A model generated the notes under the pieces. The model saw only the letters and a program-made list of their open reading frames with translations. It did not search any database and was not told where the DNA came from. A stretch of DNA of 64,000 nt, from NCBI GenBank assembly GCA_047947115.1, contig CP170459.1, positions 3,445,746 through 3,509,745 of the forward strand. Reading direction: 5' to 3'. Made by a program: the position numbers and the translations under genes. Positions 1 through 64,000 of this stretch are shown here, in pieces; the first letter of the stretch is position 1, and each line of letters begins with the position of its first letter. Source of the stretch: Verrucomicrobiota bacterium (GTDB lineage: Bacteria > Verrucomicrobiota > Verrucomicrobiia > Limisphaerales > AAA164-E04).

Positions 1-1290
1 TTACCATCACTCAGGATGTCAACCTCACTGCCGGTCAACAATCGGAAAGCGGTGTTTTCTTCGGACAAACGTTGGTTAATGGCCTGAACAGTTTTGATCT
101 GCTTCTCCAGTCGGTCCGCCTTTAATCCATTCGCCTGGAAGGAAGATTTGGAATGATCCGTGACCGCCCAGTAACTGAAGCCGAGTTCAAGGCAATCCTC
201 AACGATTTGATCAAGAGATTGCCTGCCATCACTCCAGTCGGAGTGGTTGTGGAGGGAACCTTTCATTTCAATCCAGTCAACCAGACGTGGAACCTGATTG
301 GAGGATGCGGCATCGAACTCTCCTTGATCCTCGCGGATTTCGGGCGGGATGTATGTCAGGTCCAGGTGCCTGAAGATGTCTTCTTCGCTCTGGCATTCCA
401 GGCACAGTTCCGGATCTTTGGTTTCCTCTTTTGATCGAAACAGGCCATATTCATTCAATCGCAAACCTCGTTCTATCGCGCGGCGACGCATGATGATGTT
501 GTGCTCTTTGCTACCGGTGAAATAAGCCAGAGCAAACGGAAAGGAACGATCCTCCACCACTCGCAGGTCAGCCTGCAATCCGCCATTGAGAATGACCGAT
601 GCCTTGGTGTCTCCATTGGCCAGGATGTGGGTGACATAAGGGAGAGAAGTGAAGAAACTGATGACCTGATTGGGTGACCTGGACGAGACCAGGAAATCAA
701 TGTCATGCAGGATCTCCTTTCGGCGACGCAAACTACCCGCTTCACTGCAACGAATGACATCGGGATGTTCGCGCAAGATATCCAAAATCGGTTGAGCTGT
801 TGCAAGGCAGATATCGAGGCGGAAGTGGGAAGCGTATTTTTGCCGAAACTCGATGCCTTCAAGTATCTTGGTCTGAGTCTTTGCTCCAAATCCTTTGATG
901 CCTGAAATCCGGTCGTTCTTGCAGGCTTCTTCCAATGCCTCCAGCGTTTCGATTTCAAGCGTATCGTGCAGTAGTTTGACCTTCTTGGGGCCCAGACCGG
1001 GGATGTCGAGCATCTCTATCAGGCCGGGCGGGATGGATTTTCTCAGGTCTTCGTAGTATTTCAATCGGCCGGTGGTGACCAGTTCCGTGACCTTTTGCTG
1101 GAGAGCGTCTCCGAATCCCTTGAGTTCCCCCAGACGCTCCTCATCCACCAGCTGTGCGATGGGGGTGGCCAGTGTTTCGATGGTGCGGGCGCCATTGACG
1201 TATGCCCTGGTTTTGAAGGGGTTTTCTCCCTTTAACTCCAGGAATACGGCAATTTCCTCAAGGATATCCACGACGTCGGCGTTGTCCATG
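1..1290 (-). CDS. polX: DNA polymerase/3'-5' exonuclease PolX (family X polymerase core plus start of PHP domain); C-terminus lies beyond the window start
   Basis: Not in the ORF track because no stop lies in-window. My minus-strand translation from ATG (1290..1288) is open to base 1: MDNADVVDILEEIAVFLELKGENPFKTRAY..., helix-hairpin-helix motifs (DIPGLGPKKV, IKGFGAKTQ), Pol-beta-type palm (GSLRRRKEILHDIDFLV), PHP start (GSLHNHSDWSDG). Confidence 0.85.
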
Positions 1291-1374
1291 CCACGACTAT
1301 GCTCAGGCTGCGCCAAACTGCAAGTGACAAAGAGAAAACTGGACCTGACAGGCTGCTCAGGTCATATTCAGCGC

Positions 1375-2073
1375 ATGAAACATTTCCCGGTTACGATGAC
1401 GAATGGCTTGTTGCGGTTGATGATGATTGCCTTGTTGTGGATCACTGGTTTTCAAGTTCAATGTGAAGATGAGAAGGAGCCGGTCGCCCCAGATTTGGAA
1501 GCCAAGGATTGGAAACCGCTCTTCGACGGTAAAACGATGGAAGGGTGGAAAGAGACCAACTTTGCCGGCAAAGGCGAAGCCCGTGTCAAAGATGGTGCCA
1601 TCGAAATCGACATGGGACTGGCCCTGAGCGGCGTGAACTACACCAATCAGCCGCCCAAGATCAATTATGAGATTACCTTGGAAGCCATGAAGCGGGATGG
1701 GGGGGATTTTTTCTGCGGATTGACCGTTCCTTATAAGGATGAGCATTTCACTTTTGTTTGCGGGGGATGGGGCGGGGGCGTGATCGGGGTTTCCAGCATC
1801 AATGGCATGGACGCCTCAGAAAACGAAACCACCGAATATAAGAAATTCGAAAAGAACCAATGGTACCGCATCACCGTGCGAGTTCTGGATGATCGTATTC
1901 AGGCCTGGATTGATGGTAAATTGTTCGTTGATGTGAGCACCGTGGATGTCTCTATCAGTATGCGTATCGGAGAGATCGAAGAGTCCATTCCTCTTGGTGT
2001 CGCCACTTATATGACATCGGCCGCTATTCGTGACATTCGCTTGCGGAAATTACCTGAGAAAACCAAGGAATAG
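1375..2073 (+). CDS. Secreted DUF1080 / 3-keto-disaccharide-hydrolase-like (concanavalin-like fold) protein
   Basis: Track ORF 1072..2073 trimmed to ATG 1375 (MKHFPVTM..., hydrophobic signal LLRLMMIALLWITGF) because the upstream part overlaps polX on the other strand. Motif DWKPLFDGKTMEGWKE...VKDGAIEI is typical of DUF1080. Confidence 0.7.
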   Translation: MKHFPVTMTNGLLRLMMIALLWITGFQVQCEDEKEPVAPDLEAKDWKPLFDGKTMEGWKETNFAGKGEARVKDGAIEIDMGLALSGVNYTNQPPKINYEITLEAMKRDGGDFFCGLTVPYKDEHFTFVCGGWGGGVIGVSSINGMDASENETTEYKKFEKNQWYRITVRVLDDRIQAWIDGKLFVDVSTVDVSISMRIGEIEESIPLGVATYMTSAAIRDIRLRKLPEKTKE

Positions 2074-2092
2074 GTTCATTCAAAGGAGTAAC

Positions 2093-3496
2093 ATGAAAGC
2101 AGTTGCCAAGAGAGCTTGGTTGGTGTTTGGGCTGGCGCTCCATGGTTGCCTGGTGAGCGAAACAAATGCCGATCCCCTACGTATCGGTGCCGCACAGGTC
2201 AGCATCACTCCGCCCATCGGTATCCCCATGGCGGGTTATTATCATGAGCGCGGAGCATCCTCTATTCACGATCAACTGTATGCGCGGACGATTGTCCTGG
2301 AAAAAGACGGGCTCAAAGCCGCCATCGTCAGTCTGGATGTCATTACGACCAGACGATCCTTCGTGCAGGATGCGCGTCGTTTGATTGAAGCTTCAACCGA
2401 TATCCCCGGAGATCATGTCATGATCAGCGCTACTCACGCGCATACCGGCCCGGTGTTGGCCAGTGAATCGACTCTCGACGAAGCGAGAGGAGGAAAGGAT
2501 GAGCTGGTGCTTCAATACTCCAGAACCTTGGCAGCTTTCATAGCTGATTCCGTGGTCAAAGCCAACGCACAGCTTCAGGAAGCCCAGGCTCAGGGTGCGA
2601 TTGGATTAGAAGACAGCATTGCGTTCAATCGACGATTCCATATGAAAGACGGTACGGTTGGATGGAACCCCGGCAAACAGAATGCCGACATTATCAAGGC
2701 AGCCGGCCCCATTGATCCAGAAGTGCCGTTTGTGTTTTTTTCCAACACCGAAGGAGCGGCCTTGGCAACTTATGTTAACTACGCTGTGCATCTCGATAAC
2801 GTAGGAGGATTGGAAATCTCCGCGGACTTGCCTTTTGCACTGAGCGAAACCTTGCAGCGTTATCACGGCGAAGAGATGGTGACGGTTTATACCACCGGCG
2901 CTTGCGGCGACGTGAATCATGTTAATGTGGCTTGGGGCGCTCCGCAAAAGGGGCATGACAACGCCACACGTATGGGAGTGATTCTGGCGGGAGAAGTGTT
3001 ATCGCAGTGGCCGGTCTTGAAAGCCGTGGATGGTGCGCTAAAAGTACGCAGTGAAATCGTAGAACTTTCATTGCCTGACGTAACGTCGGAAGATATCGAT
3101 TCCTCCAAAGATGTGATCCAAACCGCGGACGATCGGACACGCGCCAGCTTTATGAAATTGGTGCAAGCGCATAAAGTCTTGGATGTGGCTGCCCGTAACG
3201 GCAAGCCTTGGGAAGTGGAAGTGCAGGTCATCACATTGGGAGATCAATTAGCCTGGGTGGCTTTGCCTGGAGAGATATTTGTCCAACTTGGCCTGGATCT
3301 GAAGCTCGATTCACCCTACCCGCAAACCATGATTGCCGAACTGGCCAACGGATCGATCGGATACATCCCCAATATGCGCGCCTATCCCCAGGGCAACTAC
3401 GAAGTCGTGAGTGCCCGATGTGCTGCCGGTTCCGGTGAAAAACTCATCGCAACAGCAATCCGATTGCTGAAAGACAGCCATCGCAAAAGTCCGTGA
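2093..3496 (+). CDS. Neutral/alkaline ceramidase-like family hydrolase, secreted
   Basis: Track ORF 2030..3496 trimmed to ATG 2093, which is preceded by AAAGGAG. Signal peptide MKAVAKRAWLVFGLALHGCLV; N-terminal RIGAAQVSITPPIGIPMAGYYHERG... resembles ceramidase-like family N-termini as I recall them. Confidence 0.55.
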   Translation: MKAVAKRAWLVFGLALHGCLVSETNADPLRIGAAQVSITPPIGIPMAGYYHERGASSIHDQLYARTIVLEKDGLKAAIVSLDVITTRRSFVQDARRLIEASTDIPGDHVMISATHAHTGPVLASESTLDEARGGKDELVLQYSRTLAAFIADSVVKANAQLQEAQAQGAIGLEDSIAFNRRFHMKDGTVGWNPGKQNADIIKAAGPIDPEVPFVFFSNTEGAALATYVNYAVHLDNVGGLEISADLPFALSETLQRYHGEEMVTVYTTGACGDVNHVNVAWGAPQKGHDNATRMGVILAGEVLSQWPVLKAVDGALKVRSEIVELSLPDVTSEDIDSSKDVIQTADDRTRASFMKLVQAHKVLDVAARNGKPWEVEVQVITLGDQLAWVALPGEIFVQLGLDLKLDSPYPQTMIAELANGSIGYIPNMRAYPQGNYEVVSARCAAGSGEKLIATAIRLLKDSHRKSP

Positions 3497-3557
3497 GCAT
3501 TCCCAAGAGACATATTCTTCACGGAGGCAAAAGATCCGACACCCCATGGGCTTTCTG

Positions 3558-3583
3558 GAGTGCTGTGACGACCCACAGCACTC
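3558..3583 (+). terminator. Stem-loop downstream of the ceramidase-like gene (possible terminator, no U-tract)
   Basis: Perfect 10 bp stem GAGTGCTGTG / CACAGCACTC with 6 nt loop, 62 nt after the stop at 3496. It is followed by CAAAAG rather than a T-run, so intrinsic-terminator status is uncertain. Confidence 0.35.
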
Positions 3584-3672
3584 AAAAGTGCTCTCCGTGT
3601 GTTAGGGAATGTTTTTCTTTATCCGCGTACAATCAGGCGATGTATAATCTACTGAATTAATATTTTCTCCGC

Positions 3673-5040
3673 ATGCTACTCTCCGCAGTCATTGGATATG
3701 CCCTCGTTATTCTTCTGATTTCCTTTTTTGCCCAGAGAAGGATTCATAACGAAGAGGATTTTATTGTGGCAGGTCGACGAATGTCGGTCTGGATGAACAC
3801 CGGCACCCTTTTGGCGACTTGGTTTGGGGCCGGGACACTGTTGACCTCGACGGATGAAATCGCCTTGGAAGGAGTGCGGATCGTTGCGTTGGAACCGGTC
3901 GGGGCCGGGCTGTGCCTGGTGGTGACCGGGTTGTTTTTTGCACGCCCGCTTTGGGAAATGAAGATTTGCACACTGGCCGATTTTTTCAAAGCACGCTTCG
4001 GAACCAAAGCCGAAGTGTTGCAAGTGTTGACCTCTGTTCCAACATTCATTGGCTGGATTGCTGTTCAATTGGTGGCCTTGTCAGGTGTGTTCAATGTGTT
4101 GTTTGACTGGCCCGTGACTCAAACAATCATAGGGCTCGGTCTGTTTGCCATGGTTTACACCATAGTGGGGGGGATGTGGTCCGTGAGCCTGACTGATGCT
4201 CTGCAAGCAGTGGTGATGATCGCCGGGTTAGCGCTGCTTGGATGGTATGTTCTGGAGGATCTTTCCAGTGCCGGCGGATTGCAAGCCATGTGGGCTCAAA
4301 GTGAAGCACCTCGAAAGATCTGGATTCCGACCGACCGCGCCCAGGAATTCATGGAATGGTTTGGTTGGTTGACGATTGCCATGTTGGGCAATCTGCCGAG
4401 TCAGGACCTGATGCAGCGTGTCTTTGCCGCACGGTCAGCCAAAGTGGCCCAAACGGCCTGCCTTCTTGCCGGATGTCTGTATATTGTGCTTGGAGCCATT
4501 CCTGTTCTTGCCGGTATGGCCTTTCCGGCTTTGTTTCCCGACAAAGACCCCCAGGCGGTCGTTATTCAGATGGCGCAACATTATTTCACTGATGGCATGA
4601 TGGTCTTGTTCCTGTTGGCCGTCTTGTCGATGGTTCTCTCATCCATGGACAGCGGTATTTTGGCTCCAGCCACCATTCTCGGACGAAACGTCTTCCGTAA
4701 ATGGACGCCCGATTCCGTCAGTTCTCTGACACTTTGCAGGCTGTCGGTTGTTCTGGTGTCCGTGGCATGTGTGGCGGTGGCCTTGATGGGGTCGCGTGCG
4801 TTTGAACTCTTGGAAAGCTGTTACTCTATCGGATTGGCCGGACTGCTGATCCCCCTGGTCATGGGGCTCTTCTGGAAAGCTGGGAATCAAACGTCGGCCT
4901 TGTTGGCCATGATTGTTGGCATCACGGCATGGATCATTGAATGGGTCTTTGGGATTGAATGGCCGTTGGCACCCCTGGGTGCCATCGCCGGGTTGATGGT
5001 TTACATCATTCACGCCAAAGTCTGCCTCAAATTACCTTAA
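3673..5040 (+). CDS. Sodium:solute symporter (SSS) family transporter
   Basis: 455 aa, highly hydrophobic, multi-TM. N-terminal pattern FFAQRRIHNEEDFIVAGRRMSVWMNTGTLLATWFGAGTLL is characteristic of SSS family permeases. Confidence 0.75.
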   Translation: MLLSAVIGYALVILLISFFAQRRIHNEEDFIVAGRRMSVWMNTGTLLATWFGAGTLLTSTDEIALEGVRIVALEPVGAGLCLVVTGLFFARPLWEMKICTLADFFKARFGTKAEVLQVLTSVPTFIGWIAVQLVALSGVFNVLFDWPVTQTIIGLGLFAMVYTIVGGMWSVSLTDALQAVVMIAGLALLGWYVLEDLSSAGGLQAMWAQSEAPRKIWIPTDRAQEFMEWFGWLTIAMLGNLPSQDLMQRVFAARSAKVAQTACLLAGCLYIVLGAIPVLAGMAFPALFPDKDPQAVVIQMAQHYFTDGMMVLFLLAVLSMVLSSMDSGILAPATILGRNVFRKWTPDSVSSLTLCRLSVVLVSVACVAVALMGSRAFELLESCYSIGLAGLLIPLVMGLFWKAGNQTSALLAMIVGITAWIIEWVFGIEWPLAPLGAIAGLMVYIIHAKVCLKLP

Positions 5041-5370
5041 ATCTGACGTCTGCGACCTTGCTCTGTTTACGGCTTTTCGAACCAAATATAAGAATGGTCT
5101 CCTTCAGTATGCAATCCAAGGTCTTATACTGCTTACATTTTTGGGAAGACGTCATGGCGCTTTGAAATCGCAATTTCAAACGCAAATGGCAGTGTTCGTG
5201 TTCACATGTTATAACATTTGCCAAAAGTAATTTCAGAAATAACACTGCGTCACTGCGTCTCTAGCGCAGCGGGCGTGAGAATAAGAAGCATCAGCGAGCC
5301 CTTATGCGCAAATACTTTTGGCAATCAGTATGGATTCCCAAATGCGCCAAGAAACGCAAGGTGCGCAAAG

Positions 5371-6072
5371 TTACTTTTTGGTTATTAGTTCATATGTTTG
5401 AGCGAACACTTCAGGTGGGGTCATGGCTTGCGGTTTTGGTTCGGTAGTGTCCGCTGGGGGTTTTTCAATGGCGATGGCTTTTACGGCCTCCAGCTTGAGT
5501 GTGTCCGACCAGTCGGTGCGGATGGAAGGGTTGTAAATGTAAACAGGTGGATGGTCTGATGTCAGGAGGGGGCTGATAGTGTCCGTTTGTTCAGGGAATC
5601 CAACCCAGGATACGAATGCCAGAGCGTTCGGGTGGTCTGACAGGATTGTGACAAAGTCTTCCGCATCCATGCGGCCTGCATTCATGTCGGCTGCGCTGAT
5701 ATCCATTGCGACTTCCTTGAGTTGGATGGTGCGGAATCGGGCCATGACGCGGGCATAGCCTTCGTAGAAAGAGTCCAATGCCGCGGTGGGGGCTTCTTTG
5801 TTTGGTGGAAAGATCAGAATGATTTCTCCGGTCCGGGCGGATTTGTCGGATAGGTACTGATGCGCCAGGGTGTATGCAACGGCTGCCTGACCACGATGGG
5901 TGCGCTGGATTCCGGACGTTCCAAGCGTGTCAATGGAACGCCAGACTGTCAGAACGATGCATCCGGCCACGCTCAATCCCATACATACCTGACCTATCTT
6001 TTGAGACTTGCCGCGAATACCGTAGCCGATGGCGCCTAAAACCAGGCTGAGGATAAGGAATGGTGAGTACAC
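5371..6072 (-). CDS. Hypothetical membrane-anchored protein (two N-terminal TM segments)
   Basis: 233 aa ORF with a GTG start immediately after the TAA stop of the upstream pseudopilin-like gene (TAAGTG junction at 6070..6075). No motif recognised. Confidence 0.5.
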   Translation of the reverse strand: MYSPFLILSLVLGAIGYGIRGKSQKIGQVCMGLSVAGCIVLTVWRSIDTLGTSGIQRTHRGQAAVAYTLAHQYLSDKSARTGEIILIFPPNKEAPTAALDSFYEGYARVMARFRTIQLKEVAMDISAADMNAGRMDAEDFVTILSDHPNALAFVSWVGFPEQTDTISPLLTSDHPPVYIYNPSIRTDWSDTLKLEAVKAIAIEKPPADTTEPKPQAMTPPEVFAQTYELITKK

Positions 6073-6777
6073 TTAACGTTCCGGGGTGGTTTGGGGTTCT
6101 TCCCGTTCAAGTGTGAACATTTCGCGGGGGGCTTCGTCGATGAGTTCGATGTGGCCATCCAGAAAAGAGGCGTTTGCTTTGCCAAAGACCACCTCACGTG
6201 ATGCACGAGCGGTCAGTCGGGCGGTGCCGGAACTCCATTCGGATCCTCCGCTGTGTCGGTAGAGCACGTTGGCGGTTCCGTCTTCATCGGCGTAGAGGCA
6301 TGCGTCCCAACCATCGGTGTCCGCATAGAGAACCGTTCCGACCGGGTCCTGAACATTGCGCATGCCGATGTCTGCTCGTCCCAGATTGACGCGGCTGTTT
6401 TGGGCGTAGGCCAGAAATCCCCAGAATCCACCCGGGCGCATGGCCCCATTTTCATCTTTCTGCAAACTGGATGGGCAAACAAAGACGCCTTGACCGGAGA
6501 CGTTCGTGCCGCGCCCAACGTAGGTTTGGAGTTGGCGATACCAGATGTTGTGGGGCGGATTCCATCCGATGGGGAGGCGTTCCGTATCTTCGTCGTACAT
6601 GATGGCGGCAAGGATCAGTTGACGGAGGTTGCTGTTGCAGACGATGGTTTTTCCTTTGTCTTTGGCTTTGCCGAGGGCAGGTAACAACATGCCCGCCAAG
6701 ATGGCGATGATGGCCACGACGACGAGGAGTTCTATGAGTGTGAACGCGCCTGTTTTTACTTGTTTGTTCATAACCAT
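6073..6777 (-). CDS. Prepilin-type N-terminal cleavage/methylation domain protein (pseudopilin-like, with C-terminal H-X9-DG-like motif)
   Basis: N-terminus [28 protein letters not shown] is the canonical type IV prepilin leader/methylation motif. The C-terminal ...ANASFLDGHIE resembles the PVC-expanded DUF1559/H-X9-DG class. Confidence 0.85.
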   Translation of the reverse strand: MVMNKQVKTGAFTLIELLVVVAIIAILAGMLLPALGKAKDKGKTIVCNSNLRQLILAAIMYDEDTERLPIGWNPPHNIWYRQLQTYVGRGTNVSGQGVFVCPSSLQKDENGAMRPGGFWGFLAYAQNSRVNLGRADIGMRNVQDPVGTVLYADTDGWDACLYADEDGTANVLYRHSGGSEWSSGTARLTARASREVVFGKANASFLDGHIELIDEAPREMFTLEREEPQTTPER

Positions 6778-6828
6778 GTTTCCGGTTTGTCTGGGGTTGA
6801 TGTGATCGTGGGAAAATCTTGAATCAAT

Positions 6829-7392
6829 TCAGGCCTGATCTTGATTGTTCAGGTGATGTTCTATGCTTTTCAGTGAGTCCCGGATCTCTCTCAGCAACTG
6901 GATTTGATCTTCATCCTTTTGAGTTGTGTTCGTCGGTTTGAGTTTCTTTCCGGGTTCCGAAGCCGCATCTCTCTGGGCCAGGACCGTTTCACGGAATTCG
7001 ATGGCGTTCTTGATGCCGGTCAATGAAACCAACGCACCGGGGCCTGATTGTCCTGCGGTTTCAACCGTGAGGCAGTGGAGATCGTAATGCCTCATGATCG
7101 GACCTTGAACCATTCCCATGTCAGTGATTTTTTCCAGAGGGATGGTTTTTTCAATACGAACAAAGATGCCTTTCTTCACTTTGAGCGCCTTGGGAGTCAG
7201 GATGCATTCCATGCTGGCAAGGTAGCGGCGCGTGAGGAGTTGCCCCAAGGGTATCCAAAGCAACAGCAGGGGAATGCCGATGATGCTGACCGAAAAGGCA
7301 ATGGTTCCCGAAAGCAGCCAGTAGGAGCAGACTTTTGTGTTGAATTCAGCCTTTCGAATGATGCCGGAGGCTTTGTCTGATTGAGTTGTCAT
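6829..7392 (-). CDS. Membrane-flanked bacterial PH domain (bPH_2 / YdbS-like) protein
   Basis: Track ORF 6829..7833 trimmed to ATG 7392..7390 (MTTQSDKASG...) because the longer version overlaps the rRNA methyltransferase gene. Two TM segments (CSYWLLSGTIAFSVSIIGIPLLLLWIPLG) are followed by ...LEKITDMGMVQGPIMRHYDLHCLTVETAG, typical of bPH_2. Confidence 0.65.
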   Translation of the reverse strand: MTTQSDKASGIIRKAEFNTKVCSYWLLSGTIAFSVSIIGIPLLLLWIPLGQLLTRRYLASMECILTPKALKVKKGIFVRIEKTIPLEKITDMGMVQGPIMRHYDLHCLTVETAGQSGPGALVSLTGIKNAIEFRETVLAQRDAASEPGKKLKPTNTTQKDEDQIQLLREIRDSLKSIEHHLNNQDQA

Positions 7393-7481
7393 GGCGACTG
7401 ATTGTTCCAGACGGGATTCCGTCTGTGACTGATAAGTTCTTAGCTTGTGATTCCGGAATGGACAAGTGATAAAAGGGGGAG

Positions 7482-8363
7482 ATGATTCCGGAAGCGTTTC
7501 ATACATTTTATCAAAATCAGCATGCCGGCCGATGGACTGGTCTTTGTGATGCGTTGATGCAGCCGTCCGTGCGGTGCGCGCGTTGGAATGCTTTTGCGGG
7601 TCAACTTCCTGGGGAGAGATCGAATGATTCAACTCTGATGGATGGCCTGCCTGGTTGCCATCGTTTGGACGAAGAAGCATCTTATGAGGAACGTCAGGAA
7701 GGTCTTCAGTGTTATTACCGCATGGATCCGGCGTCGTTGTTACCCGCGCAGGCCCTGGAAGTTCAATCAGGGGATCGAGTGTTGGATATGTGTGCTGCTC
7801 CTGGGGGTAAGAGCTTGATTCTGGCAGAGGCATTGTCAGAACAAGGTCACCTGACAGCGAACGAATGGAGTCGCGCCCGCAAGGAGAAACTGCGTTCGGT
7901 ATTGAATGCCTATTTGCCGGATGAAATGATGTCGCGCATTCGAATCAGCGGGCACGATGCTTCCAAATGGGGGCTTTACGAGCCGGATACCTATGATCGA
8001 ATTTTGCTGGATGCACCTTGTTCGTCGGAACGTCATGTTCTCCATCAACCAGCCGAACTTGAAAAGTGGAAACCCAGTCGGTCCAAGCTGCTCGCACAGC
8101 GTCAATATGCTCTGCTGTGTTCTGCGTTGCTCGCATGCAAACCAGGTGGCCGCGTTGTCTATTCAACCTGCAGTGTTTCCTCTCTGGAGAATGATGAAAA
8201 CATCCGGAAACTGATCAAGAAAAAGGGTGACACTTTTCAGTGCCTGACAGATTTCGCGCGAGCCATAGGGGAAAAGACAGAATTCGGTTGGCAAATTCTT
8301 CCGGATAAATATCCAGGCTGGGGCCCCATGTATTGGGTCGCGTTGGAAAAACGCAATGCTTAG
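7482..8363 (+). CDS. RsmB/RsmF (NOL1/NOP2/Sun) family SAM-dependent RNA cytosine-C5 methyltransferase
   Basis: SAM motif VLDMCAAPGGKSL and the catalytic Cys motifs LLDAPCSSERH and VVYSTCSV are hallmarks of m5C RNA methyltransferases. Confidence 0.8.
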   Translation: MIPEAFHTFYQNQHAGRWTGLCDALMQPSVRCARWNAFAGQLPGERSNDSTLMDGLPGCHRLDEEASYEERQEGLQCYYRMDPASLLPAQALEVQSGDRVLDMCAAPGGKSLILAEALSEQGHLTANEWSRARKEKLRSVLNAYLPDEMMSRIRISGHDASKWGLYEPDTYDRILLDAPCSSERHVLHQPAELEKWKPSRSKLLAQRQYALLCSALLACKPGGRVVYSTCSVSSLENDENIRKLIKKKGDTFQCLTDFARAIGEKTEFGWQILPDKYPGWGPMYWVALEKRNA

Positions 8364-9316
8364 TCCTGGGAGAGTAACCACCATTTCATTGTCCTTGAGA
8401 CCACAGCTGATGCGTCTTGCTGAACGAAATGTCCTGCTTTTGGAACGGTCACAAGGGTGAGATTCCCATCAACCCAATCCCATGTTTGATTCAATCCATT
8501 TGAATTGAGAGCTGTATCCTTCAGTCCGTGGATGACCAGCACGGGACATTTGATGCGTATGTCTATATGAGGGACCGGTGAGGATGGGGCGGGTAGGTCG
8601 GGGTAGTTGCGTTTGTAGAACTCGAGCATGCCTTTGAAATTGGATCGTGTAAACGCCTCCACATATCGTTTGCGGGCCGATTCATCCGTGACCCATCCTG
8701 CCAGTGCGTCGGGTGTCATAGGCCGGCCGAAGAAAATGGTGGGATCGGTATGTGAACCGTTTTTGAATGCCTGGGCGTAAGCGCTGTTTTTTCGTTGTTC
8801 TTCATTTTGAATCAACTCGCGCATGAAACCGTTTGGGTGGGGGAGGTTGAGGATGATGAGTTTTTCAGTCATTTCCGGATGGGCAAATGCGAATTGCCAT
8901 GCGACCGCGCCTCCCCAGTCATGACCCACCACAATGGCTTGTTTTGCCTGATTGGCCTGAATGACAGCTGCAATGTCGGAGACCAGGTGGACCATGTCAT
9001 AGGATGCCGGAGCCTCGGGCTGGTCGCTTTGATTGTAGCCACGTTGATCCATGGCAACGACTTTGTAGTGATCCTTCAATACCTCCATTTGGTCACGCCA
9101 GGTGTACCAAAAATCAGGAAATCCATGCACCATCACCACCAGAGAACCCTCGCCGATCGATGCGAAATGAATCTTGGTGCCTTGATTGTCAGCGTAACCA
9201 TGTTGAACATCATCCCAAAGTTCAGCTTGAGAGGAAGTGATTATTAATCCGCTGGTAACCAGCATAAGGATCTGTTTAAAACAACTGTAAAAAAGGTGCA
9301 CATTGGAAATCTTCAT
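8360..9316 (-). CDS. Alpha/beta hydrolase (epoxide hydrolase / haloalkane dehalogenase-like), secreted
   Basis: HGFPDFWYTWR oxyanion-region motif and GHDWGGAVAW nucleophile elbow; hydrophobic N-terminus. Confidence 0.75.
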   Translation of the reverse strand: MKISNVHLFYSCFKQILMLVTSGLIITSSQAELWDDVQHGYADNQGTKIHFASIGEGSLVVMVHGFPDFWYTWRDQMEVLKDHYKVVAMDQRGYNQSDQPEAPASYDMVHLVSDIAAVIQANQAKQAIVVGHDWGGAVAWQFAFAHPEMTEKLIILNLPHPNGFMRELIQNEEQRKNSAYAQAFKNGSHTDPTIFFGRPMTPDALAGWVTDESARKRYVEAFTRSNFKGMLEFYKRNYPDLPAPSSPVPHIDIRIKCPVLVIHGLKDTALNSNGLNQTWDWVDGNLTLVTVPKAGHFVQQDASAVVSRTMKWWLLSQD

Positions 9317-9355
9317 GATCTGAGTTCTTTTCGAAAAGTGGTTAAAGTTGGGGCA

Positions 9356-10153
9356 TCATGCATGCATGACCTGACCTCCGTCGATGTTCAATACTTGTCC
9401 GGTGATGTGTTGTGCATGTTCTGAAGCCAGGAAGGTGGCCATGGAACCGAAAGAAGCCGGGTTCTGCCATTTCCCCAGGGGGGAAACATGTTTGATTTTT
9501 GCTTCCGCCCAGTCCTCATAACTTTGGCGTTTTTCTTCCGGAAGCAGTTCCTGTCCCGCTTGCCACACCGATCGGTTTAGATCTGATTGCACCATGCCGG
9601 GAGAAAGTGCGTTGGCTCGCACTTGGTATGGGGCGAGGTCTTTGGCGACGCATTGCATGAAGTTAATGAGGGCTGCTTTGGCGGCGCTGTAGGGTGGATC
9701 GGTCTGGGATCCGATCTGCCCGGCCACTGAAGTTAGAAAGGTGATGGTGCCGGAATTGTTTTGGATGGCATGTCGTGCAAATGCATGAGCCACATGGACC
9801 GCTCCCATCATGTTGATGTCCCAGACACGTGGCCAGTCCGATGGTTCAAGATTCCAGAATGGGAAGCCGAATTTACCAGAACCGACTCCTGCGGTGTAAA
9901 TGACGTGATCGATTCGATTCCAGGTTTCCAGGCATTGATCAAAACCCTGTTTTACAGCTTCGTAATGGGTGACGTCACCTCGAATCCCCATGGCGGTGGA
10001 TGGTAATGAATCAGCCAAAGCCACCGTCGATGGGTGGTTGTCAAACAAACACACCTGACATCCTTCCCCGGCAAAACTGTTTGCGATCGCGTGGCCAATC
10101 GTGCCAGCGCCTCCAACCACCATTGCTACCTGATTTTTTAGATGTAGATCCAT
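9356..10153 (-). CDS. SDR family NAD(P)-dependent oxidoreductase
   Basis: N-terminal Rossmann motif VVGGAGTIGHAIA and catalytic YSAAKAAL (YxxxK). Confidence 0.8.
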   Translation of the reverse strand: MDLHLKNQVAMVVGGAGTIGHAIANSFAGEGCQVCLFDNHPSTVALADSLPSTAMGIRGDVTHYEAVKQGFDQCLETWNRIDHVIYTAGVGSGKFGFPFWNLEPSDWPRVWDINMMGAVHVAHAFARHAIQNNSGTITFLTSVAGQIGSQTDPPYSAAKAALINFMQCVAKDLAPYQVRANALSPGMVQSDLNRSVWQAGQELLPEEKRQSYEDWAEAKIKHVSPLGKWQNPASFGSMATFLASEHAQHITGQVLNIDGGQVMHA

Positions 10154-10438
10154 GTGATTTTTTGTCGGAGACCGATCGGTCGATTGCGTTGGCTCAGGCC
10201 ATTGTTCACGCGAGCGATGTCACGGAAGCTGGCGGCCATTCAAGTTGAGGTGTGTCGGGTACAGGATGTTTCATTTCTCAAGTGCCAATACTCGATCGCC
10301 AGCTCGAGAAACGAAGTTCCCCGCTGGAAGCGACAGTGCTCCGGCCCGTTTGGCACGGGTGGATACAATGGACCTTCTGGTCAGTTTGGATTCAGATGGC
10401 GGTTTCTCTGAAAACATATGTCTTCTGTGGCGCGTGGA

Positions 10439-11770
10439 TTATTGTAACTTGAAACTGAAGGTTTTTTTCTCACCGTTGCGGATGATTTTGATTTGGACCT
10501 CTGTTCCGATGGGGCGATTTCGCAGCACATGAGCGAATATTTCAGTTTCGCGCATGGACGTTGAAATGCCGTCGAATTCGATCAGAATATCTCCTGGTTT
10601 CAATCCCGCGCGATGGGCAACGCCGTGGTCGCCATATTTGCCGGTGTGTTCCACCAGCAGAGCCAGTTTGTCGGGGGGCAGTTCATGCGCTTTGATTTCT
10701 TCATCGGTCATGTTGCGCATTTTCAATCCTCCTGCAGCCATGCGGCGAAGGTCCCAACTGGTCGTGCGCCATCCGATATCCGACGTCCTGCGCCAACCTT
10801 TGGTGATGGGCAGTGTCAGCTCTATCTGCTCGTTTCCGCGCTGTGCCACAACTCGAATCGTGGACGGTTCCTTTGCTTGGTGAATGACCCATTGCACGTC
10901 GGCAATGGACAGAATGGGTTGGCCCTCCATTTTCAGGATGACGTCGCCAGCCTTGAAACCCGAATGATCCGCTGCCGAACCCGGAATCACCTTGTCCACC
11001 TTGGCAATTTCTTTGGGGTCCAAATTGATGCCAAGAACATCCGGCATGGGCCAGGGGTAGATGGTTTTGTCATCTACATTGGTTCCCTTGGAACGAGCGA
11101 ATCGCCGGTTGGCTTCGCCAACCATGTGGCAGTGGATGCAGCTTGCGGCCACCTTGCCATCGAAATCCAGCCAAGGTTGAAAACGTCCTTCGAGGTGAGG
11201 GAACTCCTGGGGTATCTTGAACTCGCTGAACGGAGCCGTTTTTCCCGCCAGGGAAGCCTTGTTGGCAGGGTAAGCCTTGTGAAGGTCCAAGGCCCTTTGC
11301 ATGGCCTTGGCAAAACCTTCGATCGAGATGTCCCGTTCCGCCTCTTTCTGGCTGGATCGTGTTCCGTATCGGCCATACAGCGTTTTGTCGGCGTTCATGA
11401 AAAATGCGGCAAAGGTGAGGTCGTAATCAAAGTGAAACAAATTCAAATCGACGGAATTACATTGGATCAGGCGCACTCGCACGAATTGATCCATCCATTC
11501 CTTCAATTCCTCTTCCAAACGGACAACCTGCCCGTCAAATCCGGCGCAAGCCGTTCAAGGAATACAACGAAACGTGACCAGCAATGGTTTGCCGTCCCGT
11601 TTGGCCTCGGCAATGGCCAGGTCCAGGTTGTTGTAGATCCAGAGACCCGTGGATTCGACTGTGCTTTTGTCGTTGCGAACCTTTTCGTCGCGGTTTTCCG
11701 CGGCTCCGGAAGAAAGCTTGCTTCCGAGCAACAAGCACCCGCAGATAAGTGTGAACAATGATGTTTTCAT
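10439..11770 (-). CDS. Secreted thioredoxin-fold / CxxCH / double-PDZ protein with in-frame UGA (candidate selenocysteine in a CIPUTAC motif)
   Basis: Track ORFs 11555..11815 and 10439..11518 are in the same frame, separated only by TGA (11557..11555) plus 12 open codons. Joined reading: ...AEAKRDGKPLLVTFRCIP-U-TACAGFDGQVVRLEEELKEWMDQF... Signal peptide MKTSLFTLICGCLLLGS (start trimmed to ATG 11770). Later a SCIHCH (CxxCH) motif and two PDZ-like segments (GSAADHSGFKAGDVILKMEG; AHRAGLKPGDILIEFDG). Confidence 0.65.
11519..11535 (-). promoter_or_regulatory. Candidate bacterial SECIS hairpin for the UGA at 11557..11555
   Basis: RNA ACGGGC-AGGUU-GUCCGU (6 bp including one G-U, 5 nt loop with GGU); the loop starts 25 nt 3' of the UGA. 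An alternative fold CUUGC(G)CC-GGAUUUGAC-GGGCAGG starts 4 nt after the UGA. Folded by eye only. Confidence 0.4.
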
Positions 11771-11906
11771 GTTGGATGTGTAGCGTATGATGCTCCTTCC
11801 CGATGTAATGCGCAATGTGAAAATTTATGGGGCGAATGCCGTTTTATCTGGCTAGAAACGTGAATCGCCCACATGGTGTTGACCGCTGATTGTTCCTGGA
11901 AAGTAA

Positions 11907-12935
11907 ATGCAAGCTCCGGATAGAATGGAATCACATCAACACATTCCCAAACAAATGCTGGAAAGAAGAAGCCTCTTGGTGAAGGCTGATTCCACCAACG
12001 CCTATCGTCTCGTTCACGGAGTGGCTGATGGCATGCCGGGGTTGTTCCTGGATCGGTTTGGGGATGCCCTGCTTGCGTCCAAAGAAGGCCGTCTTCAAGC
12101 AAAGGAAGAGGCCCTGTGTCTGGATTGGTTTCATCTGCTTGGATCCGGGCACCTTTACTTGAAGAATCTGGATCGTCAGGTTCGGAAGTCCAATATTGAG
12201 CATGCTTCCCCCGAACGATGGAAAGGCGAAACGCAAGATCCCGCGAATCAAGTTCGGGAAAACGGGATTCGTTATGCCGTTCGGTTTGATGAAGGTTATT
12301 CGGTTGGAATCTTTCTGGATCAAAGAGAAAATCGACAGCGGTGCCTGCGGGGGAAGGTGACGAAAGGGTTTGAACTTCGCCCGCGGCAACAGTCAGCGGG
12401 GGAGGTTTTGAATACGTTTTCCTACACCTGTGCATTTTCCGTGTGTGTCGCTAAGGCGGGTATGCGAGCGGTGAGCCTGGATCTTTCTAAAAAATACCTG
12501 GATTGGGGCAGGGCCAATTTTCAACTCAATGACATGAACCCCGATGACCATGATTTCATTTATGGCGATGTGTTCGACTGGATGCGTCGGTTCAGGAACC
12601 GGGGCAGAAAATTTGCCGGGATCATTTTGGATCCCCCCACTTTTTCAAAAGCACCCAAGACGGGTAAAACATGGAAAGCAGAGCGGGATTATCCTGAGTT
12701 GCTGGCGATGGCGTTGGATTTGATGGAACCCGGCGGATGGATTTTGGCCTGTAACAACACGGTTGGCTGGAGCGTGGATCGGTTTGAATCATCTGTCCGA
12801 GAATGTTTGGCGGCTCGCAGAGTGGATGTCGGTCGCTTTTACTCCGCGAGGCAGGGAGTGGATTTTCCGGTGACCGCGAAATCACCTCAATATTTGAAAT
12901 CTGTCTGGATTCAGGTAGAACAGGTGCCACGATGA
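11907..12935 (+). CDS. Class I SAM-dependent rRNA methyltransferase (RlmI/RlmK-like)
   Basis: NAYRLVHGVADGMPGLFLDRFGD..., VLNTFSYTCAFSV, SLDLSKKYLDWG and IILDPPTFSK match the RlmI-type organisation. The exact start is uncertain (alternative Met 6 codons in). Confidence 0.65.
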   Translation: MQAPDRMESHQHIPKQMLERRSLLVKADSTNAYRLVHGVADGMPGLFLDRFGDALLASKEGRLQAKEEALCLDWFHLLGSGHLYLKNLDRQVRKSNIEHASPERWKGETQDPANQVRENGIRYAVRFDEGYSVGIFLDQRENRQRCLRGKVTKGFELRPRQQSAGEVLNTFSYTCAFSVCVAKAGMRAVSLDLSKKYLDWGRANFQLNDMNPDDHDFIYGDVFDWMRRFRNRGRKFAGIILDPPTFSKAPKTGKTWKAERDYPELLAMALDLMEPGGWILACNNTVGWSVDRFESSVRECLAARRVDVGRFYSARQGVDFPVTAKSPQYLKSVWIQVEQVPR

Positions 12936-13963
12936 TTCCCGAACTATTTGAAAACGAAACTCAGTTGCTTGAGCATTTTACCACACCGGATGCGAGTTTG
13001 GGTAATGTGGCCCGCTCGATTGATGGCCCCTTGGTGGTACTGGGCGCCGGTGGGAAAATGGGACCGACCCTTTGTGTGCTGGCCAAACGTGCGATGGAGG
13101 AGGCCGGGGTGGATCATCCGGTGATTGCCGTCAGCCGGTTTTCGAATCCAAACGAACGTGCCTGGCTCGAGGGTCAGGGTGTTTCCACCCATACGGCGGA
13201 CCTACTGGATCCAAAAATTTATGCTTCTCTTCCCGATGCTCACAACGTGATTTATCTTGTCGGGCTCAAGTTTGGTACCCAGCAGAATCCGGAACTTACC
13301 TGGGCTGTCAACACCGTGGTCCCCATGCAGGCTTGCCGTCGATATGCGGGTGCGCGGATGGTGGCGCTTTCCACTGGTAATGTTTACCCGATGAGCCAGG
13401 TGTCCAGCGGAGGTTCGGTTGAAACCGATCCACTGACGCCGCTGGGTGAATACGCCAATGCCGCTGTGGCGCGGGAGCGTGTGCTGAGATACGTGGCCGC
13501 TGAATCGGATGTGACACTGGCGATCATGCGACTTAACTATGCCCAGGACTTGCGATATGGTGTGTTGGTGGATCTGGCCACAAAAATCTGGAACAACGAA
13601 TCCGTTGATGTATCCATGGGATACTTCAACGCCATTTGGCAGAAAGACGCCAACATGGCCATCCTTCGCACACTGGATCTGGTTGCCAACCCCAAGAGTG
13701 TCTGGAATCTGACCGGTCCTGATGTGTTATCGGTTCGATCCGTTGCTCTAGCATTGGCAAAGGAGCTGGGGAGGGAATGTCAACTAAAGGGGGCCGAGGG
13801 TGAGACGGCGTTGTTGAGCAATGCTTCCGCGCTTTGGGCCCGTTTGGGTGCCGATCTGACTCCGGTATCGGATGTCATCCGGTGGCTTGCAGCCTGGGTA
13901 AAGAGTGGCGGGCGACTCTATGGCAAACCCACCAAATTTGAGGTCAGGGACGGACAATATTAG
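12932..13963 (+). CDS. NAD-dependent epimerase/dehydratase family protein
   Basis: Track ORF 12803..13963 trimmed to ATG 12932, which overlaps the upstream stop as ATGA (12932..12935). Rossmann motif VVLGAGGKMGPTL. Confidence 0.6.
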   Translation: MIPELFENETQLLEHFTTPDASLGNVARSIDGPLVVLGAGGKMGPTLCVLAKRAMEEAGVDHPVIAVSRFSNPNERAWLEGQGVSTHTADLLDPKIYASLPDAHNVIYLVGLKFGTQQNPELTWAVNTVVPMQACRRYAGARMVALSTGNVYPMSQVSSGGSVETDPLTPLGEYANAAVARERVLRYVAAESDVTLAIMRLNYAQDLRYGVLVDLATKIWNNESVDVSMGYFNAIWQKDANMAILRTLDLVANPKSVWNLTGPDVLSVRSVALALAKELGRECQLKGAEGETALLSNASALWARLGADLTPVSDVIRWLAAWVKSGGRLYGKPTKFEVRDGQY

Positions 13964-13986
13964 AATGCACGCACTGAATTCATCTC

Positions 13987-15060
13987 ATGTCTGATGTCCC
14001 GCAGATTCCATCATGGGTTCACGACAACCTTAAAAAGGGATTGGTCATTCCGGCTCATCCATTGGCATTGACCGAACAAGGGGCATGGGATGAGGCGGCG
14101 CAGCGGGCTTTGAGTCGCTATTATTTGGCAGCGGGAGCCGGAGGCCTGGCGGTCGGGGTGCATACGACTCAATTTGAAATCCGTGCCCCCGAACACCTGC
14201 TGCTGGAACCCGTGCTTCAACTGGCTGCCGAAACGGCAAAAGAAACAGACAGGGCTGCGGGCACACAGACTGTTTTGGTTGCTGGTATCTGCGGTCGCAC
14301 GGAGCAAGCCTTGACCGAAGCTCAATGGGCACAAAAACATGGTTACCATTTGGGGTTGTTGTCGCTGGCTGCATGGAGGGATGCTTCGGAAGCGGACATC
14401 CTTCAGCATTGTCGTGAGGTTGCCCGGGTAATGCCGCTGTTTGGCTTCTACTTGCAACCAGCGGTGGGGGGGCGCTTGCTCAGTCAGGCTTTTTGGAGGG
14501 AGTTCGCAGATATTCCAAATGTCTGCGCCATCAAAATCGCCCCTTTCAATCGTTACCAAACGCTGGATGTTATCCGGGCGGTTGCCGAGTCGGATCGTTG
14601 GCAGGATGTGGCGTTATACACGGGGAACGACGATCAGATTGTGGTGGATCTTTTGAGTCGCTGGAAGTTTCAGATCAATGGCGAAGAAAGGATTCTGGGG
14701 TTCAGCGGCGGTTTGTTGGGACATTGGGCTGTCTGGACCCATCAAGCGGTTCAAATGCTGGCCTCCATTCAAACCATCCGAACCAACACAGGCATACCTC
14801 AGGAATGGTTTGCGTTGGCAAATGAGGTGACGGAATCGAATGCTGCCTTGTTTGATGCGGCCAATGGGTTTCGAGGCTGTATCGCAGGAATTCAGCAGGT
14901 ATTGTTTGAGCAGGGCTTGCTGTCGAGCCCCAGATGTTTGAACCCGAATGAGAGAATGTCCCCAGGTCAGGCGGAATTGTTGGAAAAGGTCCGGAAGCAA
15001 TATCCGCATTTGGTGGATGACGCATTTGTGGCCCAGTACAAGGATGAATGGTTATCCTGA
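13987..15060 (+). CDS. TIM-barrel protein, dihydrodipicolinate synthase (DapA)-family-like
   Basis: 357 aa ORF. N-terminal GLVIPAHPLALT...RYYLAAGAGGLAVGVHTTQFEIR resembles proteins annotated as DapA-family as I remember them. Weak, recollection only. Confidence 0.4.
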   Translation: MSDVPQIPSWVHDNLKKGLVIPAHPLALTEQGAWDEAAQRALSRYYLAAGAGGLAVGVHTTQFEIRAPEHLLLEPVLQLAAETAKETDRAAGTQTVLVAGICGRTEQALTEAQWAQKHGYHLGLLSLAAWRDASEADILQHCREVARVMPLFGFYLQPAVGGRLLSQAFWREFADIPNVCAIKIAPFNRYQTLDVIRAVAESDRWQDVALYTGNDDQIVVDLLSRWKFQINGEERILGFSGGLLGHWAVWTHQAVQMLASIQTIRTNTGIPQEWFALANEVTESNAALFDAANGFRGCIAGIQQVLFEQGLLSSPRCLNPNERMSPGQAELLEKVRKQYPHLVDDAFVAQYKDEWLS

Positions 15061-15089
15061 GGGAAACATCTCAAACACCTGAGGGGCCA

Positions 15090-15215
15090 GCTCACGCTTG
15101 AACCCACTTCAAGTCCACTGCACGGGAGTAGTCATCAGGTTGCAATGGAACCGCGACCGGCGTGGGGCTCCCGGGCTTCCCGCGTTCCACCTCCGTTGCT
15201 CAGGCATGACGCAAG
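15090..15215 (+). repeat. Diverged solo copy of the 189 bp element that is tandemly arrayed at 54842..56115
   Basis: Shares GCTTGAACCCACTTC (15/15) and CCCGCGTTCC...GTTGCTCAGGC with the array unit. Block spacing is 83 nt versus 87 nt in the unit. Same orientation as the array on the + strand. Confidence 0.6.
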
Positions 15216-15337
15216 GCGGAAATTCAAGAACGAGACCCGCGTGCCGGATCATCTCTGCAAGTTTGAAATGTTGATCTTCGTTCTGGCTGATGCAAGCGGT
15301 TGCTTTTGGTTTACGGTTTTGTTAGTAATGGTCGGCA

Positions 15338-16945
15338 GTGAATCATCCACAACAAAGGGCATCGATCCCGGATAAATTGCAGGCTTCTGGAGGCTTGTCG
15401 GAAGGGGTGGCAGCAAAAGTCCACCAGGACACTGCCATTCCGGAGGCTGAAGTCTTCGGTGTCGGCAGTTTTTTTCATCTGTTGGCCGAACCGGATGTCA
15501 AAGTCCGCGTCTGCAACGGGCTCGCCTGTCGCATGGCGGGTGCCGATGATGTCTTGAAAGCTGCCGAATCCGCCGTACTTCCCGTGAAAGCATGTTCCTG
15601 TCTGGCTGCGTGTGATCAGGCTCCGGCTGCATTGCGTGATCGAAGTGTGCTTTACCGTATTTCCAAATCCCACATCGATGCGTGTGGTGGCGATTGGAAG
15701 GCGTTGGTCACGGACGCCACCAAAGCCGATCCTGAATTTCGGGGCATTGTTGGTCCGAGCGGTGCCGATCCGGATCAACGCGCCATCGATTTGTTGGGAG
15801 AAGCCGATTATACGGGACAGGCATTTGCCAAAGCCTGTGAGTCGGGTGCTGAGAAAGTCATCGAAGCCATTGACGGATCAGGACTTCAAGGACGTGGTGG
15901 AGCTGGATTTCCAGCCGGTTTCAAATGGAAGAGCGTGCGCGGGCAGGCTGAGCCGGTTCGGTATGTCGTGCTGAATGCCGATGAAGGTGAACCCGGAACA
16001 TTCAAGGACCGTGAGGTGTTATTACGGCGTCCGGACAAGGTCCTTGAAGGATTGGCCATCGCGGCCTGGACGGTCGGGGCCAAGGAGGTCTATTGCTATT
16101 TGCGGGGAGAGTTTGAAGGTCCCTGGAGAGTGTTAAGCGCGGCGGTGCAACGCGTTGAAGAAGCGGGATTGTTTCCTGGTATTCGATTTCATTTACACGC
16201 AGGTCAGGGAGCATATATTTGCGGGGAAGAGACGGCATTGCTGGAAGCGCTGGAAGGAAAACGTGGACTCCCCCGGCTCAAACCTCCTTTTCCCACCGAG
16301 CAGGGATTGTGGGGCAAGCCAACCCTGATCCACAACGTCGAAACCATCGCCTGTGTTCCGTCCATCATTCAGCGCGGTGGAGATTGGTTCAAGCAACTCG
16401 GGCGCACCGGCGCCGGCAGCAAACTTTACTGTGTGAGTGGTCACGTGAAACATCCCGGCGTGTATGAAATGCCGTTGGGAGTGACCTTGGACGAATTGGT
16501 GGAGGAGGCCGGAGGTTATGAAGGAACCTTGAAATCATTTTCCCCGGGCGGCGCCAGCTCAGGCTTTCTGCCTGCGTCTGAGCGGACACGGCCATTGGAT
16601 TTCAAGACCCTTTCGGAGGTCGGATCGATGCTGGGATCGGCGGGGGTGACCGTTTTGAATGACACCGTCAACATGGCCTGGGCTGCCCAATCACAGTTGA
16701 TCTTTTATGAAGCGGAGAGTTGCGGGCAGTGTGCGCCCTGCAGAATCGGAACCCGGTTTCTGCGCGAAAACCTGGACAAGCATCTGGCTCGTTCCAAAGA
16801 TGCACAGAGCCCCGATCTGCAGCCACTCGAACACGTGGCCGATGCCGCCTGGGAAATGAACGAAGGTTCCATTTGTGGTTTGGGGCAGATCGCCGCGTTG
16901 CCGCTCACCAGTGCCATGAAATATTTTCCTGAAGACTTTGAATGA
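15338..16945 (+). CDS. fdsB: NAD-dependent formate dehydrogenase beta subunit (fused NuoE-like 2Fe-2S + NuoF-like FMN/NAD/4Fe-4S)
   Basis: VRVCNGLACRMAG (NuoE-like), GLQGRGGAGFPAGFKWKSV (NuoF FMN site), ESCGQCAPCRIGT (4Fe-4S). It lies immediately upstream of the FDH alpha subunit. Start codon uncertain. Confidence 0.8.
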   Translation: MNHPQQRASIPDKLQASGGLSEGVAAKVHQDTAIPEAEVFGVGSFFHLLAEPDVKVRVCNGLACRMAGADDVLKAAESAVLPVKACSCLAACDQAPAALRDRSVLYRISKSHIDACGGDWKALVTDATKADPEFRGIVGPSGADPDQRAIDLLGEADYTGQAFAKACESGAEKVIEAIDGSGLQGRGGAGFPAGFKWKSVRGQAEPVRYVVLNADEGEPGTFKDREVLLRRPDKVLEGLAIAAWTVGAKEVYCYLRGEFEGPWRVLSAAVQRVEEAGLFPGIRFHLHAGQGAYICGEETALLEALEGKRGLPRLKPPFPTEQGLWGKPTLIHNVETIACVPSIIQRGGDWFKQLGRTGAGSKLYCVSGHVKHPGVYEMPLGVTLDELVEEAGGYEGTLKSFSPGGASSGFLPASERTRPLDFKTLSEVGSMLGSAGVTVLNDTVNMAWAAQSQLIFYEAESCGQCAPCRIGTRFLRENLDKHLARSKDAQSPDLQPLEHVADAAWEMNEGSICGLGQIAALPLTSAMKYFPEDFE

Positions 16946-16962
16946 ACATTTAGACGCAAGCC

Positions 16963-19695
16963 ATGACTGAAAATACAGCCATCCTGAATGGACATGAAAT
17001 CCGGTTTGAACCGGGGGATACCATTCTTACCGCCGCCGAACGCATGGGGGTCGACATACCGACCTTATGCCACGACCCTCGTCTCAAACCCGCCGGGGCT
17101 TGTCGTACCTGCCTGGTCGAAATTAAAAAGCGCCCCAAACTCGCGCCCGCCTGTGCCACAGCCTTGACGCCCGGGATGGAAATCGTCACGCACAATGAAC
17201 GTATCGAACGTCATGTGCGGACCTTGCTGGCCTTGTATCTCACCGACCATGCCGTCCACGGGGAAGCATCGATCGTCAGCGAGCAGGGTACGGGCAACAA
17301 ACTCATCGATTTGGCGCGGGCTTATGATGCGCCATTGGATTGGCCGTCGCTGGACAATATCCGTAAAGGCCGTCCTGAGGATGTGAATCCTTATGTGACG
17401 TTCCAGCCGGAAAAATGCATCGCCTGCGCGCGCTGCACCCGTTACTGCGCCGAGGTGGAAAGCGTCTCTGCCATCACCATGGCCGAACGCGGCAGTCGGA
17501 CCACGGTTTTTACCGCCGATGGAAGATCCTTGATGGACACCACCTGTGAACTGTGTGGGGGATGCATCGATACCTGTCCGACCGGTGCCATGACGGAAAA
17601 GAAACCTCTGCTCGCCCGGGTGGATTCCTCCAAAACACTGAAAAAGGTCCGCACAACCTGCAATTACTGTGGCGTAGGATGTCAGATGGATCTGAATGTC
17701 GATCCGGATGGCAATGAGGGACGCGGCAAAGTGGTCAAAGTCACGAGCCCGCCTCCAGGAACCACCACCAATGACGGCAACCTGTGTGTGAAGGGGAGAT
17801 TTGCCTACGATTTCATTGATCACAACGAACGCCTCACGACGCCTCTTGTGCGCGGGGAAGACGGTAAATTGCACGAAGCCACTTGGGATGAAGCTTATCG
17901 CAGGGCGGCAGAAGGATTGATCAAGGTGTCCACTCAGCATGGACCGAATGCCCTGGGTTTTGTTTCCTCTTCCCGGTGTACGATGGAGGAAAATTACCTG
18001 ATGCAGAAAATGTCCAGGGCGGTGTTCCACACGAACAACGTCCATCAGTGCGCGGCGACGTGACACGCTCCCACAGTGGCCGGTCTGGTCACTACCTTTG
18101 GTGCGGGTGCGATGACAAACTCGATTAATGAGATCCGAGGAGCAGATTTTCTGTTCGTGATCGGCAGCAACACGACCGAGGCTCATCCCATCATTGCGAT
18201 GGAAATGAAGCGAGCGGTGCATCGTGGCGCGAAGCTGGTGGTGGCGGATCCGAGATCGATTGATCTGACACGACTTGCTCATCGTCATCTCAAACTGACG
18301 CCAGGAACGGACGTCTGGTTGTTGAACGCCATGGCGCATGTGATCCTGGTGGAAGATCTCATTGATCCGGTTTTCATTGAGCAACACACCGAAAATTTCG
18401 AAGCCATGAGGGAAGAGGCTTTGAAATATCCTCCCGAAGAAGCGGAAAAAGTGACCGGCGTGCCTGCCGAGGACATCCGTGCGACGGCGCGTGAATACGC
18501 AACAACAGACAAGGCCGGGATCTATTACACGCTTGGCATCACGGAACACACCCATGGTACGGACAACGTCTACTGCCTGGCCAACCTGGTGCTCATGACC
18601 GGACATTTGGGAAAACCTTCCTCCGGTATGAATCCGTTGCGTGGGCAGAACAATGTTCAGGGTGCGAATGATGCGGGTGCCACACCTATTTTTTATCCGG
18701 GTTATCAACGTGTGGATGATCCGGAAGTGCAGGCCAAGTATGAGGCTGCGTGGGGAACCGAGCTTTCGCCCGAACCGGGATTGAATCTTAATGTCATGAT
18801 GAAAACCCTGGGCAAGGGCATCAAGGGGATGCTGGTCATGGGCGAGGACATCGTCATGTCCGAACCCAATACCGCCAAGCTCGAAGCGGGTTTGAACAAC
18901 ATGGAATTTCTGGTGGTACAGGACATCTTTCTGAACGAAACAGCACGTTTTGCAGATGTTGTTTTTCCTGCTTCTTGCTTCGCCGAAAAAGACGGCACCT
19001 TCACCAATTCCGAACGACGAGTTCAGCGTGTCCGTAAAGCGGTGGAACCACCAGGGGAAGCCAAGGCCGATTGGTCGATTCTGCAAAATCTTGCCAACGC
19101 ATGTGGCGCGGGGTGGAATTACCGTCATCCGTCTGAAATCTATGCCGAACTGGCACGCTATGCTCCACGGTTCAGTGGGATCAGTCATGATCGCATCGAG
19201 AAGGAGGGTGGGATTCAATGGCCTTGTCCAGATTCCTATCATCCTGGCACGACCTATCTTCACAAAGGCGGCGTGCTGAGGGGGAAGGGATTGTTTACGC
19301 CCGTCACTTATCGTCCTTCAGCTGAACTGCCAGATCAGGACTTTACCTTGATTTTGTCCACAGGGCGCACGCTGTATCACTACAATGCTGCGACCCAGAC
19401 ACGCAGGGAGCCTGGACCTCATGGTAAACAACCGGAAGCATTTGTTCAGATTCATCCAAAGGATGCGGGGCGTCGTTCCATTGAACATGGGGCGAGTGTG
19501 GAAGTGAGATCCAGGCGCGGGACCATTCAGGCAAAAGCTGTCGTGACACGGGATGTGCGTCGCGGATGTGTCTGGATGCCTTTTCATTTTGCCGAAGCCA
19601 AGGCCAATACCCTGACCAATGATGTCGGGGATGTGATTACCGGGACGGCCGAATACAAGGTCTGTGCCGTGGAAGTGGCGGCGGTCCATGTGTGA
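16963..19695 (+). CDS. fdhA: Formate dehydrogenase alpha subunit (NuoG-like Fe-S N-terminus + molybdopterin domain), selenocysteine-containing (UGA 18061..18063)
   Basis: Track ORFs 16963..18063 and 18076..19695 are in one frame. The junction reads TNNVHQCAAT-U-HAPTVAGLVTTFGAGAMTNS, the conserved FDH active-site context (compare E. coli FdhF ...CARVUHGPSVAGL). N-terminal 2Fe-2S/4Fe-4S Cys clusters; C-terminal molydopterin dinucleotide-binding region. Confidence 0.9.
18075..18093 (+). promoter_or_regulatory. SECIS hairpin of fdhA
   Basis: AGUGGCC-GGUCU-GGUCACU: 7 bp stem (one G-U) with GGUCU apical loop starting 18 nt after the UGA. This closely resembles the E. coli fdhF SECIS apical GGUC loop. 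Confidence 0.75.
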
Positions 19696-19991
19696 GCCTT
19701 CCAAGGGAATGATTTTTTGGACTGCGGTGGTCACGACACCGTTCTGGATGCTTTAGGAAACGTAATCGTTCCCGACTGCTTGTCTCATACCATTGCCTCT
19801 TGACGGAAGTTTTTCATCTGAAAACCTACGCTTTTGGCAATTGAAGTTGGCCAGGGTATGCGGACCGTATTCAGAGCGGTGATGTTGTTTGACGCAGATT
19901 GGAGTGCGTGCAGTTGCATGGGTGCAGTGATTTTTGGTGCTTGTTCCGCCGGGCTTTTAGCCGTAAACTCTAGTCCAACTCCCAATCACTC

Positions 19992-20693
19992 ATGAAACGA
20001 AAACAGGCATTTACTTTGATTGAACTTCTCGTTGTGGTGGCCATTATTGCCATCCTGGCCTCCATGCTTTTACCCGCTCTGGCCGGGGCCAAAGTTTCAG
20101 CGAGAAAGGTGCTCTGCATGAATAATCAAAAGCAGATTTCGCTGGCAACCATCATGTATGGGGACGATTTCAACGGTTACTTTCCGCCTGCGACCAATTC
20201 GGACCATACGGACTGGATCAAGAATATGATTCGGGCCGGCTATTTCGAAAGCTTGAAATCGTTTGAAGATCCCGCCGAACACGAGGGCCCCCATGATCAT
20301 TCAAAATTGCGAAAGGTCACTATGCGAATGGATAATGGTGAGCGCGAGGAATTCACCGCATCCTACGGAATCAACGAGCGATTGGCAGGACCGAATGGTG
20401 TGAAGATGCCCAAATTTCAAACCGTTCCGGAGCCGACTTCCAATTTCTTTTTTGGATGTTCGACCTATTTTATCGCGCCCGACTGGGATCATGAGCGTGT
20501 TTACAATGCCGGTGGACCGCATCCGATTGGTTCGACCATCAACCCTCCCCAGAAAGAGTATGCCCGGCATGGTTCAGGGAGTGGATCCAAACCCGGTAGC
20601 GTGATCACTTATGTGGACGGGCATTCCAATTTCGAAAGCCAGGAGTTCATTCAAAAGGACCTGCAATGGTTCCAGGGGGATTCTCGTCGGTAG
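19992..20693 (+). CDS. Prepilin-type N-terminal cleavage/methylation domain protein (pseudopilin-like, DUF1559/H-X9-DG class)
   Basis: [30 protein letters not shown] leader/methylation motif; C-terminal ...[12 protein letters not shown]. Confidence 0.85.
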
Positions 20694-20777
20694 TTCTTGA
20701 CAGGATCGACAGGATAACCCGGATGCATATTTGGCGTGGGATTACCTTTCGAGGATATGTGCCATGATGTGTCTTCC

Positions 20778-21887
20778 TTATCCCAGGATAATGCTGCGCA
20801 GTTTTTGATGGGCACTTGGCATGGGGTGGGCTTTGAGGGTTTTTATTGTTACCCATTTTCCATCCGCAAGTTGGGAGGAAGGTTTTTCTGTCAGGAAGCC
20901 TTCAAAGCAATGGAGAGTGATGCGGTGGTGGGTGATCGTGTGCTTGATGGTGGTTAGAATGCTGAAGGTTGAAACTTGGATGCCTTTTTTCTGCAATGTC
21001 TCCAGACAGAATTGTAATGCTTCTTCAGGACTCATGATGACTGGCGAATCCGTGTTGTAGAATTCCCACAGTCCTTCGTTGTGTTCATCGGTGCCCTTTT
21101 GTTGCATCAGATATCGGTCATTGTATTTCAGGACATAAACAAAACGTTGTTGCTGAACCACAGCTCTACGTTTCGGCAGGTTGGGTAAATTGGCTACTTG
21201 TGACGTCATGTGGGCACCACAGGTTTTACTGAGAGGGCATTTGTTACATTGGGCGAGATTGCCCGGCAGGCAGATGGTGGCTCCCAGTTCCATGATGGAC
21301 TGGTTGAGGTGACTGCAATTGCCGGCGGTTCTCGGGCGCATTAAATCGGCTTGATGTACCCAGTGATCTGCCAGACCCCATAACTGGTTTTGAGTCTCAC
21401 GGTCTTTCGGATTGGATTTGATGCTGTAATAGCGTGTCAACACGCGAATGACATTTCCATCCAGAATGGGTTTCGGTTGATCAAAGGCGATGCTGGCAAT
21501 GGCTCCAGCGGTGTAGGGACCGATGCCTGGCAGGGATAGGATGGTTTCATGATCTTGTGGGAAATGGCCTTGATACCGGTCGCATGTCATCTTCGCCGCC
21601 TTGTGCAGCATGCGTGCCCTTCGGTAGTATCCAAGTCCTTCCCAGAGTTTCAGGATGGTTTGCTCTGATGCTTCGGCCAGTGCCTGAATTGTTGGGATTT
21701 CTTTCATCCAGCGTTCCCAGTAGGGAATGACCGTGGCCACCTGAGTTTGCTGCAGCATGATTTCCGAAATCCAGATGGCGTAGGGATCGTGAGTTCTGCG
21801 CCAGGGCAGATCGCGTGCATGGGTTCGATACCACTTTAAAAGGGGGCGAACACAGTCTTTTTGAATGGTCTTGTTTGCCTTTTGCAT
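20778..21887 (-). CDS. mutY: A/G-specific adenine DNA glycosylase MutY
   Basis: LLKWYRTHARDLPWRRTHDPYAIWISEIMLQQTQV, HhH-GPD (LPGIGPYTAGAIASIAF), Fe-S Cys loop (CLPGNLAQCNKCPLSKTC), C-terminal NUDIX-like domain. Confidence 0.9.
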   Translation of the reverse strand: MQKANKTIQKDCVRPLLKWYRTHARDLPWRRTHDPYAIWISEIMLQQTQVATVIPYWERWMKEIPTIQALAEASEQTILKLWEGLGYYRRARMLHKAAKMTCDRYQGHFPQDHETILSLPGIGPYTAGAIASIAFDQPKPILDGNVIRVLTRYYSIKSNPKDRETQNQLWGLADHWVHQADLMRPRTAGNCSHLNQSIMELGATICLPGNLAQCNKCPLSKTCGAHMTSQVANLPNLPKRRAVVQQQRFVYVLKYNDRYLMQQKGTDEHNEGLWEFYNTDSPVIMSPEEALQFCLETLQKKGIQVSTFSILTTIKHTITHHRITLHCFEGFLTEKPSSQLADGKWVTIKTLKAHPMPSAHQKLRSIILG

Positions 21888-21912
21888 CCGGGGTTTCTAT
21901 GCTGACCGCTTC

Positions 21913-22854
21913 ATGACGGCCAAACCGATCACCACCTATACGTGCAAACTGACATCCGGGCAAGCGGACAAGCTCCGTGGCGTGCTGGAAGCTCAGGGTT
22001 ATGTTTTTCGAGAAGTGCCTTATTCGCAATTCGCCGGGGCCAAGGACAAACTGAATGTGGTGTATTACACCTCTGGCAAACTGGTGGTGCAGGGGAAGGG
22101 GACGGATGACTTTGTTCGTTTCGTGCTGGAACCTGAGATTCTCGGTGAAGCACGTCTGGGCTATGAAAACGTCCTGGATCCGTCGCGTCTCGATCCCCGT
22201 ATCGGTATCGATGAAAGCGGAAAAGGTGATTATTTTGGTCCGCTTTGTGTGGCGGGCGTTTATGTGAACGGGGACATGATCGATCACCTGGAACAGGCCG
22301 GTTTGATGGATTCCAAACGCATCGGCAGCGACAAACGGATCCAGGTGCTTGCCGATGTGATTCGAAAAACGCCCGGTTGTCATTACACTGTGGTACCTAT
22401 CGGGCCGGAAGCTTATAACCGCCTTCAATCCACCATGCGTTCTGTGAATGCCATCCTGGCATGGGGGCATGCACGCGTGATTGAAAACTTGATGAAGAGG
22501 AAGGACATGATGAAGCCCGCCCCGGTGCGGGCGATCAGTGATCAGTTTGCGCGTTCCAAGTCAACCGTTGCTGATGCGCTTATGGCCGGGGGACGTGAAA
22601 TCGAATTGGTTCAGCGGCATAAGGCTGAATCCGATCTGGCCGTTGCGGCCGCGTCTATTTTGGCGCGTGATGCGTTTGTCCATCGCATGCACCAGTTGTC
22701 CGAAAAGTATGGCATCGAAATCCCGAAAGGAGCCAGTCAGCGAGTCATTGAGGTCGGTGCCGAGTTGGTGAGACGACATGGTGAAGCTGTCTTGAATGAG
22801 GTTGCCAAACGACATTTCAAGACGACACAGAAAGTGTTGGATTCCGTTACCTGA
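21913..22854 (+). CDS. rnhC: Ribonuclease HIII
   Basis: Track ORF 21865..22854 trimmed to ATG 21913 (MTAKPITTYTCKL...). N-terminal TBP-like substrate-binding segment (VVYYTSGKLVVQGKG), catalytic IGIDESGKGDYFGPLCVAGV. Confidence 0.85.
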   Translation: MTAKPITTYTCKLTSGQADKLRGVLEAQGYVFREVPYSQFAGAKDKLNVVYYTSGKLVVQGKGTDDFVRFVLEPEILGEARLGYENVLDPSRLDPRIGIDESGKGDYFGPLCVAGVYVNGDMIDHLEQAGLMDSKRIGSDKRIQVLADVIRKTPGCHYTVVPIGPEAYNRLQSTMRSVNAILAWGHARVIENLMKRKDMMKPAPVRAISDQFARSKSTVADALMAGGREIELVQRHKAESDLAVAAASILARDAFVHRMHQLSEKYGIEIPKGASQRVIEVGAELVRRHGEAVLNEVAKRHFKTTQKVLDSVT

Positions 22855-22870
22855 GTTGGAAGGAGATCGT

Positions 22871-23035
22871 TTTTTTGAACCGCAGATTTCGCAGATTCAC
22901 TCAGATTTTTTGAGTAAAACTCAATGACGACGTATTTCAATCAGCCCGTAAAGCCCCGTTGTCCACCAGAGCAATCTGAAATCTTATTTCCCTGGATATA
23001 TCTGCATTAATCTGCGAAATCTGCGGTTCAAAAAA
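22871..23035. repeat. 165 bp element bounded by a perfect 27 bp inverted repeat (MITE-like or long hairpin) between convergent genes
   Basis: Left arm TTTTTTGAACCGCAGATTTCGCAGATT (22871..22897); its exact reverse complement AATCTGCGAAATCTGCGGTTCAAAAAA lies at 23009..23035; 111 bp spacer. Confidence 0.8.
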
Positions 23036-23046
23036 TCCATGCCCGT

Positions 23047-23865
23047 TCAGCGCAATCCTACCAGTTCCATGCGTCGGGCTGTTTCACGATAGGCTTCTTC
23101 CACCCATTGGACGATGCGTTTGGGGTTGGGAGAGTATTCCAGTTCGATCGAGACGACTCCATCAAAGTTAAGCTCTTTGATGGCTTGGAGGTAGGGTTCG
23201 AACTTGACCACGCCTCGTCCCGGGGGAAGGTCACCGTGCACCTTGCCGTCGCAATCGCTGATATGCACATGGATGGCATTGCCTTTGAGCTTTTTTACCT
23301 CGTTGGGTGAGGTGTCGGACAACACAAGGTGACTGATATCAATGTTGGCTTTGACGCGTGGGTGCTTGCAGTCCTTGATAAACTTGGCCATGGATTTGAC
23401 GTCGTTGAGCAGGCTCATTCGGAAGGGTTCCAGTTCCAGGGCGATGCTCACGCCCTTTTTGTCTGCGTAGTCACCGAGTTCACGGCAGGTTTCTATTGCC
23501 CAATCCCACTGTGCCTGTGGCGGGATGACTTCTCGTTGCCAGATGTATTCACCCAGCACCAGGAGGATGTTGTCCGCACCCCATTGGTTCGCGAGGTCGA
23601 TGAATTTTTTGCAGCGTTCGACATGAAAGGCTCTGACCGGATCGTTGAAATCAATCAGGCCCACTGCAACGACGGGCAACGAGATGATGGGGAGTCCAAG
23701 GGTGCGACAGGTCTTATGGATGGCTTTCGCTTCGCTTGGCTTCAGGGTGGTGGCTTCCGTGAAAATGTCCACGCAGTCAAAACCTATCCGGGCGATGTGT
23801 TCCAGTCCCGTCCGGGTGTCCATACCTGCCTGTTCGAATGCGCTGTTGATGATGCCTAGTTTCAT
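23047..23865 (-). CDS. Sugar phosphate isomerase/epimerase (xylose isomerase-like TIM barrel)
   Basis: 272 aa. IGFDCVDIF..., ALELEPF..., NIDISHL..., HVHISDCDG are typical AP-endonuclease-2/xylose-isomerase-like barrel motifs. Confidence 0.75.
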   Translation of the reverse strand: MKLGIINSAFEQAGMDTRTGLEHIARIGFDCVDIFTEATTLKPSEAKAIHKTCRTLGLPIISLPVVAVGLIDFNDPVRAFHVERCKKFIDLANQWGADNILLVLGEYIWQREVIPPQAQWDWAIETCRELGDYADKKGVSIALELEPFRMSLLNDVKSMAKFIKDCKHPRVKANIDISHLVLSDTSPNEVKKLKGNAIHVHISDCDGKVHGDLPPGRGVVKFEPYLQAIKELNFDGVVSIELEYSPNPKRIVQWVEEAYRETARRMELVGLR

Positions 23866-23919
23866 AATCGTTTTTCGATGGATGATTCTCTGCTTGTTGT
23901 AACCAGATTTGCGAGGTTT

Positions 23920-25038
23920 TTAAAGAGGCCCTTCACTGAATCTTTCTTCCATGATTTCGTTCAGTTTTACCATCCGGTGGGTTTCGGCGCTCAGATAGGC
24001 AGCCTCGACCAATGCCATGGTTTTCAAATTGTCTTCTCCGCTGATCTCCGGCTCATTGCCTTCTTCCAGTGCAACGAGCAATTGAGCCATGGTGCCGATG
24101 AAAGCATCCGGAAACCAGCTCTCGGACCACGTGGGGGTTTGAAATGCCTCGTCACCAATCGTTGCATACCGAATGGTGGAGGGGGATGTATAAGGCTCCT
24201 TGCACCATCCAATGTCTCCTATTGCCAGGCCTCTCAGGCCTTCAATGCGCCATTGGATTCCTATATCGGATGGGCAACCTTCGCGAGCCGGACCGGTCCA
24301 GGTATCGTCGATGCCCACGCATCGCATGCCGTTTGCGTATTCCAGAATGTAGTTGCAGATGCCGTCCTGGTGGGGAAAGGAGGTGCGTGGGTCGGGCCGA
24401 ACACTGCAGAAAATGCCCTCCGGGTCGCCAAACCAATAGCGAAAGCAATCCAGATGATGGATGGACATGATGCGCAGGGTCACCCAGCCGAGATCGGCTT
24501 GCCAGGGCATCCAGTGCGGGATCCCCCGCATGTCCAGCGTGGCCAGAACGGGCTCTCCGATGCTGCCGTTTTCCAGAAGGGATTTTGCGGCGCGGACGGA
24601 TTGGTCGTAGCGCATGTTTTGATTCACAGCCAGGAAGATCCCGGCATCCTTGCACAACTGAACCGTCTTCTTCGCCTCTTGGAAATCCATGCCCAGAGGT
24701 TTTTGAGCCAGGATTGCTTTGATATGATTCTTTTGGCAGGCCTTCTGTATCAGTTCGAATTGAGCGTTGGGAGGGACGGCGACGTCCAAGACTTGAATGC
24801 TGGTATCTTCAAGTAATTCATCCGGCGAGGAATGAACCGCTTTGATGCCATGACATTCAGCCACTTCCCTTGCACGTTGCTCGTTGCGCGAGGCGATGGC
24901 GACGGGGTTGAAACCTGCCTTCCGGTAGGCGGGCAGGTGGCAGTCCATGACGATGAATCCGCTGCCTATGACCCCGATGGGCTGTTTTTTGTTCCTGGGA
25001 AGCTTGGCATGAATGTTGAGAGCGTTCGTATCGATCAT
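23920..25038 (-). CDS. Gfo/Idh/MocA family oxidoreductase
   Basis: N-terminal Rossmann IGVIGSGFIVMDCHLPAYRKAGFNPVAIASRN and a KPLG motif (ILAQKPLGMD). Confidence 0.8.
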   Translation of the reverse strand: MIDTNALNIHAKLPRNKKQPIGVIGSGFIVMDCHLPAYRKAGFNPVAIASRNEQRAREVAECHGIKAVHSSPDELLEDTSIQVLDVAVPPNAQFELIQKACQKNHIKAILAQKPLGMDFQEAKKTVQLCKDAGIFLAVNQNMRYDQSVRAAKSLLENGSIGEPVLATLDMRGIPHWMPWQADLGWVTLRIMSIHHLDCFRYWFGDPEGIFCSVRPDPRTSFPHQDGICNYILEYANGMRCVGIDDTWTGPAREGCPSDIGIQWRIEGLRGLAIGDIGWCKEPYTSPSTIRYATIGDEAFQTPTWSESWFPDAFIGTMAQLLVALEEGNEPEISGEDNLKTMALVEAAYLSAETHRMVKLNEIMEERFSEGPL

Positions 25039-25056
25039 AATGCTTTTTGAGATGGG

Positions 25057-26067
25057 TCAATCGGTTTCCAGGTCCGAATGGTCCGATTCATCCCCCAGGA
25101 CGTCCTGCAGACTGCTGAAAAAGGAGTGATGCTGTTCCTGGTTGGCGACGGGTTTCGGACTCGGCGGAGCAGGGGCCGGCTTGGGTGCCGGGACATTAAC
25201 TGGTGCCGGTTTGTTGGTCATGGGGTCAGGAGGCGCAGCAGTTTGGGCTGATTGATGTGCTGTTGACTCGTTTGTGTTGTCTTTTTTGAACACCAGGGTG
25301 GGGATGGGGGCATCCTGTTCTGTTTGATGGATGCGAATATGGCGCGCGCCTGTTTTGTTGATTTCCTGTTGCACCGTTGTTTTGGCGAGTGCCGGGTTGT
25401 TGCAATCCCGGGACAAGTGAGCCATGAAGATGTGCTGAAGTTGATCGGACACCAGGTGTCTGGCTGCTTCTCCTGCCGCATGGTTGCTGAGATGTCCGTG
25501 ACGACTTGTGATCCGCTGCTTGATGCTCCATGGGCGTTTGGTGTCTTCCTGCAGGAGTTGGAGATCGTAATTGGTCTCCAATATCAATGCATTGGCGGGG
25601 CGCACCCGATCCAACACCAACCGCGTCGCATGGCCCAGATCTGTAAGAAAACCGACGTTGCCGTGCGGGGTGCGTATCAGGAAACCAACCGGATCCTGGG
25701 CGTCGTGGGGAATGGAAAACGTTTCCACTTCCACATCCCCCACGTCAAAGGATTGTCCGGTTTGGAACACTTTGGCGTTGAATTTGGACTTGGTTTGACA
25801 GGAAATGGCATCAAGGGTCAGTCTGTTCGCAAACACTGGAATGCCCAGTTTGGCTCCGATCACTTTGAGGCCCTGAGTATGATCGGAATGTTCATGCGTA
25901 ACGAGGATGCCATCCAATCGTTCGGGGGTACGGTCAATCGTGGCCAAACGTTCCCGGATCTGTTTGCCGCTGAAGCCGGCATCGATCAACAGGCGCACCC
26001 CATCCGTCTCCAAATAAGCGCAATTGCCTCTGGAACCGCTTCCCAAAATGGTCAATCGAAAGGACAC
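25057..26067 (-). CDS. MBL-fold metallo-hydrolase (YycJ-like) with Pro-rich/acidic C-terminal tail
   Basis: ILGSGSRGNCAYLE..., LVTHEHSDHTQGL (HxHxDH). The last ~90 aa are low complexity (PAPVNVPAPKPAPAPPSPKP...DESDHSDLETD). Confidence 0.8.
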   Translation of the reverse strand: MSFRLTILGSGSRGNCAYLETDGVRLLIDAGFSGKQIRERLATIDRTPERLDGILVTHEHSDHTQGLKVIGAKLGIPVFANRLTLDAISCQTKSKFNAKVFQTGQSFDVGDVEVETFSIPHDAQDPVGFLIRTPHGNVGFLTDLGHATRLVLDRVRPANALILETNYDLQLLQEDTKRPWSIKQRITSRHGHLSNHAAGEAARHLVSDQLQHIFMAHLSRDCNNPALAKTTVQQEINKTGARHIRIHQTEQDAPIPTLVFKKDNTNESTAHQSAQTAAPPDPMTNKPAPVNVPAPKPAPAPPSPKPVANQEQHHSFFSSLQDVLGDESDHSDLETD

Positions 26068-26304
26068 GACCTCAGGCTAGAGGTTGTGGGGGGAATCAGG
26101 CAACGAAATCTTGCATGCTGTTTCCCGATTCCCTTCTTTCACCACTAAAGAATGCACGAAAAAGCGATATCAGATCTTAAAGTGTGTCGTTTGGGAAATT
26201 TTGCTCCAAATCGTGTGGCAATTCTCGCGACGTTCCCTATCATGCCCCCCGGATGGAGGTGAATCACCAGTTTATGCTTCATCCAATTGAGCCGATAAAT
26301 CCTT

Positions 26305-29300
26305 ATGAGCGTTCACAGTTTCCTGCATTTGATGCGTCGGATGGGGGCATTGATGCTATGCCTCCACACGATTTTTTCTTTGATAGGACAAGAAGCGGAC
26401 AATGAGGCGGAAACAGGAGTTCCACCGGCAATCCTGCCAGAAGTTACTTCATTATATGAATTGGATATCCAGGGGAACGAACGGATCAGAAATGGTGTTC
26501 TTGTAGAGGTGTCTGCGTATGTTTCTTATCATGATCCGGTGCTGGATGTGCTTTTTGTTCAGGATGATTCAGCCGGAATTTTTGTGGCTGCCAAAGATCC
26601 GGCCCTTGCCCACTTGCCTGTCGGTACTTCGGTTACGGTCAGTGGAGTTGCCGAGCCAGGAAAGTTTAAGCCCTACTTGAGCAAAGCAGAAGTTGTTCGC
26701 ATGGACGAGGGGGTGATCACTCTCGATGCATTGGAGATTGATTTGCAGATTTTGGAAACCGGTCGATACGACGGGCAAATGGTTCAAGTTGCCGGGCGCG
26801 TGCGTTCGGTGGATGTAAACGGCCATTCACTGGCACTCAAACTCTTGAACCAAGGTCGTCCTTTTACGGCCTCTGTACGCGATTTTCCTGAGAATGTGGA
26901 TGCTCAATCTTTAGTGGACAGTGTCATTGAAGTGTCTGGTGCATGCGGGTTCGATTTTGACGGGAACGAATTGCTTTCTGTCCGGCTTTATTTGGACAAA
27001 TTTGATCAATTGAAGATCGTCGTGCCGTCCGGGACCCATTTTGCTCAAGCTCCGTCCGGCAGGGTCCAAATTGAATCTTCCGAGGATATGCTCAGAGCAT
27101 CCGGCGAACGCACCCTTCTTCATGGAAATTATCTGGGGCCCGCAGATGACGGGCACTTTTATTTTCAAACTCCAAAACAGGGCTTTCTGGTGGAGCGAGC
27201 TCACTCAATTGAAATTTTGAAACGCGGGGATCCGATCGGTGTCCTGGGCTGGGTTCGATTGGAAACTGATGGGGCGATGATGCGGATTGAACAGCCCCTG
27301 GTTAAAAAGTTGGACTCCGGCAGTGTGTCGACCCTCGCGGAGCAGTCCACAGATGCGCTGACGGCATCTAATCTCAACCGATGGTTGAGTTTGAAGGGGA
27401 AGCTGATTGATGTGGAAACGGGCGATGGATTGCTTGTGTTTCATCTGGAGAGCAACGGGAAACACATTGCCGCCATGTTTGGCGGGCATACGAATAAGGT
27501 CGAGTTGTTGGTTCCTCCCGCGGAAGGCAGTCTGCTGGAGGTCAGCGGGGTTTTGACCGGGTTGCCATCGGAGCAAGGGATAGGCGAATTTCCTTCATTA
27601 AAACTCTATTCACTTTCGGATGTTGAAGTGCTGAGTCCCCCCAGTTGGTGGACGGTTGAAAGGATTACCTGGGCATTGGTTGGAGCTGCTTTGATCGGTT
27701 TTGCTGCCGTTGGGTGGAGTGTCTTGCTGAACCGACGTGTCAAACAGCAGACTTCCGCCTTGCGCCAGACTCTGGAGCAGGAGCGTATGGCGGAGGAGCG
27801 ATATCGCAAGATTTTCGAATCAGCCCTGGACATGATCCTGTTGGCCGATCATCGAGCACACATACTTTCTATCAACCCTGCTGGAGTGGAGTTATTGCAG
27901 GACGAAGCTTCCTCATTCATCGGGAAATCATTTCTGGAGTGGGTTTATCTGGAAGACCGGGGGAAGGCTGAAGAGGCTTTTGGGCTTGGGAGCAAGTCGG
28001 GGCGTGAACTGAGTATGGATGGGGAGGTGATCGAACTTCGCCTGGTGGCAAAAGGAGGGGATTCCGTCTACGTCGAGCTGAGTGTCCGGGGAGTGCTGTT
28101 GAGTGGAGGTACCTACGGGTATCAGTGTATTGCCAGGAATATTGACGAAAGGAAGCAGTCGGAAGCTCACCTGATCAAGGCGCGCAATGCCTTTCGTGAT
28201 GCCAATCGAGCGAAATCGTCCTTTCTGGCAATGATGTGCCATGAATTGCGCACTCCGATGAATGGAGTCATGGGCATGACACAAATGCTTCAGCATACCA
28301 AGCTGGATGCGCATCAGCTGGAGCTAGCCAAGTCGATTCAAGTGTCTTCCGAGGCCATGATGAAGTTGATTTTCGATTTGCTGGATATTTCCAGAATCGA
28401 ATCCGATCAGTTGAAATTGGCCGAAGAACCCTTCGATCTGGTGCAAGTCGTGGAAGATGCGCTGGCCACGCTTTATCCGGAATCGATGCGTAAGAAAGTG
28501 AATCTGACCTTGTATTGCCAGCCCCGCATCCCCAATCAGTTATTGGGTGATGCCACCCGGCTGCGTCAGATTATCCTAAACCTGGTTGGAAACGGGATCA
28601 AATTCACCGACAAAGGGGGAGTGGCTGTTCATGTCACAGGTGAAGCCCAATCCAAAATGATTCATCAGATTCGATTTGAGGTGATTGACACTGGGATCGG
28701 ACTGGGTGGATTGCGACAGCAGGATTTGTTTGAAGCCTTTGTGCAGTTGGATTCCTCGAATACAAGAAAATTCGGGGGAGCTGGATTGGGGTTGTCTATA
28801 TGTAAACGAATTGTTCAAGCGATGGGAGGGGTTATTGGGGTGGAAGGGCAGACGAAACAGGGCGCCATCTTTTGGTTTGAGATCCCTTTCAAAATTGCTC
28901 ATGCACATTCTTCCGTTCGCCTACCAAGGATCAGCTCTTCTGTGTTGGGGACAATGGTTGACATTGTTTCCAATTGCGGACTGGTTTGTGACTTCTTCAG
29001 GATGCGATGCAAAGACCTTGGACTGTCTGCCCGCTACGAAACGCCGGATGAATTTTTGACCACACTTGAAAAAGTCTCAACGGATTCAGCCAAAGAGCCC
29101 TCCATTGTTGTGTTGGATCTGGAGTCTCTTTCAGGAGAATGGCTTAAGCGATATCAGGAAAATGTCGATAAGAAGGCCAGAGATCATGTGCGATGGGTCA
29201 TGTTGTCCTCGCTGGAGGATACTAGCAATGGCTTGTCTCAAGTGATTCCACAACCTCAACTGCTTAGACTTTTGAAGCCATTGACAGAAACAGCGTTTCG

Positions 29301-29799
29301 GACGTTTTGTGATTTTATTTCGGATCAACAGCAGTTGCATGCTGAACAAGGAGTCCCGGGAAACTCGGAGTTGGCAGAGGGTTCCACATCAAGTGAAAAG
29401 GAACTGGCTTGTCGCGGATTGAAGGTGCTCGTTGCGGAAGATGATTTGATTAATCAGAAACTCATTCTCCTTTATTTGAAAAAAGCGGGATGTCTTTACG
29501 AAATAGTTCCTGACGGCAAGCAGGCCCTGGCCATGTTGGAGCAGAAGGCCTTTGATGTGGTGTTGATGGATTGCAGTATGCCGGTTATGGATGGGTTTGA
29601 AGCTGCCCGGCAAATTAGAAAAAACCCTAACTACAACAGATTGAAAGTGATCGCTTTAACGGCGCACTCACTGAAAGGGGATCGTGAGCGTTGTCTGAAA
29701 GCGGGTATGGACGATTACATGGCAAAACCCTTGAATTTGGACAAGCTCACGGAAAAACTTTCCGACATCAAGTCGGCTTCTGTTGCAAACGGGCATTGA
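26305..29799 (+). CDS. Hybrid sensor histidine kinase/response regulator with large N-terminal extracytoplasmic domain
   Basis: Signal/TM, ~440 aa periplasmic part, TM (ITWALVGAALIGFAAVGWSVLL), PAS-like (ERYRKIFESALDMILLAD), H-box MCHELRTPMNG, HATPase (GNGIKFTDKGG, GGAGLGLSICK), C-terminal receiver (VLVAEDDLINQ...LMDCSMPVMDG...KP). Confidence 0.9.
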   Translation: MSVHSFLHLMRRMGALMLCLHTIFSLIGQEADNEAETGVPPAILPEVTSLYELDIQGNERIRNGVLVEVSAYVSYHDPVLDVLFVQDDSAGIFVAAKDPALAHLPVGTSVTVSGVAEPGKFKPYLSKAEVVRMDEGVITLDALEIDLQILETGRYDGQMVQVAGRVRSVDVNGHSLALKLLNQGRPFTASVRDFPENVDAQSLVDSVIEVSGACGFDFDGNELLSVRLYLDKFDQLKIVVPSGTHFAQAPSGRVQIESSEDMLRASGERTLLHGNYLGPADDGHFYFQTPKQGFLVERAHSIEILKRGDPIGVLGWVRLETDGAMMRIEQPLVKKLDSGSVSTLAEQSTDALTASNLNRWLSLKGKLIDVETGDGLLVFHLESNGKHIAAMFGGHTNKVELLVPPAEGSLLEVSGVLTGLPSEQGIGEFPSLKLYSLSDVEVLSPPSWWTVERITWALVGAALIGFAAVGWSVLLNRRVKQQTSALRQTLEQERMAEERYRKIFESALDMILLADHRAHILSINPAGVELLQDEASSFIGKSFLEWVYLEDRGKAEEAFGLGSKSGRELSMDGEVIELRLVAKGGDSVYVELSVRGVLLSGGTYGYQCIARNIDERKQSEAHLIKARNAFRDANRAKSSFLAMMCHELRTPMNGVMGMTQMLQHTKLDAHQLELAKSIQVSSEAMMKLIFDLLDISRIESDQLKLAEEPFDLVQVVEDALATLYPESMRKKVNLTLYCQPRIPNQLLGDATRLRQIILNLVGNGIKFTDKGGVAVHVTGEAQSKMIHQIRFEVIDTGIGLGGLRQQDLFEAFVQLDSSNTRKFGGAGLGLSICKRIVQAMGGVIGVEGQTKQGAIFWFEIPFKIAHAHSSVRLPRISSSVLGTMVDIVSNCGLVCDFFRMRCKDLGLSARYETPDEFLTTLEKVSTDSAKEPSIVVLDLESLSGEWLKRYQENVDKKARDHVRWVMLSSLEDTSNGLSQVIPQPQLLRLLKPLTETAFRTFCDFISDQQQLHAEQGVPGNSELAEGSTSSEKELACRGLKVLVAEDDLINQKLILLYLKKAGCLYEIVPDGKQALAMLEQKAFDVVLMDCSMPVMDGFEAARQIRKNPNYNRLKVIALTAHSLKGDRERCLKAGMDDYMAKPLNLDKLTEKLSDIKSASVANGH

Positions 29800-29850
29800 C
29801 AATGCTTTTCTGCCAAATTAGTTTCCTTCAACGTTTTTGAAATTAAAGTT

Positions 29851-30252
29851 ATGGCAGACGAACAACAGAACCCGCTAGGAGGAGCTGCTCCCGCAGACAG
29901 TGGCAAGGTGCAGCCCAAGAAGGAAACCGTCAGGATCAATCTTCCTCCGAAACCCACTGCAGCACCGACAGTTAAGATTCCGGCTCCATCGGCTGCCGCT
30001 GCCGCGAAACCCGCTGCTGCCGCCCCTGCCGCCGCAGGAGGAGCTGCTGGTTCCACCCAAAAGCTTCCGTCTGCCGCTCCCAAGGCAGCTCCTGCACCCG
30101 CAAGTGCCGCAAAATCTCCCGCAAAGCCATCCCCAGCCATGGCGCCACGAGCTTCGGCAGCAGCTGCTACTGTGAGTGGTGCTGACAAAGGGTTGGCTGT
30201 TGCCGCTATCATCGTGTCCTTGCTGGTGGCCGCAAGACTGTTCTTTCTTTAA
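29851..30252 (+). CDS. Ala/Pro-rich low-complexity protein with extreme C-terminal TM segment (tail-anchored topology)
   Basis: 133 aa: MADEQQNPLGG...KIPAPSAAAAAKPAAAAPAAAGGAAG...GLAVAAIIVSLLVAARLFFL. Fills the gap between the kinase and trxA on the same strand. Coding status is plausible but unproven. Confidence 0.5.
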   Translation: MADEQQNPLGGAAPADSGKVQPKKETVRINLPPKPTAAPTVKIPAPSAAAAAKPAAAAPAAAGGAAGSTQKLPSAAPKAAPAPASAAKSPAKPSPAMAPRASAAAATVSGADKGLAVAAIIVSLLVAARLFFL

Positions 30253-30317
30253 GGAGAGTGGCTTTACATTCAGTATACTGAGAAGAAATTTTAACTATTT
30301 AATAAGCACTACGCGAC

Positions 30318-30635
30318 ATGGAGAGTATTAACGAAGCAGATTTTAATGAGAAGGTATTGAATGCATCACAACCTGCCCTGGTGGATTTCTGGGCTGAGTG
30401 GTGTGGACCATGTAAAATGCTGGCCCCTGTACTGGAGGAGTTATCCAGCGACAATCAGGGTAAGATTAACATCTTCAAGGTGAATGTGGACCATAACCAG
30501 CAACTGGCTGTTCAGTTCAACATTCGCTCCATCCCAACCCTCTTGTTCTTCAAGGATGGTCAGGTTCAAGAACAAGTGGTCGGGCTCAAGAACAAATCGG
30601 ATTTGCAGGCGAGCATTGATCGCATTGCCGGTTAA
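30318..30635 (+). CDS. trxA: Thioredoxin
   Basis: 105 aa, canonical WAEWCGPCK active site and the conserved ...IRSIPTLLFFKDG motif. Confidence 0.95.
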   Translation: MESINEADFNEKVLNASQPALVDFWAEWCGPCKMLAPVLEELSSDNQGKINIFKVNVDHNQQLAVQFNIRSIPTLLFFKDGQVQEQVVGLKNKSDLQASIDRIAG

Positions 30636-30691
30636 AACCTGCCTCGGAACGACCTGTTGGTTGCCCGTGGTTAATCAGCGCGGAGACAGAT

Positions 30692-31693
30692 ATGGCGTTC
30701 CTTTTCAACGCGGGCCCGGCAGCGGTCCAGTCGGAATTTTATCACCAGCTTGGCACCATGTGCCAGGCTGGTCTTTCTTTGCCCCAGAGCCTTGAAGCGC
30801 TGGATCGATCGCGCGGGTTTCGGGCTTATCAAAGTCGTATCCGGGATTGGCGTCAGTCCATAGAACGGGGAGAAACGTTCAGTGAGGCAGTGGCCCATTC
30901 CAAAGGCAATGTGCCTGAGTTCGATCTGGCATTGTTATATGCCGGCGAAAACTCGGGACGATTGGACGATTGCTTTCAGTTACTTTCTGAATATTACCGA
31001 ACACGCGCTGAAAACATTCGGGAAACGAGAGGTCTGCTGGCATATCCCGCCTTGGTGGTGCACGCTGCGGCGTTCATTATTCCGTTTCCAGCTTTGTTTC
31101 AATCCGGTGATTTGGTGGCGTACGCCAAGGCTTCATTGGGTGTCTTATTGCCCATTTACATACTGTTGTTTGTGCTGTCCTGGGCATTCAACGGTACCCG
31201 CGGAAACACTGTTCGTCGTTTTGTCGAATTGATTGTCTGCATGGTGCCGCTTTTGGGTGCGGGATTGAAGGCTCTGGCGGTATCCAGATTCAGTCTGGCC
31301 CTGGAAGCATTGCTCAATGCCGGAGTGTCCATCACGCAAGCCTGGACCATCGCATCTCAGGCAAGTGGTTCACCTTCTCTTGCCTCCTGGGTGAAGTCCT
31401 TTCCTGAAGCGATGGATAGAGGGCAAACACCTTCCGAATGGATCGAGCATTGCTCCTACTTCCCGGAATTGTTCAGAATGTCCTACACCACCGGAGAGGC
31501 TTCCGGTCGTCTGGATGAGAACCTGAAACGCCTCAAGCGGATTTATGAAGAGGAAGGAAACCGCAAAATACGAACGTTTTCTCAATGGCTGCCGAGATTG
31601 ATTTATTTCGGAATCATGTTCGTTATTGCCCGTTATATCCTTTCGTTCTGGACGGGATATTATGACAACATTTTTAAATCGACTGAATTCTAA
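30692..31693 (+). CDS. Type II secretion system F (GspF/PilC) family membrane protein, orphan
   Basis: Two T2SSF-like segments (FYHQLGTMCQAGLSLPQSLEAL; FSLALEALLNAGVSITQAW) with intervening TM helices. No other secretion genes are adjacent. Confidence 0.6.
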   Translation: MAFLFNAGPAAVQSEFYHQLGTMCQAGLSLPQSLEALDRSRGFRAYQSRIRDWRQSIERGETFSEAVAHSKGNVPEFDLALLYAGENSGRLDDCFQLLSEYYRTRAENIRETRGLLAYPALVVHAAAFIIPFPALFQSGDLVAYAKASLGVLLPIYILLFVLSWAFNGTRGNTVRRFVELIVCMVPLLGAGLKALAVSRFSLALEALLNAGVSITQAWTIASQASGSPSLASWVKSFPEAMDRGQTPSEWIEHCSYFPELFRMSYTTGEASGRLDENLKRLKRIYEEEGNRKIRTFSQWLPRLIYFGIMFVIARYILSFWTGYYDNIFKSTEF

Positions 31694-31716
31694 AAAAGGA
31701 ATGACTTAAAGGGACT

Positions 31717-32868
31717 ATGTGGACGATTGAGGAAATACAGGGAGACGCATCGCTCAGGGAAAAAGAGTTTCCGGTCTGCCGCGATCAGATTTTTTTGGGA
31801 CACGCTGCTGTGTGTCCATTGCCCAGCAGGGTTGCCAATGCAATCCAACATTACGCAGGTGAATGCCAATACGGTGATCAGGAAGAAGCTGCCATGCGGT
31901 TGAATGCTGAAACCAGGGTGCTGGCCGGTAAATTATTGGGTGTTTCATCCAGAGAAGTCGCTTTGGTCGGTCCAACCAGTCTTGGGCTGAGTTTTGTGGC
32001 AACGGGTTTTCCGTGGCGCAAAAATGATCACATACTCGTGTACTTCGATGATTATCCATCCAATGTTTATCCCTGGATGGCTCTGGCGGATTGGGGTGTG
32101 GAGGTGCGTTTCTTGAATACCACCGCTCCGGGACGTATTCGCCCCATGGATGTGCTGGGACAGATTGACGAAAGCACGCGCATGGTGGCATTGGCTTCCT
32201 GTCATTTTCTCAGCGGATTCCGGATCGAGGTCGATGCCATCGGTAAACTGTTGCGTGATCGGGGGATTGCTTTTTGTCTGGATGCCATTCAGACCATCGG
32301 CGCCTTTCCTACCCCCTTGGATCATGTTGATTTCATGGCTGCGGATGCCCATAAGTGGATGCTTGGGCCTTGCGCCGCAGGCTTGTTTGTGGTGCGCCAG
32401 CACATGCAGGATGTGCTGCGACCAACGACTTTTGGTTGGCACAATGTGGCCTGTCCGGACTTCGTGGCCGCAGAAGACTTTGAATTTCAAAAAGACGCAC
32501 GCCGTTATGAAGCGGGAAGCCATAACTCCATGGGCATTGTCGGGCTGCATGCTTCTTTGAAAATGCTGAATGATCTTGGAGTGGATCAAATCGGAGCCGA
32601 TTTGCTTGCCAAACGAACATTCCTGTGTGCCGGTCTGGCTGAGAAGGGCTTTCAAGTACTTCATCCAGATCTGCCCGATGAGAACGCAAGCGGGATTGTG
32701 ACTTTCCACAAACCAGGTGAGGATATGGCTAAATTGCACCATGACCTGAAGGAGAAGCGAATTCTGACCTCGCTTCGAGTGGATCGGAAGGGACAAAAGT
32801 ATATTCGTTTGTCTCCTCACTTTTACAATACATATGGGGAGTTGGAGCAGGTGGTCGGGGCGGTGTGA
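31717..32868 (+). CDS. Class V aminotransferase (cysteine desulfurase/IscS-SufS-like fold)
   Basis: 383 aa; PLP-lysine context DFMAADAHKWMLGP; general class V pattern. Confidence 0.7.
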   Translation: MWTIEEIQGDASLREKEFPVCRDQIFLGHAAVCPLPSRVANAIQHYAGECQYGDQEEAAMRLNAETRVLAGKLLGVSSREVALVGPTSLGLSFVATGFPWRKNDHILVYFDDYPSNVYPWMALADWGVEVRFLNTTAPGRIRPMDVLGQIDESTRMVALASCHFLSGFRIEVDAIGKLLRDRGIAFCLDAIQTIGAFPTPLDHVDFMAADAHKWMLGPCAAGLFVVRQHMQDVLRPTTFGWHNVACPDFVAAEDFEFQKDARRYEAGSHNSMGIVGLHASLKMLNDLGVDQIGADLLAKRTFLCAGLAEKGFQVLHPDLPDENASGIVTFHKPGEDMAKLHHDLKEKRILTSLRVDRKGQKYIRLSPHFYNTYGELEQVVGAV

Positions 32869-32943
32869 GTCATTGTTTTCGGTCCAGATATGGGGTGTCC
32901 TCAATCTGGTGAAATCGACAACCTTTTATGGCGAATGTAAACA

Positions 32944-32975
32944 AAGCTGCCCGGTTCTTGCGAACCGGGCAGCTT
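32944..32975. terminator. Bidirectional intrinsic terminator between convergent aminotransferase and amt genes
   Basis: 14 bp perfect stem AAGCTGCCCGGTTC / GAACCGGGCAGCTT, 4 nt loop, followed on + by GCTTTCGTTTCTTTA and on - by TTGTTTAC. Confidence 0.75.
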
Positions 32976-33015
32976 GCTTTCGTTTCTTTATCTAACCAGG
33001 AATCAGAAACAAGGA

Positions 33016-34422
33016 TTAATAATCCACCGATGGCTGGAAATTTGGATATCCGGAAATTCCGTGTTCTCCCACGTCCAAGCCTTCTTCTTCTTCCTGCTCG
33101 GTTACTCGCAACCCAACAACTGCCTTCAAGATGCCGAAGACAATCAGTGAGAAAACAAAGGCAAAGGCGGAGATGGCAGCGGTCCCAATCAATTGAGTTA
33201 CGAAACTACCACCGCCAAAGATGCCGACAGCCAAAGTGCCCCAGACACCGCAAACACCGTGAACCGAAACGGCACCGACCGGATCATCGATTTTGATGCG
33301 GTCAAAAAAGATCACAGACAGAACGACGAGCACACCGGCAACCGCCCCTGTGATCACAGCAGCCCAGGGGGCGATGACATCCGCTCCGGCGGTGATTCCT
33401 ACCAGGCCGGCGAGCATGCCGTTCAATGCCATGGAAAGATCAGGTTTTTTGAGCACAACCCAGCTGAACAAAGCCGCAGCCAAACCGCCAGCACAACCGG
33501 CGAGTGCAGTGGTGACAAAAACCAGCGAGACACCGACCGGATCAGCACTCAATACCGAACCTCCGTTAAATCCGAACCATCCAAGAAACAACATGAAGAC
33601 ACCAACGGTTGCGAGGGGCATGCTGTGACCAAGAATGGGTTTGATTTGTCCGTTCACATATTTACCACGGCGTGAACCGAGCAGTAACACTGCAGCCAAG
33701 GCTGCGAATCCTCCAAAGGCGTGCACCAGGCTGGATCCGGCGAAGTCGGCGAATCCCATTTCGGACAGCCATCCACCGCCCCACTGCCATGAACCGGTGA
33801 TGGGATATCCGATGGCCACCAGGATGGTTGCTCCTATCATGAAAGATCCAAGTTTGATGCGTTCTGCAACGGCTCCGGACACGATGGTGGCAGCGGTTGC
33901 TGCGAACATTGCCTGGAAGATGAAATCAGACCAGTAGGTGTAATCTGCGTATTGGTTCGTCAAGTTGGCCACTGCGTCGGCACCTTCCGCGAATCCATTG
34001 GGTATCGGGCTGCCCATGGCAAGGAATCCAGGGATTGTCCAGGCGTCTCCCGGATACATTGAAACGAATCCCCACAAGGCATAGGTCAAGACACCCATGG
34101 AAATGATAAACACGTTTTTGAACAGGATGTTGACCGTGTTTTTCTGACGTGTCAGGCCGCTTTCCAAGGTGGCGAATCCAAGGTGCATGATGAACACCAG
34201 AGCTGCCGATATCAGGATCCATAGATTGTCCACCATGAACTTGGGATAGGCGACCGGCATGGCCTGAAATTCCTCCATGGTGGTGAACGCAGGTGCTTCC
34301 TCCTCGGCTTCTGCTGCGACTTCCTCGACGGTGGCGGCGACTTCCTCCGCCGCGATCAAATCAAATGATCCCAGGCTGGTCAGGCTGAAGATCAGGGCTA
34401 AAAATGTGAAAAGTTTTTTCAT
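33016..34422 (-). CDS. amtB: Ammonium transporter (Amt family) with signal peptide
   Basis: 468 aa, ~11 TM, characteristic segments (LWILISAALVFIMHLGFATLESG, FAGSSLVHAFGGFAALA, VHGVCGVWGTLAVGIF). Directly downstream of glnB/glnK. Confidence 0.9.
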   Translation of the reverse strand: MKKLFTFLALIFSLTSLGSFDLIAAEEVAATVEEVAAEAEEEAPAFTTMEEFQAMPVAYPKFMVDNLWILISAALVFIMHLGFATLESGLTRQKNTVNILFKNVFIISMGVLTYALWGFVSMYPGDAWTIPGFLAMGSPIPNGFAEGADAVANLTNQYADYTYWSDFIFQAMFAATAATIVSGAVAERIKLGSFMIGATILVAIGYPITGSWQWGGGWLSEMGFADFAGSSLVHAFGGFAALAAVLLLGSRRGKYVNGQIKPILGHSMPLATVGVFMLFLGWFGFNGGSVLSADPVGVSLVFVTTALAGCAGGLAAALFSWVVLKKPDLSMALNGMLAGLVGITAGADVIAPWAAVITGAVAGVLVVLSVIFFDRIKIDDPVGAVSVHGVCGVWGTLAVGIFGGGSFVTQLIGTAAISAFAFVFSLIVFGILKAVVGLRVTEQEEEEGLDVGEHGISGYPNFQPSVDY

Positions 34423-34480
34423 AGATTCTCTGTATTTGTCAGGTTTGCGGTAATTCGAAAGATGTTAGTTTGTGGTTTGA

Positions 34481-34831
<351 letters not shown>

Positions 34832-34866
34832 TTATAATGAGGTGTCATTTAAGACATCTCCCACTT

Positions 34867-34882
34867 AGCAAAGGGTGTGCCA
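34867..34882 (-). promoter_or_regulatory. Sigma-54 (RpoN) -24/-12 promoter of the glnB-amt operon
   Basis: The minus strand reads TGGCAC-ACCCT-TTGCT, an exact match to the TGGCAC-N5-TTGCW consensus, about 50 nt upstream of the glnB ATG (34819). Confidence 0.75.
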
Positions 34883-35161
34883 ACGTGTTTTTTTGTGGTG
34901 TATGTGTTTTGTAACAAATTGGAAATCAGTGTTTAAAGTGTAAGTGGTTTGTTGGGTGGCTAGAAAATGTCACTCCTGGGGTGGTTAAAAATCGACAGCC
35001 TTTGTTTTTTTATACAGCCATTCAAAGAAATCCGTTAGAGAGGCTTTTTTAAAAGAACGGTGCATGGTCAGGAGGTAGCGGCCCACGAGTTCATGGTATT
35101 GACAACCTTCCTTCTGCCGTAGTTAAGTCTTTTCATACCCCGTTCGGAGTGACCCGGATTC

Positions 35162-38104
35162 ATGATGAGACATTTGAAGTTCAGCCCCATTACATTTTTA
35201 CCGATGGTTCGTTGGTTGCAGTTGATGTTTGCCCTGGTTGCAACGGATGTCCTGATGGGGGAAGAGGGGCGCGAGTCCGGCGTGGTCAATTCTGTGAAAG
35301 TGGAGTTTTTCAAGCATGAATCACCCGGAACGAACACTTGGCCTGAAGAAAAGGTGTTTGAATTCACAGCCCCTGCGATGGCTTTTGACCGCATTCCTCA
35401 GTGCTATAATGCAAACGGCATTCGAGACGATTGGCCAAATCCTTTATGGATCAAGGCATCCTGCAGGGTCGAAATGCCCGGTGGACGACACCGGTTTTTA
35501 CTTCGATCACGACGAGCCGCACGTCTATGGGTGGATGGCGCCGTGATTGCTTCCAATCCATTTCCGCCCAACATTCGTGATGGTCAGGATCCGGTGGAAA
35601 GGCCTTGCCTGGACCTCGGTCCGAATGTCCGGTTTCCCGCTCCAGGTGATCAGGAATCGCTCATTGAGTGGGAGATCGAGGCGGGTTTCCATTTGATTCA
35701 ACTTGAATTCTGTGTGGGCGGTTACGCCGGTAAAGAAAATTTGCGTCCGGAGACGGGGGAAACTCTGGTTGCGGTAAGTTACGAGGGTGATGCGACATTT
35801 TATTTGGTTGGCTCCGGTAATGGCATTGCGCTTACTGACGAGGCATGGCGGCGTTATCACGCGCAAAGAAATGCGACTCTAGACCGAATGGATCAGGACA
35901 GGCGCCGTCAATTGGCCTCCAGCCATCAACATTATTGGAATAATAGACATGATCATGCCCGGGCAGTTTGGGCCAAGATGACGGATCAGCCCGATTTCAA
36001 CTCCCAAAGTATCGACACTTTGGTTGTCAAAAAAATACAAGAAGCCAATCGCACCCTGGCCGACGCTGGTCATGCGCCTCTGTTCAGGGACGGAATACAA
36101 AATGTTCAAAAGCTTCTATCGGATCGTTGCCTTTCTTGTCATGGTTCCAAAGCAAAGGGCGGCTTGAAACTGGATACATTGTCGAGTGCCTTGGAAGGTG
36201 GCGATTCGGGCAGGCCGGCCTTGAAACCAGGCAGGCCGGATGAAAGCCTGATGCTGCAATTGATCCAATCCGGCGACCCCGATGAACGGATGCCCCCGAA
36301 AGGAAAGGCGTTGAGTGAGCAGGAGGTCGACTTGTTGGAAGATTGGATCAGCAAAGGAGCCTCATGGTCCCAATCCATCATCAGTGAGCACGTCACTCCC
36401 ATGCCTTTGACGGATGACTGGGAGTTTTTGCGGCGGGTAAGTCTGGATGTTCTGGGGATTCCTCCCAGTGAGGAAATGATTCGGCAATTTGAAGAGGACC
36501 GGTTGCCGGGCAAGCGATTGAGATGGATCGACCGCATGTTGAGGGACCCTCTCTGGGCGGATCATTGGGTTGGGTACTGGCAGGATGTGCTTGCCGAGAA
36601 CCCGACCATTGTCAATCCAACCCTCAACAACACCGGCCCCTTTCGTTGGTGGCTTTATGAATCTTTTCTCGATAACAAATCCATGGATCGCATGGTGAGT
36701 GAATTGGTGATGATGGAAGGTTCCGTTTTTGGTGGTGGCCCGGCTGGGTTTGAATTGGCCACACAAAATGATGTTCCCATGGCAGCCAAGGCCAATATTT
36801 TGACAACTGCTTTTCTGGGGGTGGATATGAAGTGTTCCCGTTGTCATGATGCGCCCTTTCATGATCATACCCAGAAGCAATTGTTCGGCATTGCGGGCAT
36901 GCTGGCAGGGAAACCCATTACTGTCCCTGCCAGCAGCAGTGTTCCATTGGACCAACCCCATCAAACCAAACGGAATGCATTGATCCGACTGTCCGTCAAG
37001 CCAGGCGATGAGGTGTCTCCGGCTTGGGAGTGGGATCAGTGGACGCCGAAAGAGGGTGTGGAATCTTGGCTGAACAATCCCAAAGACACCCGCGAACAAC
37101 TGGCGTTTTTACTGACATCACCTCAGAACACGCGGTTCCCTCGCGTGATCGTGAACCGCCTTTGGAAACGTCTGATGGGGAGTGGAATTGTGGAGCCGGT
37201 TGACGACTGGGAACATGCGGATCCAACTCACCCCGCATTGCTGGATTATCTGGCACATTACTTTGTCCGCAACGATTACGATCTGAAGGCGGTGACCCGC
37301 TTGATTCTCAATTCCGACACCTACCAGCGCCGAACATCCCGGGAACAGGATGTGATCCGCATGTTCGGTGCTCCAGGGCCCAGGCAAATGACCGCGGAAC
37401 AAATCGTGGACACCTTGTTTGCCGTTACTGGAAAGCCAATGAATGTGGAACCCTTGACGGTTGATATAGGAGGAGGGCGATCCTGGGCCAATGCCGTTCA
37501 CCTTGGCAATCCAAGCCGCGCTTGGATGTTTGGAGGTTTGGCCAACAATCGGGACCGCCCCAGCCTGACTTTACCGCGTGTTCAAGCGGTTACTGATGTT
37601 CTGTCCGCATTCGGGTGGAGGGCATCCAGGCAGGAGCCTCTCACGGATCGAAAAACTCCACTGACTCCCCTGCAACCGGCCATTCTCAACAATGGAACGA
37701 TGATGACCTGGTTGACAAGATTGTCTGATGATCATCCGTTGACGGAAATTGCGATGCAGGTCAAGTCACCCGGCGAATTGGTCGAACGATTATACCAGCG
37801 CATTCTGAGCCGTAAGCCGGATTTGATTGAAAAGCGTGAGGGGGTGTCTGCCATTCAGGAAGGGTTTTACGATCGAATCCTGTCGCGCACCATCTCCAGG
37901 ACGGCCAGACCATCCAGACCGCCCTTGTATGTAACCTGGGCCAATCATCTTCAACCCGAAGCCACGCACATTCAGTTGGAAGCCACACTCAAAGCAAAAC
38001 AAGGAGATCCTCCCTCGCAACGTCTTGATCCTTCCTGGCGTGAGCGCATGGAGGATCTGGTGTGGAGTTTGTTGAATCTGCCTGAAACCATTTATTATCC
38101 ATGA
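35162..38104 (+). CDS. PSD1 / DUF1549-DUF1553 protein with planctomycete-type cytochrome c (CxxCH) motif
   Basis: 980 aa. CLSCHGSKAKGGLKLD heme-motif segment, DUF1549-like FLRRVSLDVLGIPPSEEMIRQF, DUF1553-like KCSRCHDAPFHDHTQKQ. The gene ends 1 nt before the DUF1501 partner. Confidence 0.8.
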   Translation: MMRHLKFSPITFLPMVRWLQLMFALVATDVLMGEEGRESGVVNSVKVEFFKHESPGTNTWPEEKVFEFTAPAMAFDRIPQCYNANGIRDDWPNPLWIKASCRVEMPGGRHRFLLRSRRAARLWVDGAVIASNPFPPNIRDGQDPVERPCLDLGPNVRFPAPGDQESLIEWEIEAGFHLIQLEFCVGGYAGKENLRPETGETLVAVSYEGDATFYLVGSGNGIALTDEAWRRYHAQRNATLDRMDQDRRRQLASSHQHYWNNRHDHARAVWAKMTDQPDFNSQSIDTLVVKKIQEANRTLADAGHAPLFRDGIQNVQKLLSDRCLSCHGSKAKGGLKLDTLSSALEGGDSGRPALKPGRPDESLMLQLIQSGDPDERMPPKGKALSEQEVDLLEDWISKGASWSQSIISEHVTPMPLTDDWEFLRRVSLDVLGIPPSEEMIRQFEEDRLPGKRLRWIDRMLRDPLWADHWVGYWQDVLAENPTIVNPTLNNTGPFRWWLYESFLDNKSMDRMVSELVMMEGSVFGGGPAGFELATQNDVPMAAKANILTTAFLGVDMKCSRCHDAPFHDHTQKQLFGIAGMLAGKPITVPASSSVPLDQPHQTKRNALIRLSVKPGDEVSPAWEWDQWTPKEGVESWLNNPKDTREQLAFLLTSPQNTRFPRVIVNRLWKRLMGSGIVEPVDDWEHADPTHPALLDYLAHYFVRNDYDLKAVTRLILNSDTYQRRTSREQDVIRMFGAPGPRQMTAEQIVDTLFAVTGKPMNVEPLTVDIGGGRSWANAVHLGNPSRAWMFGGLANNRDRPSLTLPRVQAVTDVLSAFGWRASRQEPLTDRKTPLTPLQPAILNNGTMMTWLTRLSDDHPLTEIAMQVKSPGELVERLYQRILSRKPDLIEKREGVSAIQEGFYDRILSRTISRTARPSRPPLYVTWANHLQPEATHIQLEATLKAKQGDPPSQRLDPSWRERMEDLVWSLLNLPETIYYP

Positions 38105-38105
38105 C

Positions 38106-39404
38106 ATGAAGATACCCCCGCTACCTAAGACTCTGACGCGACGTGCGTTTCTTTCCACCTTGGGAGCTGCCGGTGCGCATGTCACGATGCGTTCTGAAGT
38201 GGTTCCGGCGGGTGTGACCGCCTTTCCAAAGGGCAAGGCCAAAAGCTGCATCATGATTTGGTTGGGAGGTGGGATGAGTCAGATTGATACATTCGACCCG
38301 AAAGTGGTGGGTGAATGGACAGAGAAACGTCCCGGATCCCAATACCCTTCCATTCCGACGAGTGTGCCGGGTGTCCGGGTTTGTGAGCATTTATCCGGCT
38401 GCGCGGGTTTGATGGATCGCATGACGATTGTCCGCAGCGTGCATCATGAAGTGATTGACGAACATGGTGCCGCAGTGATTCGGGTGCACTCGGGGCGTCC
38501 CACCAGTGGAACGATTCAATATCCATCCATCGGATCCGTCATTGCGCATGAGCTGGGAAAAGCATCGGAAGATTTGCCTGCTTACGTGGTGGTTGGTTAT
38601 CCCAATATCGCACGAGATCCCGGTTTTTTGGGAGCTGAACACGGTTACCTCTATGTGACCGACACCGCCGCCGGCCCAACCGGCTTGGCAAGGCCTTCGC
38701 ATGTAAGTGATCAACGCCAGGCAAATCGTTCCGGATTGCTGGAAGGATTACGCAGAGATCGGGTCAAAGGTTATCCATGGCAGGACTACGACGGCATGGT
38801 CACGCGCAGCTTGCGATTGGCGGGTCCCAACTTCATGAACGTTTTTGATCTGGACCGTGAATCGGCCGACATGCGCCAACGTTATGGCGGTGAATTCGGT
38901 CAACGATGTTTGTTGGCACGACGATTGGTTGAACGCGGCGTTCGTTTCGTTGAAGTGTCCCACAACCTGAACTTTGTGAATGGAACCGGATGGGACACGC
39001 ATTTCGAAGGGCAACAACAGCAACACCTGCTGATTCGGGAATTGGATGGCGCGTTGTCTGCCCTGGTTTCGGATCTTGAGCAAAAAGGGAAGTTGGATGA
39101 CACACTTGTTGTCATTGGAACAGAATTTGGTCGTCCGGCCCATTTTGATTCCAAGGGAGGTAGAGGACATCATGGTCGTTGTTTCAGTCTGGTGCTGGCA
39201 GGTGGCAGTTTGAAACATCAGGGCGCATATGGTGTGACCGATGAGCTGGGAATGAAAATTGTCGATTCCCCTGTATCAATCCCCGACTTTCATGCAACCG
39301 TTTATGCTGCATTAGGAATCAATCCTGACAAGGCCTTGTATGACGGAGATCGTCCGGTCCCCATCACCGATGGAGGGATACCCATCGGTGCATTGTTCGC
39401 GTAA
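38106..39404 (+). CDS. DUF1501 (sulfatase-fold) protein with Tat-like signal
   Basis: LTRRAFLSTLGAAGA twin-arginine-like N-terminus, ...GWDTHF..., ...FGRPAHFDSKGGRGHH... Canonical partner of PSD1 proteins in PVC genomes. Confidence 0.8.
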   Translation: MKIPPLPKTLTRRAFLSTLGAAGAHVTMRSEVVPAGVTAFPKGKAKSCIMIWLGGGMSQIDTFDPKVVGEWTEKRPGSQYPSIPTSVPGVRVCEHLSGCAGLMDRMTIVRSVHHEVIDEHGAAVIRVHSGRPTSGTIQYPSIGSVIAHELGKASEDLPAYVVVGYPNIARDPGFLGAEHGYLYVTDTAAGPTGLARPSHVSDQRQANRSGLLEGLRRDRVKGYPWQDYDGMVTRSLRLAGPNFMNVFDLDRESADMRQRYGGEFGQRCLLARRLVERGVRFVEVSHNLNFVNGTGWDTHFEGQQQQHLLIRELDGALSALVSDLEQKGKLDDTLVVIGTEFGRPAHFDSKGGRGHHGRCFSLVLAGGSLKHQGAYGVTDELGMKIVDSPVSIPDFHATVYAALGINPDKALYDGDRPVPITDGGIPIGALFA

Positions 39405-39534
39405 GAGCCCAGCTCGACCAAGGCGGCACCTCAGAGCGAGAAGAACGCTTCTCTGGAGTGCTTTTGGCTCTTGAACCTACCTATCTGAAGGGACTTGTTG
39501 ATCTTTTGGCGAAATTCGGGTAGTTCATATCTTT

Positions 39535-41340
39535 ATGAATTCCCGACTCAACTTGGCGGTTATTTGTACATTATTGTCGCGATCCCTGCAACAGTTGGCG
39601 CTGCTTTGTTTTTCTCTGTTGATTGCGTGGAGCCCCTTCCTCAGCTCGGCCCAAGAGCACGTGTTGCATTCCTTCGAATCGATCCGCCTTACGGACACCT
39701 ATTTTTCGGAAGGAGCCAATGCTGGCGATCTGAATCAGGACGGACATCCTGACGTGGTGTATGGTCCATATTGGATTGAAGGTCCCGATTTTGAAAAAAA
39801 GCATGCCATATACGAAGCGGTTCCCCAACCGATGGAAGCTTATGCGGATCATTTTTTTGCATGGGTTTATGATTTCAATCGGGATGGGTGGGATGACGTG
39901 TTTGTGGTCGGATTTCCGGGCAAGCCAGCCTATGTTTATGAAAATCCAGGCAAACTTAAGCAGGATGAATACTGGCCCAAACATGAAGTTTTTGATTCAG
40001 TGGGGAATGAATCTCCCCATTTTACTCAAATCGTAGGAGATGAAGTGCCCGAGTTGATTTGCACTCATCGCGGGATTTTTGGATACGCAACATTTGATTC
40101 GAGCAAACCCTTTGAAACATGGACGTTTCATCCCATTTCAGGTCGTATCACTGCCATGCAGTTTGGGCACGGTCTGGGGGTGGGGGATGTGAACGGGGAT
40201 GGTTTGTTGGACGTGATTTACCCGGGTGGCTGGTTTCAGCAACCTTCATCGAATGACGGAGAGGGCCTTTGGACCCAACATAAAGCTTCCTTCTCAAACT
40301 CATACGGCGGGGCCGAAATGTATGCTTACGATGTCGATGGTGACGGGGACAATGACATCATCACCAGTCAGGCGGCTCACGATTTCGGGCTTGCCTGGTA
40401 TGAGCAGATAAGAGGTCCGGGTGAAGAAGTGATTTTTGAGGAACGATTGATCATGGGGTATCGCTCGGACCAGAATAAGTACGGGGTGGTGTTCAGCGAG
40501 CCGCACTCGGTAAATCTGGTGGATATGGATGGGGACGGTCTCAAGGATATTGTAACCGGAAAAACCTATTACTCACATCATGAAAAGAGTCCGCTCTGGG
40601 ATGCCGGAGCGGTTGCTTATTGGTTTCGTTTGCAGCGTACTCCTGAGGGGGTTGATTGGATACCCTACCTTGCAGCGAGCGATACGGGGATAGGAAGGCA
40701 GGTGTCGGTGTCGGATGTCAATAAGGATGGATTGCCCGATATCGTTGTGGGAGGTATGAAGGGAAGCCATGTTTTGTTACACCGTGTACGGAAGGTGGCT
40801 CCCGAAATCTGGCAGAAAGCGCAGCCGGAAGTTTATCAGTCGAAAGGCTACGTGCCGGCAGGAAGGAAGGAAGTGCCGGTCAATGCCCGGACCGGTTTGG
40901 CAGAGCACGCTTTAGAAGCGGAGTCCATTAGGATTGCCGGGCTTACCGCAGGCAAGGTTGTCATCCAGGATATGTCCAGCTTTCATGCCGACCGATGGAG
41001 CGGAGGTAAGCAGCTTTTTTGGTCCGGAGCCGAACCTAGGGCCAGGTTGCATCTGGAATTTGAGTTGGATAAGGCGGGGAATTACCAAATTGGAGCCAGC
41101 TTCACCACGGCGCGTGATTATTGTATCATCAATGTGTTGCTTGATAACAGGGCATTGACCGAACCGATTGATCTGTTCGGGTATCCCGATGTGGAAACCA
41201 CCGGGTTGCTCGAATTCGGTAGGCAGTCTCTGGAGGCCGGCAAACACCGGTTGACTTTGGAAACCATCGGCATCAATCCTGCCGCGACCAAATACTACAT
41301 GGTGGGAATGGATTTTTTAAGTTTGAAGCCAGTGGATTGA
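39535..41340 (+). CDS. Secreted FG-GAP/VCBS repeat protein with C-terminal beta-sandwich-like domain
   Basis: Repeated Ca-binding-like motifs DLNQDGHPDV, DFNRDGWDDV, DVNGDGLLDV, DVDGDGDNDI, DMDGDGLKDI, DVNKDGLPDI; signal peptide. Confidence 0.75.
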   Translation: MNSRLNLAVICTLLSRSLQQLALLCFSLLIAWSPFLSSAQEHVLHSFESIRLTDTYFSEGANAGDLNQDGHPDVVYGPYWIEGPDFEKKHAIYEAVPQPMEAYADHFFAWVYDFNRDGWDDVFVVGFPGKPAYVYENPGKLKQDEYWPKHEVFDSVGNESPHFTQIVGDEVPELICTHRGIFGYATFDSSKPFETWTFHPISGRITAMQFGHGLGVGDVNGDGLLDVIYPGGWFQQPSSNDGEGLWTQHKASFSNSYGGAEMYAYDVDGDGDNDIITSQAAHDFGLAWYEQIRGPGEEVIFEERLIMGYRSDQNKYGVVFSEPHSVNLVDMDGDGLKDIVTGKTYYSHHEKSPLWDAGAVAYWFRLQRTPEGVDWIPYLAASDTGIGRQVSVSDVNKDGLPDIVVGGMKGSHVLLHRVRKVAPEIWQKAQPEVYQSKGYVPAGRKEVPVNARTGLAEHALEAESIRIAGLTAGKVVIQDMSSFHADRWSGGKQLFWSGAEPRARLHLEFELDKAGNYQIGASFTTARDYCIINVLLDNRALTEPIDLFGYPDVETTGLLEFGRQSLEAGKHRLTLETIGINPAATKYYMVGMDFLSLKPVD

Positions 41341-41349
41341 AATTTGGTT

Positions 41350-43059
41350 TCAAGGAACTGACTTGTTCAAGGCTTCCAATCGAATGTTGATGTCATCCAG
41401 TTTGGTATCCAGATTCCCTGACTCGGCAATTCTTTTCATGCCCGACAATATGTTTTCCTTTTCGGAATAATCCGGATCTGCTTCCAGGAGGGTCTCCATT
41501 CTTTGGATCGCTGATTCCAATTTGCCGGCCTGACGATCGATTCCTGCGAGTTCCAGGAGGATTCTGTTCCTTTGTTGTGGGGTGGGTTTGAGTTTGAGCG
41601 CTCGTTCGTAGGTGTAAATGGCTTCCTCCTGACGATTCAAGGTCATGTATAGATCCGCCAACTTCTCGCAAAGAGCAGGATGCAGCTTGGACAAGGGATC
41701 ACTTTCCAGGGCTCCAAGCACCACCGTTTTTTCCGCCCCATTTTGCAGTGCCTGATTAGCCGCCAGAATGCGCACCCAGGCCAGCAACGGACTGTTTGCG
41801 CCTCCCAATTCCATTTGCAGCAGTTCGATGGGTTTGCTCAGAGGTAAATAGAGCGGGTCGCCAACGATGGTTGTCTGCCATGAAAGCACGCGCTGGCACG
41901 CATAGGCGGCTTCTCCGAAACTGAATCCCATGAGCAGGCGCTCAAAAAACACTGCAATATCCGGAGTGGCGCCCAAGTAGGGCTCGTATACGCATCCCAT
42001 CGTCGCTGTCGCCCCTTTTGCCAATAAGGGGCCTGCCCAATGCTTGTCGGAGGTGCGCAGTTTGGCGGCGCTTTCGGAATGCAGATGGTAAGCGATGGCT
42101 CCGGGCATGAATTCCACTTCTTCGCGAGTGAATGGCCCCGTGACGTGCGCTGTATACCATCCGGCGTAAAAGGCGATTTGACTCATTGGAAATCCCTCGG
42201 AAAAGAGGTTTTCCTGGTCGTCAAGGGTAGTCTCAAATCCGGCTTTGGCGGCAAGTTGGGCCGCAGATCGAATCCAGTTGTCGCCCAGTAAATAGGAGCC
42301 GGTGCGGATGCCCCTAGCGTCAAAGTAGGTCCTTCCCCACAATCCTTCCTTCTCGGCTTGGATCGCTTTGTCAACAAGCCCTTTGGCTATCTCCGGAGTC
42401 GGTCCGTCCAGTCGGCTGACAATCATGACGCCGTTCTCCGGATGGAGATCCGTGGCTTTTTGCGTGGCATAAAGCGGGTTTTCGATGGGGCCGGCCAACA
42501 CAAGGCGCTTGGGATCCCGACCGAACCAGGACAGTTCATGATCCACTGCGGCACCGTTGAATCGGAGTTCCACGCGCATGGATTCCGTGGCGTCTTCATG
42601 CAGATTCGGATCGCCTTCAATGCGTACTGGAATGCCGTAACAGAGGACCAGATAGCGGATCTTGGATTTTTGAAGATTCTGATACACCGTTCCCGGACGT
42701 TCGCGTGTTGCCGGGACGATTTCGTAATCGGTGTCAAAGAATTCCCGATCCTTGAATATCTGAAACAGGGGATCGTGCAATGTTTCGTTGAAATCTTTGC
42801 GGGAAATGGTTTCCTCTTTGCTCAATTCAAGCCCGATCAGGTGGTTCTCCGGGATATTTCGAACGTCGGCATAATGATTCGCCACAGATTTGGATTCCGG
42901 CATGGCGCTGTTGTAAATCACCACCACACTTTTCTCCACGCCCGTTACTTCCGCTCTGAGGACCACTGATGCGGCGAGGTTGATGCCGGCCAGGATCAGG
43001 TAGATCAGGTGGCTGGATGCCAATGAATTGTAGAAACGGTCAAGTGAATGGGAATGCAT
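41350..43059 (-). CDS. Secreted hypothetical protein with C-terminal TPR repeats (possibly TIGR03790-like N-domain)
   Basis: 569 aa. N-terminal VVIYNSAMPESKSVANHYADVRNIPENHLIGL resembles a family I recall as TIGR03790 (unverified). C-terminal TPR-like helices (EEAIYTYERALKLKP..., AGKLESAIQRMETLLEADP). Confidence 0.45.
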   Translation of the reverse strand: MHSHSLDRFYNSLASSHLIYLILAGINLAASVVLRAEVTGVEKSVVVIYNSAMPESKSVANHYADVRNIPENHLIGLELSKEETISRKDFNETLHDPLFQIFKDREFFDTDYEIVPATRERPGTVYQNLQKSKIRYLVLCYGIPVRIEGDPNLHEDATESMRVELRFNGAAVDHELSWFGRDPKRLVLAGPIENPLYATQKATDLHPENGVMIVSRLDGPTPEIAKGLVDKAIQAEKEGLWGRTYFDARGIRTGSYLLGDNWIRSAAQLAAKAGFETTLDDQENLFSEGFPMSQIAFYAGWYTAHVTGPFTREEVEFMPGAIAYHLHSESAAKLRTSDKHWAGPLLAKGATATMGCVYEPYLGATPDIAVFFERLLMGFSFGEAAYACQRVLSWQTTIVGDPLYLPLSKPIELLQMELGGANSPLLAWVRILAANQALQNGAEKTVVLGALESDPLSKLHPALCEKLADLYMTLNRQEEAIYTYERALKLKPTPQQRNRILLELAGIDRQAGKLESAIQRMETLLEADPDYSEKENILSGMKRIAESGNLDTKLDDINIRLEALNKSVP

Positions 43060-43063
43060 GATA

Positions 43064-43888
43064 TCAACTCAAAACAGATTGAGGCGTAATCGCCAGTTTT
43101 AATCCATCATATGCCAGGCTCACCCCGGGCGGTAACTCGGCCTGATGAAGGTCGTGATCGTAATCGTGTGTCAAATGAGTGAACCAGGTCTGCTCCGCGC
43201 CAATGCGTCTGGCTGTGGTAAGTGCTTCGTCGTAGCACATGTGAGTCGGGTGAGGCTGGAAACGCAAAGCATCCAAAACGACCACAGGGATCCCTTGGAC
43301 CTGTTCGATGATCTTCTCAGGGACTTCTTTGCAATCGGTGAGATATGCCAGCAAGGGATTGCCTCCGATGCTGAAGATGTAGCCGAAAGAAGTCATTTTA
43401 CCGTGGGGCAACGGCGCCGGTGTGATATCAAGGTTTCCAATGGAAAACGGTCCGTCCACCGTTCTTGGGTCGGGATGAAAATACCCTTTGAAGATGGGGC
43501 CTCCATGAAAGGCGTATTCGAACACCCGTTTGATGTGTTTAAAAGCTTCCGCGCTGGCGTAGACTGGCAGGGGCTTGTCTGCTTGATGACAAAAGCGGCG
43601 GCAATCGTCCATACCCATAATATGGTCGGCGTGCGCGTGGGTGATTAATACGGCATCCACCTGCTTGATGCCCTCCCGTAATACCTGAATACGCATTTCA
43701 GGGGTCGTGTCCACCAACAGTCGCACCTGGCTGGTCTCTACATAAATGGATGGGCGTGTACGGTGGTTCTTGGGGTTGGCCAGGTACTCTTCAGGATAGT
43801 CCGCTCCGATGATGGGCACTCCCTGAGAGGTTCCGGATCCCAAAAACACGACATTTAACTGCTCATCTGTCAATTCTGTGTCTGTCAT
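43064..43888 (-). CDS. MBL-fold metallo-hydrolase (PhnP-like)
   Basis: [13 protein letters not shown]..., [16 protein letters not shown] (HxHxDH). Confidence 0.8.
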
Positions 43889-43949
43889 TTACGTTTTAAC
43901 TTGGCGAAAACCTAGCACGGAAGGCAAATTGGTCACGATCTTTTATTCG

Positions 43950-45641
43950 ATGTTAACCACGCTGCGCATCAAGAATCTTGCCCTGGTAACCGATCTGACA
44001 CTGGAACTCAGACCGGGGTTCAATATTGTCTCCGGTGAAACCGGGGCCGGTAAATCCATTATTATCGGGGCCTTGAACCTGATTCTCGGGCAGCGCGCGG
44101 ATCGATCACTCATCCGTTCGGGGGCGGATCAGAGTGTAGTGGAGGCCGTGTTTGAGGTTAAACCGATCAAATCACTGCTGGACCCCGTCCTGGATGATCT
44201 GGGGCTTGAGCCCTGCGAGGACGGGGTGTTGATTCTTAAACGGTCCATCAAGGCGGTTGGGGCAAATCGACAGTTCGTCAACGGATCTCCCACCACCCTC
44301 GAGGCATTGGAACACGTGGGCCAGTTTCTGGTGGACATGCATGGCCCACATGATCATCAATCCCTGCTGGATGGCGCCCGCCAGTTGGAGATCCTGGACG
44401 CCTATGGCAATCTGGAACCCCTTCGACAGGCATTTGAGGATTGTCTGATGGAATGGCGGCACTTGGAAAACCACAAGGCCTCACTCTTTGTCGATGAACA
44501 AACCTATGCGCAACAGCTGGAGTTGCTCAGGCATCAGGTTCGGGAAATCGAATCGGCCCAGCTCGATCCCAAAGCCGAGGAAGAACTCGAAGCGAATTAC
44601 GAGCGAACCCTAAACGCGGCAAAGTTGCTGGAGCTTGGACAGGGAGCACTCTATGCATTGAACGAACAGGATGGATCCCTCTGGGATATCTCCGGATCGA
44701 TCGGGCGCGCCATTGATTCCATTTCCTCACTGGATGGACGGGGGAGCGAATTGCATGAGTTGCACCAACAATGCACCCAGAGTGTGGCCGATTTGGAACA
44801 GGCTCTCTCCAACTACGTGGACGGGTTGGATCTGGATCCCGCGATGCTGCACGAGATGGAGGAACGTATTTCGGTCATACAATCGTTGAAGCGCAAGTAT
44901 GGGCCAACACTCGAACAGGTTATTGAATTCGGTAAAAAAGCGGCTGCCAAGCTGGAAGAGTTGGAGTCTCGCGAAGAGACCCTGGCTCATTTGAACGCCG
45001 ACATTGAAAAGCAGATGTCCAAGTTATCTGCGGCAGGAAAAAAACTGTCCAGGGCGAGGCAGGCATTGATTCCCGATTTGAACAAGGCGGTCGTTGCCGA
45101 GTTGAAGGACCTTGGATTCAAACAAAGCCGCTTTGATGCAAGCTTGACCACCCAGCCTGTTCTGTCCAGCAAGACCGGACACATTCAGGCGACCGTGACC
45201 GGTCTGGATAAAATCGATTTCCAATTCGGTCCCAATCCAGGCGAGCCCATCCGTCCGCTCAAGCTGATTGCTTCGTCCGGTGAAATGGCACGTGTGATGT
45301 TGGCGTTAAAATCCGTTCTCGCCGAACAGGACCGCGTGCCTTTACTGGTATTCGACGAGGTGGATGCCAATGTGGGCGGCGAGACAGGAAAGGTGGTGGG
45401 TGAAAAGATGAAGCAAATCGGTCAACGCCATCAGGTGATTTGTATTACCCACCTCGCTCCCGTGGCTGCTGCCGCCCCTCATCATTTTTTGGTGGAAAAG
45501 ATCGAGAAAGACGGACGCACCGTGTCGGAAATCAACGAACTTTCAACCAAGGACCGTGTGTTAGAAATTGCACGCATGCTGGGTAGTGGCGGTAAAGCGG
45601 CCATCAAACACGCCAAAGCTTTGCTGGCCGGCGAGGAATAA
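43950..45641 (+). CDS. recN: DNA repair protein RecN
   Basis: Track ORF 43878..45641 trimmed to ATG 43950 (MLTTLRIKNLALV). Walker A GETGAGKSIIIGAL, long coiled coil, signature/Walker B ASSGEMARVMLALK...LLVFDEVDANVGG. Confidence 0.9.
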   Translation: MLTTLRIKNLALVTDLTLELRPGFNIVSGETGAGKSIIIGALNLILGQRADRSLIRSGADQSVVEAVFEVKPIKSLLDPVLDDLGLEPCEDGVLILKRSIKAVGANRQFVNGSPTTLEALEHVGQFLVDMHGPHDHQSLLDGARQLEILDAYGNLEPLRQAFEDCLMEWRHLENHKASLFVDEQTYAQQLELLRHQVREIESAQLDPKAEEELEANYERTLNAAKLLELGQGALYALNEQDGSLWDISGSIGRAIDSISSLDGRGSELHELHQQCTQSVADLEQALSNYVDGLDLDPAMLHEMEERISVIQSLKRKYGPTLEQVIEFGKKAAAKLEELESREETLAHLNADIEKQMSKLSAAGKKLSRARQALIPDLNKAVVAELKDLGFKQSRFDASLTTQPVLSSKTGHIQATVTGLDKIDFQFGPNPGEPIRPLKLIASSGEMARVMLALKSVLAEQDRVPLLVFDEVDANVGGETGKVVGEKMKQIGQRHQVICITHLAPVAAAAPHHFLVEKIEKDGRTVSEINELSTKDRVLEIARMLGSGGKAAIKHAKALLAGEE

Positions 45642-45671
45642 TACAACTCGGAGAAGAGCAAGCTCCCGTTT

Positions 45672-45832
45672 GCGCACACTTCAGACCTTGTGGCGTTCAG
45701 GATCCGTTAAGTGTGCGAAGGAAACGCGGTTGGTGTTCGGGAACCGAGATCTACCCGCGTTCCGTGGTTTTTTGGTTGGCGATACTTTGAGGGAGAAGTT
45801 TGGGATCGAGGTGGAACTCGTCCCTCCATTTT
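45672..45832 (+). repeat. Second diverged solo copy of the 189 bp element
   Basis: CTTCAGACCTTGTGGCGTT (18/19 versus the unit), CCCGCGTTCCG 75 nt further on (76 nt in the unit), and GGTGGAACTCGTCCCTCC versus the unit's GGTGGCACCCGTCCCTCC. Same orientation; in the 3' region of recN. Confidence 0.6.
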
Positions 45833-45840
45833 AATGAAAA

Positions 45841-45865
45841 AGCGGGAAGGCATTGCCTTCCCGCT
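45841..45865. terminator. Bidirectional intrinsic terminator between recN and the convergent LamG gene
   Basis: 11 bp stem AGCGGGAAGGC / GCCTTCCCGCT, loop ATT, followed on + by TTGTGATTTC and on - by TTTTCATT. Confidence 0.7.
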
Positions 45866-45891
45866 TTGTGATTTCAAATGATGTGCCTCGA

Positions 45892-48800
45892 CTAGTTTGG
45901 TGCAACCACCACATTGTCGATGTAGAACCCGGCGCCTTCACCCACACTGTCGGTCACCAATCGGAATTCGAGACGAATCTTTCTTCCAGCGTTGGCTCCT
46001 GCAAGGCGAACACTTCGGTCCGTCCAGGCATTGGTGGCTCCGGCCATGACCCATACCTGTTCGATCAGGTTACCCGATTCATCGAGTACGTTGACACTGA
46101 CATTGTGGAATTCAATGTCCGTATCCACCTGATGAAATTCGGAGAAAGTCAGGTTGGCGATCGGTACTTCGGTCAAATCGATGACCGGCGACAGCAACCA
46201 CGCATCGGAATTTTGCTCGAAATTTCCGTCCAGATCCGTTGCATAGGCATTGCTGCCTGAGGCGGCACCGTTGGGGCCGGAAGTCGGTGTTCCCAGTTCC
46301 CATTCGTCCTGACTGCCACCATGTGTCCAGCCGGGAGCTCCGGATTCGAAGTCGTCTTCAAATACAGGCGGCGGCGGCAGTGAAACGATTTGATAGAAGC
46401 CAGCGCTTTCCGGTGCGGCGAATGTGGTGGTGAAGTTCCCATCCCCCAAGTCCTGCATGTTCAATCCCTCGAGATCACTCCAGGGATCGTTGATGCTTGC
46501 TTTGGCTTGTACAGCGTGGGTGCGGGTTGTGAATGGCGTGAAGAAGTTCAACGTCAAGTTGCCTCCGTCAGCGCCAAGTGATTGAATGGATATGGGGTCC
46601 AGCTCTTCCGATAAGGGTTTGCCGCTTAATCCATTGGCGTAAATGGACAGGATGTCGTTGTTGGACAGAGCGCGTTGCCAGATACCCAGGTCATCCATGC
46701 CGCCTTGGTATGGGCGGTTGATCCAATTATCATCCTCGATTTCATAATTCCCCAATACGAGCGGCAATGAGGTCAATTCACCTAATTGTCCTTTTACGGG
46801 GGCGCCTACAGGTTCTCCATTCTTGTACCACTGGATGGTTCCGTTGCGGGCGACATAGGCGAAGTGCTGCCAAAGCTCGGCATCCACTGTTCCCCCCGGC
46901 GAAGAGTAGGGGGTTTTGCCGATGCCATGCACGCGGGCGACACCCCCATTGATCAACACGAAGTCGTAGTTGACGTCCTTGCGAATCACGCGATCAAAGT
47001 CGGAACCCCCGGAGAATAGAACCGGGTTCAACCAAACAGACACCGTGGCTTCGGCTGCCAGGTTCAATGAATCACTGTGGGGCACTTCTCCGAAATCGTT
47101 GTCACCATCAAAGAACAAAGCGCCGCCAATCACTCCTGGCTGGTAAGCTCCTTCTTCAAAGTTTACCAGCGTGGCGCTGTTGTTGTTGCCGCTGGAGTCT
47201 TCCAAAGTGGTTCCCGATGTTTCGTCAAAGGTCAGGTGCAGTGCCAATCCACTGGTGATCGATCCCAACTCTTCCACCGTGAGCACGGCAGGTTCGCTGA
47301 TGGTACTGCCTTTGGCGTTTGAGATTTCAACCGTGTAGGCACCTGCATCGGCGGGAAGGATACGGGTGAGGGTGAATTGACGTCCGGTTGCTCCATCAAT
47401 GGCTTGTCCTTTGTGCATCCATTGATAGGAAACCGGTCGAAGTCCTGTAGCGACGACACTGAATGTGGTGGAAGTTCCTTCCAGTTTCTTTTGTCCTGCC
47501 GGCTGTACTTCGACAACAGGTGCTCCTGCAATATCTTTGCCAGCAAGTTCCAGCACTTCGGCTTCACTGATGGGACGTTGCCAGATGGACAACTCATCGA
47601 GTGTTCCATTCAGGTAACGGAGAGCGGTGTCCACGTCATCATAAGATCCGATCGTCAGAGGCAGATCATTGGGGACACCGAGGGTTCCGTCGGCGGGGTC
47701 CGCCATGGGGATGCCGTTGCGATAGAGGGTGACCGTGCCGTTTCGGTAAACCACGGTGATGTGCTGCCATTCCTCAAGCTGTATGGATCCTTGCGGGGCA
47801 TTGATCTCCCAACCGCCTTTCGCCACACCGCCACCATCATTGCCAGTACCGGCCCGAACCGTGAATGTGCGGGTAACCGTGCCCGGATCATTGACGATGC
47901 GGAGGCCAAGGTGGTTGCCTTTTCGAAGGATATAGCTGGATTCACGTGTGTAGTTGCCGGCGTCTTCAATTTCTCCATAGGAGCGAAGATTGACCCAGAA
48001 CGCGATGGAAGCCTCTCCTGTCAAAGCGTTCAATGAATCGCTGTCGGCAACTGCGACAAACGCTCCAGCCCCGTCAAAATCAAGTCCATTATCCACTTGT
48101 GCGTTGGTAAATCCGTTGCCGGCAAAACCGAGCAGTTCGCCATCATTGCCGTTGGACGAACCATCGGCTGCCGTTCCGCCGTTGCTTTCGTTGAAACTCC
48201 AGTACGCGACGCGTCCGGTATCCAGTCCGGTAACCGGAGTGACAGTAACCGTCGCGGAATCGCTGCGGATTTCCCCGGCGTCATTACTGATCACGACGCT
48301 GTAATCACCTGCATCGGCCGTGGTGACATCGGTGATCAACAAGGTGTCGGTTGTTTGTGAACGAAGGATTTCATCGCCGCGATACCAGAGGTAGCGCAGG
48401 GGAGGGGCTCCATCGCCGCTTGCTTTCAAATTGAGAGTGCTCCCTTCGAACACGATGGCGGATTGTGGATGGCTTACAACCGAAGGCGGACCTTCGGGTT
48501 CGCTGCCTGCAATGATGGTGCCGATCTCAGCTGCGTCGAGAGCTCTATTGTAAATCAACAATTGATCCATCGCCCCATTGAAGTGATTGCCGCTGTCATC
48601 TGAACCGATGTAAAGTGTCATTTGAGCGTCGTCGATGGGGCCGCTTGAGTCTACGGAACCCTTGAGTTCGCCATCGATATAAATGTGGGCTTGTGAGCCG
48701 TCAAACACACCGGCAATGTGATGCCAGACATCCGCATCAAAGGATTGACCGGAAGTAGCAGTTCGATTGGCTCCACCATCTTTGATGAGGAAGTTCATGC

Positions 48801-49215
48801 CACCATTACCGACCCCTTGGAGAAAGAAGTAGCTGTTACCCTTTTCCAGCATGCGGTTTCCGGCGCCACCCGCATCCAGAGGCACGTTGGATTTGAACCA
48901 GGTCATGATGGTCATGGCGGTGTTGATGTCGCCTCCTATGGCCGGATCATCCGGAACTTCGATGTGATTGCTTCCGTTGAAGGCAATCGCGCCGCCATCC
49001 CTTCCGACCAACCAGTGGGACGAGTCGTTGTCGAAACCAATCAAGTCTCCGTTCAATCCGTTGACGCTTTCGGAAGCAACCAAGCCGCTCGTTTCGTCGA
49101 AGTCCCATTGGGCCACGAGGCCGTCGGAGACCGCCGGCTGGGCTGCTGAAGCTGGCAAGGTATACACGCCTGCCAGAGCGACTGCAATAGCCGCATTACG
49201 TAGTGTTCGTTTCAT
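45892..49215 (-). CDS. Giant secreted LamG (concanavalin A-like lectin) repeat protein with Ig-like I-set domains and C-terminal MAM-like domain
   Basis: 1107 aa with signal peptide. Four LamG_3-like modules (recurring ...WHHIAGVFDG..., ...WQHITVVYRNGTVTLYRNG..., DELSIWQRPLS-type endings). Two Ig modules (LRYLWYRGDE...ADAGDYSVVISNDAG; VSYQWMHKGQ...ADAGAYTVEISNAKG). C-terminal FEDDFESGAPGWTHGG... Confidence 0.8.
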   Translation of the reverse strand: MKRTLRNAAIAVALAGVYTLPASAAQPAVSDGLVAQWDFDETSGLVASESVNGLNGDLIGFDNDSSHWLVGRDGGAIAFNGSNHIEVPDDPAIGGDINTAMTIMTWFKSNVPLDAGGAGNRMLEKGNSYFFLQGVGNGGMNFLIKDGGANRTATSGQSFDADVWHHIAGVFDGSQAHIYIDGELKGSVDSSGPIDDAQMTLYIGSDDSGNHFNGAMDQLLIYNRALDAAEIGTIIAGSEPEGPPSVVSHPQSAIVFEGSTLNLKASGDGAPPLRYLWYRGDEILRSQTTDTLLITDVTTADAGDYSVVISNDAGEIRSDSATVTVTPVTGLDTGRVAYWSFNESNGGTAADGSSNGNDGELLGFAGNGFTNAQVDNGLDFDGAGAFVAVADSDSLNALTGEASIAFWVNLRSYGEIEDAGNYTRESSYILRKGNHLGLRIVNDPGTVTRTFTVRAGTGNDGGGVAKGGWEINAPQGSIQLEEWQHITVVYRNGTVTLYRNGIPMADPADGTLGVPNDLPLTIGSYDDVDTALRYLNGTLDELSIWQRPISEAEVLELAGKDIAGAPVVEVQPAGQKKLEGTSTTFSVVATGLRPVSYQWMHKGQAIDGATGRQFTLTRILPADAGAYTVEISNAKGSTISEPAVLTVEELGSITSGLALHLTFDETSGTTLEDSSGNNNSATLVNFEEGAYQPGVIGGALFFDGDNDFGEVPHSDSLNLAAEATVSVWLNPVLFSGGSDFDRVIRKDVNYDFVLINGGVARVHGIGKTPYSSPGGTVDAELWQHFAYVARNGTIQWYKNGEPVGAPVKGQLGELTSLPLVLGNYEIEDDNWINRPYQGGMDDLGIWQRALSNNDILSIYANGLSGKPLSEELDPISIQSLGADGGNLTLNFFTPFTTRTHAVQAKASINDPWSDLEGLNMQDLGDGNFTTTFAAPESAGFYQIVSLPPPPVFEDDFESGAPGWTHGGSQDEWELGTPTSGPNGAASGSNAYATDLDGNFEQNSDAWLLSPVIDLTEVPIANLTFSEFHQVDTDIEFHNVSVNVLDESGNLIEQVWVMAGATNAWTDRSVRLAGANAGRKIRLEFRLVTDSVGEGAGFYIDNVVVAPN

Positions 49216-49522
49216 GCTGATAGCAGTTAGTGATTTGTAGTTCTGGATAAGAGTTTTGATTCAATCAGATTCAGGGTTGATGCGCAAGGGGAAGATTGAG
49301 CCCTCACAGGCTCCAAGCACCGGTAGGACGTGCTGTCCCCGGCGCGTCACCTTGTAGTATCCATAGGTTCGAAACAGGCTCGTTTTGGGAAGCCTGTGGT
49401 ATTTGAATACCCTCATCCATCCATCATTGCACAGGACGGGATGATCAAATCTACCTTGCCGCCCCAACGCGTGCACAGTATTGGCCTGACGTGGTGTGTT
49501 TCCTTCACTATGATCAAAGCCC

Positions 49523-51061
49523 ATGAAAAAACGGTTCTTTTGGGTGTTTCTGATGTGTTGGTGTTTTGTCGTGAAGTCTTTCGCAACGGATAAGAACTTC
49601 TACGGCATTCGAGCGGTGGATGCTCAAACCAAACGTGGAGTTCCATTGATAGCATTAAAGACCGTGCACCATGTTTCTTATTGGACGGATAGCTTGGGGT
49701 ATGTGGTGGTGGACGAACCCGGGTGGTATGATCGGGAGGTTTACTTTTATGTGAGCGGTGATGGATATGAGGTGGCCACGGATGGCTTCGGATATCAAGG
49801 AGTGCGCCTGAAACCCAGGGCTGGTCAAATCGATGAAATCGTCGTCCGACGCACTCAATTGGCTGAGAGGATGTATCGCATCACGGGTGCGGACAAATAT
49901 CGAAATGCGCAGTTGCTGGGGATTGATTTGCCTTATGAGAGTTCATGGCCGGATGGAAATGTGGTCGGCCAGGATTCCGCCCAGGCAAAGGTTTATAATG
50001 ATCGCATATATTGGTTCTGGGGAGATACGTCGATTTTTCGATATCCTTTGGGCAATTTTAGAACTGCAGGGGCTTATTCCCTGAAATCCGGGCAAGGTGG
50101 TCTTTCACCGGCTCAAGGGATTTTGTTGAACTATTTCGTTGACGAAAACGGAACGAACGCCGGGATGTGTCCGATGCCTCCGAATGGAAATCTGATTTGG
50201 ATCGATGGATTACTGGTGGTGAAAGATGCAAATGGTAAAGAAAGAATGGTGGCGCACTATTCCAAGCGAAAATCATTGTCGGAACAAATGGAACATGGCC
50301 TGGTTGTTTTTGATGATACGACCCAGCGATTCGGGTTGTTGAAAACATTCGAACAGGAAAATACTTGGCAACATCCCCGAGGGCATCCGATACGTGTTGC
50401 TTTTCCCGAGGGTGATTTCTTTGTTTTCGGAGATGTATACTATCACATCCGTGTGCCGGCTGATTGGGAAGCTGTTCAGGATCCAAACCAATATGAAAGT
50501 TTCGGACCGGACGATAGTGGTTCGTTGCATCTTCAATGGCGAAAAGGCAAACCGCCTCTGACGGTGAAACAAGAGCGAGCAGGCATTGATTCAGCTTCCA
50601 TGCCTGAGGGCGACGCCTGGTTGCAGCCGAAGGATGTGATGACAGGGATGCCCATCGTTCTCCACCGTGGCTCCGTTCGGTGGAACAAGCATCGTCAAAT
50701 GTATATCATGATTGCCAATCAGATCGGTGGTGACTCCATGTTGGGTGAGGTTTGGTATGGAGAAGCCTCACGCCCGGAAGGTCCATGGCAAAAGGTAATC
50801 AAGGTGGCAAGTCACGCAGACTATTCCTACTACAATCCAGTGCACCGTGAATTCTTCGATCAGGAAGGCGGACGGATGATTTACTTTGAAGGCACCTACG
50901 TGACGACCTTCTCAGGAAATGAGCATCCCGTGCCACGTTACGATTATAATCAATTGATGTATCGCCTGGATCTGGATCATCCGGGTTTGGCCGATGTGCG
51001 ACAGGCCTATGACGAGCGAGGCCAGAATGGTCGGGGTGTCACTTGCTCTCCGGCTGAATGA
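49523..51061 (+). CDS. Secreted hypothetical protein
   Basis: 512 aa ORF with clear signal peptide MKKRFFWVFLMCWCFVVKSFA. No catalytic motif recognised (WFWGDTS segment noted). Its 3' end overlaps the convergent gene by 23 bp. Confidence 0.55.
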   Translation: MKKRFFWVFLMCWCFVVKSFATDKNFYGIRAVDAQTKRGVPLIALKTVHHVSYWTDSLGYVVVDEPGWYDREVYFYVSGDGYEVATDGFGYQGVRLKPRAGQIDEIVVRRTQLAERMYRITGADKYRNAQLLGIDLPYESSWPDGNVVGQDSAQAKVYNDRIYWFWGDTSIFRYPLGNFRTAGAYSLKSGQGGLSPAQGILLNYFVDENGTNAGMCPMPPNGNLIWIDGLLVVKDANGKERMVAHYSKRKSLSEQMEHGLVVFDDTTQRFGLLKTFEQENTWQHPRGHPIRVAFPEGDFFVFGDVYYHIRVPADWEAVQDPNQYESFGPDDSGSLHLQWRKGKPPLTVKQERAGIDSASMPEGDAWLQPKDVMTGMPIVLHRGSVRWNKHRQMYIMIANQIGGDSMLGEVWYGEASRPEGPWQKVIKVASHADYSYYNPVHREFFDQEGGRMIYFEGTYVTTFSGNEHPVPRYDYNQLMYRLDLDHPGLADVRQAYDERGQNGRGVTCSPAE

Positions 51062-54000
51062 TCTGAAGCGGGTTGGTGAAGCGATCGTTTGTGATTTGGG
51101 AAAGTGTTCCGTCCGGCCATCGTACGTCAACTTGCTGTAATTTGTCTGGTGACGTGGCAAACAGAGTCGGGGAAGATTGGCTGAGGTAGCCGTTTCCGGC
51201 ATAGATTTCGCGAACTTCTGTTTTTCCGGAAGTGTGCCGGATGGTGATGCGTGATCCAATGCCATGCTGATTTCCCGGTCTGCCCAGGAGCCGGATGCCG
51301 AGTGGTTGCGATCCGTAAACGGCCTGGTTGATGAATGCCAACAAACGATCGTTGTTCTGGGTGGCGACCAGATCAGGCCAACCATCCGCATTCAAATCCG
51401 TAATCGCAAGACCCTTTCCATCGCCACCGACTTGAAAGCCGGTTTGTTCGAAATCCTGGATTTGAAAAACTCCATTGGAATCAAATACGCCAGAAAAACC
51501 AATGCCGCCGCGCCATAAACCGGTTTCGGGTTCCCGGGTGTAGAAGTTTTGAACGCCATAGTAGTCGAGTTGACCGTTTCCATCAAAATCGGACACCACG
51601 GTTCCATAGCCAGGCGAGGCTTGAATCAACCGAGGAAAGGCTTTCCAATCAAACGAACCCTTGCCGCCATTGATGAGGATGCCCGACTCGAAATGATTGG
51701 CCAAATACTGCCGGGCTGAATTGAGTTGGTTCACCGGGTAGATCTCATTGAGTTTTGACGATGCAAATTGACGAAAAGTCGGAAACTTCTCTCTCAACCA
51801 GGGCATGACCCCTCCTGCAAAACTCAAGCCACGAACAGGAAGGTATCCTTGGTCTCCTTTGTGAACCTCGATCAGGAAAGGGCGATTGGTTTGATCCATC
51901 GCACCATAAAGCAGGATGGCGGGATTGTTTTGACTGGCTGTTTGATACTTCGTGTTCAAACCGACGTTCATGACCACATAATCCATGTCGCCGTCTTTGT
52001 CCACATCCGCGCCGTTGATGACGTTCCACCAACCCAGGCGCCCGGAAAGCTTTCGGTTTTCGGTTTCGTCCGCCAGTTTGCCGTTGTGGTTTGCAAAGCA
52101 TTTCACTGGTCCCCATTCAAGTGTGAGCATCAGGTCGAGGGTTCCGTTGGAATCCGTGTCCGTCCAAAGCGCCGAGGTGACCATTCCGACGGACCGAAGG
52201 CCGGGGGCAATTGTGTCCGTGACATCTACGAAGCGTCCACCTTCGTTCCTCAGTAACCGGCTTTCCGGAGTGGTCGGGTAATGGGCTGGAACGACGCGTC
52301 CTCCGATGAACAGATCCAGATCTCCATCGGCATCAAAATCTGCAGCGACTGCGGGGCCGCTCGAGATTGGTTTTTGGGGGAGCACCTCTTCAGGAGCCAC
52401 GGTAAATTTGCCTTTCCCGTCATTCAGGTAAAGCCGATCATTCAAGACGGGATCTCCCGGGTTGCATTCCACACCGCCACTGGAGACGAACAAGTCAAGA
52501 TCTCCGTCCAGATCTACATCCAGCCACAAGGGCGCCATGTCTTCGTGGCGTTGGTGGGAGTTGAAAATGATTTGATTATCAGTGTCTTTTTCAAAATGTC
52601 CCGGGCTTATCTGGATAAAAAGAGCTCCGGGCTGTCCGGATGCACCCGCCAGATAGACGTCTTCGTCTCCGTCACCGTCCACATCTCCCCAGGCCATGCC
52701 TCCCCCGAGTTGCGAATGTTTGGACGGTAATAAAGGCTGACGTTGCCGGTCTTCAAAAATCGTCTCCTGATGTTTGAAATCGAGACCGATCTGCCGGCTC
52801 ATTTCGATGAAGCGTTTTCGAGGCCTTTCTGTCGTTGGAGCGGCTTGTCGGGTGGTGGTTTCTTCAATGGTGTAACGCAGGTTTGTTTGCAGGTTGGTGA
52901 AAACCTGCTGAACGCCGCTGGGCCAGTTGACGGTCAATTTGCTGATAGTCTTCTCATTTCCCAGTCCAAAATGCAGACTTGGTTCGTTGCTGGCCAGGAA
53001 ACCTGTCATGGGATTGAGCTGTCGAATCTGAGTGCCCAGCTTTTCACTCTCCACATGAACAACGGCCCCCAGGCCATACCGATTACTTGGAGTTCCTTTC
53101 AGTCGAATGGTGATACGGTTTCCGGAATGGCTGTTGTTTCTGTAAATGCCGACGGGTTCATTGAGGTCTGCGGTCACCAGGTCCAGGTCGCCGTCCCCAT
53201 CGAGGTCTCCATAGGCTGCCCCATAACTCATGCCCATATGATCCAGACCCCATGCTTTGCTGGTATCTTTAAAGATCAGGTCTCCATGGTTTTTAAAAGC
53301 GAAATTCTGTTCCCTGAGAGGCGGTGTGTCTTTCCAAAGGTCCCATTCGGTTTTTCCTATCAGCATGGAAAGTGATATGGGCATGTCGGCGTCGGTTGAC
53401 ATGCGGGATGCGCCGTTGGTGGTGAACACGTCAACCCGGCCATCGTTGTCAAAATCCGCCAACTTGATGGCCCAGGTCCAGTCGGTCGCTGCCAGGTTTG
53501 CCATGAATGCGACTTCCATGAACCGATCGGTTCCAGTATTCAGGTAAAGCGTGTTGTGCGATGTTTGACGTGGCCAGACATTTTCCAGAAACCACCGGCG
53601 ATCGCCCATTTCGCCATTGCTGATGTGCCATTTGTAATGTGTGGTGGCCATCATATCCGCACTCATGAAATCAAGCCGCCCGTCGTTGTTCAGATCGGCA
53701 CAGTCAGCACCCATGGAAGACCAGGTCGTGTAAGGCATCACATCGGCAATGACATCTGTGAAAGTCCCGTCGCCATTGTTGCGGTAAAGATGATCCGGAT
53801 CCGTGAAATCATTGCCTACATAGAGGTCGATTTTGCCATCCGAGTTGTAATCCCACCATGTAGCCGAAAAACCGTGACCGTTTTCTGTGATGCCTGCCTG
53901 GACGCTGACATCGGTGAACGTGCCGTCCCCGTTATTGCGAAACAAACGGTCAGGGCGTCCGCAGGTATCCGCAGTGTAGCTGTTGGGACCGGTCTGGCGC

Positions 54001-54776
54001 AGGTGATAATACTTTTCGTGCTCCGCTAGGATGTAGGGGCGGCCGTTTTTAAATCCAACGGGCGGTTTTTGGGGGCGGCCGCCGGGACGAACATACCGAT
54101 AGGTCAACACAAAGACATCCAGATCACCGTCATTGTCGTAATCGGCAAAAGTCGGAAAGATACTGGCATCTACCATGTCCAGACCGCAGGCAGCGGCAGA
54201 TTCGGTGAATGGTTTCCCTGCGCCCTGATTGATGAAAAGTTGATTGGGGGCGTCATAATTGCAGACATAGATATCCAGATCTCCATCGTTATCGATGTCT
54301 GCCATGGCCGTTCCCGCTCCCCATCGATCCTCACCCGATGTGTTGGATGCTTCGGTCATGTCCTTGAACTTAAAAGGTGTCTCCTGAATGTAGAGTCGAT
54401 TGGATTCAGGTGCGTTGACAAGGTAAAGGTCGGGTTTTCCATCACCATTGACATCGCCGATTGCGATTCCTCCGCATACGGAGCCTGCGTAATTCAGGTA
54501 GCTCTTGGGATGGTCCAGGATCATGTTGTTGGAGAAATGCACGCCGGTGTCATCTGGCAGTAATCGTTCGAACAATGTGGCGGCAGAGATTTTTTGCGAC
54601 CGGGGTGACAGGGGGGCTTGATGGATTGTGCCATTTGACATGTCCGCAGATTGCATGGAACTCACTGCAAGACAGCATCCAAACAGAACCCCTGCGACGA
54701 AGAACCAGTCAACCAAGCAAGAACGTTCCCCGGTGGGGAGGGGCGTGAGATGCTGCCTGGTCAAATGAAGATTCAT
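51039..54776 (-). CDS. CRTAC1-family FG-GAP/VCBS repeat protein with two ASPIC/UnbV modules
   Basis: Track ORF 51039..54905 trimmed to ATG 54776 (MNLHLTRQH...) because the first 43 codons derive from the tandem-repeat edge. Many motifs GDVNGDGKPDL, ADIDNDGDLDI, ADYDNDGDLDV...; ASPIC/UnbV-like GNRITIRLKGTPSNRYGLGAVVHV and LGIRLLGRPGNQHGIGSRITI. Confidence 0.8.
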   Translation of the reverse strand: MNLHLTRQHLTPLPTGERSCLVDWFFVAGVLFGCCLAVSSMQSADMSNGTIHQAPLSPRSQKISAATLFERLLPDDTGVHFSNNMILDHPKSYLNYAGSVCGGIAIGDVNGDGKPDLYLVNAPESNRLYIQETPFKFKDMTEASNTSGEDRWGAGTAMADIDNDGDLDIYVCNYDAPNQLFINQGAGKPFTESAAACGLDMVDASIFPTFADYDNDGDLDVFVLTYRYVRPGGRPQKPPVGFKNGRPYILAEHEKYYHLRQTGPNSYTADTCGRPDRLFRNNGDGTFTDVSVQAGITENGHGFSATWWDYNSDGKIDLYVGNDFTDPDHLYRNNGDGTFTDVIADVMPYTTWSSMGADCADLNNDGRLDFMSADMMATTHYKWHISNGEMGDRRWFLENVWPRQTSHNTLYLNTGTDRFMEVAFMANLAATDWTWAIKLADFDNDGRVDVFTTNGASRMSTDADMPISLSMLIGKTEWDLWKDTPPLREQNFAFKNHGDLIFKDTSKAWGLDHMGMSYGAAYGDLDGDGDLDLVTADLNEPVGIYRNNSHSGNRITIRLKGTPSNRYGLGAVVHVESEKLGTQIRQLNPMTGFLASNEPSLHFGLGNEKTISKLTVNWPSGVQQVFTNLQTNLRYTIEETTTRQAAPTTERPRKRFIEMSRQIGLDFKHQETIFEDRQRQPLLPSKHSQLGGGMAWGDVDGDGDEDVYLAGASGQPGALFIQISPGHFEKDTDNQIIFNSHQRHEDMAPLWLDVDLDGDLDLFVSSGGVECNPGDPVLNDRLYLNDGKGKFTVAPEEVLPQKPISSGPAVAADFDADGDLDLFIGGRVVPAHYPTTPESRLLRNEGGRFVDVTDTIAPGLRSVGMVTSALWTDTDSNGTLDLMLTLEWGPVKCFANHNGKLADETENRKLSGRLGWWNVINGADVDKDGDMDYVVMNVGLNTKYQTASQNNPAILLYGAMDQTNRPFLIEVHKGDQGYLPVRGLSFAGGVMPWLREKFPTFRQFASSKLNEIYPVNQLNSARQYLANHFESGILINGGKGSFDWKAFPRLIQASPGYGTVVSDFDGNGQLDYYGVQNFYTREPETGLWRGGIGFSGVFDSNGVFQIQDFEQTGFQVGGDGKGLAITDLNADGWPDLVATQNNDRLLAFINQAVYGSQPLGIRLLGRPGNQHGIGSRITIRHTSGKTEVREIYAGNGYLSQSSPTLFATSPDKLQQVDVRWPDGTLSQITNDRFTNPLQIIQPESK

Positions 54777-54841
54777 GATCTGGTCCGCGTATTTTATGGA
54801 GAGCATCAAGTGCAACAAGGATTTTCCGGTCAAGTCCAAGA

Positions 54842-56115
54842 AATTGGAGGGTCCAGCGCCTGCTTGAACCCACTTCGGACCTTGTGGCGTTTGAGGGCCG
54901 GTCATTGTTCCGTGGAAAAGCTGTTGGCGATCGAATCGCTGTGGTCTGCCCGCGTTCCGGTTGCTTTGCTCAGGGGGGAGGTAAAGGGGTAAGTATGGGA
55001 ACGGGGTGGCACCCGTCCCTCCGTTGTAAACAATGGAGGGTCAAGCGCCTGCTTGAACCCACTTCGGACCTTGTGGCGTTTGAGGGCCGGTCATTGTTCG
55101 GTGGAAAAGCTGTTGACGATCGAATCGCTGTGGTCTGCCCGCGTTCCGGTTGCTCTGCTCAGGCGGGTGGTAAAGGGGTAAGTATGGGAACGGGGTGGCA
55201 CCCGTCCCTCCGTTGTAAACAATGGAGGGGCAAGCGCCTGCTTGAACCCACTTCGGACCTTGTGGCGTTTGAGGGCCGGTCATTGTTCGGTGGAAAAGCT
55301 GTTGACGATCGAATCGCTGTGGTCTGCCCGCATTCCGGTTGCTTTGCTCAGGGGGGAGGTAAAGGGGTAAGTATGGGAACGGGGTGGCACCCGTCCCTCC
55401 GTTGTAAACAATGGAGGGGCAAGCGCCTGCTTGAACCCACTTCGGACCTTGGGGCGTTTGAGGGCCGGTCATTGTTCAGTGGAAAAGCTGTTGGCGATCG
55501 AATCGCTGTGTGCTGCCAGCGTTCCGGTTGCTTTGCTCAGGGGGGAGATAAAGGGGTAAGTATGGGAACGGGGTGGCACCCGTCCCTCCGTTGTAAACAA
55601 TGGAGGGGCAAGCGCCTGCTTGAACCCACTTCGGACCTTGTGGCGTTTGAGGGCCGGTCATTGTTCCGTGGAAAAGCTGTTGGCGATCGAATCGCTGTGG
55701 TCTGCCCGCGTTCCGGTTGCTTTGCTTAGGGGGGCGTAAAGGGGCAAGTATGGGAACGGGGTGGCACCCGTCCCTCCGTTGTAAACAATGGTGGGTCAAG
55801 CGCCTGCTTGAACCCACTTCGGACCTTGGGGCGTTTGAGGGCCGGTCATTGTTCTGAGGAAAAGCTGTTGGCGATCGAATCGCTGTGGTCTGCCCGCGTT
55901 CCGGTTGCTTTGCTCAGGGGGGTGGTAAAGGGGTAAGTATGGGAACGGGGTGGCACCCGTCCCGCCGTTGTAAACAATGGAGGGGCAAGCGCCTGCTTGA
56001 ACCCACTTCGGACCTTGGGGCATTTGAGGGCCGGTCATTGTTCGGTGGAAAAGCTGTTGCCGATCGAATCGCCGTGGTCTGCCCGCATTCCGCTTGGCGT
56101 TGCTCAGGCGAGGGA
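54842..56115. repeat. Tandem array, ~6.7 copies of a 189 bp hairpin-dense unit (non-coding minisatellite / candidate structured-RNA array)
   Basis: The motif GCGCCTGCTTGAACCC recurs at 54856, 55045, 55234, 55423, 55612, 55800 and 55989 (periods 189,189,189,189,188,189). By eye the copies differ at only a handful of positions each; the last copy decays after ~125 bp. Each unit holds GCGAT-CGA-ATCGC, GGGA(A)CGGG-GUGGCA-CCCGUCCC and CCCTCCGTTG-TAAA-CAATGGAGGG hairpins. Confidence 0.95.
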
Positions 56116-56126
56116 GTTCCTCATTG

Positions 56127-56164
56127 TTAAAAAGAAAAGCCCGTCCGCTGGGTAGCGGACGGGC
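56127..56164 (-). terminator. Intrinsic terminator of the LamG/PA14 gene
   Basis: 11 bp stem GCCCGTCCGCT / AGCGGACGGGC (56139..56164), loop of 4, followed on the minus strand by TTTTCTTTTT. It lies 32 nt after the stop at 56196. Confidence 0.8.
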
Positions 56165-56195
56165 GTGATTAAAGGTCGTTCTTTAGATTGCTCGA

Positions 56196-59087
56196 TTACT
56201 CGGCAATGTAGAACTGGGCAGCCTGATCAGGAGACACCGAGTAAGGTGAGGTGGCTCCGGCCACTGCACTGTAACTTCCGTTGACAGTGGCAGAGGATTT
56301 CAGTGTGCCAGTGAACTCAATGACAACGCTTCCGTCTTGCAGTGCGACTGAGCTGATGGAACCGCCACCGGTGCTACCGCCACCGATTTCGGTGTCGAAG
56401 TCCCAGTGAGCCACCAGGCTTGCAATGTCAGCAGGAGAACCGCCGCCGGCGATGCCCTTCAATTCTGCTTCAGTCAATGCCTTGGAGAAGATCGCGAAGT
56501 CATCATAGACAGCGCGGTCTTTGTTGCCAAGGTCAGCTGCAGAACCAATGAACAAACCGGTCACATCGGCGGTCAGCGGATCTGCATCCACACCATCGAG
56601 GAACAATTCGCCATCAATACGGATTTCCTTTACGCCACCCTTCTTGGAGAAGGAATACAAGTGCCATTCGCTCGTGAAGTCAGGATTGTCATCGAAATCA
56701 GCGAGCGGAGCATTGATGCGTTGACCAGGAGATGCACAGCAGCCCTGGGTGTCGAAGTAGATCTGACCGTTACTCCAAGGCAAGTGAGCTTGGAATCCAC
56801 GGTTTCCGGAACCAGCGGAGTTCGCGATCCAGACTGCTGAGTTGTTGGCGATCGTGTGCTTCTTGCTCCACAATGCAACGGTGATTTCGTCGGCAGCGAA
56901 CAGCGGGTTCAACCAATCGTACTCGGTTACGATAACGGAACCGCCTTCAGGGGTCAGGTCAAGACCACGATCACCAGGTTTGCCAGAGCGTCCTTCACCA
57001 TCAGCTGTGGAGACGGCGTTGCCGATCACCAAGCCAGGGTATCCACCGACGTTGTCCAAAGTAGGACCGCCGTATGCCAGGATGCTGAAGCTCCAATCCA
57101 TGGTGGCAGGATCGCCAACAGGATCTGGATAGGTCAGCGTAACGTTCACGGTTTGACCGGAAGGCCAAAGCTCGGTTGGGGTGTAGGTCAGGGTGGCCAC
57201 TTTGCCTTCGAGGTTCAAGCTTGTTTCGACCTCGGTGCCGTTCACTGACAGGCTGGTGTTAGCATTCGTCCAAGCAACAGGACCGTTGTTGTGCACCACG
57301 GTGATGCCAGTTGTGGCAGGATTGCGGTCCGTTGCGCCATCAGCAGGAGTGATCGTGCCGAAGGAACCACCAGGAGGTGTGAGCTGAGGTGTAGCAGAGC
57401 TCAGGAACTTGCCAGGAATAGGCTGCAAGTTGGCTGCAGGGGTGTCGTCGTTGACGTTACGCCAAGCAACCTGGGCGAAGTCGCCGCCGCCGCCCTCTTT
57501 GTAGAGAACCTGGATGAAGTATTTTCTGCCCGCGGTCATGGAGATCGGGGTGAAGGTGGTTTGATCGGCACCCACTTCTAGGAAAGCGTTACAGCAACCA
57601 GGCTCTTCAGCTTGGAATTGCAGGTTGGCTTCATCGTCGTCTGTGCTGATCCACAATTCGGAAGCGTCGTCCGAACGCAGGAAGAAGTCGTATTCGCCGG
57701 TTTCTTCAGGAGTGATCCAACCTTCGATGACAGCACCATAGTTGTCGTTGCTGTCATTCGGGAAGATATCACGGCTGTTGAATGAGAAAACAGGTCCCAT
57801 GAAATCCCAGTCGTTGGGATAGCGACCATCGTCAAACAGACCGACAACAGGAGTTCCACCGATACCATACCAGGCTTTGAAGGTCAGGATGCCTTCGGTG
57901 CCTTCCACACAGGTGTAGATCTTGCCGCCTGAGTTGTCAGGGATGCTGTTTTTGGATTCATCCGTGATGTTGGAAGCAGTGACAGTGTAGCTGGAAGCTG
58001 GATTCTGCCGAGCGGTGACGATTGTAATCACACCCTTTTTGTGGGTGATGCTTTCAATGGCCACAGAGGGGTCAATGGTATAGTTACCAGGATCTGTTGC
58101 AGATGCTTCGTCCAATTTTTCGGAGAAGGTCATCGTGATGGTGTTCAGGGAACAATCGGTCTCCACAGACACGAACGCAGGATCGGTTGTATCGTTGGGA
58201 TCGGTTCCTTTTTCGAACTCGGCCAAGTTGTTGTCTCCATCGCCATCAGGATCCGTGGTGGCATCCGAAGCGTCATTGATATCGAACCCGAACTGCTCTT
58301 CCCAGTAATCAGGCAGACCATCGCTGTCAGTGTCAACAGGAGCCTGGAAGGGGGATCCACCATTGACTAAGAGTTGGATTTCTTCCTGTGTCAAAGCACC
58401 TTTGAAGATGGCGAAGTCGTCAATGATTCCATCGGGCTGATTTTCGTCACTTGCTGCACCGATGAACAATTGAGTCACGTCGGTGGAGAGTGGTGTTGCA
58501 TCGTCAGACTCAATCAGGATTTGACCGTCGACATAAACTGTTTTGCGCCCTTCGTCTTTGACAAAAGCGTAGTGATGCCATGTTTCGGCCCAGTCAATGT
58601 CCGGAGCAGCATTGACACGTTGTGTGCCTGCTGCACAACAGCCCATGGTGTCAAAGTAAATGTTCCCGTTGGACCATGGAATGTGGAACTGAAAATGACG
58701 CCCTTGAGTTTCTGATACTGCCCAGAAGCTACTGCTGTCGATATTGGAGAAGTTTTTCTGCCACACGACGATGGATACTTGATCCTCCTCAGCTGCGAGA
58801 TTCATGGGGTTGTCTTCGCCTTCCGCTTCAAGCAAAAGGTAACCGGCGTTCGCCTCGGAGACATCAAAACCGTTGCCGCCTCCGTTAGGACGACCATCGC
58901 TCACGACTTGAGCGTCTCCGACGATGATTCCGGTGTATTTGCCGTCGGCCGAACGGAGTTCATCCCCGTTTGGTTGCGAATTAAAGTCCCATCCGGTCAC
59001 CAATTGGGCCGCATGGACTTGCGCTGTTGTAGCTCCAGCAGAAGCCAATAAGGCGACTGCGAGCCATTTTGTTAATTTATTTCTCAT
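56196..59087 (-). CDS. Giant secreted LamG / PA14 / Ig-like protein with thrombospondin-type-3-like Ca-binding linker
   Basis: 963 aa with signal peptide. Two LamG_3-like modules (WHHYAFVKDEGRKTVYVDG; WHLYSFSKKGGVKEIRIDG). DTDSDGLPDYWEEQFGFD...DPDGDGDNNLAEFEKGTDPND. PA14-like segment (GILTFKAWYGIGG...YDFFLRSDDASELWIS...RKYFIQVLYKEGGGGDFAQVAW). Confidence 0.8.
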   Translation of the reverse strand: MRNKLTKWLAVALLASAGATTAQVHAAQLVTGWDFNSQPNGDELRSADGKYTGIIVGDAQVVSDGRPNGGGNGFDVSEANAGYLLLEAEGEDNPMNLAAEEDQVSIVVWQKNFSNIDSSSFWAVSETQGRHFQFHIPWSNGNIYFDTMGCCAAGTQRVNAAPDIDWAETWHHYAFVKDEGRKTVYVDGQILIESDDATPLSTDVTQLFIGAASDENQPDGIIDDFAIFKGALTQEEIQLLVNGGSPFQAPVDTDSDGLPDYWEEQFGFDINDASDATTDPDGDGDNNLAEFEKGTDPNDTTDPAFVSVETDCSLNTITMTFSEKLDEASATDPGNYTIDPSVAIESITHKKGVITIVTARQNPASSYTVTASNITDESKNSIPDNSGGKIYTCVEGTEGILTFKAWYGIGGTPVVGLFDDGRYPNDWDFMGPVFSFNSRDIFPNDSNDNYGAVIEGWITPEETGEYDFFLRSDDASELWISTDDDEANLQFQAEEPGCCNAFLEVGADQTTFTPISMTAGRKYFIQVLYKEGGGGDFAQVAWRNVNDDTPAANLQPIPGKFLSSATPQLTPPGGSFGTITPADGATDRNPATTGITVVHNNGPVAWTNANTSLSVNGTEVETSLNLEGKVATLTYTPTELWPSGQTVNVTLTYPDPVGDPATMDWSFSILAYGGPTLDNVGGYPGLVIGNAVSTADGEGRSGKPGDRGLDLTPEGGSVIVTEYDWLNPLFAADEITVALWSKKHTIANNSAVWIANSAGSGNRGFQAHLPWSNGQIYFDTQGCCASPGQRINAPLADFDDNPDFTSEWHLYSFSKKGGVKEIRIDGELFLDGVDADPLTADVTGLFIGSAADLGNKDRAVYDDFAIFSKALTEAELKGIAGGGSPADIASLVAHWDFDTEIGGGSTGGGSISSVALQDGSVVIEFTGTLKSSATVNGSYSAVAGATSPYSVSPDQAAQFYIAE

Positions 59088-59333
59088 AAGTTACACTATT
59101 TTGAGTAAGTAACGTTTGGGTTTCACTGCAACGTTCACCAAATTACAGCCAACGGGTACACGGCACACACGGTTTATTTCGCCGCGTACCCGTTGCACTG
59201 ATATCATTGGTGAGAAGGCATCCTGCTAAAAAAACAGGCCCAGTGTCAAGAATGGAACTTCTGCAAGTAGAAAAATGTAAAAAATTCAACCTAAGTGCTT
59301 GATGAGAGTAAATCGGAAGCCTTTTCGGATGCC

Positions 59334-62300
59334 TCAGGGCTGCATTGCAGGCAGTGTGAATGCCCTTTTCTGGCGATATCCATTCACTCGTTGCTGGATC
59401 TGTGTGGTTTGCTGGCTTCCGGATGGAAGATGTTGCAATGCTCTTTGGGCTGTTCGTATGGCCAGATCAAATTGACCATCGGCTGCATAGGCCGCGGCGA
59501 GGACATCCAATGTTTCCGGCGCCTGGTTTCCGGTTTGCTCGCATGCCTTCCTGGCAAGCTGAATGGCTTGAGAGGGGCTCAACAGTTCCGGCTCCGGAGC
59601 AGTTGCCAACAGCCATCCCAAAGCAGCGGTGGCTCTCAAATGTTCCGCATCCATCTCCAGAACCCGGCGATAGTCGGCCATCGCAGATTTGAACCGTCCC
59701 GAGGACTGGAAAAACATGGCTCTCGCGTATGGGTGTTCGGTGTCGTGTGGCGCGAGTCTGATGGCTTCGTTGAATAATTCTTCCGCCAAGGAAACATCAG
59801 AGGTCGAGGCTTCCATTGCCGCATTTCTGCAGAGAAGGGATGCCCTTTCTTTTTCGCCTGGATGGATCAGCTCTACCTTGGCCAGGTAGTCGGCCAAATC
59901 GGAAAAGCGTTTCTTTTCTCCCAGGATGGTTGCCAGAGCCAAATGGTCGGGAGGATAGGGTTCCACATACCATCTGCCTGCATAGGGAACCGCGTGCTGC
60001 CGGTCATGACCTTGGCGGAAAAGTGTTTGGGTGTCTGTGGTCAGGGTGTCCAATGTCGGGCTGCCTTCGTAAAATGCCAGCAATCTGTTTTCTTCATCGA
60101 GCAGGAGGGAGCAGGGGATGGACCAGGTCCATTGTCTGCCAAGGATGGTTTCACGCGCGGCATCTGCAATTTCCATCAATGAAGAGGTTGCCAACCCGCT
60201 GTTCAGGGTCCAGTTTTGGCGGCGCCACATGCGCTGCACGGTGCTCATTCGCTCAGGCGACGGTTTGTTCAGGTCATCCAGGTTCAGCGGTAAAATATCC
60301 AATCCCTGCTTGGACAGGTTTTCTTGATGCCGGTTGAGCTGGGTGAGTTCCTGGACGCATGGCAGACACCAGGTCGCCCACAGGACGATCAACTTCCTTC
60401 GGCCAGTGGCGGTTAACTGTTTGTCAGTCCCTTCTTTATCCACGTAAGAAATCGTTGGCAAGGGCAAGGGACTGTGAGGAATCATTCTACTGACTTTTGG
60501 TGCGGGCAAATCCGGGGCTTTGGACGGTATCAGGTTCTGCCGGATTCGGGGCGAGCCCAGCGAGGTGGGTTCAGCCTCGTTTTGAGTCAGTTGCAGGAGC
60601 GTTGCGTTTGCCGGAGGTGTCCAGGATTGGTTCCGACCATTGGGCCAGCGCACTTTGATGGTTGATACGGAGCCGTCCGTCCCCAGGCCGAAATGCAGGC
60701 TCTGGCTGGACTGTGCCAGGTAACCTTCACCGGCCCTCAAAGTGCGCACCTGACGTTGCCCGGCAGCATCAACAACCTCGACTCTTGATCCGATTCCATG
60801 CCGGTTGCCATTGAGACTTTGCAATTGGATGCGGAGGGATTTTGCTGCCGAATGATTGTCGTTTCGAAGAAATCTAAGCCGAGGTGCAGTGCGCTGAGTG
60901 ATCCAGAGATCCAGATCTCCGTCATGATCCCAATCGACCAGAGCCATGCCCCGGCCGTCCGCAGGGGAATCAAATCCGGTCAAGGCAGACACCCCCGCAA
61001 ATCTTCCATCCCGGGTGTTCAGAAAGGCGACGTTGCGTTCGTTTCCGCTCCAGTTATGCCCGCTTTCGACCAGATCGGCGGTGGCTTCCCATGCGGCGAG
61101 GTAGCCGTCGGCCGAGTTTTCGGTCTGGTTGTTGGTGGGGGCTTCCTCCGGTGATTGCGACGTGACCCGCCGCCAGAAGAAACTTCACAAATCCCCGGTA
61201 TCGGGCGTACCGGTGACCATTCCATTTGCCACAATCAGGTCCTCCCACCCATCATTATTGAAGTCGACAAAATTTGAACTCCATGCCCAGCGTCCGAGAG
61301 TGACACCCGCTTCCTCGCTGACATCCAGAAAGGTTCCGTCCCCCTGGTTTGAAAACAGGCTGTTTCCTCTGGCGTGTCGTTGAAACCCGGATGCATCCTG
61401 TCCGTCGCGGTAACGGCGCTGAAATGCGATGCGATTGCCCGCCGAGGAGAACATGTTTCCCACATAGAGGTCCATCCAGCCGTCGCGGTTGAAATCCCCC
61501 CAACTCACCGACATGCCCGCTGACAAATCTTCCACGCCTGCTTGTGCGGCGATGTCGGTGAAGTGACCTCCGTCATTGCGATACAAATTGTTTCTTCCAA
61601 AATCATTGGCAACGTACAAATCAGGATCCCCGTCATTATCAAAATCCTCCCAAGAAGCGGCGTAGCTGAATCGTTGGTTGTTCTGATTCAATCCTGTTTC
61701 GGTCGTGACATCGTCAAACTGCCATCGCCGGTTTCGAAGCAGGAAGTTCTGCACGCCATTGTTTGCGTCGTGGTAGGGCATGGGGCGTCCCAGACCTAAC
61801 CGGTCTCCGGATCGATCATAGTAGCCGCACAAAAAAACGTCCAGCAGACCGTCCACGTCATAATCGATGGCTGAGATTGAGCGTATGATGGAGTTCGAAG
61901 AGAATTGAGTGCGTCGTTCGAAATGTCCCGTTCCATCATTGGCAAAGAACAGGACATGGCGACCGGATGCCATGACCAGATCCAGATCTAGATCATTGTC
62001 CAGATCCACCAGCAGCGCGCTGGCGGTGGGTTCCAGATAATCCAGCCCTGCTTCCGCTGACGCATCCAGGACGGTACCATCTTTGTTTTGCATCAGCAGT
62101 CGATTGGGCAGGCCTCCAGGTTCGCAGACGTAAAGATCTTCCAATCCATCCCCGTTGACATCGCCGACGGCCAGTCCGTGGGGGCCGGTGACGTCCAGCG
62201 TGAAACGCCAGTCCAAATGCTTTCGCCAATGATCGATGCCTCGGAGCAGTGGATCCTCCGAATCAGGTGTCCACCCCATGACCGATGCCGTGCAGTCGGC

Positions 62301-63080
62301 AAACCATGGCGTGTTCCGGTGCGGGGACGTGACTTCCTCATAATCCAGCACTCTGAGTTCGGTTAAAAGCGGTAGGCCTCCCGGTTTTTTCGCCTGCACC
62401 CAGGTACATTCCCAGGTTGCATGCTGCTGCAACGTCACACCGTTTCCGTGACCGTGAGATTCAACGATCACCACCGTCGTGCTGGTAACCTGGTCCACCG
62501 CCACTCGAACGGTTTTGAAATGCATGTCAAAATGCAGGAAAGGAGAATTGTCCGATACGTTTATGGGAGATGTCAACTGGATCAACGCCTGTGTGAATCC
62601 CGATTGGTTTTGGAAAGCTTTCGGGGCATCGGATGGTTGATTTCTCCGATGCCGCCAAACTTTGAGCGTGCCATCGTCGAAGCTGAGGGCTTGAGGAGAG
62701 GGGCGCAAGGCATCTCCGCTGAAACTGTCGTTGATCATATCGGCCAGGTGCTCCTGCAGGGCCCGGTTGCCTGCGTGCATGGCCTTGTTCATCTGTTTGA
62801 ACTGGATGCCTGTTGCGTCGTTGATGACTTCGGTCACCCAGCCATCTGCTCTGGGGTCGAGGTGCTCCATTTCCCGCGCCACTTCGGGTGCGACCTTCGA
62901 TTCCGTCAATCCCAGAATTGGAATCGAAGTTTCGCTGACAGGTGACTCCGCTGCCTTTGCACGAAGGTTGCCAGATCCAATCAACAGGCAGCAAACGAGG
63001 GCAAATAGTAACCTGCCCCAGGGCATCCGTGTTTCAGCATGACGGTTCTGATGGAGGATACTTCTATGGGATTTGTTCAT
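59334..63080 (-). CDS. FG-GAP/VCBS (CRTAC1-like) + ASPIC/UnbV + TlpA-like thioredoxin + TPR protein with one in-frame UGA (61187..61185): candidate selenoprotein (alternative: recent pseudogene)
   Basis: Track ORFs 61185..63080 and 59334..60992 share one frame. The 64 codons between them are open and encode a further FG-GAP repeat. The junction reads ...GMVTGTPDTGDL-U-SFFWRRVTSQSPEE...NERNVAFLNTRDGRFAGVSALTGFD... Downstream domains: UnbV-like (LRIQLQSLNGNRHGIGSRVEV), thioredoxin-like WATWCLPCVQEL, TPR helices. Signal peptide at 63080. Confidence 0.65.
61141..61183 (-). promoter_or_regulatory. Candidate SECIS element for the UGA at 61187..61185
   Basis: RNA: UGA-A-[GUUUCUUCUGG]-[CGGCG-GGUCA-CGUCG]-CAAUCA-[CCGGAGGAAGC]. 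An 11 bp lower helix (3 G-U) and a 5 bp upper helix with a GGUCA apical loop starting 17 nt after the UGA. Folded by eye. Confidence 0.5.
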
Positions 63081-63396
63081 ATCTGGTGTGCGGGCATTCT
63101 ACCGAGGTCTGCTTTTCATTCAAGTTCGAAACTTTACCCCCATGGCAAGGGGATACTTGGGGTGGGGCGGGTGCTGATGGGGACTGACATTTCTTTGTTT
63201 GATGGATTTGGTCTTGAGGGTGATCCGGATAAAAGTGATTACAGAAATGAACTGATCGCCCACTGTGGCTTAAACATGGACATTTTCTGGTAACCTTCAG
63301 TATGATTTTCTCATCACTAATCTAAGTATACTCGAATTCGGGGCAATCTGGATTCCCGTGAGGCAAGTGGCGGTTTATTTGGGTGGTGCATGTTAT

Positions 63397-64000
63397 ATGT
63401 TTGATAGTCAGAAAAATAGAGAGAACTTCGCAGGCCTGTTGACTTTACTGTGCGTTTTAAGCCTGGTGTCCGTTTTGGTGGGGCCGGGTTGTGTGCGTCC
63501 TGTGGGATCCCATATGGGACAACATGGGGTGCAAACGCCCGATCAGTTTGGGGGACAAGGAGCTTCAGGTCCGGCGTTTGAAGATGGATGGATTACTGAT
63601 TTTCAAGATGCCTCATTGGAAGCCCTCATCGAGGAGGCGCTGGAGCGCAATTACAATCTCCAGGCCGCTGCTGCCCGGTTGGAAGCGGCTCACGCCTCTT
63701 TTCAATCCGCCAATGCCGGTTGGAAACCCACTCTCAATCTGAGTCAAAGCGATTCTCGTAGCAAGACCGTGTTCAATCCGTTTGCCGGTGAATTGCAGAG
63801 CCGTTATATCAATCGGTTCGACCTTGGTGTCAACCTGTCCTGGGAGCTGGATATCTGGGGGCGACTTCGCAGTCAAAGCCGTGCCGCGTTTGCGGATCTG
63901 GAAGCGGCTGAAACCATTTACATGTCCGCCTACTTGTCGCTTGCGGCCAATACGGCGGCCGCCTGGTTCAATCTCATTGAATCGGAATTGCAGGTTAAGT
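63397..64000 (+). CDS. RND efflux outer-membrane factor lipoprotein (NodT family), 5' part; continues past the window end
   Basis: Not in the track (no stop in-window). My translation from ATG 63397: MFDSQKNRENFAGLLTLLCVLSLVSVLVGPGC (lipobox)...WITDFQDASLEALIEEALERNYNLQAAAARLEAAHASFQSANAGWKPTLNL...NLSWELDIWGRLRSQ, the typical NodT/OprM N-terminal pattern. Confidence 0.8.
   Translation, partial: MFDSQKNRENFAGLLTLLCVLSLVSVLVGPGCVRPVGSHMGQHGVQTPDQFGGQGASGPAFEDGWITDFQDASLEALIEEALERNYNLQAAAARLEAAHASFQSANAGWKPTLNLSQSDSRSKTVFNPFAGELQSRYINRFDLGVNLSWELDIWGRLRSQSRAAFADLEAAETIYMSAYLSLAANTAAAWFNLIESELQVK

Follow-up and report, generated by a model that had tools for sequence, protein, structure and literature searches.

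A tandem array in a Verrucomicrobiota genome as the probable local amplification of one member of a dispersed, conserved intergenic repeat family

How does a head-to-tail array of 189-nt units come to lie between two minus-strand genes for large proteins in a Verrucomicrobiota bacterium, and what may its unit be doing there? A preliminary description of the 64,000-nt stretch of DNA analysed here (the window) had presented the array as a hairpin-dense region that could be a leader, an independently transcribed RNA or a protein-binding array. We find that the array is real and less singular than it first appeared, as it is the strain-specific amplification of one member of an undescribed, conserved family. 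The array unit is one member of a family of dispersed, non-coding intergenic elements of about 186 nt that occur in several Verrucomicrobiota lineages. It had been overlooked that the unit is not specific to this locus but belongs to such a dispersed family, and that it is present as a single copy at the orthologous site of the relative L004.

Tandem Repeats Finder places the array at 54845..56108 with a period of 189, 6.7 copies, 95% matches, 0% indels and a score of 2274, and the anchor spacing within it (189, 189, 189, 189, 188 and 189) gives unit 5 a length of 188 nt, so that the periodicity originally described is fully borne out. As a whole, the array extends over 54846..56132 in the window, where six full units are followed by one older, internally deleted unit (about 95% identity), the degenerate last unit reaching 56132 according to the covariance model R1. 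This model gives each full unit 167-184 bits on the + strand vs 15-22 bits on the - strand, and two unit segments of 29 to 32 nt occur 6-7 times each in the window vs 0 times in 100 shuffles. In the last unit, the 3' hairpin has been lost to a 34-nt internal deletion, and the same deleted form also terminates the 1.7-copy locus of a relative with 97% identity (L001). The units abut directly without spacers and no cas genes are found among the neighbours of the array, in agreement with the earlier statement that it is not CRISPR-like.

The six full units are 95-98% alike and their variants are distributed as a mosaic, each unit differing in its combination of substitutions and one carrying a 1-nt deletion. 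Variation had been described as clustered, with nearly invariant hairpin cores. The first half of this description stands, since the successive units have C, G, G, A, C, T and G at the position preceding GTGG and the CAGG..TAAAGG patch is variable as well; the invariant cores, however, cannot be taken as a sign of selection, as 7 of the 18 variable columns are predicted paired positions and the changes there are mostly pair-breaking. Within-array variation looks like neutral, recent divergence. Note also that the base before GUGGAAA takes four different forms in seven units, and that, by a rough Poisson estimate, the probability that any one of 190 sites is hit at least three times is about 0.07. 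In base composition, the + strand is rich in G: its GC skew is about +0.2 in the array and +0.04 to +0.10 over the whole window. A canonical G4 motif is present in every array unit and missing from most family members, and thus the function of the family does not lie in G-quadruplex formation.

Read along the minus strand, gene A is followed by its terminator, the array and gene B (Table 1). The terminator, with its stem at 56164..56139 and a T tail to about 56129, is common to all orthologous contigs and also adjoins the single copy in L004. For gene B, the most plausible start is the ATG that opens MNLHL..., followed by a signal-anchor-like segment; its closest homologue is 97% identical and also has 1245 aa, while exact-protein look-ups of genes A and B returned no record. 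The distance from this start to the array is 67-70 nt, close to the 65 nt or so given originally. Between the two sits TTGTTG-N16-TAAAAT, 14 nt before the start codon. As read from the orthologous intergenic regions, a promoter-like TTGTKG-N16-18-TAnAAT is kept 14-16 nt before the gene B ATG in the orthologues read in that frame, including element-free ones; this putative promoter was recognized by phylogenetic footprint, and a stricter consensus scan did not report it. The array starts about 30 nt upstream of the conserved -35 and, because the conserved promoter lies between array and gene, it stands upstream of about -45 and would not be part of the gene B leader. The notion of a giant leader is thus not supported: the promoter is conserved in all orthologues, even where the element is missing and the intergenic region measures only 138 nt.

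Table 1. Coordinates of the array, of its flanking features and of the other family copies in the window.
Feature	Position	Strand	Evidence or detail
Third copy, degenerate 3' end	15080..15268	+	nhmmer E=7e-16, R1 52 bits
Single complete family copy	45652..45837	+	nhmmer E=1e-33, R1 181.8 bits
Gene B, 1245-aa FG-GAP / ASPIC-UnbV protein	51039..54776	-	
Putative gene B promoter	54791..54818	-	-35 TTGTTG (54818..54813), 16-nt spacer, -10 TAAAAT (54796..54791)
Six full tandem units	54846..55978	+	Tandem Repeats Finder, anchor spacing, covariance model R1; starts at 54846, 55035, 55224, 55413, 55602, 55790
Seventh unit, older, diverged	55979..56132	+	R1 96 bits, unit alignment, alignment with L001
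Gene A intrinsic terminator	56129..56164	-	11-bp stem, 9 G-C pairs, T tail; borders array 3' end
Gene A, 963-aa Laminin_G_3 / PA14 / Big_5 secreted-type protein	56196..59087	-	

The orthologous contigs, located via gene B homologues (BLASTP), provide the history of the site. In L007 (gene B 64% identical at the amino acid level), nothing lies between terminator and promoter in an intergenic region of 138 nt; no unit is found in L006 (70%; 195-nt intergenic region) or in L005 (80%), and L003 (81%) holds unrelated sequence. Exactly one diverged unit is present in L004 (83%), L001 and L002 (97%) have one full unit plus the truncated one, and the window has six full units plus the same truncated one. 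Because these orthologous sites hold 0, 1, 1.7 and 6.7 copies, the array represents a lineage-specific resident element that was later amplified locally in a VNTR-like manner. A polymorphism in array length, envisaged in the preliminary description, is therefore found for this head-to-tail array of a dispersed repeat (1 copy in L004, 1.7 in L001/L002 and 6.7 in the window), where the 1.7 copies of L001/L002 could reflect assembly collapse, since metagenome assemblies may collapse repeats. At least two copies predate the split from L001, because the 34-nt deletion of the last unit is common to both. The left flank of the array (AAGAAATT) and the inter-unit junction (GTAAACAAT) are similar, and both are A-rich.

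Three family loci are present in the window, all on the + strand. The single complete copy begins 11 nt past the stop of a recN-like gene (45641) and is followed, at about 45842..45864, by a hairpin serving the convergent gene; its L001 orthologue is 92% identical. The third copy has as its neighbours, assigned from their Pfam matches, a gene of the DHDPS family (stop 15060) on one side and one of NuoF-like type (start 15338) on the other. Outside the window, a degenerate 21-base pattern derived from the window/L004 consensus detected 5 loci distributed over three Verrucomicrobiota MAGs. Two of these loci, L008 and L011, contain the complete element in collinear form, about 186 nt long, and partial or diverged copies were found in the related metagenome contigs L006, L015 and L013 with an nhmmer profile and the covariance model. 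Paralogues are 64-75% identical, within one genome or between MAGs alike. The neighbours of family copies are ordinary chromosomal genes, and no transposase, RAYT (REP-associated tyrosine transposase) or reverse transcriptase gene was seen near any copy. The informative tandem-gene contexts comprise three co-directional copies vs one antisense (the array), too few to be used as an argument on orientation. An exact 22-mer had no match in the genome and metagenome collections, sets that hold neither the source genome nor its close relatives; a second, degenerate pattern had none in the metagenome collection, and neither a scan of viral contigs nor BLASTN against plasmids and phages gave a match. 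In the literature on Verrucomicrobia repeats and RNA motifs and on bacterial tandem sRNA arrays, we found no description of the element.

That the unit could be a mere neutral minisatellite, as the preliminary description allowed, does not agree with its occurrence in distant genomes, nor with its rate of change. In the comparison of the window with L004, identity is 48% over 485 four-fold sites in gene B, a value at saturation, vs 79% for the element, and no alignment is possible over the 20 nt that separate the promoter from the element. This single estimate indicates that the element is under sequence constraint. The comparison with L001 is uninformative (four-fold sites 94%, elements 90-92% identical).

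At its two termini the element has short inverted repeats, (A)CAAC-GGAGGG ... CCCTCC-GTTG(T). The two ends, (A)CAACGGAGGG and CCCTCCGTTG(T), match over 9-12 nt; beyond these, only the hairpin architecture is common to the two sides. The 5' block GGAGGGGCAAGCUCCUGCUUGAACCCACUUCA is highly conserved, and a 32-nt 5' block is near-invariant across distant MAGs. Further conserved blocks are GGAAACGC ... CUUCCCGCGUUCC, followed by a U-rich tract, and AAGGGG.AAGUAUGGG, together with a 3' hairpin of the form GGGR-NNNG / GUGGAA / CNNN-YCCC that is followed by UCC. The proposed GGAAACGC/GCGUUCC pairing, of conserved sequence, precedes the U-rich tract, and in some copies such tracts follow two conserved helices.

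The element carries three local hairpins (5', middle and 3'). For 6 sequences, RNAalifold predicts 43 pairs, 10 of them compensated, on the + strand vs 32 pairs on the - strand; because only one of the latter is compensated, the + strand is the better candidate for folding. In this alignment 88% of cells pair, vs 37-56% when the partners are slid, and double changes occur in ten pairs, vs 1-5 in slid controls and 2 of 500 shuffles; with 9 sequences, 77% of cells pair vs 37-53%. The sample behind these values is small (6-9 sequences, with only about 9 independent ones available), and the alignment that was evaluated is also the one that yielded the structure. All double changes fall into local helices, nearly all of them into the 5', middle and 3' hairpins, with 2-5 compensated pairs each, and the rest into one weak U/G-rich helix. 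For these three hairpins the compensatory changes point to a structured RNA. An unrelated hairpin stands in the place of the 5' one in L013. The long-range pairings proposed from invariant sequence (ACUUC/GAAGU, CCUU/AAGG, GGAAACGC/GCGUUCC and the terminal GGAGGG/CCCUCC) received no compensatory support with 6 or with 9 sequences.

Both hairpins named in the preliminary description exist, GGGAACGGG-GUGGCA-CCCGUCCC within the unit and CCCUCCGUUG-UAAA-CAAUGGAGGG across the junction of two units, and one of them is backed by compensatory changes across homologues. Their mutual exclusion had been called switch-like. The second hairpin is, however, formed where a unit's 3' terminal inverted repeat pairs with the 5' one of the unit that follows; the competition, in which the 3' hairpin is overlapped by CCC, arises because the units stand head-to-tail and is not evidence of a riboswitch-like device. 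Where the element is single, about 175 nt separate its two ends, whose pairing could close the molecule. The term hairpin-dense calls for a qualification: the hairpins are present, at a density that is no more than base composition gives, with folding z-scores vs dinucleotide shuffles from -0.4 to -2.7 (one unit, -0.4 on the + and -1.3 on the - strand; two units, -1.7 and -2.7).

Rfam 15 returned nothing at the gathering score over the whole window and, at E up to 10, only noise over the array, the 45.6-kb copy and L011, in line with the initial failure to match the unit to a known RNA family; resemblances to hammerhead, twister, T-box, tRNA-like or 6S RNAs found no support in these scans. The variable centre of each copy was also compared with its flanks for complementarity of the guide-RNA kind, which did not exceed that of shuffles. 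Transcription of the + strand is only putative, because a consensus scan revealed no sigma-70-like promoter upstream of any copy.

Several features make the element look mobile. Among relatives with 80-97% identical proteins, four intergenic regions differ in whether they hold a copy. These are the region upstream of gene B, the one downstream of recN, the equivalent of window 49215..49523 (filled only in L015) and the region upstream of the P-II gene (filled only in L013). At the exact recN-terminator site that holds a 186-nt copy in the window, L013 and L003, of a sister lineage, carry a 784-nt non-coding element with 38-nt terminal inverted repeats (84% complementary), which begins GGAGGGGCAAGCTC / GACCGGAGGGGCAAGCTC, the family's own terminus, the terminal 14 nt being in common. 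Three insertions adjoin the A-tract of a convergent gene's terminator. As in MITEs, there are multiple copies that are small, polymorphic for presence and devoid of a common open frame. No target-site duplication was seen at any filled/empty pair compared (the recN-terminator region and others), with a possible TAAT at one site only; no parent IS was found, and no transposase lies near any copy in the window.

We consider it fairly probable that the array arose by local amplification of one copy of a dispersed, structured intergenic repeat of about 186 nt. Such an element would enter and leave intergenic regions, often beside terminators, like ERIC, BOX and MITE-type elements, and a resident copy would be kept under constraint of sequence and structure, most likely since folding is required of its + strand transcript (or of single-stranded DNA). 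The resident copy, which has remained single in the relative with 83% identity, would have been duplicated here, the first duplication probably by illegitimate recombination between short flanking A-rich sequences; unequal crossing-over or gene conversion may then have led to six full copies and one old truncated copy. The array as such is probably without function beyond that of its unit, and the extra copies appear to be under no detectable selection. For the family, a role at the RNA level seems most likely, and we prefer this reading to a purely selfish element, or to both together. Membership in the family, the history of the site, the constraint, the covariation of the hairpins and the lack of coding capacity are thus observed, and mobility, action as RNA and the route of recombination are inferred. 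What speaks against local amplification of a mobile repeat is that paralogues are as diverged as copies across MAGs, unlike in a recently active MITE and more as in an old, selected RNA gene family; the missing target-site duplications, the short match between the ends, the lack of a promoter-like site and the unexceptional folding energy count against it as well. It is unlikely, in our estimate, that the family is a hitherto unrecognised class of mobile structured RNA of Verrucomicrobiota, carried by or serving a transposition or recombination system encoded at another place in the genome, or a new multi-copy regulatory RNA, with the array as an amplifier of RNA dosage; if so, this would be an RNA of about 186 nt in which a variable central arm separates a conserved stem-loop at the 5' side from a hairpin at the 3' side.

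A related possibility, to which we give some weight while doubting it, is that the copies are vertically inherited, paralogous genes for trans-acting small RNAs of about 120-190 nt on the + strand, the array serving as adaptive dosage amplification, multi-unit precursor or sponge. Purifying selection in situ, the covarying hairpins with their better + strand fit, the near-invariant 5' block, the old divergence of paralogues and the U-rich tract after the GGAAACGC/GCGUUCC helix, along with UCCAUUUU after the 3' hairpin in some copies, would all suit such genes. However, no conserved promoter precedes the copies, the array units have no usable U tail and therefore could not be made individually, variation in the array does not spare paired positions, and presence/absence at four regions, together with a terminus common to a 784-nt element at the same site, would be unusual for sRNA genes. 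A cis-acting DNA element for gene B, either a protein-binding array or an upstream region that activates or insulates and tunes the promoter by its copy number, is very improbable: the other copies are found in different settings, among them the 3' ends of genes unrelated to gene B (recN-like, DHDPS-like), gene B orthologues keep their promoter without any element and the covariation points to folding rather than duplex recognition, despite the position of the array some 30 nt upstream of the -35 and its varying copy number between close strains.

We also regard as improbable a neutral minisatellite without functional unit, or a copy number that is an assembly artefact. The neutral look of within-array variation, the mere 1.7 copies in the contigs of the closest relative and the absence of the exact 22-mer from both large DNA collections would fit; conservation of the unit far above the neutral rate and its presence in distant genomes do not, and unit-specific substitutions with a 1-nt deletion are not what an artefact of duplicated reads gives. 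Finally, 189 is a multiple of 3, two consensus frames are open and a 281-aa ORF (54884..55729, +) runs through 4.5 units, which could suggest a protein-coding repeat, or its remnant, with a period of 63 codons. This is hardly credible, as the 188-nt unit breaks the frame, all six frames are interrupted by stops in 5 of the 9 family copies examined, none of the frames stays open throughout the nine, and the conserved blocks are contiguous instead of three-periodic; there was no Pfam match, and a six-frame chimeric query against 5.8 billion proteins gave no homologue.

Good catalogues of small interspersed repeats exist for Proteobacteria and Firmicutes, and hardly any for the PVC superphylum. 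The present family, which is absent from Rfam, combines conservation far above the neutral rate at an orthologous site, covarying hairpins and mobile-like turnover with strain-specific amplification. On these grounds it may well be a structured non-coding RNA not described before, or else a novel non-autonomous mobile element, and it is a good candidate for either. The array is likely to be of use as a VNTR marker and to be an assembly hazard for these genomes, and it illustrates how a seemingly unique satellite can be explained via diverged single copies elsewhere.

The closest analogues are ERIC/RU elements and MITEs for the unit, and MIRU and BOX VNTRs for the array. ERIC (or IRU) and the enterobacterial RU elements of 127-168 bp resemble the family in being non-coding and intergenic, of 100-200 nt, with imperfect inverted repeats and loci that differ by strain; they are conserved across genera far better than neutral DNA and are thought to be selected or to act at the RNA level (PMC2229807, PMC2759123). 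The present elements differ from them in host phylum, show no sequence similarity to them, have only 9-12-nt matching ends with asymmetric internal blocks and can form a long tandem array. They are MITE-like in their small size, lack of an ORF, putative inverted-repeat ends, intergenic position and presence/absence polymorphism, and in having a larger relative with the same terminus. A MITE of Porphyromonas (P.) gingivalis that contains a minisatellite provides a precedent for MITE-linked tandem repeats (PMC4596501), although here the whole element, and not an internal minisatellite, is the tandem unit. In contrast to MITEs, no target-site duplication or parent IS was found for the family, and its old, diverged copies retain conserved blocks in their interior and hairpins that covary.

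The MIRU-VNTRs of mycobacteria and the boxB modules of the pneumococcal BOX elements are dispersed intergenic repeats, some of which form head-to-tail arrays with strain-variable copy number. The array described here is likewise a dispersed repeat placed head-to-tail at one locus, with copy number variable between strains, but its multi-hairpin unit has 189 bp vs 40-100 bp for MIRU and boxB units, and MIRUs are often translationally coupled in operons. Tandem arrays are also known for sRNAs, as in NsiR1 of Nostoc and LhrC1-5 of Listeria, and for ToxI-type repeats. All of these share with the array a structured, non-coding, intergenic unit repeated head-to-tail; however, their units have their own promoter and terminator or a processing site, and ToxI an adjacent toxin gene, none of which was found here.

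A more distant relative in kind is provided by REP and BIME elements, GTAG-tagged palindromes that are mobilised by RAYT transposases and have been reported in the verrucomicrobium Opitutus terrae (PMC3733652). G+C-rich hairpins that allow G-T pairs, a location downstream of genes, mobile behaviour and a possible RNA function are features in common. The family differs from them in being a 186-nt composite (vs 20-40 nt) with no RAYT seen, and the window copies have GTAT or GTTT, not GTAG; in REPs the tag may also be CGTC. More generally, the 3' hairpin is preceded by GTAT, GTTT or GCAT in the window, L004, L008 and L011, and only L010 and L012 have GTAG directly before the hairpin, as in REP. 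The arrangement 3' hairpin-CCCUCC-loop-GGAGGGG-5' hairpin, as at the junctions of the array units, is also carried by these two distant relatives.

The array is built of 189-nt units set head to tail, each full one carrying a canonical G-quadruplex motif (see table). A near-equivalent G-run, with a first loop of 9 nt, is found in the copy at the comparison locus L004; other than in the array units and this copy, no conservation of the motif was found among members of the 186-nt family, the dispersed non-coding element to which the unit belongs. The variable column, located immediately 5′ of a conserved GGAAA block, reads C, G, G, A, C, T and G over the seven units, thus taking four states in units that are otherwise 95–98% identical, and may be either a mutational hot spot or a selected site.

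Possible relatives of the family were also seen in comparison contigs. A 784-nt insertion, present at three comparison loci in the stretch from the recN stop to the terminator, is bounded by terminal inverted repeats of 38 nt (GACCGGAGGGGCAAGCTCTCCCGACTTGTCGCATGCGC) that are 84% complementary, and has its terminal 14 nt in common with the 186-nt family; it could represent a larger related element or one derived from a parent. The repeat common to contigs L010 and L012 contains, in this order, several (G)GCGTAG motifs, a GTAG-tagged hairpin, CCCTCC, a 17-nt loop and the 5′ motif of the 186-nt family; it resembles the junction between array units or else the 186-nt element in circularly permuted form. 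These contigs share a second block of ~40 nt, located ~100 nt downstream of the repeat. The long inverted repeat within the window, which occupies a convergent intergenic region and abounds in CGCAGATTT motifs, has no relation to the family.

Coordinates of the features described (window positions unless a locus is named)
Feature	Location	Strand	Description
Two same-frame ORFs	16963..19695	+	Fe-S domains and molybdopterin oxidoreductase
Long imperfect inverted repeat	22852..23054		arms 68 nt, 75% complementary; spacer 67 nt
Metallo-beta-lactamase-fold gene	43064..43888	-	divergent from recN
512-aa ORF	49523..51061	+	without Pfam match
G-quadruplex motif	array units, e.g. 55352..55391	+	GGGGGG-N7-GGGG-N7-GGG-N3-GGGG
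Variable column	54911, 55100, 55289, 55478, 55667, 55855, 56044		base before GTGG/GAGG; one per unit
784-nt insertion	L013 11715..12498; L003 about 15478..16261; L014		non-coding
Shared repeat	L010 about 230..362; L012 about 4266..4400		~125 nt; Puniceicoccaceae MAG

Among the genes of the window, the 512-aa ORF is surrounded by a cluster of FG-GAP/ASPIC, Laminin_G_3 and PSCyt/DUF1501 genes and is kept beside gene B, the FG-GAP/ASPIC-UnbV gene adjoining the array, in the related contigs reaching beyond the 3′ end of gene B, where its homologues (493–540 aa) likewise have zero Pfam matches. Orthologues of the metallo-beta-lactamase-fold gene have Anti-Pycsar_Apyc1 as a precomputed Pfam match. 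The two same-frame ORFs, separated solely by an in-frame TGA stop (18061..18063), probably constitute a single selenoprotein gene, since the TGA is followed by the residues H-A-P-T-V-A-G-L, the context in which alpha subunits of formate dehydrogenase classically carry their selenocysteine.

Follow-up and report, generated by a model that had tools for sequence, protein, structure and literature searches.

Two genes annotated as neighbours in the window (the whole 64-kb stretch of DNA analysed) are one gene with a single internal stop, a UGA that cuts one domain architecture in two. Decoding of this UGA as selenocysteine (Sec) is well supported. The complete explanation, which we regard as highly probable, is that a SECIS hairpin directs insertion of Sec at residue 632 of an exported selenoenzyme that recycles its Sec through a CxxC domain of its own; the chemistry of this enzyme is what we infer. 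Coordinates of the features are collected in Table 1.

Table 1 Features of the candidate selenoprotein gene and of fdhA in the window
Feature	Position	Strand	Details
Complete candidate selenoprotein gene	59334..63080	-	Sec at residue 632; true stop TGA 59334..59336
N-terminal signal peptide region (predicted), MNKSHR...MPWGRLLFALVCCLLIGSGNLRAKAA	62949..63080	-	By eye: hydrophobic core, then small-residue site
FG-GAP beta-propeller, interrupted by UGA	60903..62213	-	Pfam FG-GAP_3 and FG-GAP matches before and after the stop
In-frame UGA, proposed Sec codon, residue 632	61185..61187	-	TGA at the same codon in 80/84 homologous sites
Extended lower helix around core hairpin	61141..61183	-	Specific to this sequence; begins 1 nt after UGA
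Putative SECIS core hairpin, GCGGCG[GGUCA]CGUCGC	61157..61173	-	6-bp stem, 5-nt loop, 17 nt past UGA
UnbV_ASPIC domain	60606..60797	-	Pfam PF07593, E = 2.4e-18; aligns to CRTAC1 9etn_A residues 373-485
TlpA/ResA-like thioredoxin-fold domain	60081..60461	-	Pfam Redoxin 32.8 bits, cutoff 26.6
CLPC active-site motif, residues 905-908	60357..60368	-	Sole invariant cysteines in 55 joined family members
C-terminal TPR repeats	59421..59729	-	Pfam TPR_1, TPR_2, TPR_14 and others; PDB TPR matches
fdhA selenoprotein gene, not part of the gene studied	16963..19695	+	UGA 18061..18063; hairpin 18076..18092

One reading frame with an internal UGA

Translation of 59334..63080 on the minus strand yields a single reading frame of 1,248-1,249 codons with one internal stop, which is preceded by ...GMVTGTPDTGDL and followed by SFFWRRVTSQSPEE.... 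The mechanical ORF list carries the two parts separately, an upstream ORF at 61185..63080 (631 aa, ATG start) and a downstream ORF at 59334..60992 (552 aa, GTG start), and the NCBI annotation splits the gene into the proteins XOV69731.1 and XOV69730.1. The 192 nt that separate the two ORFs (60993..61184) contain no stop in their common frame. A first-pass annotation of this DNA had proposed that a single UGA joins the two called ORFs across this open stretch and had judged two independent genes unlikely. The frame bears out both structural points, and no orthologue was found that stops here and continues with a separately started downstream gene; an in-frame TGA, never TAA or TAG, is found instead. 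FG-GAP repeats lie on both sides of the stop and the UnbV_ASPIC, Redoxin, and TPR domains only downstream of it, which indicates that one domain architecture has been cut. The product is apparently exported, as judged from the N-terminal sequence.

TGA occupies exactly this codon in 80 of 84 homologous sites (77 of 80 loci) in 80 GTDB species genomes; TAA or TAG was found in 0 of the 84. The TGA form occurs in at least 77 GTDB species from three phyla, frequently in several copies, and its hosts comprise 33 Planctomycetota, 32 Verrucomicrobiota, and ~13 Acidobacteriota genomes; many genomes hold two to four copies of the family or more. Protein databases reflect the same stop. Approximately 60 of the best 120 protein matches terminate at ...DL, and 93 of the best 150 cluster representatives (50% identity) terminate exactly at the Sec codon. 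Among the best 120 matches listed for the C-terminal half as query, none was a full-length protein. Codon-position entropy around the UGA is 0.39/0.39/0.94, which indicates that the site is translated in this frame. Moreover, the seven codons that precede any usable start, SFFWRQV, are conserved as protein in orthologues.

The true stops of family genes are a mixture of TGA, TAG, and TAA, indicating a standard genetic code. Reassignment of UGA was rejected on the grounds that family genes and their neighbours terminate with TGA as well as with TAG and TAA. A survey of conserved neighbours at 80 loci revealed the family itself as the sole recurrent genuine cluster; the other clusters were spurious high-GC ORFs.

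A conserved hairpin downstream of the UGA

The first-pass annotation had pointed to a hairpin after the UGA, set within a longer helix starting 1 nt past it, and both were recovered; GGUC of the loop begins 17 nt after the UGA. The core stem is paired in 98.9% of cells in an alignment of 77 sequences, a conservation due in part to protein-level constraint because the hairpin overlies the conserved codons WRQVVS; slid controls were 12-67% paired. Compensatory (double) changes occur at 3 of the 6 stem pairs in these sequences. Pair 4 is found as GU (31), AU (30), GC (9), or CG (6), pair 6 as AU (67) or GC (10), and pair 2 shows one CG-to-AU change that arose via two synonymous changes. All six pairs can form in 75 of 80 TGA sites versus 1 of 8 related sense-codon homologues, the full stem being absent from 7 of the latter. 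A Met form (L085) and a Cys form (L086) are the sense-codon exceptions that keep the full stem. The loop reads GGUCG in 66 of 80 sites and has a G at position 1 or 2 in 80 of 80.

Synonymous sites are frozen within the stem. Ser+9, which lies within it, is encoded by TCG in 61 of 62 sequences, whereas any of four codons specifies Ser+11 outside the stem. GTC encodes Val+7 in 68 of 77 TGA forms, GTG in 7 of 8 related sense forms. The 21-nt core has a mean free energy of -9.8 kcal/mol across the family. With its lower helix, the sequence studied here reaches a minimum free energy (MFE) of -20.6 kcal/mol over 60 nt (z = -2.1). The lower helix is not conserved at other family loci, where conservation is confined to the 17-nt core hairpin.

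The published bSECIS model specifies an apical loop of 3-9 nt, an upper stem of 4-16 bp, a G in the first two loop positions, a distance of 16-37 nt from UGA to loop, and an MFE of -7.5 kcal/mol or lower (PMC13188914, Fig. 2 legend). Compared constraint by constraint, as a check on the SECIS assignment, the element studied here agrees with every one of these values (loop 5 nt, stem 6 bp, spacing 17 nt, MFE -20.6), and its stem covaries. Rfam returned no matching family for the whole window at gathering thresholds and, for 61090..61200 at E <= 10, no match save one irrelevant lncRNA.

A second in-frame UGA in the window lies in fdhA, where it splits the TIGR01591 match at model positions 127-129 and falls at the catalytic position (...AAT-U-HAPTVAGL). 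Its hairpin, GUGGCC[GGUCU]GGUCAC, is located 18 nt past the UGA, and the likeness between the two elements that had been claimed is borne out (GGUCU at 18 nt in fdhA, GGUCA at 17 nt here). With its Sec codon and a hairpin of like design, fdhA indicates that the host uses Sec. Neither selA, selB, selC, selD, nor any tRNA gene was found within the 64-kb window. Genes with a SECIS inside the ORF, such as E. coli fdhF and the fdhA of the window, share with the present gene an in-frame UGA followed by a stem-loop in the coding sequence whose loop starts with GGUC. However, the protein family here is unrelated to theirs, and its Sec does not coordinate a metal within a molybdopterin site.

Residues at the Sec position and other readings of the UGA

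It had been suggested that the aligned column be inspected for Cys or an in-frame TGA. Hundreds of sequences have Sec as the aligned residue, and one has Cys (TGC), the form designated P0281/L086, which is encoded on a single 3.8-kb ENA contig, ERZ27274783:k133_1489322. To this extent the expectation held, but the other read-through homologues carry Asn, Ser, Ala, Gln, Met, Asp, Glu, or Tyr at the column, and Asn, Ser, and similar residues are not redox-active. No Cys was present at this position among 54 read-through matches. A scan of JGI metagenomes for D-L-C-S-F-[FY]-W-R-Q-V returned 4 matches, all in an unrelated sequence, and a protein search centred on the Cys form returned 37 candidates that included no Cys relatives. 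Because read-through homologues almost never carry Cys, the classic Sec/Cys argument is weak in this family. Two further FG-GAP proteins in the window (51039..54905 and 39535..41340) lack a counterpart of the SFFWR segment and so are uninformative about this column.

The range of residues tolerated by relatives at this column, the near absence of Cys forms, and the lack of sel genes within the window would all suit a programmed read-through that requires no selenium, in which the hairpin aids a near-cognate tRNA (Trp, Cys, Arg, or Gly) and residue 632 is an ordinary amino acid. We consider this improbable. The hairpin is of the SelB type, with a GGUC loop and 17-nt spacing, and resembles that of fdhA in this genome. 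UGA is the only stop at this codon, and three phyla have kept it over a very long period, although a sense codon would be simpler. The substitution to TGC (Cys) keeps an intact hairpin.

Slightly less probable again are two real genes, with termination at the UGA, a restart at, for example, the in-frame GTG 8 codons on, and co-assembly of the two polypeptides into one propeller. GTG or ATG starts are indeed called soon after the stop in many members, and NCBI annotates two proteins in this genome. However, the S-F-F/Y-W-R-Q-V segment between the stop and these starts is conserved as protein while its synonymous sites vary, and it is homologous to the SFFWRQV of read-through relatives; for this conservation of the intervening codons, reinitiation at the in-frame GTG was rejected. 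In addition, the usual GTG is part of the hairpin's 3' arm, gene callers place the starts at scattered positions, and the stop is never TAA or TAG. A nonsense mutation (pseudogene) or a sequencing error in this genome, for which nothing speaks beyond the mere presence of a stop codon, has a negligible chance of being correct and is refuted by the comparative data: conservation of the same TGA across three phyla, at 80 of 84 sites taken from independent assemblies, excludes the error that had been raised as a possibility, and on either side of the stop the frame is unbroken and evolves under purifying selection.

Domain architecture and a proposed role for Sec

The product of 59334..63080 matches Pfam FG-GAP_3 with E = 6e-38, and its propeller (60903..62213) includes a helical insert that would start with Sec (U-SFFWRRV). 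The TlpA-like redox domain with a WCLPC motif named in the first-pass annotation is present, with the motif at 60357..60368 and a Redoxin match above the Pfam cutoff; the NCBIfam models for TlpA, ResA, and DsbE score 27-50 bits, below their equivalog cutoffs of 123-230. The structure was modelled with AF2 for the Cys-form homologue P0281 in place of the window protein (pLDDT 89.2, pTM 0.90). In this model a helix (644-652) starts with Cys644, the counterpart of Sec, and WCEPC (C917/C920) is at the N-terminus of helix 918-929. Residues 1-27, which correspond to the predicted signal peptide, are modelled with low confidence. Foldseek matched the modelled folds to CRTAC1, ResA/TlpA, and TPR structures, murine CRTAC1 (9ETN) being the closest solved fold for the propeller.

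CRTAC1 shares the order of an FG-GAP beta-propeller followed by UnbV_ASPIC, and 9ETN is the best PDB match both in sequence (phmmer E = 1e-18) and in fold (Foldseek E = 6e-22, TM 0.73). The two proteins are not colinear over the whole propeller: residues 62-193 of the 351-aa query, including Sec, do not align to 9etn_A, and CRTAC1 lacks a counterpart of the ~130 residues around Sec, which form an extra blade and the helical insert. The thioredoxin-like and TPR domains are also additions relative to CRTAC1. TlpA, ResA, and CcmG (1JFU, 4TXV, 2F9S) have the same thioredoxin fold with WCxPC at a helix N-terminus, but they are small membrane-anchored proteins, whereas the domain here is internal to a protein of 1,248 residues. 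TlpA/Redoxin-type domains also occur in catalogued selenoproteins, namely the Redoxin UxxC and UGC-containing TlpA families, in which Sec replaces an active-site Cys (PMC13188914, Table 1). In contrast, both motif cysteines are kept here, and Sec belongs to another domain, 273 residues upstream of the motif.

The WCxPC motif of the TlpA/ResA type, ~273 residues downstream of Sec, occurs once per TGA form and is kept in all. All 55 joined Sec forms carry CxxC, as does the single Cys form, and the 115 C-terminal halves from databases have exactly one each. Among non-Sec forms with a visible thioredoxin motif, only 5 of 16 have it. Because these five retain it, Sec and CxxC are not strictly linked, and their correlation is confounded by phylogeny; WCxPC has been lost in distant Asn and Ser forms.

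The most likely function is that of an extracytoplasmic selenoenzyme whose Sec is recycled by its own thioredoxin-like domain. We infer selenium incorporation, the relay between Sec and CxxC, the substrate, and export. SelB carrying Sec-tRNA(Sec) would bind the minimal SECIS hairpin, which has a 6-bp stem with a GGUCN loop and follows the UGA after 17 nt, and Sec would be inserted as residue 632 of an exported protein of ~1,250 residues. There it would form the first residue of the short helix U-SFFWRQVV, in the helical insert of the CRTAC1-like FG-GAP propeller, and may act as the redox-active nucleophile. The CxxC domain of the same protein could return Sec from a selenenylsulfide or selenenic acid to the selenolate after turnover, and the DsbD/CcdA pathway would in turn reduce that domain, as it does other TlpA-like proteins. 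A bolder proposal, which we hold as tentative and rather unlikely, is that Sec cannot be replaced by Cys. The family would then perform an as yet undescribed, selenium-specific extracytoplasmic chemistry on a scaffold that is not known to be associated with redox catalysis, with a dedicated built-in TlpA-like recycling domain. The irreplaceability of Sec is suggested by the essential absence of Cys orthologues and by retention of the UGA in hundreds of lineages.

The family had been thought possibly undescribed, which is true only in part. Kim et al. (2016) tabled four candidates that by description belong to it (PMC4807772, S9 Table), with bSECISearch positive for 3 of the 4. These are likewise split gene pairs with ASPIC/UnbV and FG-GAP architecture, and their closest read-through match has a non-Cys residue (G), as do the non-Cys relatives here. 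They comprise four table rows; the extent of the family, covariation, the CxxC link, and structure are not covered there. The family is absent from a 2026 catalogue of 119 prokaryotic selenoprotein families (PMC13188914), and NCBIfam release 20 has no entry for it. It has thus remained uncatalogued although at least 93 clusters (50% identity) terminate at the Sec codon.

Every member is cut in two by gene callers, including the NCBI pipeline, and the outcome is thousands of truncated entries named 'FG-GAP/VCBS repeat', 'ASPIC/UnbV', or 'TPR'. The family is atypical among selenoproteins: the protein is very large and apparently exported, Sec is carried by an insert of the beta-propeller and not by a thioredoxin-fold motif, Cys counterparts are almost absent, and the same polypeptide always provides an intact CxxC domain in cis. 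Searches that rely on homology to Cys forms would miss such a family, and more of this type may exist. For the functionally obscure bacterial CRTAC1/ASPIC family, our findings provide a testable catalytic hypothesis. If Sec is irreplaceable, the family could rank among the most abundant selenoprotein families in the PVC superphylum and Acidobacteriota, since many genomes hold multiple copies, and its omission would bias current selenoproteome censuses.

One reading frame across an in-frame UGA

Translation of window positions 59334-63080 on the reverse strand yields 1,249 codons with a single internal stop, which is preceded by ...ANGMVTGTPDTGDL and after which the same frame continues as SFFWRRVTSQSPEE.... 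This confirms the first-pass annotation, which had joined two called ORFs through one in-frame TGA and had described the 192 nt between that TGA and the downstream GTG start as open. FG-GAP repeats flank the stop on both sides, while UnbV_ASPIC, Redoxin, and TPR domains lie only downstream (Pfam); the stop therefore splits one single architecture. NCBI lists the exact halves as two entries from a Verrucomicrobiota MAG: XOV69731.1 is named FG-GAP repeat domain-containing protein, and XOV69730.1 is named ASPIC/UnbV domain-containing protein.

Features of the Sec-form gene, the fdhA gene, and other genes in the window
Feature	Position	Strand	Basis or detail
Upstream ORF	61185..63080	-	mechanical ORF list, 631 aa
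In-frame stop TGA (UGA632)	61185..61187	-	translation
Open in-frame stretch between ORFs, 192 nt	60993..61184	-	translation
Hairpin GCGGCG[GGUCA]CGUCGC	61157..61173	-	GGUC begins 17 nt past UGA
Downstream ORF	59334..60992	-	mechanical ORF list, 552 aa, GTG start
nuoE/F-fusion gene	15338..16945	+	directly 5' of fdhA
fdhA	16963..19695	+	
fdhA in-frame TGA	18061..18063	+	motif ...AAT-U-HAPTVAGL
PSCyt1/PSCyt2/PSD1 (DUF1549/DUF1553) protein, then DUF1501 protein	35162..39404	+	
Third FG-GAP repeat protein	39535..41340	+	601 aa, different type, unrelated to Sec family
Second FG-GAP protein	51039..54905	-	1,288 aa, two UnbV_ASPIC domains, no in-frame stop

We searched proteins with a 351-residue query spanning the stop and inspected the best 120 matches. 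About 60 were ~600-residue proteins, 65-99% identical, that all terminate precisely at ...DL; others were ~580-residue UnbV/Redoxin/TPR proteins with varied Met or Val starts just 3' of the site. No full-length protein was found among the best 120 matches listed for the C-terminal half. Of the top 150 representatives in a library clustered at 50% identity, 93 stop at the site and only 6 read through. A scan of GTDB genomes matched 597 places; among the best 80 loci, an in-frame stop falls on this very codon in 77 and is TGA every time. By record title, the hosts of the 80 loci are Planctomycetota (33), Verrucomicrobiota (32), and Acidobacteriota (about 13), with 2 unclear. The gene is tandemly duplicated in some loci (L027, L033, and L034), and the MAG HKST-UBA30 (loci L005, L025, L048, and L057) holds up to four copies.

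A SECIS-type hairpin

The first-pass annotation had placed a GGUC loop 17 nt from the UGA on a helix beginning 1 nt after it, and both features were recovered. In the window sequence, the longer lower helix has an MFE of -20.6 kcal/mol (z = -2.1). The bacterial SECIS model specifies a loop of 3-9 nt that opens with G at its first two positions, a stem of 4-16 bp, a spacing of 16-37 nt, and an MFE <= -7.5 kcal/mol (PMC13188914, Fig. 2 legend); the hairpin lies within every one of these published limits.

Covariation was analyzed in 77 distinct sequences (alignment A4). Pairing in the 6-bp stem reaches 98.9% of cells, falling to 12-67% when the 3' partner is slid as a control, and compensatory changes occur at three of the six pairs. 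Pair 4 is GU in 31 sequences, AU in 30, GC in 9, and CG in 6; pair 6 is AU in 67 and GC in 10; pair 2 shows one CG-to-AU change, through Arg CGG to AGG plus Pro CCG to CCT. The loop reads GGUCG at 66 of 80 sites, with G in its first two positions at all 80. Synonymous sites in the stem are frozen: Ser+9, which lies within it, is TCG in 61/62, against four different codons for Ser+11 beyond it, and GTC encodes Val+7 in 68/77. As a control for protein conservation, we compared eight related sense-codon homologues encoding the same WRQ/RV peptide. Seven have GTG in place of GTC, so the GGUC loop is lost, and only one (L085, Met) retains 6/6 pairs. In L085 (ENA ERZ25039464 contig_78820; DVMSFFWRQV), ATG at the Sec codon accompanies a perfect 6-bp hairpin, GCGUCA[AGUCG]UGGCGC, which may be a fossil SECIS remaining after Sec loss.

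The base 3' of the UGA (window 61184) is A in 75/77 family members (UGA-A, with AGT or AGC encoding Ser), and TTG encodes the Leu just before the UGA in 62/77, which may reflect a codon-context preference.

The likeness to the fdhA SECIS holds. TIGR01591 aligns with fdhA at model positions 1-126 before its TGA and 130-672 after, and the hairpin GUGGCC[GGUCU]GGUCAC, whose loop lies 18 nt past the UGA, is of the same design. Kim et al. 2016 (PMC4807772) described the fdhA-nuoEF arrangement as almost confined to Planctomycete P1 and Plesiocystis pacifica; the same order occurs here in a Verrucomicrobiota MAG.

The Sec column and rival readings

With tandem copies counted, TGA occupies 80 of 84 sites in the best 80 of the 597 GTDB matches; three loci have TCG, TAC, and GCC, and a distant paralogue has TGC. 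In 54 read-through proteins that are more distant (41-50% identical; NCBI names some of them CRTAC1 family protein), this column is N in 29, S in 17, A in 3, M in 2, D in 2, and Q in 1, and never Cys. In six closer proteins of full length, the residue is S (twice), Q, E, A, and Cys (once each). The Cys case, P0281 (DLCSFFWRQV), is encoded at locus L086 by TGC, one nucleotide from TGA, and the hairpin is intact (GCGCCA[GGUCG]UGGCGC). Cys forms are very rare, since scanning JGI metagenomes for D-L-C-S-F-[FY]-W-R-Q-V gave four matches, all copies of one unrelated sequence; the sole instance depends on one 3.8-kb contig.

A distant paralogue adjoining a Sec-form gene (L059:1878-2237) has Cys in the column and again five residues on (TKDYCTRFWCHDVYY, C-x4-C); a hairpin is absent there. 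On long ENA contigs (L081-L085; ERZ250394xx/ERZ250395xx), gene calls for the Asn-type CRTAC1-like genes are fragmented and overlap one another. The breaks look like frameshift errors, and many read-through database protein lengths are therefore unreliable.

Read-through of the UGA without selenium agrees with the tolerance of many residues at this column but conflicts with a hairpin of SelB type, with UGA being the only stop used, and with the TGC variant; we regard it as quite unlikely. Variation near the site falls mostly at third codon positions (entropy 0.39/0.39/0.94), including across the seven codons S-F-F/Y-W-R-Q-V, all 5' of any usable start, which are therefore translated in this frame. 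This contradicts orthologues ending here before a separately started gene, and the usual GTG sits within the hairpin stem; two genes, the second expressed by reinitiation, are slightly less probable still. A pseudogene, sequencing error, or nonsense mutation is excluded by the comparative data, with TGA at 80 of those 84 sites. True stops of family genes are a mixture of TGA, TAG, and TAA, and genome-wide reassignment of UGA is therefore rejected. The window gene is genuine and very probably Sec-encoding, and there is good support for Sec being inserted at UGA632 in a SelB-dependent manner under the direction of the minimal hairpin. Overall, the first-pass observation stands and its selenoprotein interpretation gains support.

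Architecture and standing of the family

By inspection of the sequence, the N-terminus resembles a signal peptide. The closest solved structure, murine CRTAC1 (9ETN; phmmer E = 1e-18; Foldseek E = 6e-22, TM 0.73), has no counterpart for ~130 residues around Sec. The thioredoxin-fold domain, similar to both ResA and TlpA, carries a WCLPC motif. Its CxxC (905 and 908) provides the only invariant cysteines in 55 joined family members (MAFFT alignment), and exactly one CxxC, mostly CxPC, is present in 115/115 database C-terminal halves. It is kept in 0/8 Asn/Ser-type relatives with a visible motif and in 5/16 non-Sec forms overall, a Sec/CxxC correlation confounded by phylogeny. AlphaFold2 modelled the Cys form confidently (via alignment A8, checked column by column; pLDDT 89.2, pTM 0.90); in this model, the Sec-equivalent Cys644 opens helix 644-652 and the CxxC lies at the start of helix 918-929, the same kind of predicted position.

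Residues 684-685 of the window protein are Val-Ala (ERNVAFLN, about 61026..61031); ~52 residues past Sec, 75% of Sec-form homologues have Cys here, often Cys-Cys (ERNC(C)FLN), which could be a facultative resolving cysteine. The second FG-GAP protein in the window has neither a U-SFFWR insert counterpart nor a thioredoxin domain. PSCyt1/PSCyt2/PSD1 and DUF1501 proteins form a classic PVC gene pair of unknown function.

Placed at the N-terminus of a helix, Sec would be the nucleophile in the redox chemistry of an exported enzyme, and oxidized Sec would be recycled in cis by the TlpA-like CxxC domain. Binding of partners or substrates may fall to the TPR repeats.

The first-pass suggestion of an undescribed family survives in part. 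A 2026 catalogue of 119 families lacks it, as do the main texts of the BSepDB, deep-Sep, and GOS papers, the 2021 marine paper, and the 2022 review, and NCBIfam release 20 contains no corresponding model. A full-text literature search linking selenoprotein or selenocysteine to FG-GAP, ASPIC, UnbV, CRTAC1, or VCBS gave nothing relevant in main texts. Against novelty stand four candidates in S9 Table of Kim et al. 2016 (PMC4807772), with G as the aligned residue and bSECISearch positive for 3/4, which the authors did not discuss further. The family is large, glimpsed once, and never catalogued or characterized. Bacterial Sec recoding is already well known as a kind of system; what is unusual in this family is that Sec lies within a propeller insert, that counterparts with Cys are almost absent, that a CxxC domain is obligatory in cis, that the protein is large and probably exported, and that genomes carry several copies.
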